A stretch of 64,000 nt of DNA. It comes from Flavobacteriales bacterium. GTDB taxonomy: Bacteria; Bacteroidota; Bacteroidia; Flavobacteriales; CAJXXR01. This document shows positions 1 through 64,000 of the stretch, one piece after another (within the stretch, counting starts at the first letter, position 1; each line of letters starts with the position of its first letter). The DNA is taken from NCBI GenBank assembly GCA_965243605.1, contig CBDEVQ010000092.1, forward strand, positions 48,208 to 112,207, read 5' to 3'. Made by a program: the position numbers and the translations under genes. The notes under the pieces are model-generated. The model ran no database searches. It saw only the letters and a list, made by a program, of their open reading frames with translations, and was not told the DNA's origin.

Positions 1-3000
1 ATTCATCTGGAGTATTTACTGTAACCTTAAATATTACTGGGGATGCCTTATGTGGAAACGTATCCGATTCTACAACTATAGTAGATTACATTGAGGTTGG
101 AGAGTTAGAACCTCTAACACCTGTGAGTTGTAATACACCTTTTACATATAACAGTTCAGCAAAAGTAAATTATCTGAAATTAGGAGGTTTAGAGCATTAT
201 CCAAATATCAATCAAGCCCTTGTGGATTATACTTGTGCGAACGATATTAGCGTTCAAGTAGGTACAAAGATTCCATTTTACTTTACAGCCAATGGTTCTA
301 TTGATAAAATGAACATTTTTATTGATTATGATAATTCTGGAAGTTTTACCGAAAATGAAGAAGTATATAACGATTACTTATCTGGGGTTTCTGCATTCGA
401 TTCTATTGTTTTATTTACCAGTCAAACGGCAATAGAATATAATACACCATTAAGAATGCGTGTTATTTTATCCGAAAATGAAACGTCTGATGGGTGTAGT
501 CAAATAGGCGTAACTGGATCTTCTATTGGTCAACAATTAGATTATAGAATTACATTATTAGAAAATGAAAACCCACCAATTGCGGACCTTAGTTTTGTTG
601 ATTTAAGTCCTAATAATGGTGCTCAATTCACAATTAACGACACCATTCAATTTTTAGATATTTCTCAAAATTTACCAGAAAACTATTATTGGGAGTTTCC
701 AGGAGGAGAACCTTTAACAAGTACGGAGGAAAATCCTAAAGTTACCTATAGTAATCCAGGGTTTTATGGCGCAAATTTAAAGGTGGATAACAGTTTTGGT
801 GTAGATTCAATTGCCAAAACTCACCTTTTCCAAGTCACTAATAACATCAATATCTGTGAAACATCCAGTTCTAATGTAACGGCCGGAACGCTTTTTGACT
901 CTGGAGGACCATTATGGAACTATGATGATAATGAAAATTGTTCTTTTTTAATAGATCCAGGGTGTGCGGAATCAATTACATTATCGTTTTCTAGTTTCCA
1001 TACCAGAAACTATTACGATTATATTCGAGTATATGATGGAGCGGATAATACAGGAATATTAATCCTTGAACATTCTGGGGCAATCCTACCAGGTGATGCG
1101 ATTGCATTAAGTGGTAAAATGTATATTGAATTTACATCTGGACCTTATTATACAAACTATAGTGGTTGGGTAGCCAATTGGTACTCTACTGTACCTAGTA
1201 CGACACCTGTAGCTGATTTTACAACCATTGATACGATCTTTCCTTTAAATTATCCAATCCATTTTTCAGAATCGGCATCATCTCATATACAACTTATGGA
1301 TTGGGATTTTGGAGATGGAACAACCTCTCAAGAATTTAATCCGACCCATCAATATACGACTCAAGGTTTAAAAGAAATTACTTTGTCTGTTTATAATTGC
1401 TTTGAGTACGATACCATTACAAAGTATATTTACATTGACGCGTCGCCACAAATTGAAATTATTCAAGATACAATACAGGTTGATATTCATTGTGCAACAG
1501 ATACAACCGTTTCGTTTGACGTTACCAATACGGATGGGGGTGACTTGTATTTTGAAGCCCATTCCAATAATTCAATAACAGATACTTTAAGTGTTTTAAT
1601 ATTGGCAAATGGTATGAACCAGAGTTGCTTAGATACAATTGCAAGTTATGTTACAGAAAATATTGAAAAATCTCAAATAGAATTTAAAGTATGTTCTACA
1701 GCTGCAGAAATAGAGCTTGGTTTAGCAGATAAAGATCTTGTGATTTTACCGCGTATTTATATTAATGGCTCAGTTAAATCGGCATTAAGTTTAGAATTAA
1801 ATGAATTTGTGAACGATGGACGTCGTGTTTTAATGCTTGGTTCAGATTGGGATGATGTTATGCACTCAACGTCTACCTATTCTTATAGTAGTAATTCAGT
1901 AATTCCAGTAGTTATTAATGAACACCCCATCATAGATTCTATTCCAATTATTGGTGGAAATGGTTATAAGTATGCTAAAAACTTTACACACCCAGATTAT
2001 TTCTCAATATTAGAACATGAAGTGGTTTGGTACGCTGGTAAAGATTTAGTTGGAATTTTACCAAAAGGAGATGGAGAGGTTTATTATTTAGGATATGAAT
2101 ATAATTGCAATTTTTTTCCGAGCGCATCAGATTATGCTAAAACTATGTTTAATTCGACTATAAATTACATTTATAGAGAAGTTGTTCCTACATGGTTAAA
2201 TGTAGATGAACCTTATCAATTATTGGGACTAAATGATACAACAACAGTCTTTTTTGATATCAATACTGCTGGAATGTACGAAGGACATCACTTCGATTCT
2301 ATACAGGTTTATTCAAACGATTCGGCAAACCCAGTTACTCAAGTATTTGTGGATGTAAATATAGAATCCGCTTATGATTTACAAACGATTGACACCTTAA
2401 ATTTGGCATCAATATATCAATTTGGGACCGTGTCGGATAGTTTCGAGATATCGAATAACGCCTGTGAAACGATTGTGTTTGACTCCATAACCTTTGATCA
2501 TACCAATGTTACTATCTCACAATCTTCAGACAGTATATTAGGCTATGAAGAACATACTTTTGTTTTAACGTATTCTAGTGATTCGAGTGAGGTCATACAT
2601 GAACATATAAAATTTTATTACGATGGACAGGTTAAAGACATTTTAATACTGGCCGAATGTATACCAGCGGCTATTTTAACGTATTCACCACCAACAATTA
2701 TAGATTCGGTACAGCAATGTAATGACTCTGTTATTACAACCTTCACTCTATACAATTTAGGAGAAAACCCTTTGTCAGGAACTCTATTAAGAGAAGATTC
2801 TTTGTCTGTTTTTGAAGGTGCTGGTCTGAAATTCTTTGAAGGTTTCGAGTCAACATATACAAACCACTGGCTTCAAACAGCACCAAATACGTTTAACACC
2901 CTATTAGATCCTTCAATTAACTCGAACGTTCTTCATGTAAATTATCCAACCAATAGTAACCAAACCTTGTATAGGCCAATTGAAGAAAATGCAATTGACT

Positions 3001-6000
3001 ATATTGCTTTTACAATGAATAGAAGCTATTCTCAAGCAACAAATGCAAAGTTGAGTATTGGGTCTGGAGGAGCAACACCTACCGCTGGAATATGTGAAAT
3101 TCAATTTAGAAATGGACAAACGCGTTTTCGTTTTGGTGGAGGTAATTATAGAAATTATTATACGAATACCTCCATTTATTACCATGTAGAATTTAAGAAT
3201 ATCAACTACGAATTAAAAACATTCGATTTATATATAAACGAAAATCTTTTAGAATCTAATGTGTCATTTTTTGATGAATCCGTAGTCAATAATCAAATTG
3301 CTTTAGAATCAGGAACCACGTTAAGTTCATCTAGACGTTTGTATATAGATGATATTAAAGTGGGGAATTTTCAGAATTCATTTTGGATGAACTCAGTAGA
3401 TACCATACAGATTAATCCTGGTGACTCACAGCAAATAGAATTAACCTTACTATCGGAAGGGTTAAATGAAGGATGGTATAATGGATATATTAGCTTTAAT
3501 ACCAATGCGATTAATTTTGACGATAGTATAAACGTTCAGTTTAAAGTTACGGGAGATCCTGTTTTAGAAATTCCGAATCTTTGGAAAAGTTTAGAAAGTG
3601 TTCAACAATACGATACAAAACGAGATAGTGTTATTGTTTATAACACCGGATGTAGTGAATTAGAAATTACATCCATCGCCAATCTACGTTCAGAATATAC
3701 CCTTAGTTATAGTTCTAATTTGGTACCACCAGATGATAGTGCTTGGGTATATATAGATTTTGCACCGCTTACGGTTGATATATTTGAAGATACCATTACA
3801 GTTTATACGAATAACAATACCAGCTATTTTTATCTGACTGGAGAAAGTGATGGACTTGCCATTTTACATTTAGATGCTTATAATACGGTATTAACGGGGA
3901 GTGAATGTGATGGAGAACAATCTATAGAACTGGACATTCATAACTTGGGAAGTATACCATTACTTACTGAAATTAATAAAATCACCCGTTTTACGGATAA
4001 TTTTGAATCCAACATAATATCTTCATTTTGGGAATATTCAGATGGTATAGAAGTAGGAGCAGGATGTGGAACCATTGCTGGTCAAAATTCACTAATATTT
4101 AATGGTGGTGGTATTCGTGTTTTAGAATCTAAAACTATTAGAATTACGGAGGAAACGGTTTTTAGCTACAAGGTAAAATCTGGTGATGAAGAATGTAATA
4201 CACCGTCTGGTTCTATGTACTTTAAATTGTATTATTCTTTAGATAATGGAGTAAACTGGATTCTTCATCAACAGTTTTACCCGTATGCATCTTCTGTTAA
4301 TCCTGTTAATATAACTGAAACGTTTAGTGATGATATGCTAAACAAACCAATCCGATTTAAATTTGAACAAGATAACCATGACGGAAATCAAACGGATATT
4401 TGGATGTTGGATGATGTTCGTATTATAGATTATTCGAGTGCGTTAGGAGATATTTCGGTTTTACCAGGAGATTCTTTAAACTTTACAACATCTGTTAATT
4501 ATTCCGATTTTAGTAATGGATTGAATATATTAAAATACAGTTTGGAGTCTAATGACCCGATTAATCCAATACAAACTTATATATGTTCGTTATATGTTAA
4601 TGCACCACCATGTGCTAACTTTACACCAGAGCTATCTACACCATGTAGCGGAACAGTTAATATGAACGCCTTTTATAGAAATCTACCAAGTACGGTAACG
4701 TGGGAGTTTGGAGATGCATCAAACTCAATTGATACTTACCCTGTTCATGAATACGAGTCGAGTGGAACGCATACCATAACCATGTATGCTTGTAATGCCA
4801 ATGGGTGTGATACCATAGTGAAATCTATACAGGTATTAGAAATTATTGGAGCACGTAGTAATGCCTGTATTCCAACCGCAACTTTAACTGCTATTGGGGA
4901 TGTTGTAGAATTTAAACTGGGTAATATTTTTAATGAAACCACTTCTAATGGATTTAACCATGAAGATTTTACATGTACCGATACCACAACATTAATACCT
5001 GGTGCAGATTATAAATTCGAAATAAAAACCGCAAAGGCTTCAAACAAACATATTGCCATTTGGTTAGACCTTAATAATGATGGAACCTTCCAAGACAGTG
5101 AGTTGTTGTATGATAAACCTCAAATTACAACCCCTTTAGTAGATTCTATTTTTATTCCTATTACGGCCGAAAGAGAAAAGCCGCTTAGGTTAAGGGTAAT
5201 GAGCGATAGAAGGAATGCTCAGGTAACACCTTGTATGGGACTAGAGGCGCAATATGAAGATTATTCCGTTTACGTTAGTAATTCCAAAATTATTCCTGAA
5301 CCAAGGTTTTCATATGTTGAAACGGATTTGTGTTTAGGTACATTTGAATTTAATAACACCTCGTATTATACTCCAGACACCTATTATTGGAATTTTGGAG
5401 ATGGAACGTATTCTAATGAAGAAAATCCAATCCATACGTTTGGAGATCGAAAGCCATATAATGTAAGTTTAACGGTTGGAAATTCTGTTGGAAACAAAAC
5501 CTTAACTCAACAAATTACACCAAATAGACCAAGTAGCCAAGTTGAGGTAATTGCTAAGGATTTGTCCGTTAATAATCCAATCGTTTTTTCTGTAGATTCT
5601 TCGGAATTCACAGATGCTATATGGGATTTTAATACAGGTAATACGTATACAGGGTTACAAGTTTCTGTTAATCTTCCAATAGCTAAAGTATACCCATATA
5701 GCATACAACTTATGCATGTTACGGGTTGTGAACAATTGTATAAAGATACGTTTGATTTAAGTGTGGTTAACGAGACGTTTTTACCCTTATACCCAAATCC
5801 AAATTCGGGAACGTTTACAGTAGAGGCACCAATCAAAGATTATTATGTTTTTGACTCGATGGGGAATGAAGTGTATAGATTTATTGGAGATACGTACATT
5901 TCCAATCAAATTGTACGCTTAAATCATTTAGCGGATGGTCAATATATCATAAAAGCAAAATTAGAGAACCAACAAACCCGAATGGCTAAAATAACCATAA

Positions 6001-6008
6001 TTAAGTAG
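1..6008 (+). CDS. Giant multidomain secreted protein, 5'-truncated by the window edge (PKD repeats, CUB-like module, two GEVED-like modules, T9SS C-terminal sorting domain)
   Basis: The frame of ORF 123..6008 stays open back to base 3 (SSGVFTVTLNITGDALCGNVSDSTTIVDYIEV, which looks like the end of a PKD module). The GTG at 123 is therefore not the true start. Four W(D/E/N)FGDG..NP.H.Y PKD signatures are present. There is a CUB-like block, TAGTLFDSGGP...YIRVYDGADNTG. Two GEVED-like ends are present (QQLDYRITL; AQYEDYSVYV). The C-terminus is LYPNPNSGTFTV...GQYIIKAKL...KITIIK. Confidence 0.9.
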   Translation, partial: SSGVFTVTLNITGDALCGNVSDSTTIVDYIEVGELEPLTPVSCNTPFTYNSSAKVNYLKLGGLEHYPNINQALVDYTCANDISVQVGTKIPFYFTANGSIDKMNIFIDYDNSGSFTENEEVYNDYLSGVSAFDSIVLFTSQTAIEYNTPLRMRVILSENETSDGCSQIGVTGSSIGQQLDYRITLLENENPPIADLSFVDLSPNNGAQFTINDTIQFLDISQNLPENYYWEFPGGEPLTSTEENPKVTYSNPGFYGANLKVDNSFGVDSIAKTHLFQVTNNINICETSSSNVTAGTLFDSGGPLWNYDDNENCSFLIDPGCAESITLSFSSFHTRNYYDYIRVYDGADNTGILILEHSGAILPGDAIALSGKMYIEFTSGPYYTNYSGWVANWYSTVPSTTPVADFTTIDTIFPLNYPIHFSESASSHIQLMDWDFGDGTTSQEFNPTHQYTTQGLKEITLSVYNCFEYDTITKYIYIDASPQIEIIQDTIQVDIHCATDTTVSFDVTNTDGGDLYFEAHSNNSITDTLSVLILANGMNQSCLDTIASYVTENIEKSQIEFKVCSTAAEIELGLADKDLVILPRIYINGSVKSALSLELNEFVNDGRRVLMLGSDWDDVMHSTSTYSYSSNSVIPVVINEHPIIDSIPIIGGNGYKYAKNFTHPDYFSILEHEVVWYAGKDLVGILPKGDGEVYYLGYEYNCNFFPSASDYAKTMFNSTINYIYREVVPTWLNVDEPYQLLGLNDTTTVFFDINTAGMYEGHHFDSIQVYSNDSANPVTQVFVDVNIESAYDLQTIDTLNLASIYQFGTVSDSFEISNNACETIVFDSITFDHTNVTISQSSDSILGYEEHTFVLTYSSDSSEVIHEHIKFYYDGQVKDILILAECIPAAILTYSPPTIIDSVQQCNDSVITTFTLYNLGENPLSGTLLREDSLSVFEGAGLKFFEGFESTYTNHWLQTAPNTFNTLLDPSINSNVLHVNYPTNSNQTLYRPIEENAIDYIAFTMNRSYSQATNAKLSIGSGGATPTAGICEIQFRNGQTRFRFGGGNYRNYYTNTSIYYHVEFKNINYELKTFDLYINENLLESNVSFFDESVVNNQIALESGTTLSSSRRLYIDDIKVGNFQNSFWMNSVDTIQINPGDSQQIELTLLSEGLNEGWYNGYISFNTNAINFDDSINVQFKVTGDPVLEIPNLWKSLESVQQYDTKRDSVIVYNTGCSELEITSIANLRSEYTLSYSSNLVPPDDSAWVYIDFAPLTVDIFEDTITVYTNNNTSYFYLTGESDGLAILHLDAYNTVLTGSECDGEQSIELDIHNLGSIPLLTEINKITRFTDNFESNIISSFWEYSDGIEVGAGCGTIAGQNSLIFNGGGIRVLESKTIRITEETVFSYKVKSGDEECNTPSGSMYFKLYYSLDNGVNWILHQQFYPYASSVNPVNITETFSDDMLNKPIRFKFEQDNHDGNQTDIWMLDDVRIIDYSSALGDISVLPGDSLNFTTSVNYSDFSNGLNILKYSLESNDPINPIQTYICSLYVNAPPCANFTPELSTPCSGTVNMNAFYRNLPSTVTWEFGDASNSIDTYPVHEYESSGTHTITMYACNANGCDTIVKSIQVLEIIGARSNACIPTATLTAIGDVVEFKLGNIFNETTSNGFNHEDFTCTDTTTLIPGADYKFEIKTAKASNKHIAIWLDLNNDGTFQDSELLYDKPQITTPLVDSIFIPITAEREKPLRLRVMSDRRNAQVTPCMGLEAQYEDYSVYVSNSKIIPEPRFSYVETDLCLGTFEFNNTSYYTPDTYYWNFGDGTYSNEENPIHTFGDRKPYNVSLTVGNSVGNKTLTQQITPNRPSSQVEVIAKDLSVNNPIVFSVDSSEFTDAIWDFNTGNTYTGLQVSVNLPIAKVYPYSIQLMHVTGCEQLYKDTFDLSVVNETFLPLYPNPNSGTFTVEAPIKDYYVFDSMGNEVYRFIGDTYISNQIVRLNHLADGQYIIKAKLENQQTRMAKITIIK

Positions 6009-6065
6009 GTTATTGCCTAAGGAATACGCTTAATAACGTTAGATATATTTCTAACAAATTAATTA

Positions 6066-6104
6066 TAGACCAGCTACCAATAGGGAGCTGGTCTATTTTG
6101 TTTT
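6066..6104 (+). terminator. Rho-independent terminator after the giant gene
   Basis: TAGACCAGCT-accaataggg-AGCTGGTCTA gives a 10-bp perfect stem, followed by TTTTGTTTT, 58 nt after the stop at 6008. Confidence 0.75.
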
Positions 6105-6407
6105 ACTTGGGTAGATGTTGCATATAATTTACGTTGTGTTTTGTATTAATTACTTAGTAGTTAAGTATGTGTGTTTATTACATCGATCTGTTTATTAAGC
6201 GTGTTAATCGAATAATAACAACCAATAGTCCAAAAATGTATAGATCATAGATGGCTAATAATATCTTTGAAACAGTGAGAATAATTAGCTAAATTATTCT
6301 TCTAAAATTTTATTAAGTAAATATTATAGCCAGAGTGCATTATTGCTTCTATGGCAGCTATTATACCTGTATTTCTATTTTAATTCAGTGCTTTAAGACG
6401 ATCTGAA

Positions 6408-6524
6408 TTAAGCGGCAATGTAAAATCCGGAGAAATAAATCTTTCAAACTTCCCAAGTGGACTGTATAGCATTCAATTTAAAGATGCCACTATGGTTAGA
6501 TCTATAAAATTTGTATTAAATTAA
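6408..6524 (+). pseudogene. Orphan 3' fragment of an array gene (last ~38 codons of the alpha-type CTD plus stop) at the left edge of the array
   Basis: It reads LSGNVKSGEINLSNFPSGLYSIQFKDATMVRSIKFVLN*. The canonical 17-nt spacer ttaacaattagagcgtt and the A1 ATG follow. No upstream coding part and no start codon are present. Confidence 0.85.
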
Positions 6525-6541
6525 TTAACAATTAGAGCGTT

Positions 6542-8461
6542 ATGAGAATACTAACCATATTAAGTTATTTATTTTATTTATGTATTAGTTTGAATGGGAA
6601 TAGCCAAACCATCACGGTTCAGAATTTAGACGATTCAGGAATAGGTTCTCTGCGTAATGCTATTTCTAATGCCAATTCAGGCGATACCATACGTTTTAAT
6701 CCCATGTTAATTGCTCAAGGGAGTGATACTTTGGTACTAGATACAGTAATAAATATTGATAAAGATTTGGTAATAAATGGACTTTATGATAGCGAGGATA
6801 CCTTGTTTTTGTCTTCTAAAACAAATAGAAGTATATTCTTTGTTGATTCTGTAGATAATATATTGCTTGATAGCCTTTGTTTGTTAGCAGATACAAGTGA
6901 TAATATTGACCCCTATATCACTTATTTTGTTTATTCAAATGTATTAGTTTCAAATTGTTTTTTTAAAGGGTACACCAAAATTATTTTACATACTTGGCAG
7001 TCAAATTTGACCATTGTTGGTTCGATGGTTTTGGGATTACATTCTCCACAATCATTTCCTAAAATAAGTTATGCAACGCAAGGTGATATTTTTAGAGAAT
7101 GTAATATAACGAATTCGGTGTTTAAGTTAGAAAATTCAAATAGCACAGGTTTCTATATAGAAACTGGAGGTAATAAGATAAATAACAACATACATATAGA
7201 AAATTCTTACTTTTCAAATTTCAAAACACTAATTTATGGTCTTAATACTGTAAATGTTGTAAAGAATACATTTAATAATTCTTTGATTAAGACAGGTGAA
7301 CCCAATAGAGGTTTTTATACCAGAAATATTGCATTAACTGTAAAAGCTTCAACCTTTACTATTACAGATAGTAACAGAGTACAAAATACAATTTTAAGCA
7401 TAGGAACGCCTTACGGACCTATTGAGCCAATTCCACTAGATACTATTAAGTTAAATTTTACAAATTGTACATTTAATGGAGGTCTTTATGAAGATACTCT
7501 TTATGGGAGCTTTACTGATAGTAATTATTTGGATTACTTCGGTCCAGACTTAGATGAGCTAAAAATAACAAGTTGTATTTTTAATGATATTAACGGATTT
7601 AACGAATTGCCTATAGACTCTTCAGGAGGATATAATCTATTTAGTTTTCCTCAAAATATTGGCTTAGATTCAACAGACCAAACCAATGTTCTGGTGTCTG
7701 ATATTAACTTGGGACCCTTACAAAACAATGGAGGGTATACACCTACACATCTACCAAACTACCAATCTTTAGCGTTTAATTCGGGTAATCCGAACGATAC
7801 AAGCTCAGCCCAAAACGGAGCCATCATACAACGCCGAGATATTGGGTCAGCAGAAATACAAGCTGTCCTAACCATAGACACAACAGAGCATTGCGGTACA
7901 TCCTATAATTGGCGAGCAGACACCCTTACCGAAACAGATATTCATTTTGATTTTGAAGAATCTACTACAGGAGGGCACGATAGTGTTTTTGCTTTAGATT
8001 TAACCTTAGATTACATGGATGCTCTAGCTATTAGCGATGGTGGAGCCTTACAAGCCAATATCACTGATGCAAGCTATCAATGGATAGATTGTTCAACCCA
8101 TTTACCATTGTTTGGCGAAACCAACCAAACCCTTACACCCAATATAGCGGGAACCTATGCCGTTGTTGTTTCCAATGGAATTTGTACCGATACTTCGGCC
8201 TGTGTATTTATCGATAATTTGAGTGTAGAAGAGCATAACCCAAACCTTCCTCTTATTAGAGTAACCAACCAAACCATATTCTTTAATCCAAGCAATTCTC
8301 TATTATCCCATTATATAATTTACAATAGTCAAGGACAATCCGTTGTAAGCGGCAACGTAAAATCTGGAGAAATAAACCTTTCAAACTTCCCAAGTGGACT
8401 GTATAGCATTCAATTTAAAGATGCCACTATGGTTAGATCTATAAAATTTGTATTAAATTAA
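6542..8461 (+). CDS. Array copy A1: T9SS-targeted right-handed beta-helix family protein (signal a, core class I, hybrid CTD)
   Basis: 639 aa. Signal peptide MRILTILSYLFYLCISLNGNSQ. N-cap TITVQNLDDSGIGSLRNAISNANSGDTIRFNP (CSLREA-like). C-cap LGPLQNNGGYTPTHL...QRRDIGSAEIQ (choice-of-anchor-Q-like). The first half of the CTD is unique (HNPNLPLIRVTNQTIFF...); the second half is alpha type. The core is unique apart from a tail shared with A6 (PLDT(I/L)KLNFTNCTFNGGLYEDTLYG). Confidence 0.9.
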   Translation: MRILTILSYLFYLCISLNGNSQTITVQNLDDSGIGSLRNAISNANSGDTIRFNPMLIAQGSDTLVLDTVINIDKDLVINGLYDSEDTLFLSSKTNRSIFFVDSVDNILLDSLCLLADTSDNIDPYITYFVYSNVLVSNCFFKGYTKIILHTWQSNLTIVGSMVLGLHSPQSFPKISYATQGDIFRECNITNSVFKLENSNSTGFYIETGGNKINNNIHIENSYFSNFKTLIYGLNTVNVVKNTFNNSLIKTGEPNRGFYTRNIALTVKASTFTITDSNRVQNTILSIGTPYGPIEPIPLDTIKLNFTNCTFNGGLYEDTLYGSFTDSNYLDYFGPDLDELKITSCIFNDINGFNELPIDSSGGYNLFSFPQNIGLDSTDQTNVLVSDINLGPLQNNGGYTPTHLPNYQSLAFNSGNPNDTSSAQNGAIIQRRDIGSAEIQAVLTIDTTEHCGTSYNWRADTLTETDIHFDFEESTTGGHDSVFALDLTLDYMDALAISDGGALQANITDASYQWIDCSTHLPLFGETNQTLTPNIAGTYAVVVSNGICTDTSACVFIDNLSVEEHNPNLPLIRVTNQTIFFNPSNSLLSHYIIYNSQGQSVVSGNVKSGEINLSNFPSGLYSIQFKDATMVRSIKFVLN

Positions 8462-8478
8462 TTAACAATTAGAGCGTT

Positions 8479-10371
8479 ATGAGAATACTAACCATATTAA
8501 GTTATTTATTTTGTTTATGTATTAGTTTGAATGGGAATAGCCAAACTATAACTGTTCAGAATTTAGACGATTCAGGGATTGGTTCTCTGCGTGATGCTAT
8601 TTCTAATGCCAATTCAGGCGATACCATACGTTTTAATCCAATGTTACTATCACAAGGGAGTGATACCTTGGTGTTAGATACAGTAATTAATATTGATAAA
8701 GATTTAGTGATAAAAGGGCTTTATGATGATGAGGATACGTTGTTTTTGTCTGTGTCAGACAATCAGTCATTCTTCCTTGTTGATACTGTTGAAAGTTTTA
8801 CGCTTGATAGTGTTGTTTTAATATCGTCAATAAATAATACTCCAAGTACATGGATTATAGTTTTTGAATCATTAATTAATATAGATAATTCTATTTTTAG
8901 AGGAGCTAAAAGTACTGTATTGATGTTATCAGAATCTCCATTTATAATACAAAATAGTTTTTTTTCTATAAACAATTTTCTAGTTTTTGGAGGAACACCC
9001 AATATTATTACTTGCGGATTTAATACAGATAAATTAAGGACAATAAGAATAGAATCTACTATATTTCAGGTTATTGGTGCTTCAAATGGACTTGATGTGA
9101 GATTTACAAGTAATCAGGATAGTAATAATGTAATAATTAGGAATTGTTATCTTAATAATTTTAGGAGTTTGTTATTTGGCCATTTTCGTGTAGAAATAAT
9201 AAATAGTACTTTTAATAACTCTCCTTTTGATATTGGTCACCCAATGATATCAGGGGGTATTCCTGAAAGAAATGCTTTTATTTTGGCTAACACTTCGACT
9301 TTTTCTTTAACTGATATTGGATATTTACAAAACCCTATCTCTTGTATAGGTTCACCAACAAACCCTTTTGATCCACCTCCTTCAGATATATTTGAATTAC
9401 AATTTAATAATTGCACTTTCAATGGAGGAACTTATGACAGCAATTCCTATGAAGATTACTTCGGTCCAGACTTAGATGAGCTAAAAATAACAAGTTGTAT
9501 TTTTAATGATATTAACGGATTTAACGAATTGCCTATAGACTCATCAGGAGGCTATAACTTATTTAGTTTTCCTCAAAGCATAGGTTTAGATTCAACAGAC
9601 CAAACCAATGTTCTGGTGTCTGATGTCAACTTAGGACCATTACAAAACAACGGAGGGTTTACACCAATACATCTACCAAACTACCAATCTTTAGCGTTTA
9701 ATTCGGGTAATCCGAACGATACAAGCTCTGCTCAAAATGGAGCCATTATACAACGCCGAGATATTGGGGCAGCAGAAATACAAGCTGTCCTAACCATAGA
9801 CACAACAGAGTATTGCGGTACATCCTATAATTGGCGAGCAGACACCCTTACTGAAACAGATATTCATTTTGATATTGAAGAGTCTACCAATGGTGGATAC
9901 GATAGTGTTTTTGCTTTAGATTTAACCTTAGATTACATGGATGCTCTAGCCATTAGCGATGGTGGAGCCTTACAAGCCAATATTTCTGATGCAACATACC
10001 AATGGATGGATTGTTCAACCCATTTACCATTGTTTGGCGAAACCAACCAAACCTTTACACCCAGTATAGCGGGAACCTATGCGGTTGTTGTTTCCAATGG
10101 AATTTGTACCGATACTTCGGCCTGTGTATTTATCGATAATTTGAGTGTAGAAGAGCAGGTGCAATCCTTTGTATTTGTAAAGAATCATGTTTTGTATTTT
10201 AACGGGTTAGAAAATGCAGAGTTTAACATCTATAATAGCCTTGGGCAGAATATTTTAAGCGGCAATGTAAAATCCGGAGAAATAGACCTTTCAAACTTCC
10301 CAAGTGGACTGTATAGCATTCAATTTAAAGATGCCACTATGGTTAGATCTATAAAATTTGTATTAAATTAA
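8479..10371 (+). CDS. Array copy A2 (signal a, core class II, CTD alpha)
   Basis: 630 aa with the same architecture. The core is homologous to B4 (both begin LSVSDNQSFFLVDTVESFTLDS). The last ~305 aa are identical to A3. Confidence 0.9.
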   Translation: MRILTILSYLFCLCISLNGNSQTITVQNLDDSGIGSLRDAISNANSGDTIRFNPMLLSQGSDTLVLDTVINIDKDLVIKGLYDDEDTLFLSVSDNQSFFLVDTVESFTLDSVVLISSINNTPSTWIIVFESLINIDNSIFRGAKSTVLMLSESPFIIQNSFFSINNFLVFGGTPNIITCGFNTDKLRTIRIESTIFQVIGASNGLDVRFTSNQDSNNVIIRNCYLNNFRSLLFGHFRVEIINSTFNNSPFDIGHPMISGGIPERNAFILANTSTFSLTDIGYLQNPISCIGSPTNPFDPPPSDIFELQFNNCTFNGGTYDSNSYEDYFGPDLDELKITSCIFNDINGFNELPIDSSGGYNLFSFPQSIGLDSTDQTNVLVSDVNLGPLQNNGGFTPIHLPNYQSLAFNSGNPNDTSSAQNGAIIQRRDIGAAEIQAVLTIDTTEYCGTSYNWRADTLTETDIHFDIEESTNGGYDSVFALDLTLDYMDALAISDGGALQANISDATYQWMDCSTHLPLFGETNQTFTPSIAGTYAVVVSNGICTDTSACVFIDNLSVEEQVQSFVFVKNHVLYFNGLENAEFNIYNSLGQNILSGNVKSGEIDLSNFPSGLYSIQFKDATMVRSIKFVLN

Positions 10372-10388
10372 TTAACAATTAGAGCGTT

Positions 10389-12269
10389 ATGAGAATACTA
10401 ACCATATTAAGTTATTTATTTTGTTTATGTATTAGTTTGAATGGGAATAGCCAAACTATAACTGTTCAGAATTTAGACGATTCTGGGGTTGGCTCTTTAC
10501 GTGATGCTATTTCTAATGCCAATTCAGGTGATACCATCCGTTTTAATCCAATGTTACTATCACAAGGGAGTGATACCTTGGTGTTAGATACAGTAATTAA
10601 TATTGATAAAGATTTAGTGATAAAAGGGCTTTATGATGATGAGGATACGTTGTTTTTGTCTTCTTTGGAGAATAGACGTTTGTTCCATTTTGATACAGTA
10701 GATTATGTACTACTTGATAGCCTGTTTTTTGTGGCAGATACAAGTAATGATGCTGATGATTATGTAATTACTTTTCTACATTCAGAGGGTTTTATTTCAA
10801 ATTCTTTTTTTAAGGGATATAATAAAAATGTTTTAGTTTCTTGGCAATCATCTTTGAATCTTTATGGGTGTTTTTTAAACAATGATATAAATACTAATGC
10901 ATCTATTGTCTTTTTGTCAAATGGAGATAATCTTTGCATTTTGAACATTACGTCTACATATATACAAAATAACGGTGTTGGATATGATTTTGATATAAGA
11001 TTAGCAGGAAATAAAAATAATAATCACATTATTATAGAAGATTCGTACTTTAAAAATTCTAAAAGTTTATATTTCGGTCATTTATTTACCGAAATAAGGC
11101 GTAGTACGTTTGAAAATTCAACAATTGATATTGGTCATGAATCTGTTATTGGTGGAACGAGCGAAAGAGACATTACATTGAATGTCATGAGCTCTACATT
11201 TTCTATTTCTGATTCTACAGATAATAAAAATAGTATATCTTGTATAGGTACACCTTATGGACCAATAGAATCTCCTCCTTTAGATTTTTTTCAGTTACAA
11301 TTTAAAAATTGCACATTTAGCGGAGGTGTATATGATAGTGCTTCATACGAAGATTATTTCGGCCCCGATTTAGATGAACTAAAAATAACAAGTTGCATAT
11401 TCAATGATATTAACGGATTTAACGAATTGCCTATAGACTCATCAGGAGGCTATAACTTATTTAGTTTTCCTCAAAGCATAGGTTTAGATTCAACAGACCA
11501 AACCAATGTTCTGGTGTCTGATGTCAACTTAGGACCATTACAAAACAACGGAGGGTTTACACCAATACATCTACCAAACTACCAATCTTTAGCGTTTAAT
11601 TCGGGTAATCCGAACGATACAAGCTCTGCTCAAAATGGAGCCATTATACAACGCCGAGATATTGGGGCAGCAGAAATACAAGCTGTCCTAACCATAGACA
11701 CAACAGAGTATTGCGGTACATCCTATAATTGGCGAGCAGACACCCTTACTGAAACAGATATTCATTTTGATATTGAAGAGTCTACCAATGGTGGATACGA
11801 TAGTGTTTTTGCTTTAGATTTAACCTTAGATTACATGGATGCTCTAGCCATTAGCGATGGTGGAGCCTTACAAGCCAATATTTCTGATGCAACATACCAA
11901 TGGATGGATTGTTCAACCCATTTACCATTGTTTGGCGAAACCAACCAAACCTTTACACCCAGTATAGCGGGAACCTATGCGGTTGTTGTTTCCAATGGAA
12001 TTTGTACCGATACTTCGGCCTGTGTATTTATCGATAATTTGAGTGTAGAAGAGCAGGTGCAATCCTTTGTATTTGTAAAGAATCATGTTTTGTATTTTAA
12101 CGGGTTAGAAAATGCAGAGTTTAACATCTATAATAGCCTTGGGCAGAATATTTTAAGCGGCAATGTAAAATCCGGAGAAATAGACCTTTCAAACTTCCCA
12201 AGTGGACTGTATAGCATTCAATTTAAAGATGCCACTATGGTTAGATCTATAAAATTTGTATTAAATTAA
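10389..12269 (+). CDS. Array copy A3 (signal a, core class III, CTD alpha)
   Basis: 626 aa. The core is homologous to B5 (SSLENR..F..DTVDY.LLDSL...IRLAGNKNNN). The C-terminal half is identical to A2. Confidence 0.9.
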   Translation: MRILTILSYLFCLCISLNGNSQTITVQNLDDSGVGSLRDAISNANSGDTIRFNPMLLSQGSDTLVLDTVINIDKDLVIKGLYDDEDTLFLSSLENRRLFHFDTVDYVLLDSLFFVADTSNDADDYVITFLHSEGFISNSFFKGYNKNVLVSWQSSLNLYGCFLNNDINTNASIVFLSNGDNLCILNITSTYIQNNGVGYDFDIRLAGNKNNNHIIIEDSYFKNSKSLYFGHLFTEIRRSTFENSTIDIGHESVIGGTSERDITLNVMSSTFSISDSTDNKNSISCIGTPYGPIESPPLDFFQLQFKNCTFSGGVYDSASYEDYFGPDLDELKITSCIFNDINGFNELPIDSSGGYNLFSFPQSIGLDSTDQTNVLVSDVNLGPLQNNGGFTPIHLPNYQSLAFNSGNPNDTSSAQNGAIIQRRDIGAAEIQAVLTIDTTEYCGTSYNWRADTLTETDIHFDIEESTNGGYDSVFALDLTLDYMDALAISDGGALQANISDATYQWMDCSTHLPLFGETNQTFTPSIAGTYAVVVSNGICTDTSACVFIDNLSVEEQVQSFVFVKNHVLYFNGLENAEFNIYNSLGQNILSGNVKSGEIDLSNFPSGLYSIQFKDATMVRSIKFVLN

Positions 12270-12286
12270 TTAACAATTAGAGCGTT

Positions 12287-14182
12287 ATGAGAATACTAAC
12301 CATATTAAGTTATTTATTTTGTTTATGTATTAGTTTGAATGGGAATAGCCAAACCATCACGGTTCAGAATTTAGACGATTCTGGGGTTGGCTCTTTACGT
12401 GATGCTATTTCTAATGCCAATTCAGGTGATACCATCCGTTTTAACCCTATGTTACTTTCACAGGGAAGTGATACTTTAGTATTAGATACAGTGATTAATA
12501 TTGATAAAGATTTAGTGATAAAAGGGCTTTATGATAGCGAGGATACCTTGTTTTTAACTACAGGAGACAATCAATCATTTTTTTATATTGATTCAGTAGA
12601 AAATCTAATTATTGATAATTTGGTATTTATATTTGATTCTATATTTTTAATTAGTAATCATGATTTTATAAATGCGCGGAATTCAAAAGTAAAATTATCA
12701 AATTCAATATTTAGAGGGAATAGAGATGAAATTTTGTCTTTTTGGCAATCTTCATTAGAAATATTGAATTGTAAATTCAATATTAAAATGACTGAACAAT
12801 ATAGTTCATTAATAGTTTATTTGACAAATGGCGAAAGTTATAGAGAATTTAAGATAATAAACTCTTTATTAAAATTAAATGGTGAAATATTAGGGAATAG
12901 TATTGATATAAGACTTAAGGGAAATAAAAATAATAATCATTTTATCATAGAAAATTCATACTTTAAAAATTCTAAAAGTTTATATTTCGGTCATTTAATA
13001 ATAAATATCAATCAATGTACATTCGAAAATTCACCTATTGATATTGGGCATGGACTTATGGGAGGTGTTACAACTGAAAGAGATATTACATTGAATGCAA
13101 TGAGTTCGACATTTTCTATTTCTGATTCGACAGATAACCAAAATAGTATCTCTTGTATAGGTACACCTTATGGACCAATAGAATCTCCTCCTTTAGATTT
13201 TTTTCAGTTACAATTTAAAAATTGCACATTTAGCGGAGGTGTATATGATAGTGCTTCATACGAAGATTATTTCGGTCCCGATTTAGATGAACTAAAAATA
13301 ACAAGTTGTATTTTTAATGATATTAATGGCTTTAATGAATTACCTATTGACTCTTCAGGTGGATATAACTTATTTAGTTTTCCTCAAAGCATAGGATTAG
13401 ATTCAACAGACCAAGCTAATGTTCTGGTGTCTGATATTAACTTGGGGCCCTTACAAAACAATGGAGGGTATACACCTACACATCTACCAAACTACCAATC
13501 TTTAGCGTTTAATTCGGGTAATCCGAACGACACAAGCTTTGCCCAAAACGGAACCATCATACAACGCCGAGATATAGGAGCTGCAGAAATACAAGCTGTC
13601 CTAACCATAGACACAACAGACTATTGCGGTACATTCTATAATTGGCGAGCAGACACCCTTACCGAAACAGATATTCATTTTGATATTGAAGAATCTACTA
13701 CAGGAGGGTACGATAGTGTTTTTGCCATAGATTTAACCTTAGATTATATTGATGCTATAGCCATAAGTGATGGAGGCGAATTAACAGCCAATAGTTCTGA
13801 TGCGACCTACCAATGGATGGATTGTTCAACCCATTTACCATTGTTTGGTGAAACTAACCAAACCCTTACACCCAGTATAGCGGGAACCTATGCGGTTGTT
13901 GTTTCCAATGGAATTTGTACCGATACTTCGGCCTGTGTATTTATCGATAATTTGAGTGTAGAAGAGCAGGTGCAATCCTTTGTATTTGTAAAGAATCATG
14001 TTTTGTATTTTAACGGGTTAGAAAATGCAGAGTTTAACATCTATAATAGCCTTGGGCAGAATATTTTAAGCGGCAATGTAAAATCCGGAGAAATAGACCT
14101 TTCAAACTTCCCAAGTGGACTGTATAGCATTCAATTTAAAAATGCCACTATGGTTAGATCTATAAAATTTGTATTAAATTAA
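12287..14182 (+). CDS. Array copy A4 (signal a, chimeric core IV/III, CTD alpha)
   Basis: 631 aa. The first part of the core resembles A5/B1 (RNSKVKLSNSIFRGNRDEILSFWQSSLEILNCKF). The second part resembles A3 (NKNNNHFIIENSYFKNSKSLYFGH...SSTFSISDSTDNQNSISCIGTPYGPIESPPLDFFQLQFKNCTFSGGVYDSASYE). Confidence 0.9.
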   Translation: MRILTILSYLFCLCISLNGNSQTITVQNLDDSGVGSLRDAISNANSGDTIRFNPMLLSQGSDTLVLDTVINIDKDLVIKGLYDSEDTLFLTTGDNQSFFYIDSVENLIIDNLVFIFDSIFLISNHDFINARNSKVKLSNSIFRGNRDEILSFWQSSLEILNCKFNIKMTEQYSSLIVYLTNGESYREFKIINSLLKLNGEILGNSIDIRLKGNKNNNHFIIENSYFKNSKSLYFGHLIININQCTFENSPIDIGHGLMGGVTTERDITLNAMSSTFSISDSTDNQNSISCIGTPYGPIESPPLDFFQLQFKNCTFSGGVYDSASYEDYFGPDLDELKITSCIFNDINGFNELPIDSSGGYNLFSFPQSIGLDSTDQANVLVSDINLGPLQNNGGYTPTHLPNYQSLAFNSGNPNDTSFAQNGTIIQRRDIGAAEIQAVLTIDTTDYCGTFYNWRADTLTETDIHFDIEESTTGGYDSVFAIDLTLDYIDAIAISDGGELTANSSDATYQWMDCSTHLPLFGETNQTLTPSIAGTYAVVVSNGICTDTSACVFIDNLSVEEQVQSFVFVKNHVLYFNGLENAEFNIYNSLGQNILSGNVKSGEIDLSNFPSGLYSIQFKNATMVRSIKFVLN

Positions 14183-14199
14183 TTAACAATTAGAGCGTT

Positions 14200-16113
14200 A
14201 TGAGAATACTAACCATAATAAGTTATTTATTTTATTTATGTATTAGTTTGAATGGGAATAGCCAAACCATCACGGTTCAGAATTTAGACGATTCTGGGGT
14301 TGGTTCTTTACGCGATGCTATTTCTAATGCCAATTCAGGCGATACCATCCGTTTTAACCCTATGTTAATTGCTCAAGGGAGTGATACTTTAGTATTAGAT
14401 ACAGTAATAAGTATTGACAAAGATTTAGTGATAAAAGGGCTTTATGATAGCGAGGATACCTTGTTTATGTCTGCATTAGATAATCAGAATTTGTTTTTCA
14501 TAGATAGTGTTGAAAGTATGGTTATGGATAGTTTAGTTTATCATATTGGCTTAATAAATACTTTTACAAGTTCCGATTTATTTCGGGTGCGTAATTCAAA
14601 CGTTCAAATATATAATTCAATATTTTTGGGGCATAGAGATGAAGTATTATCTTTTTGGCAATCGTCTTTAGAAATTTCAAATTGTAAGTTTATTAGTTTA
14701 GAGAGTTTATATTCGAGTTCTATTATTATATTTTCAACGAATGGGGATGTGCCAAGAGAGCTTAGGGTTATTAATTCTGAATTTGAATTTAATAATACTC
14801 TCACTTCTAAAGTTATTATTAGAACTGGTGGTGATAAAAGTAATAATCTTATTTATTTTAAAAACGCCTATTTTTCTAATATCAAGACTTTGATTTATGG
14901 CCACAATACTATTGATATTTCTAATTGTACTTATGAAAATGCTCATATACAAACAGGTGAACCTTCAGTTGGGTTTGCATTTATTAGAGATATTACATTA
15001 ACTGCAAAATCATCAACTTTTACTATTACTGACACTAATCAAGTCCAAAATACAATTTTATGTATAGGAACACCTTATGGACCTATTGAACCTGTTCCTT
15101 TAGATGTCCTTGAGTTAAATTTAATAAATAGTACGTTTAATGGTGGAATTTACGAAGACGTTATTTATGGAACTGGTTATGATAGTAATTATTTGGATTA
15201 CTTCGGTCCCGATTTAGATGAACTAAAAATAACAAGTTGTATTTTTAATGATATTAATGGCTTTAATGAATTACCTATTGACTCTTCAGGTGGATATAAC
15301 TTATTTAGTTTTCCTCAAAGCATAGGATTAGATTCAACAGACCAAGCTAATGTTCTGGTGTCTGATATTAACTTGGGGCCCTTACAAAACAATGGAGGGT
15401 ATACACCTACACATCTACCAAACTACCAATCTTTAGCGTTTAATTCGGGTAATCCGAACGACACAAGCTTTGCCCAAAACGGAACCATCATACAACGCCG
15501 AGATATAGGAGCTGCAGAAATACAAGCTGTCCTAACCATAGACACAACAGACTATTGCGGTACATTCTATAATTGGCGAGCAGACACCCTTACCGAAACA
15601 GATATTCATTTTGATATTGAAGAATCTACTACAGGAGGGTACGATAGTGTTTTTGCCATAGATTTAACCTTAGATTATATTGATGCTCTAGCCATAAGTG
15701 ATGGAGGCGAATTAACAGCCAATAGTTCTGATGCGACCTACCAATGGATGGATTGTTCAACCCATTTACCATTGTTTGGTGAAACTAACCAAACCCTTAC
15801 ACCCAGTATAGCGGGAACCTATGCGGTTGTTGTTTCCAATGGAATTTGTACCGATACTTCGGCCTGTGTATTTATCGATAATTTGAGTGTAGAAGAGCAG
15901 GTGCAATCCTTTGTATTTGTAAAGAATCATGTTTTGTATTTTAACGGGTTAGAAAATGCAGAGTTTAACATCTATAATAGCCTTGGGCAGAATATTTTAA
16001 GCGGCAATGTAAAATCCGGAGAAATAAACCTTTCAAACTTCCCAAATGGACTGTATAGCATTCAATTTAAAAATGCCACTATGGTTAGATCTATAAAATT
16101 TGTATTAAATTAA
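14200..16113 (+). CDS. Array copy A5 (signal a, core class IV, CTD alpha)
   Basis: 637 aa. The core is homologous to B1/B3. The C-terminal ~305 aa differ from A4 at only ~3 residues. Confidence 0.9.
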   Translation: MRILTIISYLFYLCISLNGNSQTITVQNLDDSGVGSLRDAISNANSGDTIRFNPMLIAQGSDTLVLDTVISIDKDLVIKGLYDSEDTLFMSALDNQNLFFIDSVESMVMDSLVYHIGLINTFTSSDLFRVRNSNVQIYNSIFLGHRDEVLSFWQSSLEISNCKFISLESLYSSSIIIFSTNGDVPRELRVINSEFEFNNTLTSKVIIRTGGDKSNNLIYFKNAYFSNIKTLIYGHNTIDISNCTYENAHIQTGEPSVGFAFIRDITLTAKSSTFTITDTNQVQNTILCIGTPYGPIEPVPLDVLELNLINSTFNGGIYEDVIYGTGYDSNYLDYFGPDLDELKITSCIFNDINGFNELPIDSSGGYNLFSFPQSIGLDSTDQANVLVSDINLGPLQNNGGYTPTHLPNYQSLAFNSGNPNDTSFAQNGTIIQRRDIGAAEIQAVLTIDTTDYCGTFYNWRADTLTETDIHFDIEESTTGGYDSVFAIDLTLDYIDALAISDGGELTANSSDATYQWMDCSTHLPLFGETNQTLTPSIAGTYAVVVSNGICTDTSACVFIDNLSVEEQVQSFVFVKNHVLYFNGLENAEFNIYNSLGQNILSGNVKSGEINLSNFPNGLYSIQFKNATMVRSIKFVLN

Positions 16114-16126
16114 TAATTAAAACGTT

Positions 16127-18040
16127 ATGAGAATACTAACCATATTAAGTTATTTATTTTGTTTAGGTATTAGTTTTAATGGGAATAGCCAAACCATCAC
16201 GGTTCAGAATTTAGACGATTCTGGGGTTGGCTCTTTACGTGATGCTATTTCTAATGCCAATTCAGGCGATACCATCCGTTTTAATCCCATGTTAATTGCT
16301 CAAGGGAGTGATACTTTAGTATTAGATACAGTAATAAGTATTGACAAAGATTTAGTGATAAAAGGGATTTATGATAGCGAGGATACCTTGTTTTTGACTT
16401 GTATTAATAATCAAATGTTTTTTTTAATTGAAAGTATTGAGCTTTCAATGGATAGTATGATTTTTACATCTGCGTATTATAATTATTCAAATACATATTT
16501 TCTATATTTAAGAAACTCTGAAGTAAATATTTTAAATTCAAAATTCTTAGATTTTTCAGAAACGGTTCTATCTTCAGAACAATCGAATTTAACTATTAAT
16601 AATAGTTCATTTTTTTGTGACAGCTTATATTCACATTATCCTTTGGTATACCTAACTCAAGGTGATACGTTAAGAAAACTAAAAATTATAAAGTCAAAGT
16701 TTTTAATAAAGGAAAAGAATACAGTTGGTATAGTAGTTAGAACAGCTGGAAATAAGGAGAATAATAAGGTGATTATTCAAGATTCATATTTTGAAAATTT
16801 TGAAACATTAATATATGGTCATAACACCATAGATATTCAATATTCAACATTTAATAATTCACTAATTAAAACGGGAGAGCCTTATGTGGGGTTTGCATAT
16901 ATTAGAGATATTACATTAACTGTAAAATCTTCAACCTTTGCAATTACAGATTCTAATCAAGTTCAAAATACGATTTTATGTATTGGTACACCTTATGGAC
17001 CTATTGAGCCAGTTCCTTTAGATACTCTGAAGTTAAATTTTACAAATTGTACGTTTAATGGAGGTCTTTATGAAGATACTCTTTATGGGAACTTTACTGA
17101 TAGTAATTATTTGGATTATTTCGGCCCCGATTTAGATGAACTAAAAATAACAAGTTGTATTTTCAATGATATTAACGGATTTAACGAATTGCCTATTGAC
17201 TCTTCAGGTGGATATAACTTATTTAGTTTTCCTCAAAGCATAGGATTAGATTCAACTGACCAAGCTAATGTTCTGGTGTCTGATATTAATTTGGGGCCCT
17301 TACAAAACAATGGAGGGTATACACCTACACATCTACCAAACTACCAATCTTTAGCGTTTAATTCGGGTAATCCTAACGATACCATTTCTGCTCAAAATGG
17401 AGCCATTATACAACGTAGAGATATTGGATCAGCTGAAATACAAGCTATACTTACTGTAGATACTACTGAATATTGTGGCGAATTTTATGATTGGAGAGGG
17501 CAAATGTTAACCGAATCAGCTATCTATTCAGATATAGAAGTATCTACAACAGGATTAGATAGTGTTTTTGCCATAGATTTAACCTTAGAGTATTTAGATG
17601 CCCTAGCCATAAGTGATGGAGGCGAATTAACAGCCAATAGTTCTGATGCGACATACCAATGGATGGATTGTTCAACCTATTTACCATTGTTTGGCGAAAC
17701 CAACCAAACCCTTACACCCAGTATTGCGGGAACCTATGCGGTTGTTGTTTCCAACGGAATTTGTACCGATACTTCGGCCTGTGTATTTATCGATAATTTG
17801 AGTGTAGAAGAGCAAGAAGAATATTATGTTTTTATAAAAGATAATGTACTTCATCTTAATGGGATTAGTAGTATCAAAATAGATTATATTATTTATAACA
17901 GTTTAGGACAAAAGGTACTTCACTCAAATACCTCACAAGAAAAACAAGACCTCTCTTATTTAGAGTCAGGTGTCTATTATATTAGATTAATATCTGATAA
18001 AGTGAATGATAAAAAGTATAATAAATTTATTATTAAATAA
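16127..18040 (+). CDS. Array copy A6, last gene of block A (signal a, core class V, CTD gamma)
   Basis: 637 aa. The core segment TQGDTLRKLKIIKSKFLIKEKNTVGIVVRTAGNKENNKVIIQDSYFENFETLIYGHNT is shared with B6. The CTD ...DLSYLESGVYYIRLISDKVNDKKYNKFIIK differs from alpha and resembles the CTD of the 18529..23949 gene. Confidence 0.9.
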   Translation: MRILTILSYLFCLGISFNGNSQTITVQNLDDSGVGSLRDAISNANSGDTIRFNPMLIAQGSDTLVLDTVISIDKDLVIKGIYDSEDTLFLTCINNQMFFLIESIELSMDSMIFTSAYYNYSNTYFLYLRNSEVNILNSKFLDFSETVLSSEQSNLTINNSSFFCDSLYSHYPLVYLTQGDTLRKLKIIKSKFLIKEKNTVGIVVRTAGNKENNKVIIQDSYFENFETLIYGHNTIDIQYSTFNNSLIKTGEPYVGFAYIRDITLTVKSSTFAITDSNQVQNTILCIGTPYGPIEPVPLDTLKLNFTNCTFNGGLYEDTLYGNFTDSNYLDYFGPDLDELKITSCIFNDINGFNELPIDSSGGYNLFSFPQSIGLDSTDQANVLVSDINLGPLQNNGGYTPTHLPNYQSLAFNSGNPNDTISAQNGAIIQRRDIGSAEIQAILTVDTTEYCGEFYDWRGQMLTESAIYSDIEVSTTGLDSVFAIDLTLEYLDALAISDGGELTANSSDATYQWMDCSTYLPLFGETNQTLTPSIAGTYAVVVSNGICTDTSACVFIDNLSVEEQEEYYVFIKDNVLHLNGISSIKIDYIIYNSLGQKVLHSNTSQEKQDLSYLESGVYYIRLISDKVNDKKYNKFIIK

Positions 18041-18097
18041 TATGAAATAAAAAACTATGAAATTCTTTGACACAGATAGCAATTAAAACCAACAAGA

Positions 18098-18410
18098 GTG
18101 ATTCTCGATACATTTTTATTTCTCTGTCGTTCAATAAAACCACTCGAACAGACAGATTAAAAACAATAGTCGTTAAAATCACTCTAATGTTTGAGTTATA
18201 GTAGACATTCAGCGTGATTCTCGATACATTTTTATTTCTCTGTCGTTCAATAAAACCACTCGAACAGACAGATTAAAAACAATAGTCGTTAAAATCGCTC
18301 TAATGTTTGAGTTATAGTAGACATTCAGCGTGATTCTCGATACACTTTTATTTCTTTGTGGTTCAATAAAACTACTCGAATCGACAGGTAGTTGAAAACT
18401 AGACTTAGCC
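18098..18410. repeat. 116-bp direct tandem repeat: two near-identical units, a diverged partial third unit, and a degenerate partial unit just upstream
   Basis: The unit start gtgattctcgataca recurs at 18098, 18214 and 18330, giving a 116-bp period. Units 1 and 2 differ at one base that I saw (atcActc versus atcGctc). Each unit holds the hairpin CTGTCGTTC-aataaaaccactc-GAACaGACAG. Confidence 0.9.
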
Positions 18411-18528
18411 TGATTTATCCTACGTTCCAATTATTTTTCTGCTTTAAATCTTATTTATTAAATGTATTCAGTACGTAAATGGTGTGTTGCCATTTACGAT
18501 TATTATATCAATTTAAATTAATAACAAA

Positions 18529-21500
18529 ATGAAGATCAAAAAAGAACTCATTTTAATGCTATGTTTTGTAATGGGAAGTACCCACAGTATAGCACAAACC
18601 AGTACAACCTTATCCTACAATGGTAGTGATGAAGTGATTAAAAACCCTGAGCGCGGGTTAAGTTATAAAGCAGGGTATGTCGATTTATTTGTCGATGGGT
18701 ATTCTTATGATGGAGCTGTATCCTATCAATGGACTCATGAATTTCCTAACACAGCAAATACAACTCCACCAAGTTTTATTTCACGGTTTAGGAAAGATGC
18801 AGGAAATCACATACAAGAATTGCCAATTGGGTATCAATTTAAATCTACAGCACCTGATGGATTAATTACAGTGGATTCAGATTTAGATTTACCATTACAA
18901 GGGAATGATGAGTTACAAATTAGTTTTCCAAATCCTATGAATTCGAGTTATGATAATAGTTCTGATTTAGTGATAATTCATTATACAGATAATACAGCTA
19001 ACTCTAGAACAGTAAAATATAAAGCATTTCCAAGCGGAGTAGCAGGAAACTATAATGGGGGCTATGGGGATTTTGTTGCACCAGGTAATAATACTATATT
19101 TTCTAAAATAAACATTAGGAATATATCTGGTATTGGTGGACAAATTCAATCATTTTATGTTTTTCAAAATGATAATATTGCTGGTAATGCACCAATAGAA
19201 ATAGACATGAACGAACCGGTTATTTTAGAGTTAAGGTCGGATATCGAAGCATTTACGATAAACCACATAGACCGTTCAGGTGTTTTAGAAAATCGTATAG
19301 AATGTTCATCGCCACATATTGAACAAGCTGCTGACCAATTGAACAATTTTGAGGTTCGTACAGAGTTGTCATATAACCAAATACCTTTAGATATAAGTAC
19401 AGGAAGTTTAAGTACACCGTTTGGGAATCAGATAACGTATAACAACTCTAACCACAGCTTAAATATTACCGATGCTTTTTTTGATGCCCAAACCTATCAG
19501 CAAGCCAGTAATAACAATATTGAGTTAGACCAATGTTATATAGAAGAAAATGGTATCTCTTTAGTTGAACTTGAAGAGTATATTCATTTTTCAGAAGATA
19601 ATATTACGGCATCCTCGCCTCAATACCAATTAGAAACGGCAAGTGTTAATCGTACAAACAATGCGTTTAATCAAATTAAAAATCACGGATTAAAAGCCCA
19701 TCAGGTTACCAATTCAGATTTTAAGATGACGGCAAATAATCATATCTATAATGTGCCAGACGATGAACATTTCACGTATTTACAAAACATAATGGATGAA
19801 ACCAATACTGAAATCTATTCAGGTAATAATAGTCTTATCGCATTAAATACATTGGGGTGGATAAAAGACCAAGAAGATGCTAGTTTATATCGTCTTTCTC
19901 CAACATGGTTAAAAACATCAAAAGATAAGCATTACCTACATTCTGGTCAAGATGCATATTATGGTGAGTTTTTACCCAATGAAGAAAACACTCTACGTTC
20001 TAGCCACCAAAGGTCTTTATTTAGATACTCAGCAGCTGCATCTAACCCGAACTTTACAGGAAACGGATTTAACTCTAGTGGTATTGCAGCAGATGTAAAT
20101 ATTCAGCACTATCAGGAAACAGTCATGAAAAAAGTAAAAAACTATTTTCCTAATAAAAAAATGCTAACCGATATGGTTGTGGCATGGGAACATAAGTTTA
20201 CCTATCCACAAAACGGAGGAACCTATGACGATGCTGGAGAAGATGAGTTTGATGTAAACCCAAACCTTGGATATTACGATGATATGTTTGCCACAACCTA
20301 TGAGTATTTAGGAACTATTTGTGATGAACCACAATTTCATTCAGTTTCAACAGATTTTACATCTGATGGTAAAAAAGATTTATTCGTATTAGGAAAGTAT
20401 AGCGATAATTTTTGGATGCATGCTGATATGCCTTTATACTTTGACGATGCAACTTTTGGACAATCTTTTGGGGCAATGTCTAGCAACTGGACAAATAATG
20501 GACAGTTTGATTACGAAGCTCTTAAGGGAATGCTTACAGCATCGGATGAAGAGCAAAACCCATTTTTAGCAGCAAAAAAATTATTCCGTTTTAACTATAC
20601 CTCTTTTGATGTAACGTATAACAACTCAGAAACAATAGGGAAAAATATTTTTGAATTTGTAGAGCCAAACGGAAATGGAGCGATTGATAAATGGAAAAGC
20701 ACAGCAATAACACAGGCTGATGCTGATCAATACCAATTACCATATTCAACAGGATATTTTACACATGATAATAAATCGGTGTTCGATTATATTCGTGACC
20801 ATTTGGGGTATCGTTTAGAACTGCAGAACTTAGAAACAGAAATACAAGGAAATAATCTAACCGCAAAATTCCATATTCAAAATAAAGGATTTTCAGCACC
20901 TAAAAACCCAAGACAAATTTATGCGGTGCTTTTAGATGAGCAAGGACAACAAGTGCAACAACTACCTGTGAATATAGATGCTAATGAGTGGTTATCATGG
21001 ACAACCGATGCAAATTTAGATATTAAAAAAAATGATATAAACGGAACAAATTATACCGACTATACGTTAGAGGATGATTTTGACCCTATTAATTACAATA
21101 CCCATACAGTTCAAGCGACCTTTGATATGTCAGGTTTAACAACCTATGCTACATATTCTATAGCCTTATGGATGCCAGACCCCTCGGCAGATTTAAACAC
21201 TGCATCTAACCAAGTGGATTATGCTGTTAAATTAGCTAATAGACCAATTTCTATTGGTGCTCGTGGAGAAAATATTGTAGCGAGTTTTAAACGAGGTGTA
21301 AATCAAATGAATTTACCATCTAAATATATCTCTGCAAATACCTTAATAATCAATCAAAATGCTACATGGGCGTCTTTAATAGAACATAATAGAAATATTA
21401 CTATTCCTAATGGAAGAACACTTACCATTACCGGAACCCTTAAAATGCCGCAAGGCACAAAAATTCAAGTTCTAGAGGGAGGAAAACTAATTGTAAACGG

Positions 21501-23949
21501 AGGAACCATAACAAGTAATTGTGATGCGCCTTGGCTAGGGATAGATGTATTCGGTCATGAAGAGTTAAACCAAACTGCTGCCAGCGGACAAGGTGAAGTT
21601 GTACTCAAAAACAATGCCCGAATAGAATATGCTGTAGATGGTGTTGCCTTAATTGGGCATACTCAAAATGGAGACATTGCCTGGGGAACATCAGGAGGGA
21701 TTTTGTTAGCCGAAAACACAACCTTTTATAATTGTAGACGAGGTATAGAATTTATGGCATATACCAACTATAATACAACCTATACGCAAGAGCGAAGAAA
21801 TAAAGGCGTTATAAATAATTGTACGTTTCAATTTACCGATGCGTTTAATGACCTATATGGATACAATACCTATGGAGAACATTATATACCGGTAGGAATA
21901 AGCATGTGGGAAGTAGACCGTGTATTGGTAAAAGGATGTACATTTATTAATGAAATGTCAACCTTTAACACAAGCAATTATGTCCATAATAAATACGATG
22001 GTTATGGAATTATTAGCGTAGATGCTTCTCCATTTATACAACCTGTTTATCCACCTGGACCTATGCCTGGATCTGCTACTGATTGGAATAATTTTGAAGG
22101 ATTTGATATTGGAGTATATAAAGTTAATTTAAATGGTGGTACAAGCCCGATTAAAATTAAGGATAACGATTTTAGTGAAAATCGTGCAGGAATCTATATT
22201 GAAAATAGCCCTTTTGCAACGGTGGTGTTAAACGATATTAATGTGCCAAATTTAAACTTCGGATCAACAACCGAAGAAATAAATGCTGTAGGTTTGTATT
22301 TAACAGGAGCATCTAATTTTGAAGTGGAAGACAATACCTTTATCGGAAATGGCGCTTCATCTACCCACCATGATGGGGGATTGGTTATCGAAAACAGCTA
22401 TGCAACGGGCCCTCATAACGAAACCGTTTATAACAATGCATTTGATGATTTAGGATTTGGATTTTTAGCCTACGGCGAAAATGGAGATACCTATAACGAT
22501 AATGGCGTACCAACGTCTCGTGGATTAGAAATGGGATGTAATGATTTTGGACAAAATGATAACAATTATCAAGATTGGTATATCCATAATGGAGCATCTA
22601 TAAGCCCTGTACAAGGTTCAGGAAGTACACCAACAGGAAACCGTTTTTCAGATGACCCAATCACAACAGACAACCACGGACATATTTTTATTGGTGGTAC
22701 TTTTGAAATTACCGAGTATTTCCGTTTTGATCCCTATGAACATGACCCATCTGAATCTGATAATGCAAAAGTAGCCGTTACAAATACAGGGGCTTCATAC
22801 TCAGAAAGTCAAAGCTGTTCGTCTAACTTTGCATTAAGTGAGGATATTACCGAAGGAGATTTAAATAATCATTTTTCAGATCATGAACTTTTGAAATATA
22901 AACTATTTCAATTAAAAACGAGTTATAAAAACATTTTAAATGGAGGGGTTAAACCTGAAATTATGGATGTGTTACTGGATGCAAACAAAACCTCTCAAGA
23001 AGTAAGAGATGAACTTGTTAATGGGTCTCCCTATTTGGAAGATGAGGTATTAATTGCCGCCATTAAAAGAGAAATTCCACTAACCCAATGGCACTTAACC
23101 GAAATTTTGGTTTGGAATTCTCGATTAAGCAGGGCGGTTATGAGTGCTTTATATGAAGCTCAACCATTAACGCCATATCAATATAATTTGGTTGTAAATG
23201 CAGACAATGGTTCTCAACGATTATTGCTTGAAATGGATATTCACGAAAAACAAATGGAGTTAGCAAGATTAAAATCTGACCATGTGTTAAAAGCATGGAA
23301 TAATGAGGATATTAACTTCTATGATGAAGTGATTAAAGTCTATAACAATGAAGAAACCGAATTTGCTGTAGGGCAATGTATAGAGGCTGAATTGTCAAAT
23401 AAAAACTATACAGGAGCAACATCTCGATTAAATACCTTTATGGGGTCGAATTCAAATGCAGATTTTCAAACCTTTTATGATTTCAAGATTAACTTAAAAC
23501 AAAGTGGTCGTAATTGGTTTCAATTATCTGATAATGAATTAAGAACTTTAGATGATTTACAGGCAAGTAATAATTCGTTTATTGCTCCTAAAGTAGAAAA
23601 CATTAAACGTTTTATTAGTGGAGATAATCAAACCTTTACGCCATTACCAATAGACTTAACACAGCCACAAACTAAAAAAGCCTATGTTGGTAAACCATCA
23701 GATGAATCCTTTGAGAATATCCTTGAAGTGAAATATCTAAGTGGAGAACAAGCTCTAATGTTTATTAGTACAAAGCCTGGAGCGAGATTTACTATTGTAA
23801 ATGCACTTGGTCAGGTTGTAGAAACTGGAGAAATGGCAAATGCTGTTGAATACAAAGATGTATCTTACTTACAATCTGGAGTATATCATATCCGATTAAC
23901 CTCGGATGAAGTAAATAAAACACAACACGATAAATTTGTTGTTCGATAA
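18529..23949 (+). CDS. 1806-aa secreted protein between the two array blocks: glycoside-hydrolase-like N-terminal region (DUF4874/DUF4832-like), beta-helix region, T9SS CTD
   Basis: Signal peptide MKIKKELILMLCFVMGSTHSIAQ. NPERGL near the N-terminus, and later DHLGYRLELQNLETEIQGNNLTAKFHIQNKGFSAPKNPRQIYAVLLDE, which is DUF4832-like as I recall that family. PbH1-like coils follow (TLTITGTLKMPQGTKIQVLEGGKLIVNGGTITS...). The C-terminus is FTIVNALGQVVETGE...VSYLQSGVYHIRLTSDEVNKTQHDKFVVR. Confidence 0.8.
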   Translation: MKIKKELILMLCFVMGSTHSIAQTSTTLSYNGSDEVIKNPERGLSYKAGYVDLFVDGYSYDGAVSYQWTHEFPNTANTTPPSFISRFRKDAGNHIQELPIGYQFKSTAPDGLITVDSDLDLPLQGNDELQISFPNPMNSSYDNSSDLVIIHYTDNTANSRTVKYKAFPSGVAGNYNGGYGDFVAPGNNTIFSKINIRNISGIGGQIQSFYVFQNDNIAGNAPIEIDMNEPVILELRSDIEAFTINHIDRSGVLENRIECSSPHIEQAADQLNNFEVRTELSYNQIPLDISTGSLSTPFGNQITYNNSNHSLNITDAFFDAQTYQQASNNNIELDQCYIEENGISLVELEEYIHFSEDNITASSPQYQLETASVNRTNNAFNQIKNHGLKAHQVTNSDFKMTANNHIYNVPDDEHFTYLQNIMDETNTEIYSGNNSLIALNTLGWIKDQEDASLYRLSPTWLKTSKDKHYLHSGQDAYYGEFLPNEENTLRSSHQRSLFRYSAAASNPNFTGNGFNSSGIAADVNIQHYQETVMKKVKNYFPNKKMLTDMVVAWEHKFTYPQNGGTYDDAGEDEFDVNPNLGYYDDMFATTYEYLGTICDEPQFHSVSTDFTSDGKKDLFVLGKYSDNFWMHADMPLYFDDATFGQSFGAMSSNWTNNGQFDYEALKGMLTASDEEQNPFLAAKKLFRFNYTSFDVTYNNSETIGKNIFEFVEPNGNGAIDKWKSTAITQADADQYQLPYSTGYFTHDNKSVFDYIRDHLGYRLELQNLETEIQGNNLTAKFHIQNKGFSAPKNPRQIYAVLLDEQGQQVQQLPVNIDANEWLSWTTDANLDIKKNDINGTNYTDYTLEDDFDPINYNTHTVQATFDMSGLTTYATYSIALWMPDPSADLNTASNQVDYAVKLANRPISIGARGENIVASFKRGVNQMNLPSKYISANTLIINQNATWASLIEHNRNITIPNGRTLTITGTLKMPQGTKIQVLEGGKLIVNGGTITSNCDAPWLGIDVFGHEELNQTAASGQGEVVLKNNARIEYAVDGVALIGHTQNGDIAWGTSGGILLAENTTFYNCRRGIEFMAYTNYNTTYTQERRNKGVINNCTFQFTDAFNDLYGYNTYGEHYIPVGISMWEVDRVLVKGCTFINEMSTFNTSNYVHNKYDGYGIISVDASPFIQPVYPPGPMPGSATDWNNFEGFDIGVYKVNLNGGTSPIKIKDNDFSENRAGIYIENSPFATVVLNDINVPNLNFGSTTEEINAVGLYLTGASNFEVEDNTFIGNGASSTHHDGGLVIENSYATGPHNETVYNNAFDDLGFGFLAYGENGDTYNDNGVPTSRGLEMGCNDFGQNDNNYQDWYIHNGASISPVQGSGSTPTGNRFSDDPITTDNHGHIFIGGTFEITEYFRFDPYEHDPSESDNAKVAVTNTGASYSESQSCSSNFALSEDITEGDLNNHFSDHELLKYKLFQLKTSYKNILNGGVKPEIMDVLLDANKTSQEVRDELVNGSPYLEDEVLIAAIKREIPLTQWHLTEILVWNSRLSRAVMSALYEAQPLTPYQYNLVVNADNGSQRLLLEMDIHEKQMELARLKSDHVLKAWNNEDINFYDEVIKVYNNEETEFAVGQCIEAELSNKNYTGATSRLNTFMGSNSNADFQTFYDFKINLKQSGRNWFQLSDNELRTLDDLQASNNSFIAPKVENIKRFISGDNQTFTPLPIDLTQPQTKKAYVGKPSDESFENILEVKYLSGEQALMFISTKPGARFTIVNALGQVVETGEMANAVEYKDVSYLQSGVYHIRLTSDEVNKTQHDKFVVR

Positions 23950-23963
23950 AATGTGATTAACTT

Positions 23964-24010
23964 GTAAGCCCAAGGTGTTTAAAACCTTGGGCTTACCTAT
24001 TTATTTATAA
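23964..24010 (+). terminator. Rho-independent terminator after the 1806-aa gene
   Basis: GTAAGCCCAAGGT-gtttaaa-ACCTTGGGCTTAC gives a 13-bp perfect stem, followed by ctatttatttat. Confidence 0.75.
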
Positions 24011-24034
24011 AAATTATATTAAAAAGTAAACGCT

Positions 24035-25948
24035 ATGAAATACCTTAATGTGTATAATTTTATATATTGTTTGTTTTTTACGCTCACACTAACAGGGCAA
24101 ACTATTACGGTTCAGAATTTAGATGATTCAGGAATCGGTTCTCTGCGTGATGCTATTGATATAGCAAACTCAGGCGACACTATACGTTTTAATCCAATGT
24201 TACTATCGCAAGGGAGTGATACTTTAGTTCTAGATACTGTTATTAATATTGATAAGGATTTAGTAATAAAAGGGCTTTATGATGATGAGGATACTTTGTT
24301 TTTGTCTGCTATTGATGACCAGATGATGTTTTCTATAGATAGTGTTGAAAATATAGTTATGGATAGTTTGACTTTTGATATTGGCTCAATAAATACTTTT
24401 ACCAATTACGATTTCTTTTGGGTGCGAAATTCAAATATACAAATGTATAATTCAATGTTTTTAGGGTATAGAGATGAGGTTTTAACTTTTTGGCAATCAT
24501 CTTTAGAGATATTAAATTGTAAATTTACTAGTGGAAATAGTTTATTTCCGAGTTCTGTTATTATATTTTTAACAAATGGAGATGTGTCAAGACAGTTTAG
24601 AGTTGTTAATTCTGAGTTTAGATTTAATAATCCTCTTACTTCTGCAGTTATCATTAAAACAGGTGGCAATAAAAATAATAACCATATTTATTTTGAAAAT
24701 AATTATTTCTCTAATATAGGTACTTTAGTTTATGGTCATAATATGATTGATATTTTTAATAGCACCTATGAAAATGCTCATATACAAACAGGAGAGCCTT
24801 CTGTAGGATTTGCTTACATTAGAGACATTACATTAAATATAGAATCTTCAACTTTTACAATTAATGATGTTAATCAAGTACAAAACACCATTTTATGCAT
24901 AGGAACTCCTTATGGACCTATTGAGCCTGTTCCTCTAGATGTTCTTGAGTTAAATTTCACAAATTGTACGTTTAATGGAGGGATATATGTAGATACCGTT
25001 TATAATAACTTTTATGATAGTAATTATTTGGATTATTTCGGTCCAGATTTAGATGAGTTAAAAATAACAAGTTGTATTTTTAATGATATTAACGGATTTA
25101 ATGAATTACCTATAGACACTTCAGGTGGATATAATCTATTTAGTTTCCCTCAAAATATAGGTTTAGATTCTACAGACCAAGCTGATATTTTGGTTTCAGA
25201 TATTAATTTAGGATCATTACAAAACAACGGAGGGTCTACACCTACGCATTTACCAAGTTTTCAATCTTTAGCCTTTAACTCTGGTAATCCAAACGATACA
25301 AGCTCTGCTCAAAATGGGGATATTGTTCAACGTAGAGATATAGGAGCTGCTGAAATACAAGCTGTATTAACAGTTGATACTACAGAATACTGTGGAGAAA
25401 CTTATCAATGGAGAGAAGAAATACTGACGGAATCTAATATTCATTTTGACGTGCAAGAATCAACTACAGGAGGATATGATAGTGTTTTTGTTCTGGACTT
25501 AACTTTAGATTACATTGATGCTATTGCCATTAGTGATGGAGGGGAATTAAAAGCAAATATTTCTGATGCAACGTATCAGTGGATAGACTGCTCAACCAAT
25601 CAACCTTTATTCGGAGAAACGAATCAGGTTTTAACACCAAGTACAGAGGGAATCTATGCTGTTATTGTTTCAAGTTCTATTTGTACAGACACATCAAGTT
25701 GTGTGTATATTAATAATATAGGGTTAGAAGAGCAAGAGAAACACTTTGTATTTGTAAAAGATAAAATACTCTATTTAAATAATGTTAATAGCTATACCGA
25801 ATATAGTGTTTATAATAACTTAGGGCAAATCGTGTTTAAATTCAATACAGTAAAAAAACAACAGGATATAACTCATTTAAATTCAGGTGTGTATTTTATT
25901 GAGTTTAAAGATGAGAATATTCAACCAGTGAAATTTATTTTGGATTAA
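24035..25948 (+). CDS. Array copy B1, first gene of block B (signal b, core class IV, CTD beta)
   Basis: 637 aa. The signal MKYLNVYNFIYCLFFTLTLTGQ is unique to this copy. The core is essentially identical to B3. The CTD is ...YSVYNNLGQIVFKFNTVKKQQDITHLNSGVYFIEFKDENIQPVKFILD. Confidence 0.9.
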   Translation: MKYLNVYNFIYCLFFTLTLTGQTITVQNLDDSGIGSLRDAIDIANSGDTIRFNPMLLSQGSDTLVLDTVINIDKDLVIKGLYDDEDTLFLSAIDDQMMFSIDSVENIVMDSLTFDIGSINTFTNYDFFWVRNSNIQMYNSMFLGYRDEVLTFWQSSLEILNCKFTSGNSLFPSSVIIFLTNGDVSRQFRVVNSEFRFNNPLTSAVIIKTGGNKNNNHIYFENNYFSNIGTLVYGHNMIDIFNSTYENAHIQTGEPSVGFAYIRDITLNIESSTFTINDVNQVQNTILCIGTPYGPIEPVPLDVLELNFTNCTFNGGIYVDTVYNNFYDSNYLDYFGPDLDELKITSCIFNDINGFNELPIDTSGGYNLFSFPQNIGLDSTDQADILVSDINLGSLQNNGGSTPTHLPSFQSLAFNSGNPNDTSSAQNGDIVQRRDIGAAEIQAVLTVDTTEYCGETYQWREEILTESNIHFDVQESTTGGYDSVFVLDLTLDYIDAIAISDGGELKANISDATYQWIDCSTNQPLFGETNQVLTPSTEGIYAVIVSSSICTDTSSCVYINNIGLEEQEKHFVFVKDKILYLNNVNSYTEYSVYNNLGQIVFKFNTVKKQQDITHLNSGVYFIEFKDENIQPVKFILD

Positions 25949-25988
25949 CAACAACTATTCATTTTTAAATTATATAAACCTAAACCGT

Positions 25989-27872
25989 ATGACAAGGGTT
26001 ATTAAATCTATTAGTTTTATATGTTGTTTGTTTCTTACGCTCACACTAACAGGACAAACCATAACCGTTCAGAATTTAGACGATTCAGGAATAGGTTCTC
26101 TGCGTAATGCTATTTCTAATGCCAATTCAGGCGATACCATACGTTTTAATCCCATGTTAATTGCTCAAGGGAGTGATACTTTGGTACTAGATACAGTAAT
26201 AAATATTGATAAAGATTTAGTGATTAAAGGTATTTACGATAATCAAGATACTTTATTCATGTCGATAAAGAATGACAAGCTATTATTTGCTGTAGATTCT
26301 GTAAACGAAATAGTCTTTGATAGTTTAGTATTAATTTCCGATTCTAATTCAGTAATATACCCTTGGGGAACAAGTGCAATAGCTTTGAGTTATGTTAATT
26401 GTCAAATAAATAATTCATTATTTCTTGAGTTTACAAATAATCATATTTATTCGTGGGAATCCAATTTAAAAGTTAATAATTGTAATTTTTCTCATTATCA
26501 CCCTTATTCTAGTTTAATTTTTTTTGATACCTCAGGGGACTCAATTCAGAACTTGGAATTATCGAATGTAAATGTTAAGAGTTATACTAATCTAAGTTTT
26601 GGATTTGCTATGAGAACAGAAACATCAACTCAACTAGAAAAAATTAATATATTCTTTAAAAATTCTTATTTAAAGAATACAAAATCTTATTTTAATGGAA
26701 ATATAAACATTGATATTCTCAATAGTACTTTTGAAAATTCAATAATGGAATTAGGAGCTGAATATACTTCATCAGAAGCAACAGATTCAAAAATTATAGC
26801 AGAGATACAACAATCTACATTTACGGGAGATGTTAATGGAAATACTATTTTATGTTTAGAGCCTCAAACAACAACACCTCTTTTGATTGATTTTAAATTA
26901 AGATTGAATAATTGTACATTCAATGGAGGGAGTTATGATACAGAATCTTCCATTGATTATTTTGGAGAAAGTATAGATTCATTAAGTATAACAAGTTGCA
27001 TATTTAATGATATTAACGGATTTAACGAATTACCTATAGATTCATCAGGAGGATATAATCTATTTAGCTTTCCTCAAAGTATAGGCTTAGATTCTACAGA
27101 CCAAACCAATGTTTTGGTTTCAGATATTAATTTAGAACCACTACAAAACAACGGAGGATTTACACCTACGCATGTACCAAGTTATCAATCTTTAGCTTTT
27201 AACTCCGGTAATCCAAACGATACAAGTTTTGCTCAAAATGGAGCTATTATTCAACGTAGAGATATTGGAGCTGCTGAAATACAAGCTACTCTTACCATAG
27301 ACACTGTAGAGTATTGTGGAGAAGACTACGATTGGAGAAATGAAACACTTACGGAATCTAATATACACTTTGATGTTCAGGAATCTACCACAGGAGGATA
27401 TGATAGTGTTTTTGCTTTAGATTTAACCTTAGATTACATGGATGCTCTAGCCATTAGTGATGGGGGAGCCTTACAGGCCAATATTTCTGATGCAACATAC
27501 CAATGGATGGATTGTTTAACCCATTTACCATTGTTTGGCGAAACCAACCAAACCCTTACACCCAGTATAGCGGGAACCTATGCCGTTGTTGTTTCTAACG
27601 GAATTTGTACCGATACTTCGGCCTGTGTATTTATCGATAATTTGAGTGTGGAAGAGCAGGTGCAATCATTTGTATTTGTAAAGAATAATGTTTTGTATTT
27701 TAACGGGTTAGAAAATGCAGAGTTTAACATCTATAATAGCCTTGGGCAGAATGTTTTAAGCGGCAATGTAAAATTCGGAGAAATAAACCTTTCAAACTTC
27801 CCAAATGGACTGTATAGCATTCAATTTAAAAATGCCACTATGGTTAGATCTATAAAATTTGTATTAAATTAA
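25989..27872 (+). CDS. Array copy B2 (signal c, core class VI, unique and most divergent, CTD alpha)
   Basis: 627 aa. Signal MTRVIKSISFICCLFLTLTLTGQ, shared with B5. The core has no close partner in the window. DYFGESIDSLSITSCIFNDINGF is shared only with B6. Confidence 0.9.
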   Translation: MTRVIKSISFICCLFLTLTLTGQTITVQNLDDSGIGSLRNAISNANSGDTIRFNPMLIAQGSDTLVLDTVINIDKDLVIKGIYDNQDTLFMSIKNDKLLFAVDSVNEIVFDSLVLISDSNSVIYPWGTSAIALSYVNCQINNSLFLEFTNNHIYSWESNLKVNNCNFSHYHPYSSLIFFDTSGDSIQNLELSNVNVKSYTNLSFGFAMRTETSTQLEKINIFFKNSYLKNTKSYFNGNINIDILNSTFENSIMELGAEYTSSEATDSKIIAEIQQSTFTGDVNGNTILCLEPQTTTPLLIDFKLRLNNCTFNGGSYDTESSIDYFGESIDSLSITSCIFNDINGFNELPIDSSGGYNLFSFPQSIGLDSTDQTNVLVSDINLEPLQNNGGFTPTHVPSYQSLAFNSGNPNDTSFAQNGAIIQRRDIGAAEIQATLTIDTVEYCGEDYDWRNETLTESNIHFDVQESTTGGYDSVFALDLTLDYMDALAISDGGALQANISDATYQWMDCLTHLPLFGETNQTLTPSIAGTYAVVVSNGICTDTSACVFIDNLSVEEQVQSFVFVKNNVLYFNGLENAEFNIYNSLGQNVLSGNVKFGEINLSNFPNGLYSIQFKNATMVRSIKFVLN

Positions 27873-27885
27873 TAATTAAAACGTT

Positions 27886-29799
27886 ATGAGAATACTAACC
27901 ATATTAAGTTATTTATTTTGTTTATGTATTAGTTTTAATGGGAATAGCCAAACCATCACGGTTCAGAATTTAGACGATTCTGGGGTTGGCTCTTTACGTG
28001 ATGCTATTTCTAATGCCAATTCAGGCGATACTATACGTTTTAATCCAATGTTACTATCGCAAGGGAGTGATACTTTAGTTCTAGATACTGTTATTAATAT
28101 TGATAAGGATTTAGTAATAAAAGGGCTTTATGATGATGAGGATACTTTGTTTTTGTCTGCTATTGATGACCAGATGATGTTTTCTATAGATAGTGTTGAA
28201 AATATAGTTATGGATAGTTTGACTTTTGATATTGGCTCAATAAATACTTTTACCAATTACGATTTCTTTTGGGTGCGAAATTCAAATATACAAATGTATA
28301 ATTCAATGTTTTTAGGGTATAGAGATGAGGTTTTAACTTTTTGGCAATCATCTTTAGAGATATTAAATTGTAAATTTACTAGTGGAAATAGTTTATTTCC
28401 GAGTTCTGTTATTATATTTTTAACAAATGGAGATGTGTCAAGACAGTTTAGAGTTGTTAATTCTGAGTTTAGATTTAATAATCCTCTTACTTCTGCAGTT
28501 ATCATTAAAACAGGTGGCAATAAAAATAATAACCATATTTATTTTGAAAATAATTATTTCTCTAATATAGGTACTTTAGTTTATGGTCATAATATGATTG
28601 ATATTTTTAATAGCACCTATGAAAATGCTCATATACAAACAGGAGAGCCTTCTGTAGGATTTGCTTACATTAGAGACATTACATTAAATATAGAATCTTC
28701 AACTTTTACAATTAATGATGTTAATCAAGTACAAAACACCATTTTATGCATAGGAACGCCTTATGGACCTATTGAGCCTGTTCCTCTAGATGTTCTTGAG
28801 TTAAATTTCACAAATTGTACGTTTAATGGAGGGATATATGTAGATACCGTTTATAATAACTTTTATGATAGTAATTATTTGGATTATTTCGGTCCAGATT
28901 TAGATGAGTTAAAAATAACAAGTTGTATTTTTAATGATATTAACGGATTTAATGAATTACCTATAGACACTTCAGGTGGATATAATCTATTTAGCTTTCC
29001 TCAAAGTATAGGCTTAGATTCTACAGACCTAACCAATGTTTTGGTTTCAGATATTAATTTAGAACCACTACAAAACAACGGAGGATTTACACCTACGCAT
29101 GTACCAAGTTATCAATCTTTAGCTTTTAACTCCGGTAATCCAAACGATACAAGTTTTGCTCAAAATGGAGCTATTATTCAACGTAGAGATATTGGAGCTG
29201 CTGAAATACAAGCTACTCTTACCATAGACACTGTAGAGTATTGTGGAGAAGACTACGATTGGAGAAATGAAACACTTACGGAATCTAATATACACTTTGA
29301 TGTTCAGGAATCTACCACAGGAGGATATGATAGTGTTTTTGTTCTGGATTTAACTTTAGATTACATTGATGCTATAGCCATTAGCGATGGTGGAGCCTTA
29401 CAAGCCAATATTTCTGATGCAACATACCAATGGATGGATTGTTCAACCCATTTACCATTGTTTGGCGAAACCAACCAAACCTTTACACCCAGTATAGCGG
29501 GAACCTATGCGGTTGTTGTTTCCAATGGAATTTGTACCGATACTTCGGCCTGTGTATTTATCGATAATTTGAGTGTAGAAGAGCAGGTGCAATCCTTTGT
29601 ATTTGTAAAGAATCATGTTTTGTATTTTAACGGGTTAGAAAATGCAGAGTTTAACATCTATAATAGCCTTGGGCAGAATATTTTAAGCGGCAATGTAAAA
29701 TCCGGAGAAATAGACCTTTCAAACTTCCCAAGTGGACTGTATAGCATTCAATTTAAAGATGCCACTATGGTTAGATCTATAAAATTTGTATTAAATTAA
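27886..29799 (+). CDS. Array copy B3 (signal a, core class IV identical to B1, CTD alpha); a five-piece mosaic
   Basis: 637 aa. Going 5' to 3', it matches A6, then B1, then B2, then B4, then A2/A3 (see findings). Confidence 0.9.
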   Translation: MRILTILSYLFCLCISFNGNSQTITVQNLDDSGVGSLRDAISNANSGDTIRFNPMLLSQGSDTLVLDTVINIDKDLVIKGLYDDEDTLFLSAIDDQMMFSIDSVENIVMDSLTFDIGSINTFTNYDFFWVRNSNIQMYNSMFLGYRDEVLTFWQSSLEILNCKFTSGNSLFPSSVIIFLTNGDVSRQFRVVNSEFRFNNPLTSAVIIKTGGNKNNNHIYFENNYFSNIGTLVYGHNMIDIFNSTYENAHIQTGEPSVGFAYIRDITLNIESSTFTINDVNQVQNTILCIGTPYGPIEPVPLDVLELNFTNCTFNGGIYVDTVYNNFYDSNYLDYFGPDLDELKITSCIFNDINGFNELPIDTSGGYNLFSFPQSIGLDSTDLTNVLVSDINLEPLQNNGGFTPTHVPSYQSLAFNSGNPNDTSFAQNGAIIQRRDIGAAEIQATLTIDTVEYCGEDYDWRNETLTESNIHFDVQESTTGGYDSVFVLDLTLDYIDAIAISDGGALQANISDATYQWMDCSTHLPLFGETNQTFTPSIAGTYAVVVSNGICTDTSACVFIDNLSVEEQVQSFVFVKNHVLYFNGLENAEFNIYNSLGQNILSGNVKSGEIDLSNFPSGLYSIQFKDATMVRSIKFVLN

Positions 29800-29816
29800 T
29801 TAACAATTAGAGCGTT

Positions 29817-31712
29817 ATGAGAATACTAACCATATTAAGTTATTTATTTTATTTATGTATTAGTTTGAATGGGAATAGCCAAACCATCACGGTTCAGAAT
29901 TTAGACGATTCTGGGGTTGGCTCTTTACGTGATGCTATTTCTAATGCCAATTCAGGTGATACCATCCGTTTTAATCCCATGTTAATTGCTCAAGGGAGTG
30001 ATACTTTAGTATTAGATACAGTGATTAATATTGATAAAGATTTAGTGATAAAAGGGCTTTATGATGATGAGGATACGTTGTTTTTGTCTGTGTCAGACAA
30101 TCAGTCATTCTTCCTTGTTGATACTGTTGAAAGTTTTACACTTGATAGTCTAACTTTTATTTCAGATTCAATTTTCAATGCAAATATTGATTGTTTTAAG
30201 GTATTTGAATCTGGTTTATGCATTGAGAATTCTTCTTTTTTGGGTTTTAAAAAAAATGTATTGTTACTATATCAATCATCTCTTAGGTTTATTAATTCTA
30301 AAATTTTCACATATGATTATTTATCAATGTCTGGTGGAACCCCTCAATATATTTGGTGCTATACGGATGGAAATATCTTAAGAAATTTTGAAATTGTTTC
30401 TAGCGAAATTCAGGCTGGAAATTCAAACGGTTTATATATGACTCTCGGTGGTGTTCAAGACAGTAATAGTGTATTAATTAAAGATACTTATCTTTCTAAT
30501 TTTAGGAGTTGGTTGTTTGGTCATTTTAATTTAAAAATATTAAATAGTACCTTAGAAAACTCATATATTAATATCGGTCATCCTAATATTTCTGGAGGAA
30601 GTTTAGAAAGAAATGCTTTTATTTCGGCTAATGCTTCGACTTTTTCTTTAACTGATTTTGAAGATTTACAAAACCCTATTTCTTGTATCGGTTCACCAAC
30701 AAATCCCTTTGACCCACCTCCCTTAGATGTATTTGAATTACAGTTTGATAACTGTACATTTAATGGGGCTACATATGATAGTAGTTCATATGAAGATTAT
30801 TTCGGTCCCGATTTAGATGAACTAAAAATAACAAGTTGTATTTTTAATGATATTAATGGCTTTAATGAATTACCTATAGACTCATCTGGAGGATATAATC
30901 TATTTAGTTTTCCTCAAAGTATAGGTTTAGATTCTACAGACCAAGCTGATATTTCTGTTTCAGATATTAATTTAGAACCATTACAAAACAATGGAGGGTT
31001 TACGCCTACTCATGTACCAAATTATGAATCATTAGCCTTTAACTCAGGAAATCCAAACGATACAAGCTCTGCCCAAAACGGAGCTATTATTCAACGTAGA
31101 GATATAGGAGCTGCTGAAATACAAGCCGTACTTACTGTAGATACGACTGAATATTGTGGGGAATTTTACGATTGGAGAAATGAAACACTTACGGAATCTA
31201 ATATACACTTTGATGTTCAGGAATCTACCACAGGAGGATATGATAGTGTTTTTGTTCTGGATTTAACTTTAGATTACATTGATGCTATAGCCATTAGTGA
31301 TGGAGGGGAATTAAAAGCCAATATTTCTGATGCAAGCTATCAATGGATAGATTGTTCTACTAATCAACCTTTGTTTGGAGAAACAAATCAGGTTTTAACG
31401 CCAAATACAGAAGGAACCTATGCTGTTATTGTTTCAAGTTCTATTTGTACAGATACATCAAGTTGTGTGTATATTAATAATATAGGGTTAGAAGAGCAAG
31501 AGAAACGCTTTGTATTTGTAAAAGATAAAATACTCTATTTAAATAATGTTAATAGCTATACCGAATATAGTGTTTATAATAACTTAGGGCAAATCGTGTT
31601 TAAATTCAATACAGTAAAAAAACAACAGGATATAACTCATTTAAATTCAGGTGTGTATTTTATTGAGTTTAAAGATGAGAATATTCAACCAGTGAAATTT
31701 ATTTTGGATTAA
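29817..31712 (+). CDS. Array copy B4 (signal a, core class II, CTD beta)
   Basis: 631 aa. The core is homologous to A2. The CTD and the downstream junction are the same as in B1. Confidence 0.9.
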   Translation: MRILTILSYLFYLCISLNGNSQTITVQNLDDSGVGSLRDAISNANSGDTIRFNPMLIAQGSDTLVLDTVINIDKDLVIKGLYDDEDTLFLSVSDNQSFFLVDTVESFTLDSLTFISDSIFNANIDCFKVFESGLCIENSSFLGFKKNVLLLYQSSLRFINSKIFTYDYLSMSGGTPQYIWCYTDGNILRNFEIVSSEIQAGNSNGLYMTLGGVQDSNSVLIKDTYLSNFRSWLFGHFNLKILNSTLENSYINIGHPNISGGSLERNAFISANASTFSLTDFEDLQNPISCIGSPTNPFDPPPLDVFELQFDNCTFNGATYDSSSYEDYFGPDLDELKITSCIFNDINGFNELPIDSSGGYNLFSFPQSIGLDSTDQADISVSDINLEPLQNNGGFTPTHVPNYESLAFNSGNPNDTSSAQNGAIIQRRDIGAAEIQAVLTVDTTEYCGEFYDWRNETLTESNIHFDVQESTTGGYDSVFVLDLTLDYIDAIAISDGGELKANISDASYQWIDCSTNQPLFGETNQVLTPNTEGTYAVIVSSSICTDTSSCVYINNIGLEEQEKRFVFVKDKILYLNNVNSYTEYSVYNNLGQIVFKFNTVKKQQDITHLNSGVYFIEFKDENIQPVKFILD

Positions 31713-31752
31713 CAACAACTATTCATTTTTAAATTATATAAACCTAAACCGT

Positions 31753-33657
31753 ATGACAAGGGTTATTAAATCTATTAGTTTTATATGTTGTTTGTTTCTT
31801 ACGCTCACACTAACAGGACAAACCATAACCGTTCAGAATTTAGATGATTCCGGAACTGGTTCTTTACGTAATGCTATTTCTAATGCCAATTCAGGCGATA
31901 CTATACGTTTTAATCCCATGTTAATTGCTCAAGGGAGTGATACTTTGGTACTAGATACAGTAATAAATATTGATAAAGATTTGGTAATAAAAGGACTTTA
32001 TGATGAGGAAGATACTTTGTTTTTGTCTTCTTTGGAGAATAGAAGTATGTTTTCTATTGATACTGTAGATTATATATTACTTGATAGTCTTTGTTTAGTA
32101 GCTGATACAATCAGTTATAATAATAACTATACTATTAGTTTTGTTTATTCGGATGTTGTTGTTTCAAATTCTTTTTTTAAAGGATATAAAACAACTTTAT
32201 TATATGCTTGGCAATCTTCTTTGAATATTTATGGATGTAGTTTTTATAACGATATAAACACAAATGCATCAATTGTTTTTTTATCAAATGGAGACGAACT
32301 CAGAACTTTGAGTATTATTTCTAGCTTTTTGCAAAACAATAAGACAGGATATAATTTTGATATAAGATTAGCTGGTAATAAAAATAATAATAAAATTACT
32401 TTTGAAGATTCATATTTTAAAGATTCTAAAAGTTGGTTTTTTGGTCATCTATCTACTGACATAACATACTGTACATTTGAAAACTCTCCGTTAAGTTTTG
32501 GACATGAATCATTTGGCGGAGGAACCTTGGAAAGAGATATGACATTACTATGTCTCGGTTCAACATTTTTTATTTCAAATATTGATTATAGGCAAAACTC
32601 TTTCTCTTGTATAGGTACACCAACGAGCCCTTTTGCCCCTCCTCCTTCAGATTTTTTTGAATTACAGTTTAATAATTGTACTTTTAATGGAGGGGTTTAT
32701 ATAGATACAGCTTATGGAAATAATTACGATAGTAATTATTTGGACTACTTCGGACCAGATTTAGATGAGTTAAAAATAACGAGTTGTATTTTCAATGACA
32801 TCAACGGTTTTAATGAATTACCTATAGATTCATCAGGAGGATATAATCTATTTAGTTTTCCTCAAAGTATAGGCTTAGATTCTACAGACCAAGCAAATGT
32901 ATTGGTTTCAGATATTAATTTAGGACAATTACAAAACAACGGAGGATTTACACCAACACACTTACCAGGCTACGAATCTTTAGCGTTTAATGCAGGAAAC
33001 CCTAACGATACCAGTTCGGCTCAAAATGGGGAGATTATACAACGAAGAGATATTGGATCAGCTGAAATACAAGCTATACTTACTGTAGATACTACTGAAT
33101 ATTGTGGCGAATTTTATGATTGGAGAGGGCAAATGTTAACCGAATCAGCTATCTATTCAGATATAGAAGAATCTACAACAGGATTAGATAGTGTTTTTGC
33201 CATAGATTTAACCTTAGAGTATTTAGATGCCCTAGCCATTAGCGATGGAGGCGAATTAACAGCCAATAGTTCTGATGCGACCTACCAATGGATGGATTGT
33301 TCAACCCATTTACCATTGTTTGGTGAAACTAACCAAACCCTTACACCCAGTATAGCGGGAACCTATGCGGTTGTTGTTTCCAATGGAATTTGTACCGATA
33401 CTTCGGCCTGTGTATTTATCGATAATTTGAGTGTAGAAGAGCAGGTGCAATCCTTTGTATTTGTAAAGAATCATGTTTTGTATTTTAACGGGTTAGAAAA
33501 TGCAGAGTTTAACATCTATAATAGCCTTGGGCAGAATATTTTAAGCGGCAATGTAAAATCCGGAGAAATAGACCTTTCAAACTTCCCAAGTGGACTGTAT
33601 AGCATTCAATTTAAAGATGCCACTATGGTTAGATCTATAAAATTTGTATTAAATTAA
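31753..33657 (+). CDS. Array copy B5 (signal c, core class III, CTD alpha)
   Basis: 634 aa. The core is homologous to A3. The segment AILTVDTTEYCGEFYDWRGQMLTESAIYSDIE.STTGLDSVFAIDLTLEYLDALAISDGGELTANSSDATYQW is shared with A6. Confidence 0.9.
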   Translation: MTRVIKSISFICCLFLTLTLTGQTITVQNLDDSGTGSLRNAISNANSGDTIRFNPMLIAQGSDTLVLDTVINIDKDLVIKGLYDEEDTLFLSSLENRSMFSIDTVDYILLDSLCLVADTISYNNNYTISFVYSDVVVSNSFFKGYKTTLLYAWQSSLNIYGCSFYNDINTNASIVFLSNGDELRTLSIISSFLQNNKTGYNFDIRLAGNKNNNKITFEDSYFKDSKSWFFGHLSTDITYCTFENSPLSFGHESFGGGTLERDMTLLCLGSTFFISNIDYRQNSFSCIGTPTSPFAPPPSDFFELQFNNCTFNGGVYIDTAYGNNYDSNYLDYFGPDLDELKITSCIFNDINGFNELPIDSSGGYNLFSFPQSIGLDSTDQANVLVSDINLGQLQNNGGFTPTHLPGYESLAFNAGNPNDTSSAQNGEIIQRRDIGSAEIQAILTVDTTEYCGEFYDWRGQMLTESAIYSDIEESTTGLDSVFAIDLTLEYLDALAISDGGELTANSSDATYQWMDCSTHLPLFGETNQTLTPSIAGTYAVVVSNGICTDTSACVFIDNLSVEEQVQSFVFVKNHVLYFNGLENAEFNIYNSLGQNILSGNVKSGEIDLSNFPSGLYSIQFKDATMVRSIKFVLN

Positions 33658-33674
33658 TTAACAATTAGAGCGTT

Positions 33675-35588
33675 ATGAGAATACTAACCATATTAAGTTA
33701 TTTATTTTGTTTATGTATTAGTTTGAATGGGAATAGCCAAACCATCACGGTTCAGAATTTAGACGATTCTGGGGTTGGCTCTTTACGTGATGCTATTTCT
33801 AATGCCAATTCAGGTGATACCATCCGTTTTAATCCCATGTTAATTGCTCAAGGGAGTGATACTTTAGTATTAGATACAGTGATTAATATTGATAAAGATT
33901 TAGTGATAAATGGGCTTTATGATAGCGAGGATACCTTGTTTATGTCCTCTTTAGAGAATAGAAGAATGTTCCATTTTGATACTGTGGATTATATATTACT
34001 TGATAGCCTTTGTTTGTTAGCAGATACAACGAATGGTTTTAATAATACTATAATAAGTTTTGTTTATTCAGATGTAGTTGTTTCAAATTCTTTTTTTAAA
34101 GAATATAATAAAACTGTTTTAAATTCTTGGCAATCAAATTTAAACATAATAAATAGTTTAATTTCTAGTGATACTTTATATACATTTTATCCTTTAGTTT
34201 ATTCAACTCAAGGTGATACGTTAAGAAAACTAAAAATTATAAAGTCAAAGTTTTTAATAAAGGAAAAGAATACAGTTGGTATAGTAGTTAGAACAGCTGG
34301 AAATAAGGAGAATAATAAGGTGATTATTCAAGATTCATATTTTGAAAATTTTGAAACATTAATATATGGTCATAACACCATGGAGATTCAATATTCAACA
34401 TTTAATAATTCACTAATTAAAACGGGAGAGCCTTATGTGGGGTTTGCATATATTAGAGATATTACATTAACTGTAAAATCTTCAACCTTTGCAATTACAG
34501 ATTCTAATCAAGTCCAAAATACAATTTTATGTATAGGAACACCTTATGGACCTATTGAACCGGTTCCTTTAGATGTTCTTGAGTTAAATTTAACAAATTG
34601 TACGTTTAATGGCGGGATTTACGAAGACGTTATTTATGGAACTGGTTATGATAGTAATTATTTGGATTATTTTGGAGAAAGTATAGATTCATTAAGTATA
34701 ACAAGTTGCATATTTAATGATATTAACGGATTTAATGAATTACCTATAGACTCATCGGGAGGCTATAATCTATTTAGTTTTCCTCAAAATATAGGTTTAG
34801 ATTCTACAGACCAAGCCAGTGTTTTAATCTCTGATATTAATTTGGGATTACTACAAAACAATGGAGGATTTACTCCTACCCATCTACCAAACTATCAATC
34901 ATTAGCCTTTAACTCAGGTAATCCTAACGATACAAGTTTTGCTCAAAATGGAGCTATTATTCAACGTAGAGATATTGGAGCTGCTGAAATACAAGCTACT
35001 CTTACCATAGACACTGTAGAGTATTGTGGAGAAGACTACGATTGGAGAAATGAAACACTTACGGAATCTAATATACACTTTGATGTTCAGGAATCTACCA
35101 CAGGAGGATATGATAGTGTTTTTGTTCTGGATTTAACTTTAGATTACATGGATGCTATAGCCATTAGTGATGGAGGGGAATTAAAAGCTAATATTTCTGA
35201 TGCAACATACCAATGGATGGATTGTTTAACCCATTTACCATTGTTTGGCGAAACCAACCAAACCCTTACACCCAGTATAGCGGGAACCTATGCCGTTGTT
35301 GTTTCTAACGGAATTTGTACCGATACTTCGGCCTGTGTATTTATCGATAATTTGAGTGTGGAAGAGCAGGTGCAATCATTTGTATTTGTAAAGAATAATG
35401 TTTTGTATTTTAAAGGATTTAGTGAGGGTAAAATGGATTATATGATCTTTAATAATTTAGGACAACAGATACTGTACTCAAATACTTCACAGGAAGTACA
35501 AGATCTTTCCTATTTAGAATCAGGGGTTTATTTTATTGAATTTATGAGTAAACAGAATAGAAAGCCAATACAATTTATTATCAACTAA
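33675..35588 (+). CDS. Array copy B6, last gene of block B (signal a, chimeric core III/V, alpha-to-gamma-like hybrid CTD)
   Basis: 637 aa. The core starts like B5/A3 (SSLENRRMFHFDTVDYILLDSLCLLADT...SFVYSDVVVSNSFFK), then switches to the A6 segment. The CTD begins VQSFVFVKNNVLYF as in B2, then ends ...DLSYLESGVYFIEFMSKQNRKPIQFIIN. Confidence 0.9.
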   Translation: MRILTILSYLFCLCISLNGNSQTITVQNLDDSGVGSLRDAISNANSGDTIRFNPMLIAQGSDTLVLDTVINIDKDLVINGLYDSEDTLFMSSLENRRMFHFDTVDYILLDSLCLLADTTNGFNNTIISFVYSDVVVSNSFFKEYNKTVLNSWQSNLNIINSLISSDTLYTFYPLVYSTQGDTLRKLKIIKSKFLIKEKNTVGIVVRTAGNKENNKVIIQDSYFENFETLIYGHNTMEIQYSTFNNSLIKTGEPYVGFAYIRDITLTVKSSTFAITDSNQVQNTILCIGTPYGPIEPVPLDVLELNLTNCTFNGGIYEDVIYGTGYDSNYLDYFGESIDSLSITSCIFNDINGFNELPIDSSGGYNLFSFPQNIGLDSTDQASVLISDINLGLLQNNGGFTPTHLPNYQSLAFNSGNPNDTSFAQNGAIIQRRDIGAAEIQATLTIDTVEYCGEDYDWRNETLTESNIHFDVQESTTGGYDSVFVLDLTLDYMDAIAISDGGELKANISDATYQWMDCLTHLPLFGETNQTLTPSIAGTYAVVVSNGICTDTSACVFIDNLSVEEQVQSFVFVKNNVLYFKGFSEGKMDYMIFNNLGQQILYSNTSQEVQDLSYLESGVYFIEFMSKQNRKPIQFIIN

Positions 35589-35618
35589 TCCACCCGGTAG
35601 AATATATTTAAAAAATTC

Positions 35619-35642
35619 ATAAAGGATATATTTGTCCGTTAT
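35619..35642. promoter_or_regulatory. Candidate Rrf2/NsrR operator upstream of the regulator gene
   Basis: ATAAAGGAT-atattt-GTCCGTTAT is an imperfect inverted repeat with the same left half-site and 6-nt spacing as the site at 36131. It overlaps a TATATTTG box at 35627..35634. Confidence 0.4.
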
Positions 35643-35654
35643 TAAAATTGATTA

Positions 35655-35662
35655 TATATTTG
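35655..35662 (+). promoter_or_regulatory. Candidate Bacteroidota -7 promoter box (TAnnTTTG) for the Rrf2 gene
   Basis: TATATTTG lies 18 nt upstream of the ATG at 35681. It matches the TAnnTTTG consensus known for Bacteroidota primary-sigma promoters. Confidence 0.3.
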
Positions 35663-35680
35663 TCAACAAATTTAAACACT

Positions 35681-36109
35681 ATGTTTTCTAGATCTTGTGA
35701 ATATGGCTTAAGAGCCGTAATATATATAGCCCAACAATCTAACTTAGGGAATAAGGTAAGCTTAACCAAAATTTCTGAAGAGATTGATTCGCCTCAGGCG
35801 TTTACGGCTAAAATATTACAGCAACTCACAAGAAACAAGATTGTAAAATCGATAAAAGGACCCTATGGTGGCTTTATGATAGAACCCGAAAATATGAATA
35901 CCACTAAGCTAAGCGATGTTGTAGGCGTATTAGATGGCGATAAAATATATACGGGATGTGGTTTAGGTTTAAAACAATGCGATGCCAATTCACCTTGTCC
36001 TTTACATCATAAGTTTATTGAAATAAGAGAGAAACTGCGCGAAATGCTTGAAAGTAACAGTTTAAATGATGTATTAAAAGATATCGATTTAGTTTGGCTA
36101 AAACGATAG
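35681..36109 (+). CDS. Rrf2-family transcriptional regulator, NsrR-like by context
   Basis: MFSRSCEYGLRAVIYIA... is a typical Rrf2 N-terminal wHTH. A three-Cys cluster, CGLGLKQCDANSPC, could ligate Fe-S. The ORF-track start at 35648 is a TTG 11 codons upstream; I prefer the ATG at 35681. The gene sits next to ric and norB. Confidence 0.8.
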   Translation: MFSRSCEYGLRAVIYIAQQSNLGNKVSLTKISEEIDSPQAFTAKILQQLTRNKIVKSIKGPYGGFMIEPENMNTTKLSDVVGVLDGDKIYTGCGLGLKQCDANSPCPLHHKFIEIREKLREMLESNSLNDVLKDIDLVWLKR

Positions 36110-36130
36110 CTTTTTTTTTGCCTAAATTCC

Positions 36131-36155
36131 ATAAAGGATAAAAAGATCCTTTTAT
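36131..36155. promoter_or_regulatory. Candidate Rrf2/NsrR operator upstream of ric (alternatively a weak terminator hairpin of the regulator gene)
   Basis: ATAAAGGAT-aaaaag-ATCCTTTTAT is a palindrome lying 22 nt after the regulator stop and ~100 nt before the ric ATG. Confidence 0.4.
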
Positions 36156-36256
36156 ATTGTTTGAGAGATATCAGGATTAAAAGAAAGAGAGAATAACCAA
36201 AAAAACAAAACATAGATAGGCCTTGGGCTTAAGAATAACTTTTTAAACACAGAACC

Positions 36257-36970
36257 ATGACAATAGATAAAAACACCTTAGTAAGCGAGATTGTTGCCGA
36301 TAACTACAAAGCAGCAAGTGTATTTAAAAGTCATAAAATTGATTTTTGTTGTAACGGAAACCGTCCTTTAGAAACCGTTTGTAAAGGGGACTTAACGGTC
36401 GATGTATTGATCGATGAAATTTTAGAAACTCAAGCTCAAAAAAGTGAGTTGCCTGATTATCAATCTTGGGATATCGGATTTTTATCGGATTATATTTATC
36501 ATAACCACCATACCTATGTAGAGAAGCGCATTCCAGAACTTATGCAATTCCTACATAAAATAAGCCGTGTACATGGCGAAAACCATCCTGAATTAATAGA
36601 AGTATATCGTTTATTTTCTGAAAGTGCCGACGACTTAACCTTACATATGAAAAAAGAAGAACTCATTCTCTTTCCATATTTTAAGCAATTGGCACAAGCA
36701 CAAAAGGAGGGAGGTAAAGTGTCAGCATCTCAATTTCAAACGGTTCAAAGTCCAATTTCTATGATGCACCAAGAACATGATAATGAAGGCGATCGTTTTA
36801 GAAAAATAGCTGAATTAACCAATGACTATACACCACCTGGAGATGCGTGTACAACCTATCGAGTAGCGTTTTTAATGTTACAGGAGTTTGAAGCAGATTT
36901 ACATAAACACATCCATTTAGAGAATAACATTTTATTTAAACGTGCCATTAAATTAGAGCAGAGTTTATAG
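36257..36970 (+). CDS. ric: Iron-sulfur cluster repair di-iron protein (RIC; ScdA/YtfE family)
   Basis: ScdA-type N-terminus DFCCNGNRPLETVC. Hemerythrin-like His/Glu motifs are present (HNHHTYVEKRIPEL, HMKKEELILFP, QEHDNEGD, LHKHIHLENNILF). Confidence 0.85.
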   Translation: MTIDKNTLVSEIVADNYKAASVFKSHKIDFCCNGNRPLETVCKGDLTVDVLIDEILETQAQKSELPDYQSWDIGFLSDYIYHNHHTYVEKRIPELMQFLHKISRVHGENHPELIEVYRLFSESADDLTLHMKKEELILFPYFKQLAQAQKEGGKVSASQFQTVQSPISMMHQEHDNEGDRFRKIAELTNDYTPPGDACTTYRVAFLMLQEFEADLHKHIHLENNILFKRAIKLEQSL

Positions 36971-37035
36971 GTAACACCATGGTCGTGTAAACCGTACACC
37001 ACCATCCGTATCAAAATTAAAACTAAACCTTACAC

Positions 37036-39252
37036 ATGAGAAAAGTATGGATCGGATTTATTAGTGTAGTTCTACTATCCTTTTTAGCACTAATATGGGT
37101 TGGTACAGATATATACCAAACCCAACCACCAATGCCAGAGCAAGTCGTTTTGGCTGAAACCAATACGGTAGTATATACAAAGCAAGACATACAAACTGGA
37201 CAGAACGTTTGGGAATCTGTTGGAGGAATGGAAGTGGGTTCTATTTGGGGACACGGAAGTTATGTAGCTCCAGACTGGTCTGCTGATTGGATACATAAGG
37301 AAGCCTTGTTTATGTTAGATTATTGGGCAAAACAAGATTTTAACAAATCGTTTGACCAATTAAATGTTGAGCAACAAGGGGCCTTAAAAGCCAGATTGGT
37401 TAAAGATATAAAGACCAATTCTTTTAATCCAGACACAAAAATCATAACCATTTCTAAAGTACGTTATGAAGCCATTAAAAGCAACGTAAGGCATTATTCT
37501 AGGATTTTTAAAGATGGTCATGAAAAATACGCCATTCCAGAAGGGGCTTTAACCAATTCCGAAAAATTAGCTCAGCTAAACGCTTTTTTCTTTTGGACCT
37601 CTTGGGCCGCAAGTACCAACCGTCCGAACGAAGAATATACCTACACATCAAACTGGCCACATGAGCCTTTAATAAACAATACCATAACGGTAGATTCTCA
37701 GATTTGGTCTGGGTTTTCAATCATTTTACTTCTGTTGTTTATCGGAATTTTAGCCTATTACTACATTAGAAATCACGAAAAAGGTGAATTGGTTAATAAA
37801 CCCATTAGCGATCCGTTGTTAGGGATGGTTATGACCAGATCTCAAAAGGCCATATTAAAATACTTTGTAGTCATCTCATTGTTAATCGGATTACAAATTG
37901 TTTTAGGAATTGTAACGGTACACTATACCGTAGAAGGGCAAGCCTTTTTTGGATTTAATTTAGCAAGCTTTCTTCCGTATTCAATTTCGAGAACCTGGCA
38001 TACCCAATTGGCCGTGTTTTGGATTGCAGCCACATGGTTAGCAACAGGGTTATTTTTAGCCCCAATTATTAGTGGTAAACAAATGAAATATCAAGTATTT
38101 GGTATTAACTTCTTATTTGGAGCCCTTTTAGTTATTGTTTTAGGATCTATGTTTGGAGAGTGGTTAGGTGTACATCAATTTTTAGATTTAACCACGAACT
38201 TTTTCTTCGGACACCAAGGATATGAATACATGGACTTAGGTCGATTTTGGCAAATATTCTTAGGAATTGGGTTAATATTATGGATGATTATGGTGGGTAG
38301 ACATGTCATGTTTGCCATTCGTAAAAAAGACGATTCAAAGCATTTATTAATCATTCTGTTAGTATCTGTAGTGGCCATAGGAATGTTTTTCTTTTCGGGA
38401 TTAATGTATGGTGAAAATTCAAGTCTTCCCGTAATTAATTATTGGCGTTGGTGGCTGGTACACCTTTGGGTAGAAGGATTCTTTGAGGTATTCGCTACTG
38501 TAATTATTGCCTTTATATTTTCTAAAATGAAAATTGTATCTCCAAGTACAGCCGGAAAAGTATCTATTGCATCGGCAACCATATTTTTAGCAGGAGGTAT
38601 CATAGGAACATTACACCATCTTTATTTTTCTGGAACACCAGTACAAGCCATTGCGTTAGGCGCAACATTTAGTGCATTAGAAGTGGTGCCCTTAACTTTA
38701 ATGGGATTTGAAATAAGAGAAAACTGGAATATTCTAAAAAGTAGAGAATGGATTCAGAAATACAAATGGCCCATTATGTTTTTTATCGCTGTGGCATTTT
38801 GGAATCTGATAGGAGCTGGAGTATTTGGTTTCTTAATTAATCCACCAATTGCACTGTATTATATTCAAGGTTTAAATACAACAGCAGTACATGCCCACAC
38901 CGCATTGTTTGGAGTATATGGTATGCTAGGAATGGGATTCATCTTAATATGCTTGCGTTTTTACTCAGATCGTATTTGGAAGAATGTAAAATTAAAACGT
39001 GCCTTTTGGTTTTTAAATATAGGATTAATAGCCATGGTTGTTTTAAGTCTTTTACCAATTGGTATTATTCAAGCGTATACGTCTATAACAGAAGGGTATT
39101 CGTATGCTCGTGATGCCGAACTGCTTTACTCTCCAACCGTTCAGACCCTAAAATGGTTAAGAATGATAGGAGATATTATTTTCTCGGTAGGAATATTCTA
39201 TTTCATATGGTTTACAATTTCTGAAACCATGTATTGCATTAAGAAAAAATAA
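37036..39252 (+). CDS. norB: Nitric-oxide reductase large subunit, single-chain quinol-type (qNor-like, 738 aa)
   Basis: An N-terminal TM helix plus a periplasmic extension is followed by a 12-TM heme-copper-oxidase-like core containing WWLVHLWVEGFFEVF and later conserved His residues (GTLHHLYFSG, TAVHAHTALFGVYG). Confidence 0.85.
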   Translation: MRKVWIGFISVVLLSFLALIWVGTDIYQTQPPMPEQVVLAETNTVVYTKQDIQTGQNVWESVGGMEVGSIWGHGSYVAPDWSADWIHKEALFMLDYWAKQDFNKSFDQLNVEQQGALKARLVKDIKTNSFNPDTKIITISKVRYEAIKSNVRHYSRIFKDGHEKYAIPEGALTNSEKLAQLNAFFFWTSWAASTNRPNEEYTYTSNWPHEPLINNTITVDSQIWSGFSIILLLLFIGILAYYYIRNHEKGELVNKPISDPLLGMVMTRSQKAILKYFVVISLLIGLQIVLGIVTVHYTVEGQAFFGFNLASFLPYSISRTWHTQLAVFWIAATWLATGLFLAPIISGKQMKYQVFGINFLFGALLVIVLGSMFGEWLGVHQFLDLTTNFFFGHQGYEYMDLGRFWQIFLGIGLILWMIMVGRHVMFAIRKKDDSKHLLIILLVSVVAIGMFFFSGLMYGENSSLPVINYWRWWLVHLWVEGFFEVFATVIIAFIFSKMKIVSPSTAGKVSIASATIFLAGGIIGTLHHLYFSGTPVQAIALGATFSALEVVPLTLMGFEIRENWNILKSREWIQKYKWPIMFFIAVAFWNLIGAGVFGFLINPPIALYYIQGLNTTAVHAHTALFGVYGMLGMGFILICLRFYSDRIWKNVKLKRAFWFLNIGLIAMVVLSLLPIGIIQAYTSITEGYSYARDAELLYSPTVQTLKWLRMIGDIIFSVGIFYFIWFTISETMYCIKKK

Positions 39253-39274
39253 ACGGGATAAGTTGTTTTTTTTG

Positions 39275-39312
39275 AGCGTTATTAAAACCAAGGTTTTAAT
39301 AACGCTTTTTTT
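39275..39312 (+). terminator. Rho-independent terminator after norB
   Basis: AGCGTTATTAAAACC-aa-GGTTTTAATAACGCT gives a 15-bp perfect stem, followed by TTTTTT. Confidence 0.85.
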
Positions 39313-39423
39313 ATGGTTAAAAGTTTCTATAAGAAAGGCATAAACCTAAGATAAATGCTATCTTTAAAGAAGCACAAATTGTATATCGTGTATTTTAAAT
39401 AGAGGCTTAAATATTAAATAAGA

Positions 39424-41412
39424 ATGCATAAAGAAAATACAGAACATAACCATTCCTGTAATCATCAACATGGTCATGGTATTTTTGGTAAAAATACCGA
39501 ATTATACTATGCTGGATTGTCCGGACTATTTTTAATAATTGGATTTGTATTGGTACAATTTAACGTGGTGAGTTATACCATAGGTATAGCCTTTTATGTG
39601 GTGTCCTATTATTTTGGAGGGTATTTTGCTTTGTTAGAAGCCAAAGAGAAGATTCTTAAAGGTGAATTTGAAATTGACTTCTTAATGATAATAGCAGCGG
39701 TTGGAGCGGCTTATATAGGGAGTTGGGAAGAAGGAGCCTTACTCTTGTTTTTGTTTAGTATTGGTCATGCTTTAGAGCATTATGCCATGAACAAAGCTCA
39801 AAGAACCATAGAATCTTTAGGCGATTTAACGCCAAAAACAGCCATATTAAAACAGAATGGAGATCTTAAAGAGGTTCATGTTAGTGCCTTAAAAATAAAT
39901 GATATTATTATTGTTCGTCCAAACACAAAGGTTGCTGCCGATGGGGTTGTAATCGCAGGAGCATCCTCTGTAAATGAGTCGTCTATTACAGGAGAAAGTA
40001 TGCCTGTAGAAAAAATTACGGTACACGATGAATCTGAAATATACAGAGAATTTGAACATATAGACCGAGAACATGTTGTGTTTACAGGTTCTATTAATGG
40101 CGATCATACACTTGAAGTACAAGTTTTAAGATTAAGTGAAGATTCAACCATTGCCCGTTTGGTGAAAATGGTAAGTGAAGTCGAAACCAAGAAATCACCA
40201 ACACAACGGTTAACTAAAAAATTTGAGAAATGGTTTGTCCCTTTCGTTATCGTATTGGTTTTTCTTTTGTGTTTTGCCTACCTCATTGTAAATGAGTCTT
40301 TTAATGAAAGTTTATATAGAGCCATTTGTGTATTAGTCGCTTCAAGTCCTTGTGCATTAGCTATTTCTACACCGAGTGCCGTATTAAGTGCCGTTGCTCG
40401 TGCGGCAAAAGGTGGTGTATTGATAAAAGGGGGTAAAGCCCTTGAAGAGTTAGGTCATGTTAAAGCGATTGCCTTTGATAAAACCGGAACGTTAACAGAA
40501 GGAAAACCTAAAGTTACAGATGTTGTTATTGTAGAGGGAACAGAACCTCAATCCTTTTACCATATGGTTTATGCCGTTGAGCGTTTGAGTAATCACCCAT
40601 TAGCAAAATCTATAGCGAAATATTGTAAACCCGAATTAAAAGCGGAAAGTCTTAGAGAGGCCGAAAACATTACCGTTATTCAAGGAATGGGTATACAAGC
40701 AGAATACAACAACCATAAGTTGTATATCGGAAATGTAAAACTAATGGACAAGTATAATATAGAGGTTGTTAATGAAATAAAGGACAGAATAGATGCGTTT
40801 TTAGAAGAAGGGAAAACCTTAGTAATTGTTGCCTATAATGCGGCCATTACTGGTGTAATTTGTATTATGGATACGCCTAGAGTCAACGCGTCATCAACTC
40901 TAAAACAATTAAAAAATATTGGAATAAATCAAATGATTATGCTAACCGGAGATCATCAAAATGTTGGTGAGTCTATTGCGCATTCTATTGGATTAACAGC
41001 GGTTAAAGGTGGCTTGTTACCAGAAGATAAAGTAACGGCCATTAAGGCTTTGCAAAATGAATTTGGTAAAATAGCCATGGTTGGCGATGGAGTAAATGAT
41101 GCACCGGCCTTAGCCTCAAGTAATGTAGGTATAGCCATGGGAGCAGCAGGAAGCGAAGTGGCGTTAGAAGCTGCAGATGTTGCCTTGATGTCAGATAAAA
41201 TAGAAACGTTACCTTTTGTTATAGGATTAAGTAGAGCGTCTAAACGAATAATTAAACAAAATTTGTGGATTAGCTTAAGCGTTGTGGCTATTCTTATTCC
41301 CATCACCATATTAGGGTTAACCAACATAGGTTGGGCTGTTCTATTTCATGAAGGGTCTACACTGATTGTAGTTCTTAATGCTTTAAGGTTGTTGGGGTAT
41401 TCTTCGAAATAA
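39424..41412 (+). CDS. Heavy-metal translocating P1B-type ATPase with P1B-4-like signatures (probable Co/Zn-type exporter)
   Basis: TGES, DKTGTLT, MLTGDH and GDGVNDAPAL motifs are present. The transmembrane SPC motif (ASSPCALAISTP) and HEGSTLIVVLNA match the P1B-4 pattern as I recall it. The N-terminus is His-rich (HKENTEHNHSCNHQHGHG), and no ferredoxin-fold CxxC metal-binding domain is present. Confidence 0.85.
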   Translation: MHKENTEHNHSCNHQHGHGIFGKNTELYYAGLSGLFLIIGFVLVQFNVVSYTIGIAFYVVSYYFGGYFALLEAKEKILKGEFEIDFLMIIAAVGAAYIGSWEEGALLLFLFSIGHALEHYAMNKAQRTIESLGDLTPKTAILKQNGDLKEVHVSALKINDIIIVRPNTKVAADGVVIAGASSVNESSITGESMPVEKITVHDESEIYREFEHIDREHVVFTGSINGDHTLEVQVLRLSEDSTIARLVKMVSEVETKKSPTQRLTKKFEKWFVPFVIVLVFLLCFAYLIVNESFNESLYRAICVLVASSPCALAISTPSAVLSAVARAAKGGVLIKGGKALEELGHVKAIAFDKTGTLTEGKPKVTDVVIVEGTEPQSFYHMVYAVERLSNHPLAKSIAKYCKPELKAESLREAENITVIQGMGIQAEYNNHKLYIGNVKLMDKYNIEVVNEIKDRIDAFLEEGKTLVIVAYNAAITGVICIMDTPRVNASSTLKQLKNIGINQMIMLTGDHQNVGESIAHSIGLTAVKGGLLPEDKVTAIKALQNEFGKIAMVGDGVNDAPALASSNVGIAMGAAGSEVALEAADVALMSDKIETLPFVIGLSRASKRIIKQNLWISLSVVAILIPITILGLTNIGWAVLFHEGSTLIVVLNALRLLGYSSK

Positions 41413-41460
41413 ATACAACATTAAGAAGGAATAGAATAGGTTAACACAAAGGTTATTAGA

Positions 41461-42006
41461 ATGGAGATTATTAAAATGAAACTTTTACAACTCAATAAAG
41501 AAGAGTTATTCAAATTTAAGCCAGAGAAAACATCTAAAATATATTTTTATCATGGTAAATTTTATACAAAGAATCCTATAAATAAATTTAAGCGTAAATC
41601 TAAAAAAGAAACCAAAGAAGTATATCAAGAGTTATGGTTTCATTGGGAATTAAAAAGAGGAACAAAGGTAACTCGTGAGGAATATCTTGGTGAAGCAAGT
41701 TATACGCCATTAGGATATTGTCGTCAGATTAATGCATTTGTGACCAATGAAAATGTCGTTGAAATGTTAAACTCTAAAGTAGAAATAGATTTTGACTATA
41801 GACCTCAAGAACATGATATGCTTGTTATTAATCCAGTCTATAAAAACCAGAATGCATTACCAGCTAATAGTCCATTTCCTATATATAGGGGAATTGGAAT
41901 TGCTTTTATTTATCAAGTAGATCAGTGGGTGGTTAATAAAGGTTTTGATCAATTAGATTACGATTATGAATTTTTTAGTTGTGGAGTTGCTGAAATTGAA
42001 TTTTGA
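41461..42006 (+). CDS. Hypothetical protein (181 aa, no recognisable motif)
   Basis: Clean ORF in an otherwise coding-dense region. No signal peptide or TM segment is evident. Confidence 0.55.
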   Translation: MEIIKMKLLQLNKEELFKFKPEKTSKIYFYHGKFYTKNPINKFKRKSKKETKEVYQELWFHWELKRGTKVTREEYLGEASYTPLGYCRQINAFVTNENVVEMLNSKVEIDFDYRPQEHDMLVINPVYKNQNALPANSPFPIYRGIGIAFIYQVDQWVVNKGFDQLDYDYEFFSCGVAEIEF

Positions 42007-42165
42007 AACGTTGTGTCTTCCATTAGGTTTAAGGATACAAAGTGTATTTTGACACCAAAAGTAAAAATAGGATAGCTTATTTATTTTGTCGTTTATCCAT
42101 ATGTTCTCAGAATTTATTATGTAAATTAGAATACCATTCAAATATAACTTTTAATTTATTTAATA

Positions 42166-43659
42166 ATGAAAATTGGAAAACATGAAATTTCTATTTTAGA
42201 TCTATCGATTGCCTTTGTATTATTAATCTTAACGGCTGTTTTTGTCTTTGGTTTTTTTACTTTACTAACCGATGCCATTCGGTATGTCACCTTAGATCCT
42301 TATGATAAGGAATTAATATTTTCAGGAGAATATAGATTGTATTTTAATCTGTTTTACGCTGGTTTAGGGCTCTTAATTGGTCAATCGTTTGCATTATACT
42401 ATTTACTTCCCAGGCTACCCTTACCGTCTTATTTTAAGACCCAAATACTAAATGATAATCAATGGGTCATATGGTCGGTTTTGCTGTTAGTGATAAAGGG
42501 TATAGCCATATTGGTAAGCTATAGAATGATTTTTATGAGCGATTCATTAACGGCAATGGTACCCCTGATAGTTTGTATCATGTTAACCATATTAGGTGTT
42601 ATGTTTATTTATTCTTGGAATGGAATAAGACGGTATATATTAGGTACACGCATAATGGTATTAATGGTTGGTTTTCTTTTCTATTCGTCCTTGTCTTTTT
42701 TAATTGCACATATTTCTTTTATAGATCGCCAAACTATAGATGAAATGGCATTGAACAATAATGTGGTACATACACATGATATTCAATATCCAGAAGCAGA
42801 ATGGGGAAGGAAGATTAAACGAAAATCCTTGGTTATTGATCTTGTGATTGGGAAGAATCCTAAAACTCAAGAAGTAGAGGTGTTTTATGAGAATAATTTA
42901 GTGCCTTTAAATAGTTTGGATTCTGTGTTGTTTAGCGTTAGGAATTCTTTTAGAATGGAAGAATTAAAATTTACAACAATAGGTTTACGGGCAGATAAAC
43001 ATTTAAAAGTAAAAGATATATTACCTATTCTTGAACGGTTATACATTAGTGGACAAAAACGCATTTTATTTTATGTAAATATATTCGATGAGCCTTTTAT
43101 GGCTGATCCAGTATTTTCATTTAAACTATCAGAAGCAATATTTTATGATTATTTGAATGGGAAATTAGATAGCTTAGATGTAAAAAAGACAAAATACTCA
43201 TTATCTACTCCTCCTTTACATACAATTATTTCAAATTATTATATTCCAAATAATGGTGTTGATGTATACGTATCTCAAGAAAAATCTTATATAAATCAGC
43301 ATGAGAAATTTTCAGTTCTTTCCATGACCAATAAATTAAGTGAAGCATTTAAGCAAGATGAGGCGAGTACTATTACATTTTATTTTGTAGATGAGAATAT
43401 AACACTTGGTGAATATATAAATACGAAAAGTCAAATATATAAGGCATACCATGAATTGAGGAATGAGTATGCTATGCAACATTTTAGCAAATTCTATGAA
43501 GATCTAAATTCCAATAACCGTAGAAGCATCAGAAAACAATATCCAATCAATATTATGGAGTTTGGGTTAAAGAGTATAAACAAAGAAAGAATGGACGCTT
43601 TTTTTATAGAACAAAAGGAACTTTACCATAAAAGATGGATGTGGATTTGTTTGCCATAG
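42166..43659 (+). CDS. Multi-pass membrane protein of unknown function with a ~300-aa soluble C-terminal region
   Basis: About 6 hydrophobic helices in the first ~190 aa. The C-terminal part has segments loosely reminiscent of ExbD/TolR-type folds (TTIGLRADKHLKVKDILPILERLYISGQKRILFYV), but this is not securely assignable. Confidence 0.6.
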   Translation: MKIGKHEISILDLSIAFVLLILTAVFVFGFFTLLTDAIRYVTLDPYDKELIFSGEYRLYFNLFYAGLGLLIGQSFALYYLLPRLPLPSYFKTQILNDNQWVIWSVLLLVIKGIAILVSYRMIFMSDSLTAMVPLIVCIMLTILGVMFIYSWNGIRRYILGTRIMVLMVGFLFYSSLSFLIAHISFIDRQTIDEMALNNNVVHTHDIQYPEAEWGRKIKRKSLVIDLVIGKNPKTQEVEVFYENNLVPLNSLDSVLFSVRNSFRMEELKFTTIGLRADKHLKVKDILPILERLYISGQKRILFYVNIFDEPFMADPVFSFKLSEAIFYDYLNGKLDSLDVKKTKYSLSTPPLHTIISNYYIPNNGVDVYVSQEKSYINQHEKFSVLSMTNKLSEAFKQDEASTITFYFVDENITLGEYINTKSQIYKAYHELRNEYAMQHFSKFYEDLNSNNRRSIRKQYPINIMEFGLKSINKERMDAFFIEQKELYHKRWMWICLP

Positions 43660-43808
43660 TATTTAAATAAAGTTTGGCTAAGCTTATGTTAATTTAATAA
43701 TATATAATTCATAAAAGGATAAAATATATTGCTTTGTATATTCTCTCGAATAAAAGGCTTTTATCCCTATTTTAATTTTAAATTGCAAGACTTTAAATAA
43801 TTTATATA

Positions 43809-45146
43809 ATGATAATATTTTATTGCATTTTGTCGCTACTAATCTCTTGGATTTGGATTGACTATTTTAGATTAATAGATGTTTTTGAAAAAGAGAATAT
43901 AAAAAAAATTATACCCGCTTTCTTAATAGGAGCAGTCTCTATTTCTATTGTATATGGTATTGATGAATACATTTTGGTGTATTCTACTTTAGACTATAAC
44001 GGGACGTTTTTTAATGATTTAATATACAGTATACTCCATGTAGGCCTAGTGGTAGAGGTTGTTAAAATTATTCCATTTTATATTGTTTATAAGCTGTTTA
44101 AAAAAGAATTTAATGAACCCGTAGATTATTTAGTTTACATATGTACCACGGCATTAGGGTTCGCTGCTATTGAAAATGTCTTCCATTTTATGAGTGGAAA
44201 TCTTTATATAATTAATGAACAAGCTATATTATCTACAATTAGTCATTTATTTAATGCCTCATTAGTGGCTTATGGAATTATACAATTTAAATTTTCACCT
44301 TCTAAAGTATCAAATTCAGTACTTGTAAAGTATATATTATTTGCCATTCTATCCCATGGAGTATTTGATTTTATTAAGTTCTATTTTACATCGTTTGAAT
44401 CCTATATCATAATTGTTTCCTATTTTTTATTCACCATATCGTTTTTTGCATCCATTTTGAATAATGCGCTGAATAATTCATCTTATTTTTCGTATAAACA
44501 TGTTATTAATTCAGATCTTGTTGCTAAACGACTATTGTTGTATTATGGTATTTTATTTGGTTTAGAAGTAGTGGCCGTCTCTATTATTAAAGGTAGCGTT
44601 TTGGCAGGTGGAATAATGATACCTTTCATGATTTTTAAATCTGGAATTATTTTAGGAATTACAATTTTAAGACTAAGCCGATTTAAACTTATAAAAGATC
44701 GATGGAATCCATTGGTATTTGAGTTGCCTTTTTCGATAGAAGCATCAGAAGATGAATTAGGATATACAAGATATAGCATCGATGTAAAAGGGAATTCTTA
44801 CAATGAAATGTATATAAATGCATATTATCAAACCGATTGTTTACTTAAGTTTATTGGGAAACGTAAGAATTTGGTTTTATCCGCTTATGTGAAAGATAAG
44901 TACTTTACGGTGAATGATAAACCTTTTTATGAAATTGAAAGAAACGACTCCGAAAACAAAGATCAAACGCTTGTTTTATTTCCAAAAGAATCTGGAGAAA
45001 AATTTATTTCCGGTAAATCAGATAAATATCCCATTGCTGGATTAATGACTCTTCAAAATGGTAAAGCAATCGGAGATGATTTAACGATTAAAGACTTTAA
45101 ATTTAATGCTTGGGTTGTAATGAAACCAGTAAAGAAAACATCTTAA
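43809..45146 (+). CDS. PrsW-family-like intramembrane protease homologue with an extra C-terminal soluble domain
   Basis: Polytopic N-terminal ~290 aa containing GFAAIENVFH and HGVFDF (HxxxD), which resemble PrsW motifs. The first EExxK motif is degenerate (VVEVVK). Confidence 0.5.
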   Translation: MIIFYCILSLLISWIWIDYFRLIDVFEKENIKKIIPAFLIGAVSISIVYGIDEYILVYSTLDYNGTFFNDLIYSILHVGLVVEVVKIIPFYIVYKLFKKEFNEPVDYLVYICTTALGFAAIENVFHFMSGNLYIINEQAILSTISHLFNASLVAYGIIQFKFSPSKVSNSVLVKYILFAILSHGVFDFIKFYFTSFESYIIIVSYFLFTISFFASILNNALNNSSYFSYKHVINSDLVAKRLLLYYGILFGLEVVAVSIIKGSVLAGGIMIPFMIFKSGIILGITILRLSRFKLIKDRWNPLVFELPFSIEASEDELGYTRYSIDVKGNSYNEMYINAYYQTDCLLKFIGKRKNLVLSAYVKDKYFTVNDKPFYEIERNDSENKDQTLVLFPKESGEKFISGKSDKYPIAGLMTLQNGKAIGDDLTIKDFKFNAWVVMKPVKKTS

Positions 45147-45826
45147 TCCATTAATTTATAACCAACACCTCTGGCATTTACAATTTTAATGGTCGGGTCT
45201 TTAGATAGCTTTTTTCTTAATTTAGTAATAAAAACATCCATACTTCTTGCCGAAAAGAAATCATCATTATCCCAAAGTTTTTTAAGAATGACAGAACGAT
45301 CCAAGACTTGGTTTTTGTTTTTTATGAGATGAAATAAAAGTTGAGATTCTCGATGAGTTAGTAAAACGGGTTCTTCATTTTCATAATGAAGAGATTGTTT
45401 AGGGAAATTAAATGTAAATAACCCTAAGGTAAGAACATCCTGGTCTTTTTTGGTTTTAATACGGTTTAGTAAATTGTTTATTCTAACAATTAATTCCTCC
45501 ATACTAAAAGGCTTTTTAAGGTAATCGTTACCACCAATTGTAAAGCCTTCTACCACGTCTTTAGCTTGAGATTTAGAGGTTAAGAAAATAATAGGAATGT
45601 CGTCATTTTCTTGACGTATTTCTTTGGCCAAGGTAAACCCATCTTTCTTTGGCATCATAATATCTAAAACCAACAATTCAATATCTTCAGATTTATATAC
45701 CTCATATGCTTCTTCTCCATTTTTAACTAAATGAACAATAAAATCTCTCGTTTCAAGACTCTCTTTAATAATCTGTCCGAGTGAAGGTTCATCTTCAGCC
45801 AGTAATATGGTTATAGGTTTACGCAT
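45143..45826 (-). CDS. OmpR/PhoB-family response regulator
   Basis: REC domain (ILLAEDE, LLVLDIMMPKKDG, KKPF) plus a winged-helix output domain (DVFITKLRKKL...ARGVGYKL). Confidence 0.9.
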   Translation of the reverse strand: MRKPITILLAEDEPSLGQIIKESLETRDFIVHLVKNGEEAYEVYKSEDIELLVLDIMMPKKDGFTLAKEIRQENDDIPIIFLTSKSQAKDVVEGFTIGGNDYLKKPFSMEELIVRINNLLNRIKTKKDQDVLTLGLFTFNFPKQSLHYENEEPVLLTHRESQLLFHLIKNKNQVLDRSVILKKLWDNDDFFSARSMDVFITKLRKKLSKDPTIKIVNARGVGYKLMD

Positions 45827-47369
45827 AAGGCATCGTAATTTTAAAAATTGTATACTTAGACTTGAAGCTTAAAGTCAATTGTCCATGATGTTTATCTATT
45901 ATTTTTTTAGAATAATATAAACCTATTCCAAATCCTTTTATATTGTGTGTATTTCCTGAAGGTTGCCTGTAAAATTTTTCGAATAAATATTGGGTATCCG
46001 TTTTCGATAAAGATTGTCCAGAATCTTTAATCGAAATCTCTAAAAGTCCACCAAGTCTACGAACATCAATATTGATATCATCTCCACCGTATTTTAAAGC
46101 ATTATCGATAAGGTTGTTAATGACATTTTCAAAATGAAATACATCGACCTTTGAGATAAGATTTTCACAGTTGCTACTAAACGTAATGTTTTTATTTGGG
46201 TGTTGAATTTTAAATTTAGCCTGTACGGTTTCAACCAACTCAATAATATTGACTTCTTCCTTAAATAATTCAATATTGTTAGAATCTAAAGTTGCTGTCT
46301 CCAATAGTTTTTCTACCATGGTGTTCAGTTTGTCTAATTGCTCTTTAGACATATCTAAATAGGTTTCGGAACGTTCTGGGTGTTTAGATGCATTAAAATT
46401 TCTAATGCTTTCTAAGGCTACAGAAATAGTGGCAATAGGTGTTTTAAATTCATGTGTAATATTGCTAATGAAATCATTTTTTATTTCACCAATTTGCTTT
46501 TGTTTCTGTATAACCTTTAATAAATAAAACAAACAAGAAATAATGGCTAAAATTAGAATGGCAGATATTAATAGACCAACATAAATTCGTTTTAGTATAG
46601 GAAGTTTAATATCCGAAAATGAAAGTTTAATTTGGGCATCTTGAGGTAAATACACCGACTCGGAATTCACATGTAATGGGAAATGGTTAGAATTGGGATT
46701 GTTTTTTAATAGAATCTCATCGATAGAATTTTTATAATTCAATTCAAAATCGAACGCCATGTCGTTCTTTTGCAATTTATCTAATAATATTTCATTTATC
46801 TTAACAACATCCAATGTATCACTGGTTAATGAAATTACAATTTGTGATGTTAATTGCTGAAAACTTTCTTCAATAGCAATATCAATATACCCATGCTCTC
46901 CTGTTAAATTCTTAAAATAGTGCTCCAAAGAATCGGGTAGTGTGTCATTTGAAAACTCTTCTTTAATAACCATAATTCGTTGAGAATCTTTTGGTAAAGT
47001 AATATCGGGTAGTTTTAGTTTACGCTTTAAACTATCTATAGTACTATGAAGAAGTTGTTGAGGTAATGTTTGGTTAGAGGCATTGGGTTTAAAAATATGC
47101 ACGGCCATACTGTCTAGGGTGTTATTAATAAACCCCAAGGAATTCACAGCACTAGTATCGTTATACGTCGCTTTAAATGTCGATTTTTCCTTAGCAATAT
47201 TCGCATAATATTCTTCTATAGATTCATCAAGTACATGTTGAATATCTTGAATATACTCCTGTTTATTAGAGACATAATTTTTATAGTTCCAATACACCTG
47301 TATACCTACAGTTGCAATAACAACTAAGGTAATACTATATAAGATCCATTTATAATTTTCTTGTTTCAT
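45819..47369 (-). CDS. Sensor histidine kinase
   Basis: Two TM segments flank a ~240-aa extracytoplasmic region. H-box ITHEFKTPIATI, N-box LIDNALKYG, G-box GFGIGLYYSKKII. It overlaps the regulator gene by 8 nt. Confidence 0.9.
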   Translation of the reverse strand: MKQENYKWILYSITLVVIATVGIQVYWNYKNYVSNKQEYIQDIQHVLDESIEEYYANIAKEKSTFKATYNDTSAVNSLGFINNTLDSMAVHIFKPNASNQTLPQQLLHSTIDSLKRKLKLPDITLPKDSQRIMVIKEEFSNDTLPDSLEHYFKNLTGEHGYIDIAIEESFQQLTSQIVISLTSDTLDVVKINEILLDKLQKNDMAFDFELNYKNSIDEILLKNNPNSNHFPLHVNSESVYLPQDAQIKLSFSDIKLPILKRIYVGLLISAILILAIISCLFYLLKVIQKQKQIGEIKNDFISNITHEFKTPIATISVALESIRNFNASKHPERSETYLDMSKEQLDKLNTMVEKLLETATLDSNNIELFKEEVNIIELVETVQAKFKIQHPNKNITFSSNCENLISKVDVFHFENVINNLIDNALKYGGDDINIDVRRLGGLLEISIKDSGQSLSKTDTQYLFEKFYRQPSGNTHNIKGFGIGLYYSKKIIDKHHGQLTLSFKSKYTIFKITMPYA

Positions 47370-47491
47370 TACTCAAAAATAAAACTTAAGAAACCAATAA
47401 ACAAGCGGATAACACTCGTTAACACTGGATAACTATATTATGAAGGCCAAATCTCAACCTTTGTAATGTAGAATTATAAAAGAACGTTAAG

Positions 47492-48331
47492 ATGACACAT
47501 TTAAAGAAAACATGGGTATGTATTTGTATTGGAATTTCAACCTTAAGCGTTGCACAAGATTTTAATGGAATAGCCACCTATAAGTCTAAGCAGAATTTTG
47601 AAATGGAAATTGATACTGCACAGATGCAAGGTATGGGGAGTCAAATCATGGATATGTTGAGAAAGCAATTTGAAAAAGAGTTTGTTTTAAAATTTAACCA
47701 ATATGAGTCTCTATATACGGAAGATAAAGAACTGGAAGCTCCTCAACCCGAAGGTTTGGTTCTAACGATAGAAGAAACAGGTGGTGCAGATCATATATAC
47801 AAAAATACCAAAGAAAAGCGATATGTTAATCAGAGTGAGAATTTTGGTAAGATGTTTCTTATAAAAGATAAGCTTGAAGATTTAGATTGGAAGTTGTTGA
47901 ACGAAACAAAAACGATTGGAGAATACACGTGTTATAAAGCTGTTTTAAAACGTGAGGTAATGGTTATGGAAGATCAATTACTGGTAAATCCATCAGAAGA
48001 TGAAAACAACGAACCTAAAACAGAGCTTAAGAAAATGGAGATTGTTGCCTGGTATACACCTCAAATACCTGTGAACACAGGTCCAGATTTATTCTATGGT
48101 TTACCTGGTCTTATCTTACAGGTGACCAGCGATGATAAAACGATGATATGTAGTAAGCTGGTTTTAAATCCAAAATCGAAAGTTGAAATAAAAGAACCTG
48201 TTAAAGGAAAGGTTATAACTCAAGAAAAATATAGAGTAGTTATGGAGAAAAAATTGAAACAAATTCAAGAAAATAGACCTGAGTTTGGTGATGGAGACGG
48301 AGAGTCTATAGAAATTAGAATAGGTCAGTAA
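47492..48331 (+). CDS. GLPGLI-family protein
   Basis: Signal peptide plus the eponymous motif YGLPGLILQV. The family is restricted to Bacteroidota. Confidence 0.85.
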   Translation: MTHLKKTWVCICIGISTLSVAQDFNGIATYKSKQNFEMEIDTAQMQGMGSQIMDMLRKQFEKEFVLKFNQYESLYTEDKELEAPQPEGLVLTIEETGGADHIYKNTKEKRYVNQSENFGKMFLIKDKLEDLDWKLLNETKTIGEYTCYKAVLKREVMVMEDQLLVNPSEDENNEPKTELKKMEIVAWYTPQIPVNTGPDLFYGLPGLILQVTSDDKTMICSKLVLNPKSKVEIKEPVKGKVITQEKYRVVMEKKLKQIQENRPEFGDGDGESIEIRIGQ

Positions 48332-48363
48332 TATCCATTAATAACACGATTAATATTATCTAT

Positions 48364-51046
48364 ATGAAAGCCTTACTTCTTTTTTTTATACTACCATTAC
48401 AGTTGTTTGCACAAGTTCGGTTATCCGGACTTGTGACAGATAGCTTGAACAATCCTTTGGAATTAGCCAATATTATGGCCATAAATGAAGATACCGATGA
48501 AATTGATGCATTTGGGGTATCTAATTCGGAAGGGAAGTTTATTTTAGAACTCCACACCAATGCCAATTACATGCTTAAAATAAGCTATGTAGGTATGAAA
48601 GAACTACAAGAGCCAATTAAAACAAATACAGAATCCATAGAGCATACCGTTGTTTTAAAAGAGGACTCTAGACTAAAAGAGCTTGAACTTGTTTATGAAA
48701 TGCCAATTACCATCAATGGAGATACATTAACCTATAAAACGGATGCGTTTACAAATGGTACCGAAAAAAAATTAGAGGAAGTATTGGATAAGTTACCAGG
48801 GGTTGAGGTTACCGAAGACGGTGAGATTAAAGTTGAAGGAAAAACCGTTAACAAAATAATGGTTGAAGGAAAAACCTTTTTTGATGGAGATACTAAACTG
48901 GCAACAAAAAACATTCCTGCAGACGCTTTAGAAAAGGTTGAGGTGTTAAAGAATTTTACTGAGGTGGGTATGATGAAAAACCTTGGGGGAAATGAAGATA
49001 ATGTAGCTATTAATGTAAAGTTAAAAGAGGGTAAAAAGAATTTTGGTTTGGTGAAATTACAGCAGGGGTAGGACCGGATAATAGACATTTAATACACCCA
49101 AATTGTTTTACTATAGCCCAAAATACAGTGTGAATCTTATTACGGATATTAATAATATTGGAGAAATTCCATTTACGATAAACGATTATTTTAAATTTTC
49201 GGGCGGATTTAGTGCCTTAAATTCTGGAACGTCATTAAATTTTAACGATCCGGCCTTGCAGTTTTTAATGGCGCAGAATAACCGAGCTAAGTCCGTAGAT
49301 ACAAAATTTGGCGCGCTTAACTTAAATTATACACTACGTAAAGATCTAGATTTAAATGGGTTTTTAATTTTATCTGACTCTAAAACAACCTTAAAGGAAG
49401 AGAGTCAGAGAACATATTTTTCGTCATCATTGCCAGATGAAACAACCAATAGTGATGTCTTGCAAAATAACACATTGGGCCTTTTAAAACTATCGTTAAA
49501 ATACGAGCCCAATTCAAGTTTATATATGACATACGAAGCCTTTGGAAAACATTCTGAGCAAAAACAGGACAATCTATTTGTATCTTCGGTATACAACCGA
49601 ATAGAAGAAACGCAACGCTTAAATCCGAAAAGCCTTAAACAAAACATCGGGTTATATAAATCCTTTTCGACCAAAGATATTTTGTCCTTTGAATTACAAC
49701 ATACCTATAAAGACGAAGATCCATTTTACAATGCCATACAACAACAATCAGGTCTTTCTCAATTTGTAAATGTATTACCTATAGATACTAATCAGAATGC
49801 CTATAGATTAAATCAGGATAAATTTGTGAAAACCAATAAAATAGATGTTAAATCAAAATATTGGTACATATTAAACAAAAAAAGTAATATTAGTACAAAT
49901 GCAGGATTCTCAAGAAGTACTCAGAATTTTAATACCCGCCTATACCAAACCTTAGATGATTTAAGCGTAAAACCCTTAGGCTCAGAAGGTGTTAAGAGTG
50001 TAAACGCGGTAGAGTATACGATTAACGATGTGTATTTTGGGGCGCAATACCGTTTAAAAGCTGGAATATTCACCTTACATCCTGGTGTTAATGTACATCA
50101 CTATCAAGTTGAAAACAACCAAAATAACATTGAAACGGCTCAAACATTTAATCGTATCCTTCCAAGCATGAACCTTAGATTGCAGTTTAAAAAATCTGAA
50201 CATATGACATTAAGGTATTCTGCACAAAATCAATTTACAGATATAAATACCCTTGCCGAAGGTATAATCTTAAACAGATACAATAGTTTATACCAAGGGA
50301 ATAAATTATTAGAAAGTTCATTAAATCATGTTTATTCAATTGGGTACTTTAATTTTAATCAATTTAGTTTCACCAATATATTTGCCAACGTAAATTATAC
50401 CAAAACCGAAGATCCAATTTCTATTAATACAATGTTTTTAGGGAATGCAGAGCAGGCAGGGCTAGATCAGATAGGAGGTCCGCTAAATTCTAATTTTGCA
50501 AACGAAAGTTTAAATGCAGATATCAATATAGAAAAAACAATACGTAAAATTAAAGGTCGTTTAGAAGGTCGATTTTCTTATTCTAAATTCAATCAATTCT
50601 TAAACGATGAACGAGAAGTGAATGAATCCTTAAATCAGAATTATACAATAAGTCTGAAAACAAATTTTAGAAAACGACCAAATTTGGAAATTGGGTATCA
50701 AGTGAATATAGATCACTATCATCAAGTTGGTAGAGTATCTAAGTTTTATAATCACCAACCCTATGTAAAGCTAAAAGCCAAATTCTTAAAATCGTTTCTA
50801 TTACATATAGATTATACCCATTATACGTATACGGATGAACATACCGTTTTGAATCGATATGGTTTTTTAAATGCAAATTTAAGTTATCAGAAAAAAGATG
50901 CTAAACTAGAATATAAATTTCAGGTTTCTAATATCTTAAACAATACATCCATTAATTCTAATAACTCTAATGCTTGGAACACGTCTACCACTTGGTTTTA
51001 TGTGCAACCTCGATACATGGTATTAAGTGCAACGTATCATCTATAA
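48364..51046 (+). pseudogene. Outer-membrane beta-barrel / TonB-dependent-receptor-like gene (CarboxypepD_reg N-domain) broken by two 1-nt frameshifts
   Basis: ORFs 48364..49071 and 49103..51046 are the two ends of one gene. The 20-codon bridge FWFGEITAGVGPDNRHLIHPN is open only in the third frame (49041..49103). The frame changes sit at the T-run 49041..49044 and at 49103/49104. Confidence 0.8.
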
Positions 51047-51229
51047 AGAATAGCAGGAATACAAATTCCTGTTATTTATATCTAATTGCTTATTGTATTA
51101 ATAGGTTGTGGTATATGCGAATATTAATGGGATATAAGAATCTGAATGCGTTAGTGTTATTTTTATCTTAAATTGCAGATCAATCATTACAATCATTATA
51201 TATTTGTGCCATTAATAGGATTCTTTATT

Positions 51230-54200
51230 ATGAAAAAATCAATATTTATCTTTTTTATAATCTTTTGTGTTTTTCAGAAATACGAAAGTTATGGACAGGC
51301 ATTAAATGGAATATATACCATAGGAGGAACTACTCCGGATTATACCACGATTAATGATGCTGTTGAAAGTGTGGAAACGAATGGAATAGATGGCAATGTG
51401 ATCTTTAATATTCGATCTGGAGTTTATAATGAGCAAATACGGATTAATACATATAGTGGAAGTCCCCAATTTAATGTTGTTTTTCAATCTGAATCAGGAA
51501 ATTATTCGGATGTTATTGTAAAACATACCCATACTTCGGCATTAGAAGATGAAAACTATACCTTATTTATTGATGGAGCTGACCATTTAACGTTTAATGG
51601 AATCACCTTTCAAGCCACACCGTCCACAACGAATAATACGCAGTTATTTAGTAGAGTTTTATTTATTAATCAAAACTCTGATCACTTAACTTTTCTGGGA
51701 AATCACTTTAAATCATGGTATAGCATTTCGTTATCATCTCTTTTTGGACTTAACGATTGTATTTATATTTCTGATGAAGATAATGATAGTCTTCATTTTG
51801 AAGCAAATCTTGTTGAAGGAGGGTATGTTGGACTTCATCAAGAGGGAGGGAATAGTCAGGCTATTTTTAATCAAGATATTCAAGTAAACGATAATCAATT
51901 CATTAGTCAAAAAATGAAGGGATTAGAGATTGATCGTACTGAACATGTATTTATTTCGGGTAATATATTTAATTCAGTTAGATCTATTGGAATTCAAGTT
52001 GGTAATTGTGAAAAAGGTTTAGTTGTTAAGAATAATAAAATTGTTTTAGGATCTGGAGAGAAAGGAATTTCAATATTTGGTATTCCATCTGATCCCAATT
52101 ACTTTCAAGGTGTAGTAAATAATATGATTTACGATACTGAGAATCCAAATAATCCAGATGTTAAAGGAATCATCAGTTTACAAAATGATGCTTTACTTTT
52201 TGCATATAATTCTATCCAGGTTTCATCAAATTATTTGGGATCAGCTTGTTTATCAATTGTTGGTGGAGATTCAATCGTATTATACAATAATATATTATCC
52301 AATCTTGGAGGTGGAGTTTGTGTACGTAGTGTAAATACCAATGGAACTTTAATTTCGAATAACAATAATTATCATTATACAGGTTATGTACTCGCTAATT
52401 TAGATGGATCTAATTATTTTTCGGTTGATGACTTAATGGACATTGGAATTGATTCTTTATCATATAATGTAGATCCATTATTTTTATCTGATTCCATTTT
52501 AATTCCATTAAATAATCAATTATATGATTCTGGTAGACCAATTATTGACGTTCTAGATGATTATTTTGAAAATATTAGACCTGTTGATTCAACGAATATT
52601 GGAATTTACGAAGGTGATTTTCCACATGTAGATGTCGGTATTGAATCATCTACCTTAAACACAAATAATGGATGTGCAAACGATTCTGTACCTATATATG
52701 TATCTATTAAAAATTATGGAGATTCAGTATTAACATCAACTCAAATTATTTTAGACGCAACGGATACCGTAGTTTGGAGTGGTAGTTTAGCTCAATTTGA
52801 AATTGCTGATAGTATATTCTGTGGCTTTTTTGTTTATGAGGAAAGTTTAGATAGCTCATTTTTTATTAGGGTAGCAAACCCAAATGGTCAATCAGATATT
52901 CTTTCGTTTAATAACGTCTTACAGATTAATACTCAGTCAGCCATGTCTGGTCAATATACGATTGGAGATTCGTTAAAAGATTTTAGTTCGTTTACAGAAG
53001 CCATAGAACGTTTAATAGATAGAGGAGTATGTGGACCAACCATTTTTAATATAGATTCTGGAATTTATAATGAACAATTGATTATTCCAGAAATCATAGG
53101 CGCATCTATAAATAATACAATCACTTTTCAGTCTGCTGGTTTAGATAGTACATTAGTAGAATTAAATTATGCACATCTTAATAGTTGGACCAATTATGTT
53201 GTTTTATTAGATGGAACGAATTACATACACTTTAAGCATTTAACAATTAAATCTACAACCTCTCAAGGTAAAGTAGTAATTGCTAAAGGTTTTGCTGGTA
53301 ACAATGTGTTTGAACAAAACATAATTTCTGGTAATTCTGGAAATTTAATGGAATTTATTGCCAATAATCAAAACAAAATTAACAACAATCGAATTGCTAA
53401 TAATAGATTTATCGAAGGTGGTGTACAAATTTGGTTTAAAGGACCACAGCAATTCAATACCACTACCAATTCTGAGAATAATGAAATCTATGGGAATATA
53501 TTTGTTGGACCTTGTAATAAAAGTATAGATTTAACAGGACAAATAAATCCCACAATAATAAACAATGTATTTGAAGGCATTCGCTTAGGAGATAATATTA
53601 ACCTAAGCTACTGTTCAGGTATAATACATATAGATCGTAATGAATCATTTTCTAAAAGTTATGGGAACCATGCATTTTTAGCAATTAACCATGTACAAGG
53701 AACATCTATAAACCCGATCTTAATTAGAAATAATTTTATAATGCGTACTAATGGAGGGTATGATTCTGGAATCAGTTTGGCATCATCCTCGCATATAAGG
53801 ATTCTACACAATAATTTTAATATACTAGAAGGTGTCGATGATAGAGTTATCTTCTTTGGGAGTAGCTTATCTAACATAAGTATATTAAACAATGTTATGA
53901 AAGTTGCTGGTGGACATCATTTCTACTATTTTAGTCAGTTTGCCAATCCAAATGCAATTGTGTCAGATTATAATGTGTTTTACACCGATGAAAACCAATC
54001 TTTTAATTGGGAAGGAACAGGAGATTATACGCTAAATGGGTGGCAAAGTACATATCTACAAGACAGTAATAGTCTGTTTGCTACCATTATCTATGAGAGC
54101 GATACGAATTTGCACATTTCAAATTCCATAGCGTTTTATGGCAATGGTATACCATTGGATGATGTTCTTATAGATATAGATTTAGAGCCTAGAGATACGG

Positions 54201-54775
54201 CATTACCTTGTAGAGGAGCCGATGAGTTTGTTATTGATAATGCCACTTATGTAGATTTAGAATTAATTGATATTCTATATCCAGATGTAAATGCATGCTT
54301 ATCTACAGATTCGTTAAAAATTAGAATTCACAATAAATCCTTTATTCCAGTTAACACCTTCAATGTACGTTGGGTATTATTTGATCATACGACGGATACG
54401 GTAGAATTTACTCAAACTATTTTACCAGGAGACACTGCAGATTTTAATCTTGGAGCTTATAATTTTGTGGAAAATACGTTCTATAATTTCAATTTTGATG
54501 TCTTTAATATCAATGGAGAATCTGACGATTACTATAATGATAACTTTAAAGAAATAGAGTATTATTATCTTAATCAAATAAAGATTTATTCAGATGTGGA
54601 TGAGGAATGTAATACAGATACTGAATTATTTGTGAAGCGCATTCCAGGAGGACAAATTTTATGGTCTACTGGGGAAACTGACAATAGAATATATGTGACT
54701 TCTCCTGGAGTTTACAGCGTAACTGTAACACATGAGAATGGATGTATTGTAACCGATAGCATAACTATTTATTAA
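51230..54775 (+). CDS. Large secreted right-handed beta-helix repeat protein with two internally duplicated modules and no T9SS CTD
   Basis: I prefer the ATG at 51230 (MKKSIFIFFIIFCVFQKYESYGQ signal) to the TTG at 51173. The module openers LNGIYTIGGTTPDYTTINDAVE...IFNIRSGVYNEQI (51302) and MSGQYTIGDSLKDFSSFTEAIE...IFNIDSGIYNEQL (52943) are paralogous. Many PbH1-like coils are present. The protein ends in a small Cys module, WSTGETDNRIYVTSPGVYSVTVTHENGCIVTDSITIY. Confidence 0.85.
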   Translation: MKKSIFIFFIIFCVFQKYESYGQALNGIYTIGGTTPDYTTINDAVESVETNGIDGNVIFNIRSGVYNEQIRINTYSGSPQFNVVFQSESGNYSDVIVKHTHTSALEDENYTLFIDGADHLTFNGITFQATPSTTNNTQLFSRVLFINQNSDHLTFLGNHFKSWYSISLSSLFGLNDCIYISDEDNDSLHFEANLVEGGYVGLHQEGGNSQAIFNQDIQVNDNQFISQKMKGLEIDRTEHVFISGNIFNSVRSIGIQVGNCEKGLVVKNNKIVLGSGEKGISIFGIPSDPNYFQGVVNNMIYDTENPNNPDVKGIISLQNDALLFAYNSIQVSSNYLGSACLSIVGGDSIVLYNNILSNLGGGVCVRSVNTNGTLISNNNNYHYTGYVLANLDGSNYFSVDDLMDIGIDSLSYNVDPLFLSDSILIPLNNQLYDSGRPIIDVLDDYFENIRPVDSTNIGIYEGDFPHVDVGIESSTLNTNNGCANDSVPIYVSIKNYGDSVLTSTQIILDATDTVVWSGSLAQFEIADSIFCGFFVYEESLDSSFFIRVANPNGQSDILSFNNVLQINTQSAMSGQYTIGDSLKDFSSFTEAIERLIDRGVCGPTIFNIDSGIYNEQLIIPEIIGASINNTITFQSAGLDSTLVELNYAHLNSWTNYVVLLDGTNYIHFKHLTIKSTTSQGKVVIAKGFAGNNVFEQNIISGNSGNLMEFIANNQNKINNNRIANNRFIEGGVQIWFKGPQQFNTTTNSENNEIYGNIFVGPCNKSIDLTGQINPTIINNVFEGIRLGDNINLSYCSGIIHIDRNESFSKSYGNHAFLAINHVQGTSINPILIRNNFIMRTNGGYDSGISLASSSHIRILHNNFNILEGVDDRVIFFGSSLSNISILNNVMKVAGGHHFYYFSQFANPNAIVSDYNVFYTDENQSFNWEGTGDYTLNGWQSTYLQDSNSLFATIIYESDTNLHISNSIAFYGNGIPLDDVLIDIDLEPRDTALPCRGADEFVIDNATYVDLELIDILYPDVNACLSTDSLKIRIHNKSFIPVNTFNVRWVLFDHTTDTVEFTQTILPGDTADFNLGAYNFVENTFYNFNFDVFNINGESDDYYNDNFKEIEYYYLNQIKIYSDVDEECNTDTELFVKRIPGGQILWSTGETDNRIYVTSPGVYSVTVTHENGCIVTDSITIY

Positions 54776-54781
54776 AACAAA

Positions 54782-57451
54782 ATGAAACTAAACCAATTTT
54801 TAACCCTTAGATTATTCATGTTTTGTTTTATGTTGATATCAACAGGAATAGCACAACAGATTAAAGATAAAACCTATTATTTTGATCAAGCTCATGAATT
54901 TTTAAATTATATAGACGATTATAAGGAGCTTCCGGATGGAATTTTAATTGCTGGAAGAATCGGAACGTATTATAATTCAAATTCTGTAATTCTAAAAATT
55001 AATTTTAATGGTCAATTAATTTGGTCTACTAAAGATACAGCTCCTTTAGAATATAACATGAATGGTAAAATTGAATTTGAGGCCTTTGAAAGTCATCATG
55101 TTTATGGTATTTCCATAAGAGGGGATCAAAATTCAGATTACCATGCTGATGTGTGGAAACTTAATATGGATAATGGACGTTTTGAATGGTCGAATACATA
55201 TACAAATATTATCAATTGGGGATATGAAGTTTTAGATTATGATTCCAATTATTTGATTTGTGCTTTTCAAAATTCGGATGGGCATAAGTTAAGAGTACTC
55301 GATAAAGTGGATGGACACCTTGAAGATAGTACATCATTTGATGCGATTTATTTAACTTTAGATATAGAGAAAGATATAAATGGAAATGTCTACTTTTTAA
55401 CGGATAATGAATTAACCAAATTTTCTGGAAGACAATGGGATCAAGAGATTTGGAATCGATCTTATTCTCATTTAGATGTAGAATTAGGAAAATTACATGA
55501 ATTGTATATTGATAAATATGATGAGGTATATTTGTTTGGTGAAAGCGATTTTTCATCCAGTTATAGATCAGTAATAATAAAAGTGAATACCCATACAGGG
55601 TTCAGCCTTTGGGCAAAAAGGTTATATGGTATTCATAATAATTGGTTAAAAAGCTTTATTGATGACGCTGACAAATTATACACCACCTATCAAAATGAAA
55701 TTAATGGAAATGGATCGTTCAATTTAAAAGTTCTTGACAAACAAACGGGGCAAATAGAACAGGATACAATTTACTCTATTGAGGTCTTGGGAGATCCAAA
55801 TGGTCTATCTAATGGGGCTTCTGCATTCTCACTAGATAAAGATTGTAATGGAGATATTTATTTTACAGGCTATTATGGCGGTGGTAATAATGGACCTGGA
55901 GCATGGGGGATACTTAAAGTAGATGGGAATAGTTACAATAAATTATACGATTTAACCATAACTAAAGACTCTTTAAATGTTGATGGATCAAGTATAGGTC
56001 TAGGATGTCTTATTGTTGATGATGTTCCTATTTTCTTAGGTCATCAAGATAGTTCTCAGTCAGAAACACCAGAGGCACATATGGTTTCAATTGACCCTAC
56101 AGATGGACAAATTGAAATGAAAATTCATATTAGTGGAGAAAATTTAGAAAAATCTTTAGTTAAGGAATTAATACGAGACGAACATAATACATACACCTTT
56201 ATTCAAGAAGGTGCGTTTTTAACTATAGAGAAGTATAATAAATTTGAAAATATAATATGGGAGAATACCGTTTCTAATTCCTATTTTAATGCGGGACAAA
56301 TGGAAACAGACATCGATTATATGTTTGCAACGATGTATAACTTAAATAGAGATTCTATTGCTGTAAATAATAACAATGAGAGTTTAAATTGGATGCTCAT
56401 AAAGCAAATCGATCTTTTTTCTGGAGATGTAGAGTTTACAGATAGTATTCCTTTTAATGGGCAGAAAGGGTTTTCTTATGAAATAGAGGTTGACCAAGAT
56501 GAAGCCTATATCTTTTTCACAAGAAACGATTCAAATTATTGTGCTCGATGGAAAGAGGATACGATTGATTCTATTGTATTTTTAGAGTTATCTAGTGATC
56601 AGTTACTATACCAAGGACGTAAAGACCTTGTTTTAGAAAAAGATGCAAATACATATTTAACCTTAGGATCACAAAATGTGTATTCTTTAAATAAGGCAGA
56701 TATGACACTTACCAACACTTGGAATTACCCGACTGATAGAACTTATTATTATGGGAAAATACAAGGCGATTCATTATTTATGGTTGGTCATGATGTTAAT
56801 AATATGTCAATTGTAACGTGTTTAAACATAAATGGAATGACAGTTTTATGGGAAGAAATGTATGAGCAAAACGAGTCTTTATATAATCTGCAAATAGATA
56901 CGACCAATCATATATTTGTTACGGGGTTACAAAACAACGCATTAGTGATTAGAGAGATCGTTCCTCAAAATGGATCTTCTGTATGGGAATATGTTTCAAA
57001 TCCAATACTCGGATCAAAGTCCATTCCACATGATTTTATTTATAATAAGCATCAAAATAAACTCGTTGTTACAGGAACGAAGGACTATTTAAATGGGTAT
57101 TCTAATCTATTTATTTCTACCGTAAGTATTCAAGGCGATTTATTGTTTGATTATGAAGAAAATAATGGGTTGGAAGGTAGGAATTACGGGAATGCAATTG
57201 CCGTAGTAAATGATTCTATTACCTGGGTTGGAGGACAAATTCACACGATTTCTAAGCCAAAAAGTGGTGTTATTTATTCCATAGTAGATACATTGATAGA
57301 AGATAATACGTCTAACATTTCTCAAGTGGAATACGGAAGTAATAAGCATAATGTTTTTGTTTATCCGAACCCAACTTCTAAAGTATTACATATAGATGGA
57401 GTTGAACGTTTTGATTATATAATCCATGATAATATTGGGCGATTAATAGTA
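54782..57451 (+). pseudogene. Secreted beta-propeller-like repeat protein (BamB/PQQ-like W-containing repeats), 5' part; its T9SS CTD is interrupted by an IS element
   Basis: Signal peptide MKLNQFLTLRLFMFCFMLISTGIAQQ. The CTD begins VFVYPNPTSKVLHIDGVERFDYIIHDNIGRLIV, then reads into the IS end (WYFYLCW*, annotated ORF end 57475). Confidence 0.85.
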
Positions 57452-57507
57452 TGGTATTTCTACCTTTGTTGGTAGAGTAAGTTAAGACAAAACTTATTTT
57501 AGCAGTT

Positions 57508-57813
57508 ATGAAGAGAAGTACTTACGAAGAATCCTTTAAGTTAATGATAATGGATTTATACAAAGGCGGACAATCGATGTCTAGCTTATCGTCTGAATAT
57601 TCAATAAATTTGAATATGTTATATCGTTGGCGTCGAGAATATTTAAACCCAAAGCGTCCCAGTTTTACGGGCAGAGGCAATGCAGCTTTGACTGATGAAC
57701 AAAAAGAACTAAAGCATTTAAAAGAAAAATTAAAAGATGTAACCATGGAACGTGACATCTTAAAAAAGGCAGTAAGCATTTTCTCCAAGAAAGACAGAAC
57801 AGGTACGCTATAA
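57508..57813 (+). CDS. IS3-family transposase OrfA (HTH / leucine-zipper part)
   Basis: 101 aa with YRWRREY and a heptad Leu stretch. The slippery heptamer A AAA AAG lies at 57762..57768, in the zero frame of orfA. Confidence 0.9.
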   Translation: MKRSTYEESFKLMIMDLYKGGQSMSSLSSEYSINLNMLYRWRREYLNPKRPSFTGRGNAALTDEQKELKHLKEKLKDVTMERDILKKAVSIFSKKDRTGTL

Positions 57814-57815
57814 TT

Positions 57816-58682
57816 TTGGAATATTCAGCAACCTATTGTGTCGAGAAGATGTGTAAGTCTTTAAATATAAGTTCTAATGCGTATTATTCATGGAAACGTA
57901 GGCTAGATATAGAACGTTCTAGCATCACAATAGAATTAAAAGAGTCTATTCAAGCGGTTTATGCAGAAAATAGAGGATTGTACGGAGCTCCTAAACTCCA
58001 AAAAGCTCTAGAGAGAAAAGGTGTTTTTTACTCGAGGTCTTATATTTCTAGATTGATGAAAGAAATGGGGCTATATTCTAAGACACGTAGGAAATTTACT
58101 AATACAACGGACTCAAATCATAGTCATAGAGTAGAAGAAAATCATTTAGATCGGAATTTTGAGGTATTAGAACTTGGGAAAGTATGGGTATCGGATATTA
58201 CTTATATCAAAGTTAATCAGACCTGGCAATATTTAACTACAATGATTGATTTAGCAGACCGTAAGGTTGTAGGGTGGTCTGTAAGTTCTAATCTAACAGC
58301 TACAGATACTGTTATTACAGCTTGGAAACATGCGCGATTAAATCGAAATATAGAAGATGACTTTATATTACACTCGGATCGTGGAGTACAATATACATGT
58401 GATGATTTTAAACAGATTATTAACTTAAATACAAAAGCGAAACAATCTATGAGTAGAAAAGGAAATTGCTGGGATAATGCCGTTGCCGAGTCTTTTTTTA
58501 AAACAATTAAAACTGAACTATGCTACCTCATTACATTTGAATCTAAGAAACATTTGGAGACCGAAATCTTTAAATATATGAACTGGTATAATAACTCTAG
58601 ATTACACTCTACTCTAGACTACAAAACACCTACCGAAAAAGAACAAGAATTAAGATACAAACAAATTAAACGAGTGGCTTAA
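57816..58682 (+). CDS. IS3-family transposase OrfB (DDE/rve catalytic part), probably expressed as an OrfAB fusion by -1 frameshifting
   Basis: The orfB frame is open from 57756, which covers the A6G site. DDE residues lie in the contexts WVSDITYI, HSDRGVQYT and NAVAESFFKTIKTE. Confidence 0.9.
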   Translation: MEYSATYCVEKMCKSLNISSNAYYSWKRRLDIERSSITIELKESIQAVYAENRGLYGAPKLQKALERKGVFYSRSYISRLMKEMGLYSKTRRKFTNTTDSNHSHRVEENHLDRNFEVLELGKVWVSDITYIKVNQTWQYLTTMIDLADRKVVGWSVSSNLTATDTVITAWKHARLNRNIEDDFILHSDRGVQYTCDDFKQIINLNTKAKQSMSRKGNCWDNAVAESFFKTIKTELCYLITFESKKHLETEIFKYMNWYNNSRLHSTLDYKTPTEKEQELRYKQIKRVA

Positions 58683-58715
58683 CTTTTTCTACCAAATTTT
58701 GTAGGAATATCAGTA

Positions 58716-58832
58716 TCTGAATCGAATAAAAAAGAAAATATCATTAATGTTGAAAACCTATTAAATGGTACTTATATAATTGAAATTAGACATCAGAATT
58801 GGACTGAAGTATTTAAGTTTGTTAAGTTTTAA
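58716..58832 (+). pseudogene. Displaced 3' end (last 38 codons of the T9SS CTD) of the IS-interrupted gene 54782..
   Basis: It reads SESNKKENIINVENLLNGTYIIEIRHQNWTEVFKFVKF*, in frame with ...GRLIV once the IS and one copy of GTA are removed. Confidence 0.85.
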
Positions 58833-58890
58833 AGATTAGAGAATCAATATTAAACAATGGGTATAGACCTTAAATCTGTATAAATAATCG

Positions 58891-59592
58891 ATGCTTATGA
58901 AATATATTATTAGCCTATTACTTTTTATTCCATTGGTGTTACATGCGGAATATAATAGTGTTCAAATTGCATTTGATATCGAATTAAAGGATGGAAGTCT
59001 GATACATGGGTATAAAGAAATGAGAAATCACGATTTTAAGGTCTCTCATAAAAAATACCTTAAAAATGACCTCCAATTATTTCTTAAGAATGAATCTGTT
59101 AAGGAACCAGGAGAATATGGATACTATTCAGAAAGGATACGATATAAATATCAATCAAGTTATGTATATCAATTATTGGATCCAAAAGAAATAATTATAA
59201 GTGATATTGATACGCTTATTATAACTGAATTGATTAATGATTCTTTCATTATTAATTTAACAGGGACGTATACAATAGAAGATACCATTTGGATGAATAC
59301 CAGTTCTATAGTACATTATACGTACAATGAATTTATGTGTTCTAACGATGTTTTTATACATTCGGCAAAAGGAATTCCAATTCTAATTCAACAAGAATTG
59401 GCGTTAATCGTTGATAGGTATAAGGATAAGATTGAATTAATGTATAAAAAAATAGAGGATCAAATTGATTCTGATGAAGATTATGAACGATTGATGAAAG
59501 ACCTTTATCACGATAGAGAAAAAGCCTTGGAACCTTATTTTAGAACTTATAAAAGTTTAAAAAAAGCAACCGTAGTCATGTGTACGTGTTAA
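58891..59592 (+). CDS. Hypothetical secreted protein (233 aa)
   Basis: N-terminal signal-like segment MLMKYIISLLLFIPLVLHA. No recognisable domain. Confidence 0.6.
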   Translation: MLMKYIISLLLFIPLVLHAEYNSVQIAFDIELKDGSLIHGYKEMRNHDFKVSHKKYLKNDLQLFLKNESVKEPGEYGYYSERIRYKYQSSYVYQLLDPKEIIISDIDTLIITELINDSFIINLTGTYTIEDTIWMNTSSIVHYTYNEFMCSNDVFIHSAKGIPILIQQELALIVDRYKDKIELMYKKIEDQIDSDEDYERLMKDLYHDREKALEPYFRTYKSLKKATVVMCTC

Positions 59593-59760
59593 TAAACAAA
59601 AAAAGTAATATTAGAACAAAGTAGGATGCTTAAGAAGTAGGCAGGGTTTTAATACTAGATCTTAAATAGCACATTAATTAACTCTATTAATTCTAATGTC
59701 TGGAATACTTCTACCACTTGGTTTTATATATAACCTGGGTACACGGCCTAACATTTTTAA
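59590..59760 (+). pseudogene. Decayed relic of a second outer-membrane barrel gene (paralogue of 48364..51046) with a large internal deletion
   Basis: 59590..59656 aligns with 49870..49935 (taaacaaaaaaagtaatattag.acaaa...aagaagta..cag..ttttaatac). 59675..59760 aligns with the 3' end at 50950..51046 (aattctaatg.ctggaa.ac.tctaccacttggttttat...). No intact frame remains. Confidence 0.65.
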
Positions 59761-59801
59761 ATTCATGACAGTGAGTTGTTAATCCAAAATATTAACGATA
59801 T

Positions 59802-59845
59802 AAAACGACAATAGATCATATTTGAATATGATCTATTGTCGTTTT
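59802..59845. terminator. Perfect 20-bp-stem hairpin between convergent genes (bidirectional terminator candidate)
   Basis: AAAACGACAATAGATCATAT-ttga-ATATGATCTATTGTCGTTTT has an A-run on one side and a T-run on the other. Confidence 0.8.
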
Positions 59846-59886
59846 ATTCTAAGAAAACTAAAAAGTCGAATAAAATCGATTAATAA

Positions 59887-60288
59887 TTATCGTTTATAAG
59901 TAGGTTCAATAATACTTGTACCTTCAAATATTTTTAGTGTTAAAGTGGTATTCGTTAATTCTTTAATCGTAATGACTTGAGAATCGTCTGAAGTATAGTG
60001 AATCGTTAACGATTCACCATTTAATGAATATGTAGAAGATAATATATCGTCTATATCTTCACAGTTTGGTCCTGAATAGTGTGTTGCTATGAAATTGGTA
60101 GTTGTAAATTCAATCGTTTGTTGATCCTCACAATCTGTTAATGGTTCTAGAATATTATTTCTTTTTACCTCGTGTATTTTCCATTTACCTTCAATACTTG
60201 CTTCCGAAGAATCATCATCTTTATTGTCGCAAGAAAATAGGGTGAAAGAAGCCAAAGCTATGGCTGAAATTAATTTTAATTTTTTCAT
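59887..60288 (-). CDS. Lipocalin-like-domain lipoprotein (paralogue 1)
   Basis: 133 aa. Lipobox TLFSC, then DNKDDDSSEASIEGKWKIHEV. About 55-60% identical by eye to the downstream paralogue. Confidence 0.8.
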   Translation of the reverse strand: MKKLKLISAIALASFTLFSCDNKDDDSSEASIEGKWKIHEVKRNNILEPLTDCEDQQTIEFTTTNFIATHYSGPNCEDIDDILSSTYSLNGESLTIHYTSDDSQVITIKELTNTTLTLKIFEGTSIIEPTYKR

Positions 60289-60370
60289 GATAAGGTATAA
60301 TTAAGGCAGTAGTATAACGTTTTAAAAAGGGTTAATGTGCCTATAATAATTATTTTAATTTTTGATTTTT

Positions 60371-60408
60371 GTATAAAAATAAAGCAGACGTATGAAGCAT
60401 ACATCTGC
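60371..60408 (-). terminator. Terminator of the upstream lipoprotein paralogue
   Basis: On the minus strand, GCAGATGTATG-ctt-CATACGTCTGC (one mismatch) is followed by TTTATTTTTAT. Confidence 0.6.
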
Positions 60409-60457
60409 CTAAGTATCTGAGATAAACAAAACTCAATTGATCTATCTTTTAATATAC

Positions 60458-60859
60458 TTAACGTTTAAACGTTGTTTCTATCGGGAATACACTTTCACTC
60501 ACTGTAAACGTTAACGTACTACTTGTTAATTCCTTAATGATTGCTTGAAATACCTCTCCATCTGTTGTTGATACCAATAGTATTTCCCCATCTAAAGAAT
60601 AAGAAGATGTTTCAATGTCGTCTACTTCGTCACAATTCGCTCCATAATAACTAGTCGCTATGGTTTGGGTAGATGTAAATTCAACTGTTTGGTGATCTTC
60701 ACAATCTGTTAATGGTTGAATAACATTGTTTATTTTTCTTTCATGCATAGTCCATAAACCCTCAATGCTTGCATCCGAAGAATCATCGTCTTTGTTGTCG
60801 CAAGAAAATAAGGTTAAAGAAGCTAAAGCAATGGCTGAAATAAATTTAAATTTTCGCAT
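60458..60859 (-). CDS. Lipocalin-like-domain lipoprotein (paralogue 2)
   Basis: 133 aa. Lipobox TLFSC, DNKDDDSSDASIEGLWTMHE. Same length and same Cys positions as paralogue 1. Confidence 0.8.
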   Translation of the reverse strand: MRKFKFISAIALASLTLFSCDNKDDDSSDASIEGLWTMHERKINNVIQPLTDCEDHQTVEFTSTQTIATSYYGANCDEVDDIETSSYSLDGEILLVSTTDGEVFQAIIKELTSSTLTFTVSESVFPIETTFKR

Positions 60860-60947
60860 AATATTGTTTAATTAATGACTGCAAATATAAGTATATATTA
60901 AAAGAATTGTTAATATTCAATGTCGAAATTCTACTTCTTGTATTATT

Positions 60948-61730
60948 CTATTTTGTCATTTTTAATCCGAAATAAGTAAATAATATACCACCCAAAAATA
61001 GAATCCAGTATACCATATTGAATTTCAGCTCGAATAAGTAGGTGTAGAAATTGTTTCCCGTAATAAAATCAATGGCCCAAAGACTATTACAAATAAAATG
61101 AAGGAGGATAGAATACCCAATTTTATTGGTTTTAATAAATATATACCCACTCATTAAGCCAAAAATAAATGCAGGAATAAGCGTATTCGGTGTTTCTAAG
61201 TGAATTAATGAAAAGCAAATACTAGATACTAGAATGGTTATATTTTGATTATTTGTTTGGAGTAAACGAGAAATTAGATATTTTCTAAAAAACAATTCTT
61301 CAAATATAGGTGCTATCACTAAAGTAGCCATGAGTTTATAAACGGTTGTTATACGAGAATTATCATAGATAGAACTGTGTTTAATGATGTCCTGTTGGTT
61401 AAAATGATTTAATAAATTATCAACATCTGAAAATGGCGATTTTATCAACTCATACCCAATCCCAATACAAAAAATGGAACTTAATATTTTAAGATTTCGA
61501 ATGTCTAAGTCTTCTTTATTAATCCAATTTTGATAGGGCTTCCAGAAGAAATAAAAAAATATTAGGAACCCACAGATTGGAGCAAAGGTTCTAAAGAGTC
61601 CTAACCCATGATTATAATAATCAATATTGGTTTCATCGATTTGTTTGAAAATAAAAATGATACTCATTCCTATTAAACTCTGAATAGCAACTAAAAGAAT
61701 AGTATGTAATAAGGCATGTTGTATTTTCAA
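60948..61730 (-). CDS. CPBP-family intramembrane glutamic endopeptidase (CAAX protease / Abi family)
   Basis: Polytopic. Motifs PIFEELFFRKYL (EExxxR), FSLIHL (FxxxH) and LHFICNS (HxxxN). Confidence 0.85.
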   Translation of the reverse strand: MKIQHALLHTILLVAIQSLIGMSIIFIFKQIDETNIDYYNHGLGLFRTFAPICGFLIFFYFFWKPYQNWINKEDLDIRNLKILSSIFCIGIGYELIKSPFSDVDNLLNHFNQQDIIKHSSIYDNSRITTVYKLMATLVIAPIFEELFFRKYLISRLLQTNNQNITILVSSICFSLIHLETPNTLIPAFIFGLMSGYIFIKTNKIGYSILLHFICNSLWAIDFITGNNFYTYLFELKFNMVYWILFLGGILFTYFGLKMTK

Positions 61731-62013
61731 TGTTGTATTAATTTTTAATGAGTGTTCTATTTAATATTAATTCTTTAAAATGATGATTAGGTGTGTGAAT
61801 TAAATACCCTTCCTGCTTTAGGACGCTAATTACTTTGCTTAAATTATAACTCTTCTCATTTAATTTTTTAAGAATAGGTTGAAGTGATTTTGTTGTTTCA
61901 ATAAATTTGTAAAGAAAATACGGATCTATTACACCAAATTCAAGACCATATTATGGCAATAGAATCTTTCATTCAGTTCATTTGAATTTTAATATGCGAA
62001 TAAATCAATCGGT

Positions 62014-63270
62014 TTACCAAATTTTATCCAATGTCAATTTATTGGTTTTAAATTGCTGAATTTCACTCCAGTTTTCGTCATTATCATAAACGTCTTCATT
62101 AATAATAGCATCAATAGTCCTGCTTACAATAAGCTGATTTAATGCCTTGTCAAATATAAATTCAATTCGTCTAAATTGCGTTCCGTCTTCCGAATCGTTT
62201 TTGATGATGTTAAGAGCGATACCTGAATTATACTTTTGTATGTTAGCAGATTTTATCTGATTATTAAGTGCTTTATTTTGAGCATTAATACTTAAGGTAT
62301 TAGAAGAATCTGCAAGAGCGAAATAGACTCCTTTATGGATGAATAATACATCTAATCGCCCATCGTTATTAACATCAACCTTTAAATAATATTTAGGGAG
62401 TGTATGCTCATTAAACTCTTTTTGCATTAATGATTTTAATGGAGAATCTGGAATCGGTAATTGTGGGTAGTCATTAACTGGTTTAACGGAATGACCATTG
62501 TATAATGTAACATTTGTAGAGGAATGTGTGAGGAAGTCAATGGAATTTGAAATATCTATAATTCCAGAAATATCGATACCTTCAAACGCAAAAGAATATT
62601 TATAAATATATATATAATCACTAACCGGGTCTATATATATTTCACTGGAGTAATCTTCACTATACATTCCATCTCCACTAAATCCAGTACTTCCACATGA
62701 AAATATATTTATACCATCCCAACATAATGATTCTGTACCGTTATATCCTCCACAATATTCACCTACAAAGGTAAGAATGATGGTTTCTAGTCCAGATTGA
62801 CTATCATAAGAACTAGAGATTTCATAAGGATTATCTGTTTTACTTTCATGAACATAAATAATAGAGTCCATCTTCTTAATTAATATTTTATTTTCAGATT
62901 GAAGAAAGTAAACTGTAGAATCTCTAGAACTTTGTACCATATGTTTAGGAAACATGGTTAACGAAGAATGTATATAGCCAGAATCAAGCGGAGTTGCCAC
63001 ATGAATCCAATAATGATTATTTAACCCATTTTGCTTTATAGAATGTTTACGTCCTAAATATTGTAATGGTGAATCTATAGATAAGTTCGCCATAACGAGA
63101 CTATCCATATCGGGTCCATTTCTTAAATTAACAAGATCTGCTATAAGAATTATAGAATCCTGTTGGTTTATAGATTGTGGAATTTTGGAATAGGTTGGTA
63201 TATAAGTTTGAGATTGTCCGAATGTAATGGATTGAAAAGAGATAAATATTAGAATGGCAATATATTTCAT
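62014..63270 (-). CDS. Hypothetical secreted protein (418 aa)
   Basis: Signal peptide MKYIAILIFISFQSITFGQ. An SH3b-like stretch (LVNLRNGPDMDS...) and one FG-GAP/VCBS-like Ca-binding-looking loop (VDVNNDGRLDVLFI) are seen, neither securely. Confidence 0.6.
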   Translation of the reverse strand: MKYIAILIFISFQSITFGQSQTYIPTYSKIPQSINQQDSIILIADLVNLRNGPDMDSLVMANLSIDSPLQYLGRKHSIKQNGLNNHYWIHVATPLDSGYIHSSLTMFPKHMVQSSRDSTVYFLQSENKILIKKMDSIIYVHESKTDNPYEISSSYDSQSGLETIILTFVGEYCGGYNGTESLCWDGINIFSCGSTGFSGDGMYSEDYSSEIYIDPVSDYIYIYKYSFAFEGIDISGIIDISNSIDFLTHSSTNVTLYNGHSVKPVNDYPQLPIPDSPLKSLMQKEFNEHTLPKYYLKVDVNNDGRLDVLFIHKGVYFALADSSNTLSINAQNKALNNQIKSANIQKYNSGIALNIIKNDSEDGTQFRRIEFIFDKALNQLIVSRTIDAIINEDVYDNDENWSEIQQFKTNKLTLDKIW

Positions 63271-63273
63271 ATG

Positions 63274-63870
63274 TTATTCTATTAAAATATTATAATCGGT
63301 TAATAAACCATGAATTTCATCTTTGGAAAATTTACAGCCATCAACTTTGTTTTCCTTAAGAATAATAGAGTAATTATAGGCCTCTCTAAAATCAGCCTTT
63401 ATTAAGTTTGTAAATTGAAATTGGGCAAGATTTAAATTAGATTTCGAAAATTGACTTTGTTCCAAATTGGCCTCAATAAAATCAGCTTCCGTTAAATCGC
63501 AGTCAATAAATGCAGTCTTTTTTAACTTGAGTTTATAAAAAGAAGAATACATTAAATTACAAGCGTTAAATGAAAAGCTTAATAAAAAGGGTTTACAATC
63601 TTTAAAATTAACGCCCATAATCTTACAAGATTTAAAATCAACATTTTGAAAACTTGTATGATCCACTTTAGCCATACTAAAATCACAAAGTTCAAAGGTA
63701 CAATCTATAAAATTGGATTTAGATAGGTTGGTGTTTGTGAAATTACATCCTATAAACGAACAATCCTCGAAGTCTGTTGGTGAGAAATCTGTAATAGAGA
63801 AATCTTTATTCTTAAATGTTTCGTCTTCAAATGTTTTTATTTTCATAAATATATTCTTTTGCATTTTCAT
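63274..63870 (-). CDS. Pentapeptide-repeat protein
   Basis: Continuous A(D/N)LxX-type pentapeptides (CSFIGCNFTNTNLSKSNFIDCTFELCDFSMAKVDHTSFQNVDFKSCKIMGVNF...). The start is ambiguous among ATGs at 63870, 63864 and 63846. Confidence 0.85.
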   Translation of the reverse strand: MKMQKNIFMKIKTFEDETFKNKDFSITDFSPTDFEDCSFIGCNFTNTNLSKSNFIDCTFELCDFSMAKVDHTSFQNVDFKSCKIMGVNFKDCKPFLLSFSFNACNLMYSSFYKLKLKKTAFIDCDLTEADFIEANLEQSQFSKSNLNLAQFQFTNLIKADFREAYNYSIILKENKVDGCKFSKDEIHGLLTDYNILIE

Positions 63871-64000
63871 AATACCATTTTTATGAAAACATCTATTTTG
63901 TACTTAGTATTTATATCATGCAAATGTAATCAAATTCTAAATCAATATTATTATAACATTATTTAACATATTGGTGTTTTTTGAGTGTTAAAATTTAAGT

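Follow-up and report, generated by a model that had tools for sequence, protein, structure and literature searches.

What is a 116-bp tandem repeat doing in the gap between two genes for secreted proteins? The stretch of DNA that we analysed, 64 kb from a Flavobacteriales bacterium (hereafter the window), raises this question in a 488-bp spacer at positions 18041-18528, which lies between two T9SS-cargo genes. The first-pass annotation of the window had left three answers side by side: the repeat could hold reiterated regulator-binding sites, it could be a repeated small RNA or attenuator, or it could be a recombination scar. We examined the architecture of the array, the distribution of its unit, the related loci and the folding and divergence of the individual copies, and then weighed these answers together with two others, a mobile element and an assembly artefact.

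The array lies within a cluster of T9SS cargo genes

The spacer separates the last paralog of a gene block (block A) from a giant gene, all on the + strand. The upstream neighbor (16127-18040, +) is the sixth of six genes for ~635-aa T9SS cargo proteins with choice_anch_Q and T9SS type A sorting domains, and its DNA is 76-88% identical to that of the other eleven paralogs. The giant gene (18529-23949, +) encodes a protein of 1806 aa with a signal peptide, a DUF4832 domain (Pfam, 6e-24) and a T9SS C-terminal sorting domain, the latter seen as matches to Por_Secre_tail and TIGR04183. The cluster as a whole runs from a gene for a 1961-aa PKD/CUB protein through the six paralogs of block A, the spacer and the giant gene to the six paralogs of block B.

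Block B is followed by genes for an Rrf2 regulator, ScdA and a quinol-type nitric oxide reductase. These genes (35648-39252; Rrf2-family regulator, ScdA for iron-sulfur cluster repair, and NorB) form a nitric-oxide stress module, the order of which is kept in two related loci, L006 and L007. Cellulophaga species encode a nitric oxide reductase 84% identical to this one, and the identity is 80-83% for other marine Flavobacteriaceae, which places the source among the uncultured members of this family.

Block A is itself preceded by a 533-bp spacer, which at 6384-6521 contains a remnant of a paralog's C-terminal sorting domain with no gene ahead of it. Its 46 codons are 78-83% identical to the ends of eight paralogs, and it is a pseudogene fragment from array rearrangement.

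The spacer contains two near-identical 116-bp units and a partial third

Tandem Repeats Finder reported an array at 18098-18387 with a period of 116, 2.5 copies, 95% matches, no indels and a score of 531; all other arrays that it reported in the 64-kb window had periods of 14 or less. The full extent of the array is 18095-18399, which accommodates two complete 116-bp units and ~0.65 of another. Unit 1 (18095-18210, +) and unit 2 (18211-18326, +) were each placed by repeat finding, nhmmer and direct count, and by direct count they match at 114 of 116 positions (98%). The partial unit 3 (18327-18399, +) corresponds to unit positions 1 to ~70. Its end was set by nhmmer, with repeat finding ending at 18387, and it is 89% identical to unit 1 over 61 nt. 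The remainder of a would-be third unit (18388-18442) did not resemble the unit's second half to a significant degree. Tandem Repeats Finder, direct count and nhmmer therefore agree with the first-pass description of two near-identical 116-bp units and a partial third.

A further, degenerate partial unit had been proposed at 18070-18097, immediately upstream of the array, and this proposal was not sustained. The best local alignment of the segment scored 21, compared with 15.9 +/- 2.7 for shuffled sequences, 5.9% of which scored equally well, and nhmmer left the segment unreported even at E<=10. The segment is also out of register: it would align with the middle of the unit, whereas the register of the array demands the end of a unit at this place. 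The spacer opens with a non-repeated, AT-rich leader (18041-18094, +) that begins where the coding sequence of the last block-A paralog stops. Compared with the same leader in the related loci L003 and L006, it differs by indels of 11 nt and 14 nt, located beside short ATGAA(A)TAA direct repeats, and Tandem Repeats Finder marked a 10-nt repeat at 18031-18050.

The open reading frames of the spacer have 20-73 codons only, with GTG or TTG starts. A blastx search of the spacer against the proteins of the cluster returned nothing below E=2.7, which ruled out a coding remnant. One small frame per unit (GTG start, MILDTFLFLCRSIKPLEQTD, 20 codons) was considered and ruled out as a gene, as a stop codon shortens it in L003. 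A template/variable pair of a diversity-generating retroelement was likewise rejected: both differences between units 1 and 2 fall on adenines of unit 1, yet there are only two of them, the repeat is non-coding, and a reverse transcriptase is absent from the subset of window ORFs that was scanned.

No second site for the unit was found in the sequences searched

A widespread genomic repeat with no positional link to its neighbors, part of what the first-pass annotation had named as a refutation, was not what the searches returned; they were negative in the window, in the related loci and in all collections searched. Within the window, a pattern search allowing 3 mismatches and a self-BLAST found no further copies of the unit, and an nhmmer profile run over the window and five related loci (L001-L005) yielded no additional copy. 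By exact pattern, there were zero matches for two independent unit segments in 185,579 species-representative genomes, zero for one unit segment and one promoter-proximal block segment in the JGI metagenomes, and zero for one unit segment in IMG/VR. Plasmid and phage collections were searched by blastn without a match, and no described element of this kind was found in the literature. The relatives of the locus discussed below were found by the protein route only, and not by DNA pattern scans.

Related loci carry one unit fewer

The giant protein has very few relatives among 5.8 billion proteins. Its homologues in L001 (86% amino acid identity), L002 (84%) and L004/L005 (54%) belong to loci in which similarity to the window starts only within the coding region, with upstream DNA and neighboring genes that are unrelated. 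Members of the giant-gene family thus do not generally have the array. In L001, a long perfect hairpin, AAATCACTTTAGAC-N6-GTCTAAAGTGATTT, lies at 3815-3860, after an FtsX-like gene and upstream of the giant-gene homologue. It has the words AATCAC and GTGATT in common with the window's unit; BLAST found no alignable similarity, and the hairpin is probably an ordinary terminator.

The window's order of paralog, spacer and DUF4832 giant gene was recovered in two loci, L003 from a Logan assembly and L006 from an ENA metagenome, the second of which runs on into the Rrf2-ScdA-NorB genes of the window. Each has one full unit followed by a partial unit (~1.65 copies), as read from short-read metagenome assemblies, which are able to collapse near-identical tandem units. 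Compared with either, the window has exactly 116 bp more, or one unit, in addition to a few small indels in the AT-rich leader. The ancestral number would therefore be ~1.65 copies, with one unit gained in the lineage of the window, in a sample of three lineages of which two, L003 and L006, are 97% identical to each other.

The copies themselves point to a recent gain. The full unit of L006 matches unit 1, and likewise unit 2, at 109/116 positions, and at each of the two positions where units 1 and 2 differ, one copy has the ancestral base and the other a derived one. Units 1 and 2 are thus closer to one another than to the L006 unit, so the last duplication would postdate the split of the lineages. 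Unit 3 is older than units 1 and 2 and orthologous to the partial unit of L003 and L006.

The same comparison gives a view of the surrounding genes. Between window positions 16127-35588 and L006 positions 197-9872, the Rrf2, ScdA and NorB proteins are 99% identical and the giant protein only 88%. The four-fold degenerate sites of the giant gene are 66% identical to those of L006, and the flanking paralogs are ~71% identical (four-fold sites ~50%). The paralog arrays number 6+6 genes in the window versus at least 1+1 in L006. On these alignments, the T9SS cargo cluster is a hotspot of divergence and copy-number change. Within the giant gene, positions 18950-19250 have 37-57% nucleotide identity to L006, compared with 88-93% in the flanking parts of the gene, and this is the least conserved region against L003 too; the ~300-bp segment looks like a hypervariable or replaced cassette in the giant protein. 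The giant gene has an A-run right behind its codon 4 (18538-18543), with 6 A in the window and in L006 and 7 A in L003 (~644-650). The extra A shifts the frame in L003, where the gene is called from a later methionine; it reflects an error in sequencing or assembly, or else a homopolymer frameshift.

The hairpins are best formed in the youngest copies

The inner hairpin of the unit, CTGTCGTTC-N13-GAACAGACAG, was located by pattern search at 18124-18155 in unit 1 and 18240-18271 in unit 2 (no strand assigned). It occurs exactly twice, and none of 100 shuffles gave a match. The corresponding part of unit 3 is degraded (TTGTGGTTC...GAATCGACAG), so the first-pass statement that each unit carries the hairpin is exact for units 1 and 2 and fails for the third copy. 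An outer inverted repeat, AGAGTGATT / AATCACTCT (18095-18103 / 18177-18185, no strand assigned), encloses the inner hairpin. It pairs at 9/9 positions in unit 1, and in unit 2 with one mismatch and one wobble. The perfect 9-bp form in unit 1 arose via a derived C-to-A change; the orthologous units share just the 6-bp core GTGATT/AATCAC, with L003 and L006 reading CGTGATT...AATCACACG. The GTGATT words previously noted in both orientations are real.

A similar history is suggested for the inner stem. Because every other copy carries a G.G mismatch where the young units of the window have C, and because both full-unit orthologues and unit 3 of the window carry a G.U wobble (T for C), the perfect inner stem is a derived feature of units 1 and 2. 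Seven substitutions separate the window units from the L006 unit, and two of them improve the pairing in the long hairpin (G.G to C-G and G.U to G-C), which could be a hint of selection for the inner stem.

Folding energies were compared with those of shuffled sequences. Unit 1 (z of -3.8) and unit 2 (-2.1) were more stable than their shuffles, while unit 3 of the window (0.06) and the two units of L003 (-0.66 and -1.2) were not. The spacer as a whole folded no better than shuffles on both strands (z of -1.7 and -1.4). Unit 3 of the window and the full unit of L003 fold into a different 6-bp hairpin, GTGGTT/AACCAC. Covariation and fold in homologous loci had been suggested as a check on the repeat, and its outcome was negative: the orthologous units fold no better than shuffles, and there is no covariation signal, with one double-sided change in 18 pairs, a count equalled or exceeded in 191/500 shuffles of a comparison that has low power with its five close copies. 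A search with Rfam 15 over 17000-19500 at E<=10 gave best scores of 14-19 bits against thresholds of 35-52, all with E>1, and a tRNA/tmRNA scan found none. A T-run after the unit hairpin is absent on either strand.

The most conserved part of the spacer lies outside the repeat

We compared the divergence of the units with that of their surroundings. Orthologous full units are 94% identical (109/116), and the partial unit of the window is 90% identical to those of L003 and L006 (53/59). Between the window and L006, four-fold degenerate sites are 85% identical in Rrf2, 88% in ScdA and 92% in NorB, and four other spacers are 92-98% identical. The units thus appear to evolve at about the neutral rate, without excess constraint and if anything below the conservation of other spacers, a comparison that rests on few substitutions in three lineages and is compatible with weak constraint. 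A reading of the spacer as strongly conserved (~90% versus 65-67% at the four-fold sites of the giant gene) was dropped once the Rrf2, ScdA and NorB baseline of 85-92% was taken into account. The outliers in a sliding-window profile are the giant gene and the paralogs, and not the spacer.

Alignment with L006 and L003 identified a non-repeated block at 18425-18499 (+) as the best conserved part of the spacer. The block is identical at 75/75 positions between the window and L006, and across the three lineages it is invariant save for the last base of a palindrome in L003; a 3-nt indel at ~18447 was reported as just upstream of the invariant block. The palindrome is a perfect 9-bp inverted repeat, CGTAAATGG-N7-CCATTTACG, at 18474-18498 (no strand assigned), ending 30 nt before the ATG at 18529, just as the first-pass annotation had described it. 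It is unchanged in L006 and differs by one base in L003. In a terminator consensus scan the palindrome passes with a weak tail, ATTATTATAT, and this one site compares with 0.4 expected by chance.

The conservation of the block suggests that the giant gene likely has its promoter or operator at 18425-18499. The signals controlling this gene would most likely lie in the invariant, non-repeated 75-100 bp upstream of the ATG, palindrome included. The palindrome could be an operator overlapping the promoter, or a terminator of the upstream operon, and in either role it appears to be a better candidate control site than the repeat units.

Promoters of Bacteroidota have a consensus different from that of sigma-70, with TAnnTTTG as the -7 box recognized by sigma-A. 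Exact matches to TAnnTTTG number 0 on either strand of 18041-18528, and the nearest approach within the unit, AATGTTTG, comes without TTG at -33. Sigma-70-like matches within the units were set aside, given the different consensus in Bacteroidota and a count only ~2x the shuffle mean.

A locus-specific tandem duplication as the probable origin of the array

Taken together, these comparisons argue that the array is probably a young, locus-specific minisatellite, that is, a tandem duplication of the VNTR type in non-coding DNA that separates two T9SS-cargo genes. The ancestor would have had a spacer with one full 116-bp unit and a ~70-nt partial copy. In the lineage of the window, unequal crossover or replication slippage between these two direct repeats would then have added one unit, and the internal inverted repeats may favor the stalling and misalignment involved. 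The region is prone to tandem duplication and slippage in other respects, as twelve paralogs compared with at least 1+1 in L006 and several small spacer indels attest. The units themselves would most likely be passengers, drifting about neutrally and with hairpins that differ between copies. The only plausible effect of an extra unit would be to place upstream DNA 116 bp (~11 helical turns) farther from the core, or to lengthen an untranslated transcript. Of the three answers offered at the outset, the recombination scar is the one that the comparisons favor, in the form of a recent duplication marked by a one-unit difference, 114/116 identity and neutral divergence. A small RNA or attenuator fares poorly, since Rfam and covariation were negative, a T-run and a -7 box are missing and only the young copies fold, and computation gave the regulator-site answer no positive support.

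The other readings can be held against the same evidence. That the units form a reiterated cis-regulatory array, for example of GTGATT/AATCAC half-sites, whose copy number tunes or phase-varies the giant T9SS cargo gene, is in our view unlikely, even though the array immediately precedes the gene for a large secreted protein in a hypervariable cluster, varies in copy number among close relatives, has a period that would keep helical phasing (116 bp is ~11 turns, by arithmetic only) and retains the GTGATT/AATCAC core in the orthologous full units. The units diverge about neutrally and are less conserved than four other spacers; the half-sites are separated by 31 or 75 nt, a spacing not typical of dimeric operators; GTGATT is altered in the partial units, to GTAATT in L003 and GTTATT in L006; the more distant giant-gene homologues do not have the array; and the spacer has no canonical Bacteroidota -7 box. 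A bolder version, in which the 116-bp modules, with their period of ~11 turns and a stem-loop reinforced by two substitutions in the lineage of the window, act as a copy-number switch and units gained or lost by unequal crossover alter expression of the T9SS gene or read-through from the paralogs, strikes us as improbable. We give similarly little credence to a structured RNA, either a tandem small RNA or an attenuator or stabilizer located in the 3' UTR that follows block A or in the giant gene's 5' UTR, comparable to REP/BIME elements. Such an RNA would account for the nested stem-loops that units 1 and 2 form beyond shuffles (z of -3.8 and -2.1) and for the two lineage-specific substitutions that strengthen the inner stem, and read-through may well extend into the spacer since the upstream gene has no obvious terminator. 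Against it, no Rfam family matches, the fold of the spacer (z of -1.7/-1.4) and the covariation are at the level of shuffles, the z-scores of the other units (-0.66, -1.2 and 0.06) are not significant, no T-run follows the unit hairpin, and no Bacteroidota promoter motif or terminator bounds the unit.

Two further readings concern the origin of the array rather than its role. The copy-number difference would be an assembly artefact if the relatives had been collapsed or the window over-expanded, and typical reads, like the largest k-mer of L006 (k127 in the contig name), do indeed exceed the 116 bp of the unit, with both L003 and L006 being metagenome assemblies. We regard this as very unlikely: two independent assemblies from different projects both give 1.65 copies, and units 1 and 2 of the window are distinguished by two substitutions and by different left flanks. 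Even if the artefact were real, the array would stay a tandem duplication and the other conclusions would hold. In its size and, for unit 1, its terminal inverted repeat, the unit is reminiscent of MITEs, which would make it a MITE- or REP-like element of ~91 bp, bounded by AGAGTGATT/AATCACTCT, that was inserted and then duplicated. There is scarcely any room for this reading given that no second site was found in the window, the related loci or the collections searched, that unit 1 alone has all 9 bp of the inverted repeat paired, with 6 bp common to the orthologues, that no target-site duplication flanks the element, and that the period of 116 does not match the 91-bp inverted-repeat segment.

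A tandem duplication of this kind has counterparts among well-studied repeats. MIRU-VNTR loci of Mycobacterium tuberculosis are used for MLVA typing; MIRUs occupy ~40 dispersed loci per genome, some with small ORFs. Variation of tandem-repeat copy number in this species is the subject of one study (PMC12817950). The array shares with them a head-to-tail arrangement of non-coding repeats of tens to ~100 bp between same-strand genes, whole-unit copy changes between close relatives, and units that are nearly identical within a genome. MIRUs are a dispersed family, whereas the unit of the window is known from one locus, in 1.65-2.65 copies. The REP/BIME and ERIC elements of Enterobacteria have hundreds of dispersed copies, often in alternating orientation, and their stem-loops can affect mRNA stability. 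The likeness to these extends to short imperfect palindromes in an intergenic spacer; unlike them, the unit of the window is a direct tandem repeat at a single locus, and its stems are not kept in the orthologous copies. Phase-variable promoter repeats, such as the nadA tetranucleotide tract of Neisseria, consist of 1-10 nt units in many copies with high slippage, and alter promoter spacing or regulator binding. Like the nadA tract, the array lies upstream of a gene for a surface or secreted protein and its copy number is strain-variable; it differs in having a 116-nt unit in 1.65-2.65 copies.

We conclude that the feature is real, unusual for the window and ordinary in kind: a copy-variable intergenic tandem duplication. 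In practice it can be used for strain typing, and it cautions against assembly errors in the region. If the number of units changed expression of the giant gene, the array would provide marine Flavobacteriaceae with a further means of varying their surface, and the copy-number switch, improbable as we hold it to be, would if true represent a large-unit form of phase variation in this family. The more interesting biology adjoins the array, in the hypervariable T9SS cargo cluster, where the giant gene and its twelve paralogous neighbors diverge far faster than the surrounding housekeeping genes.

What the first reader, a model, noticed from the sequence alone, without database searches (positions are those of the whole stretch)
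18529..23949. A 1806-aa glycoside-hydrolase-like / beta-helix T9SS protein sits exactly between the two blocks
The only non-family gene inside the 29-kb locus has three parts. The N-terminal region resembles DUF4874/DUF4832-type glycoside-hydrolase-like proteins (NPERGL...; GYRLELQNLETEIQGNNLTAKFHIQNKGFSAP). A long PbH1-like beta-helix follows. The gene ends in a T9SS CTD related to the gamma type. Its position, six copies on either side, suggests one of two histories: the array was split by or grew around it, or a functional partnership exists (for example carbohydrate processing plus a panel of beta-helix binders or lyases).
Basis: partly seen in the sequence, partly recalled or inferred. 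Interest (0 to 1): 0.55.

Follow-up and report, generated by a model that had tools for sequence, protein, structure and literature searches.

The report
Secreted sugar-enzyme-like protein on a stalk
This gene encodes a large surface protein of a Flavobacteriales-type bacterium: a much-altered glycoside-hydrolase-like head on a reusable beta-helix/helical "stalk" ending in a type IX secretion tag, sitting as its own transcription-like unit inside a changeable array of unrelated surface-protein genes. It is a new variant of known kinds, not a new system.

Summary
ORF 18529-23949 encodes 1806 aa and lies between two blocks of six 626-639-aa paralogs.

The protein has at least five parts:
- a signal peptide;
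- a divergent DUF4874/DUF4832-type GH-like head (aa 24-920). Pfam detects only DUF4832. A profile-profile alignment covers the whole canonical family once a ~280-aa insertion after strand beta1 is removed;
- a right-handed beta-helix (aa ~937-1360), supported at fold level only, by AlphaFold2 and Foldseek;
- a type A T9SS CTD.

The beta-helix and alpha domain form one ~800-aa module. In other Bacteroidota T9SS proteins this module sits behind S8 subtilase, esterase, BNR/sortilin or reprolysin heads, so it probably acts as a generic stalk.

Catalytic competence of the head is unproven. One candidate Glu lies in a remodelled loop and the other is Asp. The barrel is nevertheless the most constrained region (omega 0.05-0.07).

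A family copy follows the gene in four to five close relatives (80-91% identity), usually as a single copy. It does not in the 54% and 37% relatives. The gene has its own long upstream region and a conserved terminator hairpin. The array therefore changes size around a resident gene, and an obligate partnership is not supported.

The parts
18041..18528 (+). 488-nt upstream intergenic region, the longest gap in the array. It holds a 116-bp tandem repeat x2.5 (18098-18387) and a hairpin at 18474-18498 just before the start codon.
   Evidence: 93% conserved in L007, which has about 1.5 repeat copies. No Bacteroidetes TAnnTTTG box found.
18529..18597 (+). Sec-type signal peptide, aa 1-23 (MKIKKELILMLCFVMGSTHSIAQ). 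The A-Q cleavage context is conserved in orthologs.
   Evidence: Read from the sequence. No signal-peptide predictor was run.
18598..18696 (+). Head, first barrel strand, with the invariant KNPERGL motif (aa 38-44), which matches the canonical NPxRG of DUF4874.
   Evidence: omega 0.01-0.08.
18697..19533 (+). ~280-aa lineage-specific insertion (aa 57-335) after beta1. It is beta-rich, matches no family, and is the most variable part between close relatives.
   Evidence: Removing it gives an end-to-end hhalign alignment to canonical proteins. 66% aa identity to L007 against 92% for the barrel. No Pfam hit. The AF2 model is unreliable here.
19534..20808 (+). Rest of the TIM-barrel-like catalytic-type domain (aa 336-760), with a ~55-aa insertion in the beta4 loop. 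Candidate carboxylates are E480/E486 and D633. It ends in the invariant RDHLGYR motif (aa 756-762).
   Evidence: hhalign prob 100%, E 2.4e-43. Residue mapping. omega 0.05-0.07.
20560..21240 (+). Pfam DUF4832 (PF16116) match, aa 678-904, profile positions 58-216 of 216. It overlaps the end of the barrel and the C-terminal beta-sandwich (aa ~761-920).
   Evidence: E 6.2e-24, 85.4 bits, cut-off 29.2.
21337..22608 (+). Right-handed parallel beta-helix (aa ~937-1360), the first half of 'module B'.
   Evidence: AF2 pLDDT mostly 80-94. The best full-length Foldseek hits are all beta-helix proteins, with E 3e-3 or weaker. Weak NosD and para_beta_helix hits.
22852..23619 (+). All-alpha domain (aa 1442-1697), the second half of module B. 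No known family or structure matched.
   Evidence: AF2 predicts 14 helices with pLDDT ~60-89. Homologous to the same region of P0009, P0010 and P0201-P0209.
23728..23949 (+). T9SS type A C-terminal sorting domain (aa 1734-1806) and the stop codon.
   Evidence: TIGR04183 28.4 bits against cut-off 23. The profile hits solved CTDs, 8glk_D at 1.4e-6. The AF2 beta-sandwich matches the PorZ, mirolase and NucA CTDs.
23964..23996 (+). Terminator-like hairpin (13-bp stem, 7 G-C pairs) followed by a T-rich tract, directly after the stop codon.
   Evidence: The intergenic segment is 98.6% identical in L007, L008 and L009.
6542..18040 (+). Upstream block of six paralogs (c1-c6), spaced 13-17 nt apart. Each carries a choice-of-anchor Q domain and a T9SS CTD.
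24035..35588 (+). Downstream block of six paralogs (c7-c12), spaced 13-40 nt apart, followed by Rrf2, RIC and NorB genes as in relatives.

Best explanation
The gene encodes a type IX-secreted protein with a distal head on a proximal stalk, probably attached to the cell surface.

Export (inferred from established T9SS biology): a Sec signal peptide takes it to the periplasm. The type A CTD takes it through the T9SS, where the CTD is normally removed and the protein is attached to the surface or released.

Head (aa 24-920): homology to the DUF4874/DUF4832 family is shown. That family has a TIM barrel plus a C-terminal beta-sandwich, and one member hydrolyses the Pel exopolysaccharide. Here the head carries a variable ~280-aa inserted domain and a rebuilt beta4 loop. 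I infer that it binds an extracellular polysaccharide, and probably cleaves one, with a specificity different from canonical members.

Stalk (aa ~937-1697): recurrence is shown. The beta-helix plus helical module also occurs in other Bacteroidota T9SS cargo behind S8 subtilase, esterase, BNR/sortilin and reprolysin heads, or on its own. I infer that it is a substrate-independent presentation or folding scaffold, much like the beta-helical stem that carries protease heads in autotransporters.

Locus: the gene looks like a separate unit, with its own long 5' region and terminator. It is a resident member of a locus where T9SS cargo genes duplicate, are lost and exchange CTDs. The 6+6 arrangement is one state of an array that changes size around it.
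For: Head homology: Pfam DUF4832 at E 6e-24. hhalign against canonical DUF4874+DUF4832 proteins gives prob 99.95%, E 1e-38 unspliced. With aa 57-335 removed it gives prob 100%, E 2.4e-43 over template positions 1-549. The bracket motifs NPERG and RDHLGYR, and many canonical invariants, are kept.

Family function: a DUF4832 protein, SIR_1591, is described as a TIM barrel plus DUF4832 domain, and the purified protein disperses Pel aggregates (PMC12345266).

Constraint: omega is 0.10-0.12 overall and 0.05-0.07 for the barrel.

Stalk: 25-31% identity over ~700-800 aa to proteins with other heads. The AF2 model has pLDDT 72 and pTM 0.70. Foldseek returns beta-helix hits only for that part.

CTD.

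Separate unit: 488-nt 5' region, conserved terminator hairpin, 13-40-nt spacing inside the blocks.

Locus dynamics: L007 reads [copy][same intergenic region][gene][terminator][copy][Rrf2-RIC-NorB]. L008/L009 read [gene][one copy][Rrf2...]. L003 reads [FtsX][gene][copy]. In L001 the gene is followed by the start of a copy at the contig end.
Against: Head: there is no direct DUF4874 hit. The AF2 model of the head failed (pLDDT 37), so the barrel is inferred from homology only. The canonical WGEWH Glu has no unambiguous counterpart, because hhalign and a bridged MAFFT alignment disagree. About nine canonical invariants are replaced. The DGE Glu is Asp here, and Lys or Arg in two related proteins. 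The canonical catalytic residues have not themselves been determined experimentally.

Stalk: the beta-helix hits have weak E-values, none at or below 1e-3. The stalk role rests on domain order and recurrence only.

Secretion: no T9SS machinery genes were identified in the window. Surface attachment versus release cannot be told apart.

Transcription: promoter and terminator calls are consensus matches. Their total counts in this region match the shuffled controls.
Confidence: 0.6

Rival explanations
1. The head is a pseudo-enzyme. It keeps the GH-like fold but has lost catalysis, and serves as a carbohydrate-binding or adhesive domain, so the whole protein is an adhesin like its beta-helix neighbours.
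For: The canonical invariant Glu of WGEWH is not recoverable in a bridged alignment. Y155, R268, H338, S343 and H346 are replaced. The DGE Glu becomes Asp, or Lys/Arg in P0053/P0054. The large inserted domain differs sharply between close relatives, as expected for a binding or antigenic surface. The neighbours are Pmp-like beta-helix proteins.
Against: The barrel is the most constrained region (omega 0.05-0.07). Clade-invariant carboxylates remain near the expected positions: E480, E486 and D/E633. Module B usually carries true hydrolase heads such as S8 and esterase.
Confidence: 0.25
2. The gene and the 630-aa family are an obligate functional pair (glycan processing plus a panel of beta-helix binders or lyases), and selection keeps them together.
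For: A family copy follows the gene in every close relative whose downstream DNA could be read (L001, L003, L007, L008/L009). Family copies P0019 and P0025 have the same longest-contig length (298,126 bp) as the 80% ortholog P0004. The gene's CTD is closest to that of the adjacent copy c6.
Against: All linked cases are one shallow clade (80-91% identity), so this can be simple inheritance. The 54% ortholog is followed by tandem copies of an unrelated 573-aa T9SS protein. The 37% relatives have no T9SS paralog array next to them. The gene has its own terminator and upstream region. The family shows no catalytic signature, only choice-of-anchor Q and distant Chlam_PMP/Beta_helix relatives. No SusC/D, transporter or glycan-metabolism genes lie in the window.
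Confidence: 0.15
3. A contiguous 12-copy array existed first, and the big gene (with its flanks) was inserted into it, splitting it 6/6.
For: Copies from the two blocks interleave in the tree (c6 with c12, c5 with c9 and c7, c3 and c4 with c11, c2 with c10). Several window copies have closer relatives in other genomes than within the window, so the paralog lineages are old. Base composition of the gene differs from the copies.
Against: L007 already has the same [copy][93%-identical intergenic region][gene][terminator][copy] frame and the same right-hand neighbours, with a single downstream copy. No mobile-element genes or target duplications flank the gene. Upstream neighbours differ among relatives while the gene-to-copy junction is constant.
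Confidence: 0.12

Closest known systems
DUF4874/DUF4832 proteins (Pfam PF16173 + PF16116), about 500 aa, e.g. Streptococcus intermedius SIR_1591 of Pel operons
   Same: Homologous over the whole catalytic-type domain and the C-terminal sandwich (hhalign prob 100%). NPxRG, RDHLGYR and many invariant residues are kept. Both are extracytoplasmic proteins aimed at extracellular polysaccharide.
   Different: NPxRG to DHLGYR spans 718 aa instead of ~330: a ~280-aa domain is inserted after beta1 and ~55 aa in the beta4 loop. There is no Pfam DUF4874 hit. The WGEWH Glu is not recoverable and several invariants are replaced. The head is fused to an ~800-aa stalk and a T9SS CTD. No Pel or other EPS genes are nearby.
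T9SS cargo with the same beta-helix + helical module behind S8 subtilase, esterase, BNR/sortilin or reprolysin heads (P0009, P0010, P0201-P0213, L011-L031)
   Same: The C-terminal ~800 aa are homologous at 22-31% identity, with the same order: head, beta-helix, helical domain, CTD.
   Different: The head here is GH-like rather than a protease. This fusion was found only in about seven sequences of one Flavobacteriales clade.
Autotransporter passengers with a catalytic head on a beta-helical stem (SPATE and subtilase autotransporters). Comparison from general knowledge, as an analogy only.
   Same: An N-terminal hydrolase head carried on a long right-handed beta-helix whose C-terminal end is nearest the outer membrane.
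   Different: A different secretion system (T9SS CTD instead of a T5SS beta-barrel). No sequence homology was shown. Module B has an extra helical domain.
Flanking 626-639-aa family (choice-of-anchor Q domain, T9SS CTD; distant relatives carry Chlam_PMP or Beta_helix repeats)
   Same: Shares the T9SS CTD, which is closest to that of c6, and probably a beta-helix fold class.
   Different: No full-length similarity. hhalign gives prob ~50%, driven by the CTD.

Membership tests
DUF4874/DUF4832 GH-like family (Pfam PF16173 + PF16116) | PF16116 (DUF4832) match above the gathering score | tested here: met
   85.4 bits against 29.2, aa 678-904, profile positions 58-216 of 216.
DUF4874/DUF4832 GH-like family (Pfam PF16173 + PF16116) | PF16173 (DUF4874) match above the gathering score | tested here: not met
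   No hit even at E<=10 on segments, nor in orthologs or intermediate relatives. Canonical proteins hit it at 1e-14 to 1e-38.
DUF4874/DUF4832 GH-like family (Pfam PF16173 + PF16116) | Profile-level homology across the DUF4874 region, including the beta1 NPxRG motif | tested here: met
   hhalign prob 100%, E 2.4e-43 over template 1-549 after removing aa 57-335. NPxRG is invariant in all 48 sequences aligned.
DUF4874/DUF4832 GH-like family (Pfam PF16173 + PF16116) | Canonical domain size (NPxRG to DHLGYR about 330 aa) | tested here: not met
   718 aa here. Intermediate relatives have 530-760 aa.
DUF4874/DUF4832 GH-like family (Pfam PF16173 + PF16116) | Family-invariant carboxylates (Glu of WGEWH; Glu of DGE). 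Their catalytic role is an inference. | tested here: inconclusive
   hhalign pairs the first with E480, while the bridged MAFFT alignment pairs it with K462. The second is D633, or E in the P0008 clade.
DUF4874/DUF4832 GH-like family (Pfam PF16173 + PF16116) | (beta/alpha)8 barrel fold and glycosidase activity | not testable with these tools
   The AF2 model of the head failed (pLDDT 37). No solved homolog by sequence. Activity needs biochemistry. No CAZy/dbCAN library was available.
T9SS type A CTD cargo (TIGR04183 / PF18962) | CTD model match at the extreme C-terminus | tested here: met
   TIGR04183 28.4 bits against 23. The Pfam model is below its gathering score (22.2 against 27). The profile hits solved CTDs at 1.4e-6. 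The AF2 sandwich matches PorZ, mirolase and NucA CTDs.
T9SS type A CTD cargo (TIGR04183 / PF18962) | N-terminal Sec signal peptide | tested here: inconclusive
   A typical n-h-c region with an A-Q site is visible and conserved. No predictor was run.
T9SS type A CTD cargo (TIGR04183 / PF18962) | T9SS machinery present in the genome; CTD-dependent export | not testable with these tools
   Only 64 kb are available. Many other CTD proteins lie in the window, which fits a T9SS organism.
Right-handed parallel beta-helix (PbH1 / Beta_helix PF13229 / NosD PF05048) | Sequence-model match above the curated cut-off | tested here: not met
   NosD 21.9 against 23.6 bits. TIGR03804 12.4 against 19.45 bits.
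Right-handed parallel beta-helix (PbH1 / Beta_helix PF13229 / NosD PF05048) | Predicted fold | tested here: met
   AF2 gives pLDDT 80-94 over most of aa 937-1360. All long Foldseek hits are beta-helix proteins with probabilities up to 1.0, but E is 3e-3 or weaker.
Right-handed parallel beta-helix (PbH1 / Beta_helix PF13229 / NosD PF05048) | Catalytic acidic cluster of beta-helix glycosidases or lyases | tested here: inconclusive
   Among 14 module B sequences the only invariant acidic residue in the helix is one Glu in a repeat motif. No active-site comparison was possible.
Flanking 626-639-aa paralog family | Full-length similarity and the choice-of-anchor Q domain | tested here: not met
   BLASTP finds similarity only in the last ~53 aa. 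hhalign gives prob 50%. No NF041518 hit in the big protein.

The most novel reading that the evidence does not exclude
The ~800-aa beta-helix plus helical module (aa ~937-1697) is a widespread Bacteroidota T9SS 'passenger stalk' absent from Pfam and NCBIfam. It would be the functional counterpart of the autotransporter beta-helical stem, presenting interchangeable hydrolase heads. This gene would be a rare case where the stalk captured a remodelled exopolysaccharide-hydrolase-like head with a hypervariable inserted domain. Its locus would be a hot spot where neighbouring T9SS cargo genes duplicate and homogenise their CTDs by gene conversion.
Probability: 0.35. Interest if true: 0.55.

Novelty: new variant of a known kind. 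Interest (0 to 1): 0.36.

Why it matters
- DUF4874/DUF4832 is a large and almost uncharacterised GH-like family. This clade shows how far the barrel can be rebuilt (two large insertions, altered conserved residues) while staying under strong purifying selection. It gives concrete residues to test.
- The analysis defines a recurrent ~800-aa C-terminal module of T9SS cargo that matches no Pfam or NCBIfam model here except weak sub-threshold beta-helix hits. Most of its partners are secreted proteases. This bears on how T9SS substrates are displayed.
- The locus is a clear example of copy-number change and CTD homogenisation among adjacent T9SS cargo genes.

None of this changes current concepts. 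It refines the annotation of a rare Flavobacteriales surface protein.

Tried and rejected
- AF2 of the head (aa 1-930) with a 5-sequence alignment gave pLDDT 37, so it was unusable and was not used for a fold search.
- Sequence searches of the PDB with the whole protein and with a canonical-family profile found no homolog.
- Pfam scans of segments, orthologs and intermediate relatives never hit DUF4874.
- The genome-collection scan found only one 37% relative, a Flavobacteriales MAG. The first metagenome scan, with head patterns, found nothing.
- Contig look-ups for P0001, P0004 and P0019 failed, so the context of the 80% ortholog and the source record of the window are unknown. The cluster look-up gave no names.
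- A search for the Bacteroidetes -7 box TAnnTTTG upstream of the gene found none. The sigma-70 scan was no better than shuffles.
- I tested whether the inserted domain or module B is a diverged family copy. hhalign gave prob 0.5% and ~50% (the latter CTD-driven), so this was rejected.
- I considered misassembly of a chimeric ORF and rejected it, because five independent assemblies have the same architecture.
- The literature search on DUF4874/DUF4832 gave only one functional study, on SIR_1591.
Full report
**Observation**

The window has a 1806-codon ORF at 18529..23949 on the + strand. Six ORFs of 626-639 aa lie upstream (6542-18040) and six downstream (24035-35588). All are on the same strand and 13-40 nt apart within each block. 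The quoted peptide motifs are present. The same full-length architecture is found in independent assemblies at 91, 87, 86, 84, 80 and 54% identity, so the ORF is real and not a chimera.

**Head (aa 24-920)**

- Pfam finds only DUF4832 (E 6e-24, aa 678-904, profile positions 58-216). DUF4874 is not found at any threshold in this protein, its orthologs or its nearest relatives.
- An exhaustive profile search found 529 relatives. About ten proteins of 840-1430 aa match profile positions ~350-940. Canonical ~500-aa proteins match mainly over positions ~690-840. Ten such canonical proteins were scanned, and all carry DUF4874 followed by DUF4832.
- Profile-profile alignment of the head against those canonical proteins gives prob 99.95%, E 1e-38. 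After cutting out aa 57-335 it gives an end-to-end alignment (prob 100%, E 2.4e-43, template 1-549), with KNPERGL on the canonical NPERGF.
However, the barrel is interrupted after its first strand by a ~280-aa domain of unknown kind.
- The distance from NPxRG to DHLGYR is 718 aa, against ~330 in canonical members and 530-760 in intermediate ones.
- A bridged alignment shows a further ~55-aa insertion exactly where the canonical family has its invariant G-x-W-G-E-W-H. hhalign pairs that Glu with E480, and MAFFT pairs it with K462, so its equivalent is unresolved.
- The second invariant Glu (DGE) is Asp here (HAD), Glu in the 37% clade, and Lys or Arg in two relatives. Nine or so other canonical invariants are replaced. 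NPxRG, W722, Y743, RDHLGYR, N785-G-F788 and others are kept.
- The catalytic role of these residues is my inference by analogy with TIM-barrel glycosidases. The literature held here gives no catalytic residues.
- The only functional study found describes a Streptococcus DUF4832 protein as a TIM barrel plus a seven-strand DUF4832 domain, whose purified form disperses Pel aggregates (PMC12345266).
- No solved structure is detectable by sequence, and my AF2 model of the head failed (pLDDT 37).
- Against orthologs, the barrel is the most constrained part (omega 0.05-0.07). The inserted domain is the most variable: 66% aa identity to L007 where the barrel is 92%.

**C-terminal half**

- BLASTP shows that aa ~907-1700 are 25-26% identical to the C-terminal parts of P0009 (S8 subtilase head) and P0010 (BNR/sortilin head).
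- The 37% relatives of the head (P0007, P0008) carry other C-termini. The protein is therefore a fusion of two independently mobile modules.
- A profile of this 'module B' retrieves proteins in which it is present whole, at profile positions 2-803. It stands alone, or sits behind S8, sortilin or reprolysin domains, and is followed by a T9SS CTD wherever the C-terminus is complete. Source names include Lentimicrobium and Lewinella.
- A metagenome scan gave 21 more loci. Of ten heads scanned, six are S8 subtilases and one is a DUF676/PGAP1-type esterase.
- AF2 on aa 921-1806 with a 14-sequence alignment gave pLDDT 72 and pTM 0.70. It predicts a long beta-rich solenoid (aa ~938-1352), a low-confidence linker, fourteen helices (aa 1442-1697) and a C-terminal beta-sandwich.
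- All long Foldseek matches are right-handed beta-helix proteins: phage tailspike depolymerases, RbmB lyase, polygalacturonases and NosD. Probabilities reach 1.0, but E is 3e-3 or weaker.
- The sandwich matches the PorZ, mirolase and NucA CTDs. Nothing matches the helical domain.
- Curated sequence models for beta-helix stay below their cut-offs. The CTD passes TIGR04183 and hits solved CTDs by profile.

**Neighbourhood and history**

- The 12 flanking paralogs are 58-85% identical and carry a choice-of-anchor Q domain and a T9SS CTD. Their distant relatives have Chlam_PMP or Beta_helix repeats.
- They share only the CTD with the big protein. Three CTD types exist. The big protein's CTD is closest to that of c6.
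- The two blocks are not separate clades. Several window copies have their nearest relative in another genome: c4 with L008dn at 84%, c11 with a copy on the 298-kb contig at 83%, c6 with L003dn at 80%. The paralog lineages are therefore older than these genomes.
- L007 reads [641-aa copy][intergenic region 93% identical to 18041-18528][1807-aa gene][terminator][630-aa copy][Rrf2][RIC][NorB], with the same right flank as the window.
- L008/L009 read [gene][one copy][Rrf2...].
- L003 reads [aconitase][FtsX][gene][copy].
- In L001 the gene is followed by the start of a copy at the contig end.
- The 54% ortholog is followed by two tandem copies of an unrelated 573-aa T9SS protein whose CTD is nearly identical to the gene's own CTD.
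- The 37% relatives lie among sulfatase, Ldh and alpha-2-macroglobulin genes. The one genome-collection hit is of this type, and its neighbourhood was not examined.
- The gene has a 488-nt upstream region with a 116-bp tandem repeat, and a 13-bp-stem hairpin with a T-tract right after the stop. The short segment holding that hairpin is 98.6% conserved in three relatives.
- No glycan-uptake or EPS genes occur in the window.

**Interpretation**

Most likely (0.6), this is a T9SS-exported, probably surface-attached protein. A divergent polysaccharide-directed GH-like head, with a variable inserted domain, is held on a generic beta-helix/helical stalk.

Four things are shown:
- homology of the head to the DUF4874/DUF4832 family;
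- recurrence of the stalk module behind other heads;
- the identity of the CTD;
- purifying selection on the whole gene, and conserved synteny in close relatives.

Three things are inferred: hydrolytic activity, the stalk role and surface attachment.

The main rival is a non-catalytic, lectin-like head (0.25). An obligate partnership with the flanking family (0.15) and an insertion that split a pre-existing array (0.12) are both less likely, for the reasons given above.

**Verdict**

This is a new variant of known kinds: the DUF4874/DUF4832 family, T9SS cargo and beta-helix proteins. Interest is moderate to low (0.36). The most useful by-products are the definition of the recurrent stalk module and the remodelled GH-like clade.

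Noticed in passing
window 18098-18387: A 116-bp tandem repeat, 2.5 copies at 95% identity, in the 5' intergenic region of the big gene. It is found nowhere else in the window. L007 has the same region at 93% identity with about 1.5 copies, so copy number varies between relatives. Its function is unknown.
   Followed up: partly
window 6408-6541: The 134 nt just upstream of the first paralog (c1) are 98.5% identical to the 3' end of a family CTD plus the 17-nt spacer. This is a remnant of a 'copy 0', which suggests that unequal crossing-over within the homogenised CTD/spacer sets the array boundary.
   Followed up: partly
window, 3' ends and spacers of the 12 paralogs (e.g. 8462-8478, 25949-25988, 16114-16126): The CTDs fall into three types. 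Copies c2, c3, c9 and c11 have identical last 75 aa although the proteins are only 70-78% identical overall. Spacers come in three matching forms (17, 40 and 13 nt). This points to concerted evolution (gene conversion) of the CTD and spacer.
   Followed up: partly
L004 7615-10204 (and L005): Next to the 54% ortholog lie two tandem copies of an unrelated 573-aa T9SS protein with near-identical N-terminal ~250 aa. The CTD of the complete copy is nearly identical to the CTD of the big gene beside it. This is CTD sharing between non-homologous neighbours.
   Followed up: partly
L007 1-192: The contig starts with the last 36 codons of a CTD almost identical to the big gene's own CTD, followed by the same terminator segment (90% identity), upstream of the family copy. 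It could be a second big-gene-like unit or an assembly effect at a repeat.
   Followed up: no
window 18697-19533 (aa 57-335), especially aa ~125-245: The inserted domain is mosaic among close relatives: 90-91% identical to L003 and L001 but only 66% to L007, with elevated dS. P0004 has a clearly different segment there. This suggests allelic recombination in a surface-exposed domain.
   Followed up: partly
window 123-6008: A 1961-aa T9SS protein with CUB, four PKD, HYDIN/VesB-like Ig, Reelin subrepeat-B and GEVED domains lies immediately upstream of the array.
   Followed up: no
window 51173-57475: A 1200-aa protein with a borderline Beta_helix (PF13229) hit is followed 7 nt later by an 897-aa protein with no family hit. 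They may be another surface-protein pair.
   Followed up: no
window 57816-58682: An IS3-type transposase ORF (HTH_21 plus rve integrase core) lies about 22 kb downstream of the array.
   Followed up: no
window 18001-24000 vs flanks: The big gene has a positive AT skew (0.07-0.135) and slightly higher GC (0.32-0.36). The paralog blocks have AT skew near 0 or negative and GC of 0.30-0.34.
   Followed up: no

Follow-up and report, generated by a model that had tools for sequence, protein, structure and literature searches.

Intergenic junction modules as probable seams of two recombining arrays of a T9SS surface-protein family

The intergenic junctions that recur in a window of DNA from an uncultured Flavobacteriales bacterium (the whole stretch analysed, 64,000 nucleotides) are quite probably the seams of two recombining six-gene arrays of one paralogous family of T9SS surface proteins. 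The arrays are mosaic and carry a recombination signal, they differ in copy number and core between assemblies, and their products can be assigned to a fold and to domains. Gene order and the linkage of cores to flanks are those of one assembly, which crosses exact repeats of up to 952 bp. The arrays and their neighbours are laid out as follows:

123..6008, + strand: PKD/CUB/GEVED T9SS-CTD protein of 1961 aa, upstream of block A (Pfam).
6409..6541, + strand: truncated unit that borders block A on its 5' side and abuts the start codon of G1; final 116 nt of an alpha-type CTD tail (...SGNVKSGEINLSNFPSGLYSIQFKDATMVRSIKFVLN, stop), then the 17-nt type 1 spacer.
6542..18040, + strand: block A, six tandem paralogues (ORF list, translations, NCBIfam choice_anch_Q and T9SS type A CTD matches above cutoff); G1 6542-8461, G2 8479-10371, G3 10389-12269, G4 12287-14182, G5 14200-16113, G6 16127-18040; spacers in order 17, 17, 17, 17 and 13 nt.
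18529..23949, + strand: DUF4832 / T9SS-CTD protein of 1806 aa, upstream of block B (Pfam).
23964..23996, + strand: intrinsic-terminator-like hairpin with a 13-bp stem, between the DUF4832 gene and G7.
24035..35588, + strand: block B, six tandem paralogues (ORF list, translations, spacer string search, NCBIfam matches); G7 24035-25948, G8 25989-27872, G9 27886-29799, G10 29817-31712, G11 31753-33657, G12 33675-35588; spacers in order 40, 13, 17, 40 and 17 nt.

The twelve paralogues encode proteins of about 630 aa with near constant lengths (626-639 aa), and 12/12 have an intact reading frame with a start codon, a putative N-terminal signal peptide and a CTD. The only gene fragment at the arrays is the truncated unit, a 133-nt tail remnant that aligns locally to nt 1805-1937 of G1 with 3 mismatches; positions 6441-6636 are a 196-bp exact match to the G9/G10 junction. 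The hairpin upstream of G7 is the sole strong terminator-like site in 23000-36400 and is kept in relatives. No terminator-like sites were seen inside the arrays, which fits co-transcription. Motif searches spoke neither for nor against promoters at the junctions: matches to sigma-70-like promoters occurred at the level of shuffled sequence (109 vs 106.5; 67 vs 75.8), and the Bacteroidetes -7 motif TAnnTTTG had 22 occurrences where 23 would be expected, no junction carrying one. Rfam at gathering threshold gave no structured RNA in the window.

The proteins are probably secreted by the T9SS and exposed at the cell surface, as judged from their domains. NF041518 (choice_anch_Q) matched at aa ~380-440 with 29.1-31.6 bits against a curated cutoff of 25, and TIGR04183 (T9SS type A CTD) matched G1, G7 and G8 with 27.3-31.9 bits against a cutoff of 23; Pfam PF18962 was borderline (21-27 bits, cutoff 27). 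All 12 copies have hydrophobic N-termini, where AF2 predicted a helix at residues 2-19. In the AF2 model (pLDDT 78.6) residues 24-340 form the beta-helix strands, 437-550 the Ig-like domains and 560-627 the CTD. Best Foldseek matches were phage tailspikes, PL6 and pectate lyases and GH110, all weak (E 1e-4 to 1e-2, TM ~0.3), and the CTD matched that of RgpB (5ag8). The regular short strands at 24-340 together with this Foldseek similarity, weak as it is, place the proteins among right-handed beta-helices, and the predicted architecture is a putative Sec signal peptide, a right-handed beta-helix, choice-of-anchor Q, Ig-like domains and a type A CTD. The window proteins gave no match to Pfam Beta_helix, which distant homologues do match, and G1, G7 and G8 gave none to PF02415 (Chlamydia Pmp repeat) at E<=0.01; distant homologues of the array proteins carry PF02415 or PF13229 matches. 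The genes do not form an LRR array, having no LRR family matches, a beta-helix fold and near-constant length. Several other CTD-bearing proteins are encoded in the window, and no core T9SS genes were seen in its 64 kb.

An earlier note had described three spacer types, and its spacer coordinates proved exact by string search (11/11, with no further copies): 17-nt type 1 at 6525, 8462, 10372, 12270, 14183, 29800 and 33658, 13-nt type 2 at 16114 and 27873, and 40-nt type 3 at 25949 and 31713. The latter two types lie in longer shared tracts:

25744..26080, + strand: first copy of the type 3 junction module; G7 CTD tail of beta type, spacer 25949-25988, signal peptide c and first mature residues of G8 (337-bp identity, mismatch map, Sawyer-type test with global p<=0.001).
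31508..31844, + strand: second copy of the type 3 junction module; tail of G10, 40-nt spacer 31713-31752, G11 head.
16017..16272, + strand: type 2 junction module of block A; alpha-type tail of G5, spacer 16114-16126, G6 head.
27776..28031, + strand: type 2 junction module of block B; G8 tail, spacer 27873-27885, G9 head.

The 337-bp type 3 tract that the note had reported is identical at 337/337 positions and is a maximal exact match; it takes in 205 nt from the 3' end of G7/G10 (CTD tail), then the 40-nt spacer, then 92 nt from the start of G8/G11 (signal peptide), and copy 1 lies within a shared segment of ~1.2 kb (25035-26235). The ~260-bp type 2 tract (16013-16272 vs 27772-28031) is likewise real, with two mismatches (16016 and 16166) where one had been counted; the match is exact for 149 bp (16017-16165) and again for 106 bp (16167-16272), so that 16017-16272 differs from 27776-28031 only at 16166. 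Conserved regions around the junction tracts differ at 10-15% of sites (pS 0.36-0.43). In Sawyer-type permutations on junction-phased units, the type 3 pair agreed at 198 successive polymorphic sites (global p<=0.001) and the type 2 pair at 99 (pairwise p=0.0002). Neither tract is due to chance.

Clustering of 600-bp junction windows bore out the claim that junction tracts are mutually closest for type 3 and not for type 2. The type 3 pair is 95% identical and at most 71% identical to every other junction. The type 2 pair, at 93%, is no closer mutually than to a tight type 1 group (the junctions upstream of G3, G4, G5, G10 and G12; 94-96% across the full 600 bp and 100% in the left 300 nt), to which the type 1 junctions upstream of G1 and G2 are looser (78-87%). 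With 187 private alignment columns against only 7 for type 2, type 3 stands as a distinct and deeply separate lineage, and the note's second type is reduced to a small variant of the first. The type of the tail was linked to the signal type of the next gene at 10/10 internal junctions, and the junction can therefore be regarded as a single module of tail, spacer and head. The type 3 spacer aligns to the leader region upstream of G7, minus the hairpin.

Variation between the paralogues is concentrated in the centre of the helix. The first two rungs hardly vary at all; hypervariability sits in the central rungs (aa ~90-320), as delimited in G8:

26244..26954, + strand: hypervariable core of G8, aa 86-322, central beta-helix rungs (identity, entropy profile, AF2 strands).

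The equivalent segment, ~nt 256-1020, is the variable cassette of every copy, with a mean pairwise nucleotide identity of 48-69% vs 83-91% in the flanks and with 11 core types across 12 genes. Values of pS/pN were 0.36/0.033 in the N-conserved segment, 0.57/0.36 in the core and 0.43/0.074 in the C-half, pointing to old paralogues whose flanks are kept by purifying selection. Core dN/dS was about 0.43 (pairwise ~0.3-0.55), in accordance with relaxed constraint; positive selection on the core is not demonstrable at these values because dS is near saturation.

We found 345 exact matches of at least 30 bp, among which the 337-bp tract is only the 11th longest. Two of the longer shared segments are:

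9505..10456, + strand: longest identical tract, 952 bp, equal to 11403-12354; C-terminal half of G2, type 1 spacer and G3 head, equal to C-terminal half of G3, spacer and G4 head.
24179..25143, + strand: G7 core, duplicated in G9 at 28030-28994; one mismatch divides the match into exact stretches of 728 bp and 236 bp (core pS 0.01).

Identical tracts of 372-492 bp also join the two blocks, and the link between block A and block B drawn from the type 2 tract is thus upheld by several long tracts that span both. The PHI test rejected absence of recombination in every segment (0/500 permutations reached the observed value; z=-78 for the whole alignment), and Sawyer-type runs gave 9 pairs with global p<=0.001. 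Segment distance matrices showed no correlation beyond adjacent segments, and nearest neighbours switch from one segment to the next. The Mantel r of the core with any flank was -0.16 to 0.07, and that of adjacent segments was 0.53 for signal/N-conserved, 0.51 for C-half a/b and 0.54 for C-half b/CTD. The proposal that junctions, cores and C-terminal halves assort independently consequently holds for the cores and fails as full independence, adjacent segments being linked. In varied combinations the copies carry 3 types of signal, 7 of the N-conserved segment, 11 of the core, 10 and 7 of the two C-half parts and 5 of the CTD. Same-strand paralogues, identical tracts beyond chance, sharp boundaries and segment incongruence place the arrays among recombining tandem families.

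Taken together these data suggest that homologous recombination among old paralogues, seated in conserved stretches of ~190 nt at the N-terminal end and ~700 nt in the C-terminal half, would shift pieces by gene conversion and unequal crossing-over, inside one array, between arrays 17-23 kb apart and apparently among strains too. Breakpoints would fall within genes, so that CTD tail, spacer and next signal peptide would travel together as one module, and this co-travel would place the same module at non-adjacent sites beside unrelated cores. Type 1 would then be an alpha-tail to signal-a module, with type 2 as its minor variant, and type 3 a separate beta-tail to signal-c module, whose spacer would derive from the leader of a gene that once headed an array and has lost its terminator hairpin. 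The identity over 337 bp would be a recent conversion or duplication tract within the older shared segment of ~1.2 kb. We infer as the outcome a strain-specific, fast-reshuffled repertoire of beta-helix binding surfaces for adhesion or glycan recognition, possibly driven by phages or grazers, with invariant ends retained for secretion, anchoring and folding.

The alternative that survives best, and one we consider unlikely, is that the arrays are real and that mis-joining of repeats, or polishing with multi-mapped reads, produced the succession of cores and junctions or the perfect identities. The exact repeats of 337-952 bp are longer than typical short-read k-mers and insert sizes, each mosaic boundary necessarily lies inside a shared tract, and only one assembly is on record for the contig of the window. 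However, the edges of identical tracts in the mismatch map shade into third-codon-position divergence, as those of real conversion tracts should, all twelve frames are intact, and comparable mosaics occur in independent assemblies from other samples. The DUF4832 gene is a syntenic anchor in the related genomes L001, L021 and L023. One family gene lies between DUF4832 and Rrf2 in L001 and L021/L022, and one copy behind DUF4832 in L023, as against six here. The locus is thus conserved and differs in copy number and content, with the reservation that the single-copy state comes from short-read metagenome contigs in which array collapse or path-switching may have occurred; against collapse counts one protein that is identical in two assembly pipelines (L021, L022). 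The L021 gene combines a G7-like head, a G4-type core and a G12-like CTD. Its core is 97-100% identical to that of G4 over nt 296-715 (pS 0.076), with flanks at 83-90%. Between L001b and L021 the core is swapped: flanks are 98-100% identical and neighbour genes have pS 0.01-0.035, while core identity falls to 52-83%. In L023 a G6-type core is joined to a c-type head, and P0011 has a G11-type core. We rejected recent horizontal transfer of the L021/G4 core, whose pS is only modestly below that of neighbour housekeeping genes (0.08-0.20); orthologous cores with shuffled paralogous flanks would be the simpler reading.

It is far less likely that type 3 recurs as the remnant of a higher-order duplication of a 5764-bp unit, G7-G8-G9 giving G10-G11-G12. 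The offset of 5764 is the second-highest self-match peak in block B, and the earlier note had raised a three-gene period at this offset. An offset scan showed that no such period exists, as only ~1.2 of 5.76 kb (25035-26235) aligns at that offset. Between the cores of the pairs G7/G10, G8/G11 and G9/G12 divergence is no lower than background (pN 0.40, 0.45 and 0.30), and best core matches cross periods and blocks (G7=G9, G6~G12, G5~G7).

We give still less credence to programmed variation, be it an expression site with silent cassettes, an invertase or shufflon, or a diversity-generating retroelement. A hypervariable cassette between conserved arms, with cores that differ between near-identical strains, is what such systems would show. 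Yet none of the 12 copies is a silent cassette, since all are full length with start codon, putative signal peptide and CTD, and the 133-nt remnant as sole fragment does not fit variation of the pilE/pilS, vlsE or msp2 type. There are no meaningful inverted repeats in or around the arrays, and neither the ORFs scanned in the window nor the gene tables of relatives include a recombinase or reverse transcriptase, the only candidate in the window being an IS3-type transposase 22 kb away. The core differences are whole-segment divergence that includes synonymous sites, unlike targeted mutagenesis. Plain serial tandem duplication and divergence, to which the same-strand layout and the frequent closeness of neighbours in the C-half (G2/G3, G4/G5) would correspond, is refuted by the incongruence of segments, the significant PHI and Sawyer tests, and identical tracts that join non-adjacent genes, and the two blocks, across intervening cores with pS 0.5-0.6.

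Recombination within and between the two arrays remains our preferred reading. A tentative extension of it, which we would not yet favour, is that the conserved stretches of ~190 nt (N-terminal) and ~700 nt (C-terminal) serve as recombination arms on either side of an exchangeable core cassette, drawn from a long-lived pool of discrete core types shared among paralogues, arrays and strains or species of this Flavobacteriales lineage. At least 12 core types were seen, the 11 found here plus new ones in P0008 and P0012. If this were true each strain would receive a rapidly changeable repertoire of T9SS-displayed binding surfaces, from 1 to 6 genes per locus, a beta-helix counterpart of LRR arrays, with phages, grazers or glycan specificity as possible driving forces.

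The closest analogue is the LRR locus of Flavobacterium psychrophilum (Duchaud 2007, Castillo 2015, as analysed in PMC10392669), a tandem array of up to 19 genes. Its proteins have a conserved N-terminal signal peptide, a C-terminal T9SS signal and a hypervariable binding region, and copy number and content vary by strain between conserved flanking genes, with extensive signatures of recombination (PMC10392669). Tandem solenoid paralogues with conserved ends and a hypervariable binding region are common to both. The fold here is a right-handed beta-helix with choice-of-anchor Q instead of LRR, variation lies in the type of the whole core cassette and not in how many repeat units there are, spacers are clean (13-40 nt) with one fragment (6409-6541) whereas F. 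psychrophilum has many fragments joined at microhomologies, and two arrays exchange sequence across 17-23 kb. The gingipain/HagA proteins of Porphyromonas gingivalis are also T9SS cargo, with discrete conserved domain variants in a mosaic across strains, unrelated to genome phylogeny, that was ascribed to domain rearrangement and allelic exchange (PMC5266723). Those genes are dispersed, with repeated cleaved adhesin domains unrelated to the beta-helix, whereas ours stand in six-gene tandem arrays.

Chlamydial Pmp proteins (PF02415) are clustered paralogous beta-helical surface proteins with variable passenger regions. They share this clustering and variability with the arrays here and differ in export, which uses an autotransporter barrel in Pmp and the T9SS via the CTD here. 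Ectopic conversion in surface-protein families is found in Neisseria opa and Anaplasma msp2. The yeast FLO adhesins are a surface multigene family with concerted evolution and ectopic gene conversion (PMC3512402). As in FLO, opa and msp2, chimeric alleles with conserved ends and a variable middle would arise here by ectopic recombination of paralogues; unlike silent-cassette families, the arrays give no sign of silent cassettes or of switching at a single expression site, and all copies look expressible.

Recombination-driven surface diversification is therefore familiar, and the family found here has not been described before: our searches gave no papers on choice-of-anchor Q or on T9SS together with gene conversion, and nothing relevant on beta-helix, T9SS and tandem arrays. 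Recombining surface-protein arrays are a main bacterial route for varying exposure to phages, grazers, hosts and substrates, and in the literature searched the only well-described tandem T9SS example in Bacteroidota was the F. psychrophilum locus. The modular structure here is unusually clean, with invariant arms around a cassette-like core and with tail, spacer and signal linked at each junction. A practical warning follows, as such loci collapse or mis-join easily in metagenome assemblies, and copy number and linkage therefore call for long-read confirmation. The same evolutionary logic would operate here in a different, widespread and uncharacterised cargo family: beta-helix proteins with choice-of-anchor Q form 327 clusters at 50% identity (E<=1e-30), relatives in genome and metagenome contigs have 26-52% identity, and in L006 six paralogues of the wider family are clustered together.

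Two arrays, each of six tandem paralogues, are present in the window. Their genes encode products of 626-639 aa and the spacers between them measure only 13, 17 or 40 nt. Upstream of block A lies the gene for a 1961-aa PKD/CUB/GEVED protein and upstream of block B that for a 1806-aa DUF4832 protein; both large proteins carry a T9SS C-terminal domain (Pfam). The DUF4832 gene is followed by a terminator hairpin (23964-23996), and the 5' edge of block A is a truncated unit (6409-6541) made of the last 116 nt of an alpha-type tail and a 17-nt spacer, directly upstream of G1.

Arrays and junction spacers in the window
6542-18040: block A, six tandem paralogues G1-G6 (ORF list and translations)
24035-35588: block B, six tandem paralogues G7-G12, a same-strand array like block A
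6525, 8462, 10372, 12270, 14183, 29800 and 33658: type 1 spacer, 17 nt
16114 and 27873: type 2 spacer, 13 nt
25949 and 31713: type 3 spacer, 40 nt

Alignment of the 12 genes showed conserved ends and a hypervariable middle, with a mean pairwise nucleotide identity of 86-91% over nt 61-240, 48-69% over nt ~300-1020 and 83-90% over nt 1021-1740. Painting of the genes in 90-nt windows at an identity of at least 97% gave each gene a core of its own, with the sole exception of G7 and G9 that share one. Heads, C-terminal halves (C-halves) and C-terminal domains (CTDs) fell into few types, combined differently from gene to gene.

Types per gene segment at a 95% identity threshold
Signal: 3 types
N-conserved: 7 types
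Core: 11 types
C-half a: 10 types
C-half b: 7 types
CTD: 5 types

Mean synonymous differences per site were 0.36 (N-conserved), 0.57 (core) and 0.43 (C-half), and non-synonymous differences 0.033, 0.36 and 0.074 respectively. Judged from these sequences the paralogues are not young, and the values indicate that purifying selection on the protein is the main force conserving the flanks. The core is under much weaker constraint than the flanks (dN/dS about 0.43 and about 0.07-0.12 respectively); positive selection on the core was not demonstrable. The pairwise homoplasy index (PHI) was far below the permutation means, with z=-78 for the whole alignment and 0/500 permutations in each of five segments. 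Mantel correlations of segment distance matrices were near 0.5 where the segments adjoin, and near zero both for the core against every other segment and for signal against CTD within one gene.

Superimposed on this old divergence are many identical tracts. Maximal exact matches of at least 30 bp numbered 345.

Exact tracts shared between array genes
952 bp: G2 C-half into G3 head, identical to G3 C-half into G4 head
728 + 236 bp: G7 core, identical to G9 core
486 + 338 bp: G4 and G5 C-halves
372-492 bp: several tracts shared by block A and block B over distances of 17-23 kb

The earlier note had described the three spacer types together with an identical tract at the type 3 junctions. An exact-string search reproduced all of its spacer coordinates, and 25744-26080 matched 31508-31844 at 337/337 positions, not extendable by one base; this is the 11th longest of the exact matches. 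The mismatch map runs from a stretch about 10% divergent at third codon positions (25045 to 25743) through zero differences over 337 bp to low divergence up to about 26240 and then unrelated cores, the pattern expected where a tract was recently converted or duplicated within an older shared segment of ~1.2 kb. The tract reported for the type 2 junctions (16013-16272 and 27772-28031) was also recovered, with two mismatches (16016 and 16166) where a single one had been claimed, and exact runs of 149 and 106 bp. By a Sawyer-type longest-run test on ten junction-phased units (C-half, spacer, next head) nine pairs reached a global p<=0.001, the type 3 pair among them, and the type 2 pair had a pairwise p=0.0002.

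Clustering of junction-centred 600-bp windows, run as the note proposed, set the type 3 pair apart (95% mutual identity, <=71% to any other junction) but left the type 2 pair no closer to each other than to a tight type 1 group. This group comprises the junctions upstream of G3, G4, G5, G10 and G12, which match at 100% over their left 300 nt; those upstream of G1 and G2 are looser type 1 junctions, at 78-87% to these five. Private alignment columns number only 7 for the type 2 pair and 187 for the type 3 pair. At 10/10 internal junctions the tail type is tied to the signal type of the next gene, alpha tail to signal a and beta tail to signal c. Each junction thus forms a single module of tail, spacer and head, and recombination breakpoints are intragenic. 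In L023, a related locus on another contig, the array-initial gene has a leader homologous to the type 3 spacer with signal c, except that the type 3 version lacks the 43-nt terminator hairpin found behind DUF4832. This homology and the truncated edge unit of block A lend support to array growth by recombination with intragenic breakpoints. The 5764-bp three-gene period suggested for block B did not hold: at this offset alignment is confined to 25035-26235, and the cores of G7/G10, G8/G11 and G9/G12 diverge at background level, which rules out a three-gene higher-order repeat.

The array-terminal genes G6 and G12 have a common CTD type (57% identity) that differs from the alpha and beta types of internal genes, and these edge copies appear to escape homogenisation. 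The G6 CTD (17800-18040) is 45% identical over 53 aa to the CTD of the unrelated DUF4832 protein (23700-23949), with the common pattern ...SGVY[YH]IRL[IT]SD.VN....KF....

The species-representative collection and JGI metagenomes yielded only relatives of 26-52% identity, drawn from MAGs of Flavobacteriales and of other Bacteroidota. Close relatives were found in the protein database on four other contigs, with three readable loci. Both L001 and L021/L022 (one protein from two assembly pipelines) share the gene order of the window after block B (Rrf2, ScdA, NorB, P-type ATPase and beyond) and have one family gene each in the DUF4832-Rrf2 interval; L023 has one family gene behind DUF4832 and a different upstream context. 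Copy number at the same locus appears to differ, 1 in the relatives, which are short-read metagenome contigs, and 6 in the window.

The single genes of the relatives are mosaics relative to the window copies. L021 has a G7-like head, a G12-like CTD, a core 97-100% identical to that of G4 over nt 296-715 (pS 0.076) and a C-half at 78-90% identity to any window copy. In L023 a c-type head is joined to a G6-type core (pS 0.065). Among related proteins P0011 has a G11-type core (94% aa), and the core of P0012 resembles no window copy. L001b, one of the two L001 family genes, and L021 come from almost identical strains (neighbouring genes pS 0.01-0.035); their flanks are 98-100% identical and their cores only 52-83%. 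Neighbouring housekeeping genes of the window and L021 have pS 0.08-0.20, so that the cores behave as orthologous, long-lived types, around which paralogues have exchanged their flanks.

A technical doubt weighs most: given exact repeats of up to 952 bp, array order and linkage in the window depend on contig assembly and polishing. The relatives, which were assembled separately from the window, support the proposed reassortment of cores and flanks. All copies are complete genes, the arrays have no inverted repeats, and neither a recombinase nor a reverse transcriptase was seen with them among the ORFs scanned; silent cassettes, a shufflon or a DGR are therefore unsupported as mechanisms. Promoter-motif scans were uninformative and Rfam gave no match in the window. 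An IS3-family transposase (rve, HTH_21; 57816-58682) lies about 22 kb downstream of block B, with no array link seen.

The other L001 family gene, L001a, has a G6-like CTD and lies behind the tail and terminator of a further DUF4832-like gene. Positions 1-196 of L001 hold the CTD tail of this second gene, then the terminator hairpin and leader that also stand before G7, and L001a is the equivalent of the block A end. A two-gene module of DUF4832 and beta-helix gene is therefore duplicated in the L001 genome, whereas block A of the window is preceded by the PKD/CUB/GEVED protein. Between window (18529-23949) and L001 (2472-7895) the DUF4832 gene has pS 0.41 and pN 0.068, much above the housekeeping pS of 0.08-0.20 between the window and L021, the near-identical sister strain of L001. 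This suggests that DUF4832, too, is a surface-protein gene evolving fast or exchanging sequence with paralogues.

Array proteins scored 29-32 bits for the choice-of-anchor Q domain (cutoff 25) and 27-32 bits for the T9SS type A sorting domain (cutoff 23; both NCBIfam). An AlphaFold2 model of G8 from a 39-sequence alignment (pLDDT 78.6) opens with an N-terminal helix, interpreted as the signal peptide. Residues 24-340 form an extended stack of short strands, and a linker of low confidence (412-436), Ig-like sandwiches (437-550) and the CTD (560-627) follow. Foldseek against the PDB returned phage tailspikes, PL6 and pectate lyases, GH110 and the RgpB CTD; these matches point to a right-handed beta-helix, although with weak scores. 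Pfam Chlamydia_PMP or Beta_helix matched distant homologues; neither matched the window array proteins. The broad family comprises 327 clusters (50% identity) at E<=1e-30, and all close relatives of the window genes fall within one such cluster.

Divergent family members are clustered in other Flavobacteriales MAGs. The distant MAG ME_XS_2208_bin_25 has six on its contig L006 (3945-21766), on both strands and at 30-50% aa identity, all with the conserved N-terminal motif T[IV]TV.N..DSG.GSLR...GDTIRF. Three more short contigs of this MAG match the family, and clustering and assembly fragmentation at such loci therefore appear typical of it.

The closest described system is a tandem locus of F. 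psychrophilum, in which as many as 19 LRR cell-surface genes each encode a conserved signal peptide and a T9SS signal; its copy number varies by strain and it bears signatures of recombination (PMC10392669). The gingipain and HagA domain mosaics of P. gingivalis are a second T9SS analogue (PMC5266723). Unlike these systems, the window arrays have a beta-helix fold with choice-of-anchor Q, cassette-like cores varying between invariant arms, and sequence exchange between two arrays; our literature search found no publication on this family. The arrays are best filed with recombining tandem families of surface proteins. The earlier reading was real in its finding and largely right in its interpretation.

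Some neighbouring features were also recorded. The G6-DUF4832 intergenic region (18098-18387) contains a 116-bp tandem repeat (2.5 copies, 95% identity), present in 1.5 copies at the equivalent place in L001 (2155-2328); the window and related loci hold no further copies, Rfam gave no match, and the predicted fold is modest (-22 kcal/mol). Directly downstream of block B (35648-39252) an Rrf2-family regulator, a ScdA/hemerythrin iron-sulfur repair protein and a NorB-type nitric-oxide reductase form a conserved nitrosative-stress cluster, syntenic in L001 and L021. Further on, a Porph_ging / CarboxypepD_reg / OMP beta-barrel trio (47492-51046) precedes two large genes (51173-57475) of 1200 aa (weak Beta_helix match) and 897 aa (no family), which may encode further surface or secreted proteins.

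Follow-up and report, generated by a model that had tools for sequence, protein, structure and literature searches.

In pathogens, paralogous genes for surface proteins are well known to undergo gene conversion. Segmental gene conversion yields mosaic antigens at Borrelia vlsE, Anaplasma msp2 and Neisseria pilE/pilS, and the Neisseria opa and Mycoplasma gallisepticum vlhA families consist of full-length paralogs that are all potentially expressed and not silent (PMC4534519). Flavobacterium psychrophilum has a 21-kb tandem array of genes for leucine-rich-repeat proteins, the copy number of which differs between close relatives (PMC8400371). Arrays of full-length paralogs of this kind, F. psychrophilum, opa and vlhA included, change through conversion between genes and through unequal crossover. 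In Porphyromonas gingivalis, cargo of the T9SS (gingipains, HagA adhesin domains) undergoes domain rearrangement and allelic exchange, and the resulting mosaics are unrelated to strain phylogeny (PMC5266723).

The locus described here lies in a window of 64,000 nucleotides, by which we mean the whole stretch of DNA that was analysed, from an uncultured, Flavobacteriales-like and probably environmental bacterium. It contains 12 paralogous genes in two arrays (Table 1), and this report concerns the third gene of the second array, B3. Like the F. psychrophilum array, opa and vlhA, these arrays are made up of complete head-to-tail genes for cell-surface proteins, and their copy number varies between relatives. 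They differ from those systems in the combination of a predicted beta-helix, a choice-of-anchor-Q region and a T9SS sorting domain, in that each of the two arrays sits behind a giant T9SS gene, and in that exchange can be followed base by base, between the arrays as well as within them. With the P. gingivalis cargo B3 shares the phylum Bacteroidota, the predicted T9SS route and the apparent movement of domain-sized pieces by homologous recombination, but the P. gingivalis genes are dispersed and exchange largely between strains, whereas the probable donors of B3 are tandem paralogs within 30 kb. As in vlsE and pilE, the presumed recipient is built of pieces of several donors, tens to hundreds of bases long, with junctions in short shared stretches. 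The chlamydial polymorphic membrane proteins (Pmp) are beta-helix surface adhesins encoded in paralogous clusters. The B3 family resembles them as a large paralogous family of surface proteins with a predicted right-handed beta-helix; Pmp proteins, however, are exported by an autotransporter barrel and B3, as predicted, by the T9SS.

Table 1. Coordinates of the arrays, of B3 and of its five matching tracts in the window
Feature	Position	Strand	Description
Array A	6542..18040	+	six full-length paralogs A1-A6, spacers of 13 or 17 nt; probable source of tracts 1 and 5
Separating gene	18529..23949	+	1806-aa T9SS protein with DUF4832 domain, between both arrays
Array B	24035..35588	+	six full-length paralogs B1-B6; holds B3 and the probable donors of tracts 2-4
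B3 gene	27886..29799	+	ORF, predicted T9SS cargo protein of 637 aa
Tract 1	27776..28031	+	matches A5/A6 junction 16017-16272, one mismatch at 27925
Tract 2	28030..28994	+	matches B1 24179-25143, 965 nt, one mismatch at 28758
Tract 3	28978..29341	+	matches B2 27051-27414, one B3-private mismatch at 29030 (Q to L)
Tract 4	29254..29384	+	identical to B4 31167-31297 (131 nt); diagnostic core 29342-29374
Tract 5	29375..29850	+	identical to A2/A3 junction 9947-10422 and A3/A4 junction 11845-12320, 476 nt

The B3 protein has a putative signal peptide, a predicted right-handed beta-helix, a choice-of-anchor-Q region, Ig-like domains and a type A C-terminal sorting domain. The N-terminus is hydrophobic (MRILTILSYLFCLCISFNG), with a helix in the AlphaFold2 model at aa 2-17; beyond it, the model shows stacked short strands over aa 22-350 with pLDDT values mostly of 80-95. 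The top Foldseek matches in the PDB are alginate and pectate lyases, polygalacturonases, tailspikes and the PfbA adhesin, all of them weak (E about 1e-3, TM 0.2-0.4); the C-terminal domain of RgpB is also among the matches. A sequence search of solved structures gave weak matches to the C-terminal domain only. PF02415 (Chlam_PMP repeat) and PF13229 (Beta_helix) are carried by distant homologs of the family and stay below the Pfam thresholds on B3 itself. The choice-of-anchor-Q model NF041518 (cut-off 25) is exceeded by B3 (31.4 bits, aa 389-442) and by B2 (31.6 bits). The sorting domain is recognised by the NCBIfam model TIGR04183 (Por_Secre_tail; 26.7 bits with a cut-off of 23, aa 578-636), while the Pfam model PF18962 scores 22.1 bits, under its cut-off of 27; by this domain B3 can be classed as predicted T9SS type A cargo.

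All 12 copies are complete and lie in direct orientation, with 626-639 aa, a start codon, a putative signal peptide and a sorting domain, and both giant genes are likewise intact ORFs. Conserved flanks enclose a hypervariable centre, which comes in 11 distinct cassettes among the 12 genes. Exact repeats within the array reach 952 nt, and identical tracts span intergenic spacers elsewhere in the arrays too; the B1/B2 and B4/B5 junctions, for example, are identical over 337 nt. A 134-nt relic of the 3' end of a copy is found upstream of A1. Spacers measure 13-40 nt, and ahead of B1 there is a strong hairpin at 23964-23996. The cassettes of B2 (about 26300-26900) and B4 (about 30150-30770) are unique. 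A scan for sigma-70 promoters gave 100 sites with 103.5 expected; the promoters known for Bacteroidota are of a type other than this consensus. Incidental inspection of the arrays showed no on/off switch by repeat tracts.

The initial annotation had described B3 as a mosaic of five pieces, each matching a different copy, and had read the switches of best match as recombination among array members, including members of different blocks. All of this is borne out. A dynamic-programming path through the other copies reproduces the gene as a patchwork of five sisters with 3 mismatches in 1914 nt, where the closest single copy has 255; the five pieces are the minimum path count over extant copies and not a number of events. 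The cost of this path is 19 (3 mismatches and 4 switches), as opposed to 239±6 (minimum 220) in 200 column shuffles. For comparison, pairwise nucleotide identity in the family has a median of 74.5%, and the longest exact run per copy pair has a median of 89 nt. Chance is excluded as the source of the B3 mosaic. Tests for recombination point in the same direction: PHI is 0.456 as against 0.693±0.003 in permutations (z = -75, none of 1000 as low; 800 informative sites), and, with B3 taken as child and B1 and B2 as parents, a test of the 3SEQ type gives a maximum descent of 177 where the null averages 7.8 (z about 98). Fisher tests on 2x2 tables for the four junctions, in order, yield p = 7e-57, 2e-68, 1e-7 and 1e-32. 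Neighbour-joining trees of the segments are discordant, the sister of B3 changing from A6 (82% bootstrap) to B1 (100%), B2 (100%), a B1/B4/B6 group and finally A2/A3.

The tracts of B3 are 99.7-100% identical to their partners, with 0-1 difference per 131-965 nt. Between paralogs, the conserved parts of the genes have a median dS of 0.53-0.67 and a dN of 0.04-0.08, and the median dS of the cassette is 1.2. Purifying selection was rejected as the cause of the tract identity, since paralogs have diverged strongly at synonymous sites, those of the conserved parts included. Supported breakpoints, discordant segment trees and identity at synonymous sites on a diverged background together give B3 the sequence signature expected of intragenomic gene conversion. 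Strong 3SEQ-type signals and paths through several donors are found in each of the 12 copies, and by these comparisons the whole family is mosaic, with B3 as its apparently cleanest and most recent case.

The first tract takes in the last 97 nt of B2, a 13-nt spacer and codons 1-49 of B3, and consists of two exact runs (27776-27924 = 16017-16165 and 27926-28031 = 16167-16272). At the mismatch between them, G is private to A6, and B3 and every other copy have T. The 5' end had been assigned to A6 with one mismatch (tttaTgt versus tttaGgt), and this is correct for 27886-28031, but the tract does not begin with the gene: it crosses the gene border upstream. Inside the gene, the assignment to A6 rests on two sites, 27936, where only A6 matches, and 28026, which excludes A4, B4 and B6; in segment distance A4 and B6 each have one difference more than A6, and the in-gene donor of this piece appears weakly resolved. 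The relation to the A5/A6 junction is supported by the spacer variant TAATTAAAACGTT (13 nt), since it is present at A5/A6 and B2/B3 only. The overlap with the second tract comprises 2 nt (28030-28031), which fits the end of a conversion tract and offers no microhomology to show.

The second tract carries the entire hypervariable beta-helix cassette (aa 49-370), and its proposed identity with B1 proved exact apart from the one site at 28758, which separates runs of 728 nt and 236 nt. Identity across the variable core is 100% for B1 and B3 and 48-81% for all remaining pairs. The transition to B2, which had also been predicted, gives 362/0 versus 0/53 in the B1/B2 junction table; the tracts overlap by 17 nt (28978-28994), and the match to B2 contains an exact run of 311 nt. 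Tract 4 agrees with B4 throughout, as first proposed, and the 39-mer on which that proposal was based occurs at 29341 and 31254 only. In the diagnostic core, B4 has no difference from B3, B6 has one, and B2 and A2/A3 have six sites each. B6 also matches B3 over 29143-29366, and with one mismatch the piece could equally be B6-like. Junction 3, from B2 to B4, falls within 88 nt that both donors have in common, and pieces 3 and 4 may be one older piece from an ancestor of B2, the 3' part of which was overwritten later.

The last tract begins in a 10-nt overlap with tract 4 (29375-29384) and covers the 3' end of B3 and a 17-nt spacer before it reaches 34 nt into B4. An origin in A2/A3 up to the stop codon had been suggested; the exact match of the in-gene part to both copies (29375-29799, 425 nt) agrees with this, but the stop is not the limit of the tract, which runs on to 29850. 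In the B4/A2 table the counts are 28/0 versus 0/142. Over the whole tract the next-best copy of block B is B2, with about 19 differences, and the source junctions in block A lie 17-19 kb from B3. With this exact match of 476 nt and the block-A-specific spacer in tract 1, the exchange between the two blocks is supported.

We consider it very probable that B3 is a real and recent recombinant, formed by non-reciprocal homologous recombination among full-length paralogs. Homologous recombination would have copied tracts from sister copies into the B3 position with the gene order unchanged. Homology would come from the conserved 5' and 3' gene parts, and the hypervariable beta-helix cassette would move as a unit, leaving a B1 cassette in B3 with an A6-type leader ahead and an A2/A3-type C-terminal half behind. 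RecA-dependent repair is the presumable enzymology, either in a single event that switched template several times or in three to four events near in time. New combinations of leader, cassette and tail may be selectively useful for a family of cell-surface proteins. The partner copies all retain the shared tracts, and around B3 the units are regular in order and number; the donors thus keep their sequence and the gene order is the same, as in a non-reciprocal change, although true reciprocity could be judged only with the ancestor.

The number of events and the direction follow from parsimony arguments only. Near-identity alone has no direction, and B3 could in principle be an old, intact gene that gave its five parts separately to A6, B1, B2, B4/B6 and A2/A3. 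Either way, about as many events would be needed (five with B3 as donor, three to four with B3 as recipient). However, the right end of each partner's tract meets the left end of the next, which argues for B3 as the recipient: each coincidence is explained by one junction in B3, whereas donation from B3 would require separate recipients to have gained, in independent events, tract ends that agree within 2, 17 and 10 nt. Moreover, the sequence of tract 5 from 29483 on is also present in A4, A5 and B5, and that of tract 1 in A4, B4 and B6 within 1-3 mismatches. The sequences of tracts 1 and 5 are family-wide types and not specific to B3. The 3SEQ-type test, too, names B3 the child of B1 and B2, and we regard the reverse direction as very improbable.

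A second alternative is that B3 is a hybrid from unequal crossing-over between misaligned units, with duplication or deletion of units, and not a product of conversion. Relatives give this some substance. They have a conserved DUF4832 gene followed by one paralog at the position where this genome has the six genes of array B; the 5' end of this single gene is nearest to that of B1 (83-84%) and its 3' end to that of B6 (93%), and in L001 the last copy of array A has an A6-type 3' end (93%). Varying copy number with positional orthologs at the outer ends is the sequence pattern of a tandem array under unequal crossover. The repeated B1/B2 and B4/B5 junction is what a multi-unit duplication would leave, the relic upstream of A1 also speaks for this process, and unequal crossover has clearly shaped the copy number of the arrays. 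For B3 itself the geometry does not fit. A single crossover makes one junction per event and alters the order or number of units, and the arrangement B1, B2, B1/B2 hybrid is not the product of one exchange between B1 and B2. The tracts from block A call for conversion or a double crossover, because one crossover between the blocks would lead to loss or duplication of the 6-kb gene that separates them. Tract 4 is just 33-131 nt long with other donors on both flanks, a typical conversion patch. One unequal crossover as the full account was rejected on this product geometry, and crossing-over in place of conversion is very improbable as the origin of the hybrid.

The mosaic could also be an artefact, with B3 not present on one molecule and paralogs stitched together or overwritten by the assembler or by multi-mapping polishing in a repeat-rich, metagenome-assembled array. 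All the sequence comes from one metagenome-derived contig (135,358 bp), and the exact B3 protein is recorded on one contig only, in a cluster with one member. Exact repeats of the length found here are hard to phase; junctions 1 and 2 cannot be linked by short reads across the B1-identical stretch of 728 + 236 nt between them, and at junction 3 private k-mers are lacking below about k = 89. In one relative, a short-read assembly (k127) begins within the last copy of array A, which fits a break at an array beyond its resolution. On the other hand, 21-mers private to B3 cross junctions 1, 2 and 4 and the mismatch sites 28758 and 29030. As such 21-mers must stem from real reads, the DNA does contain recombinant junctions, however they are phased. 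A de Bruijn path chimera was accordingly rejected at junctions 1, 2 and 4; it stands at junction 3 for k below about 89. The 12 genes and both giant genes are intact, and the contig passes many repeats of 300-950 nt, which would imply long reads or strong linkage able to span a gene of 1.9 kb. The other 11 copies are mosaic as well, and an independent cassette replacement separates two other assemblies: these are 96.6% identical, and their single gene at the array B position diverges by 30-50% only over a cassette tract of about 540 nt. One relative has a cassette 98% identical to that of A4 in a gene of which the remainder is about 85% identical. A scan of genome contigs gave no match to the B3 query and relatives of at most 50% identity with an alignment of the 12 proteins; two scans of metagenome contigs found no relative, which leaves the assembly of B3 on its one contig. 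On balance, we hold an assembly artefact to be very unlikely.

The layout of conserved flanks around a hypervariable centre, with 11 cassettes in 12 genes, resembles that of a cassette system, and the cassette of an orthologous gene differs between near-identical strains. B3 might accordingly be an expression site fed by donor cassettes in a programmed, high-frequency variation in the manner of pilE/pilS, vlsE or msp2. Those systems have one expression site, promoterless or truncated donors, high-frequency switching and, in some cases, dedicated cis elements. In the arrays described here, by contrast, all 12 copies are complete ORFs, and every copy is a recipient where transfer to a single locus would be unidirectional. 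G4-triggered recombination as at pilE was rejected, as neither strand of 6000-36400 holds a G4 motif. Among the scanned ORFs no recombinase gene adjoins the arrays, the sole transposase (IS3-type) being 22 kb away, and over the variable region dN/dS stays below 1 (0.42). Programmed variation is therefore an unlikely account of B3. An invertase or shufflon was ruled out by the direct orientation of all copies and the lack of a recombinase next to the arrays. A diversity-generating retroelement was dismissed as well: there is no reverse transcriptase among the scanned ORFs, and the cassettes differ by 20-50% with indels and at all bases, not at adenines only.

Conversion among complete paralogs, as preferred here, is no new mechanism. 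To our knowledge, however, a base-by-base record of it in uncultured environmental Bacteroidota is rare. The B3 locus is a clean case, in which the recombinant and all its probable donors still lie within 30 kb and exchange between arrays extends over 17-19 kb, and it combines a copy-number difference of one to six with cassette replacement between near-identical strains. There is also a practical warning. Short-read assemblies show such arrays as a single gene or as contig ends, so that array diversity is probably undercounted in most metagenome-assembled genomes.

T9SS cargo of Bacteroidota serves in adhesion, gliding and polymer use and includes likely phage receptors. Our tentative suggestion, which we put forward as a possibility with less than even chances, is that free-living Flavobacteriales keep in these arrays a permanent combinatorial library of one T9SS surface protein, in which leader and tail act as recombination handles and whole cassettes are moved between expressed positions, arrays and strains fast enough to matter for ecology. 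If so, B3 would be a freshly made variant, and the cassette swap between the 96.6% identical strains and the 98% identical A4-like cassette would be traces of a shared cassette pool. Such a library might allow escape from phages or grazers, or a switching of the specificity with which the cells bind polysaccharides or surfaces.

The arrays comprise two blocks of six paralogs each (A1-A6 and B1-B6), with 626-639 codons per gene and spacers of 13, 17 or 40 nt between copies. In the encoded type IX secretion system (T9SS) cargo proteins, a hypervariable centre (aa 93-335, the cassette) lies between a conserved N-terminal part (aa 23-92) and a conserved C-terminal half, and the protein ends in one of three tail types. 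The coordinates are collected in the table below.

Table. Features of the window, pieces of B3 and longest exact runs shared by B3 with other copies
Feature	Position	Strand	Description
Giant gene ahead of block A	123-6008		1961 aa
A1	6542-8461	+	
A2	8479-10371	+	
A3	10389-12269	+	
A4	12287-14182	+	
A5	14200-16113	+	
A6	16127-18040	+	
Non-coding repeat	18098-18387		116-nt unit x2.5 (95% matches), between A6 and DUF4832 giant gene
DUF4832 giant gene ahead of block B	18529-23949		1806 aa
Strong terminator-like hairpin	23964-23996		13-bp stem, 7 G-C pairs, T-rich tail; between giant-gene stop and B1 start
B1	24035-25948	+	
B2	25989-27872	+	
B3	27886-29799	+	
B4	29817-31712	+	
B5	31753-33657	+	
B6	33675-35588	+	
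Nitrosative-stress gene set	35648-39252		immediately 3' of array B; Rrf2-family regulator, ScdA/hemerythrin iron-sulfur repair protein, quinol-type nitric oxide reductase NorB
Large protein	51173-54775		1200 aa, Beta_helix Pfam match
IS3-type transposase	57816-58682		rve, HTH_21; 3 kb beyond the large protein
B3 piece 1	27886-28029		A6, 1 mismatch
B3 piece 2	28030-28977		B1, 1 mismatch
B3 piece 3	28978-29253		B2, 1 mismatch
B3 piece 4	29254-29374		B4, 0 mismatches
B3 piece 5	29375-29799		A2, 0 mismatches
Exact run with A6	27926-28031		106 nt
Exact runs with B1	28030-28757, 28759-28994		728 nt, 236 nt
Exact run with B2	29031-29341		311 nt
Exact run with B6	29143-29366		224 nt
Exact run with B4	29254-29384		131 nt
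Exact run with A2 and A3	29375-29799		425 nt

B3 was compared with every other copy in an alignment of the 12 genes (1974 columns), and a dynamic-programming search identified the cheapest route through the 11 other copies by which it can be rebuilt. This path reproduces B3 with 3 mismatches in 1914 nt; the best single donor leaves 255. Its cost is 19, compared with 239±6 in column-shuffled alignments, and B3 is the only copy almost completely explained by the others (path costs of the remaining eleven, 104-403). The initial annotation had described B3 as a five-piece mosaic of A6, B1, B2, B4 and A2/A3, and this is confirmed. Its segment coordinates agree with the alignment and the exact runs, its tttaTgt/tttaGgt difference from A6 lies at 27925, and the 39-mer it quoted for the B4 match occurs only at 29341 and 31254.

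Formal tests on the 12 genes all indicated recombination. The PHI statistic was 0.456 versus 0.693±0.003 in 1000 permutations (800 parsimony-informative sites; z = -75). A 3SEQ-type test with B3 as child of B1 and B2 gave a maximum descent of 177 against a null mean of 7.8, and all other copies were also far above their own null (z 27-101). For the four junctions, 2x2 tables of informative sites yielded p = 7e-57 (A6|B1), 2e-68 (B1|B2), 1e-7 (B2|B4) and 1e-32 (B4|A2). In neighbour-joining trees of the segments (200 bootstrap replicates), the sister of B3 changes from A6 (82%) to B1 (100%), B2 (100%), a B1/B4/B6 group and finally A2/A3. With significant breakpoints and discordant trees, the segments of B3 thus do not have one congruent history, and repeated conversion or crossover among array members, as initially proposed, is supported.

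The borders of the tracts can be refined. Neighbouring partners overlap by 2 nt (28030-28031), 17 nt (28978-28994), 88 nt (29254-29341) and 10 nt (29375-29384) at the successive junctions. The tracts disregard gene borders: 27776-27924 is identical to the sequence that leads from the 3' end of A5 across the 13-nt spacer into A6, and 29375-29850, which extends 34 nt into B4, has no difference from either the A2|A3 or the A3|A4 junction. Within the gene, piece 1 is only marginally nearer to A6 than to A4 or B6, through sites 27936 and 28026, and the mismatch at 27925 stems from a change that only A6 carries. The spacer variant TAATTAAAACGTT, present only at A5|A6 and B2|B3, is better evidence for the origin of this piece. 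In 29342-29374, B2 and A2/A3 have six identical differences from B3; therefore, B2 itself turns A2-like at 29342, and pieces 3 and 4 may both derive, as a single piece, from an earlier B2. The number five counts the steps of the cheapest path through present-day copies, not events.

The paralogs are old. Synonymous divergence between them has a median of 0.53 in the conserved N-terminal part, compared with 0.67 for the conserved C-terminal half and 1.2 for the cassette, and the corresponding dN values are 0.04, 0.08 and 0.55; the conservation of the flanks is thus largely due to purifying selection on the protein. Across the family, pairs of copies have a median nucleotide identity of 74.5%, and the longest exact run within a pair has a median length of 89 nt. 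The B3 tracts of 131-965 nt have 0-1 difference each, synonymous sites included, and are recent copies on top of this diverged background. The three differences from the partners (27925 from A6, 28758, and 29030, which in B3 changes Q to L) are too few to tell joint arrival of the pieces from quick succession. The same matches would arise if B3 had been the donor. However, the tract of one partner ends where that of the next begins, and independent events in separate recipients would then need common end points within 2-17 nt, while a single junction in B3 explains each coincidence. In addition, the end tracts are family-wide sequence types, tract 5 from 29483 onward being found in A4, A5 and B5 as well. 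B3 is therefore taken as the recipient.

A single record, from a 135,358-bp contig, has the exact B3 protein, and scans of genome and metagenome contig collections revealed no close relative. An assembly artefact would be most conceivable in the phasing of junctions separated by long B1-identical tracts, and at junction 3. We nevertheless consider it very improbable. B3-private 21-mers cross junctions 1, 2 and 4 and two mismatch sites, which must therefore occur in reads; all 12 genes and both giant genes are intact; the contig crosses exact repeats of up to 952 nt and is probably a long-read build; and cassette replacement is also seen in assemblies of relatives that are independent of the one with the window.

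In two such relatives, the DUF4832 giant gene is followed by a single paralog and then by the Rrf2/ScdA/NorB genes. The first is represented by contigs L001/L023 (ENA metagenome) and the second by L020/L021 (independent JGI and Logan assemblies); their flanking genes are 88-93% identical to the window, and the nitrosative-stress set is kept. A more distant contig carries the giant gene and one copy, then a different gene. The 5' end of the relatives' single gene is nearest to that of B1 (83-84%) and its 3' end to that of B6 (93%). This makes the array ends positional orthologs, with copy number altered by unequal exchange, gain or loss. L001 and L020 are 96.6% identical overall. Their single genes (7980-9872 and 3304-5205) show 0-4 differences per 60 nt outside a cassette tract of ~540 nt, within which they differ at 30-50% of positions. 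Compared with A4, the L020 gene is ~98% identical in the cassette and ~85% in the remainder. Cassette replacement is thus still going on in this lineage. The ~98% identity exceeds that of the flanking housekeeping genes (91-93%), and the data suggest a cassette pool common to several lineages. L001 is a short-read (k127) contig that begins just 5' of its last array A copy (1-2122), which fits an assembly break at an unresolved array. This copy has a cassette of the B1/B3/A5 type (85%) and a tail of the A6 type (93%); one cassette type therefore occurs at different positions across lineages.

The terminal copies A6 and B6 have their own tail type (...KFIIK / ...QFIIN; 17650-18040, 35420-35588), and their counterparts in relatives have tails that are 93% identical; a second type is found in B1 and B4, and a third in the remaining eight copies. 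The array ends escape homogenisation. Homogenisation of 3' halves is greatest in block A: the longest exact repeat (952 nt; 9505-10456 and 11403-12354) comprises the 3' half of A2 or A3, the spacer and the start of the next copy, and A4 and A5 have ~940 nt in common with 3 mismatches. In block B, B1|B2 (25744-26080) and B4|B5 (31508-31844) are identical over 337 nt including the 40-nt spacer, and only B2 and B5 have a distinct leader (MTRVIKSISF...), which hints at a multi-unit duplication. A 134-nt relic directly 5' of A1 (6408-6541), made up of ~117 nt of paralog 3'-terminal sequence and a 17-nt spacer, is 98.5% identical to the A2|A3 and A3|A4 junctions; 6009-6407, the remainder of the upstream region, gave no match. 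The relic could be left from an upstream copy that was lost, or from an array-expansion phase. A terminator scan gave no site inside array B, nor in the part of array A that it covered (the last ~540 nt), and judging by the hairpin ahead of B1, array B may form a transcription unit of its own, read as an operon. As far as tested, neither the 1200-aa Beta_helix protein nor the IS3-type transposase is related to the arrays.

NCBIfam models identify a choice_anch_Q domain (31 bits, cut-off 25) and a T9SS type A sorting domain (27 bits, cut-off 23) in both B3 and B2. Distant homologs in Flavobacteriales and other Bacteroidota genomes contain the Pfam Chlam_PMP repeat and Beta_helix. An AlphaFold2 model of B3 (mean pLDDT 72) predicts a confident right-handed beta-helix (aa 22-350), a low-confidence region (aa 354-448), Ig-like sandwiches (aa 450-560) and a C-terminal sandwich. 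Foldseek matches (polysaccharide lyases, polygalacturonases, phage tailspikes, the PfbA adhesin and the RgpB C-terminal domain) were all weak (E ~1e-3). The B1 piece covers aa 49-370 and thus bears the whole modelled helix, so that B3 is predicted to be a B1 helix with a different leader and a different C-terminal half. The 12 genes contain 11 distinct cassettes (48-81% nucleotide identity), and only B1 and B3 have one in common.

Going by established bacterial homologous recombination, paralogous templates would have served to repair a break or gap in B3 or close to it, with the conserved flanks supplying homology and a non-reciprocal outcome. Inter-block tracts cannot come from a single crossover, because the gene that separates the blocks would then be deleted or duplicated. 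Tract 4, which is 33-131 nt long and lies between tracts from other donors, resembles a conversion patch or a template switch. Nothing points to a dedicated system: no silent cassettes among the 12 copies, no recombinase adjoining the arrays, no G4 motif in the array region and no reverse transcriptase among the ORFs scanned. The arrays resemble vlsE, msp2 and pilE in working by segmental gene conversion, but are without the defining features of those systems (one expression site, defective donors). The nearest cases are the F. psychrophilum LRR array, in which complete surface-protein genes lie in tandem with strain-specific copy number (PMC8400371), Neisseria opa and M. gallisepticum vlhA, likewise tandem families of complete surface-protein genes (PMC4534519), and P. 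gingivalis T9SS cargo, which undergoes domain shuffling (PMC5266723). The mechanism is not new, and B3 is a neat, unusually complete example of a known process.
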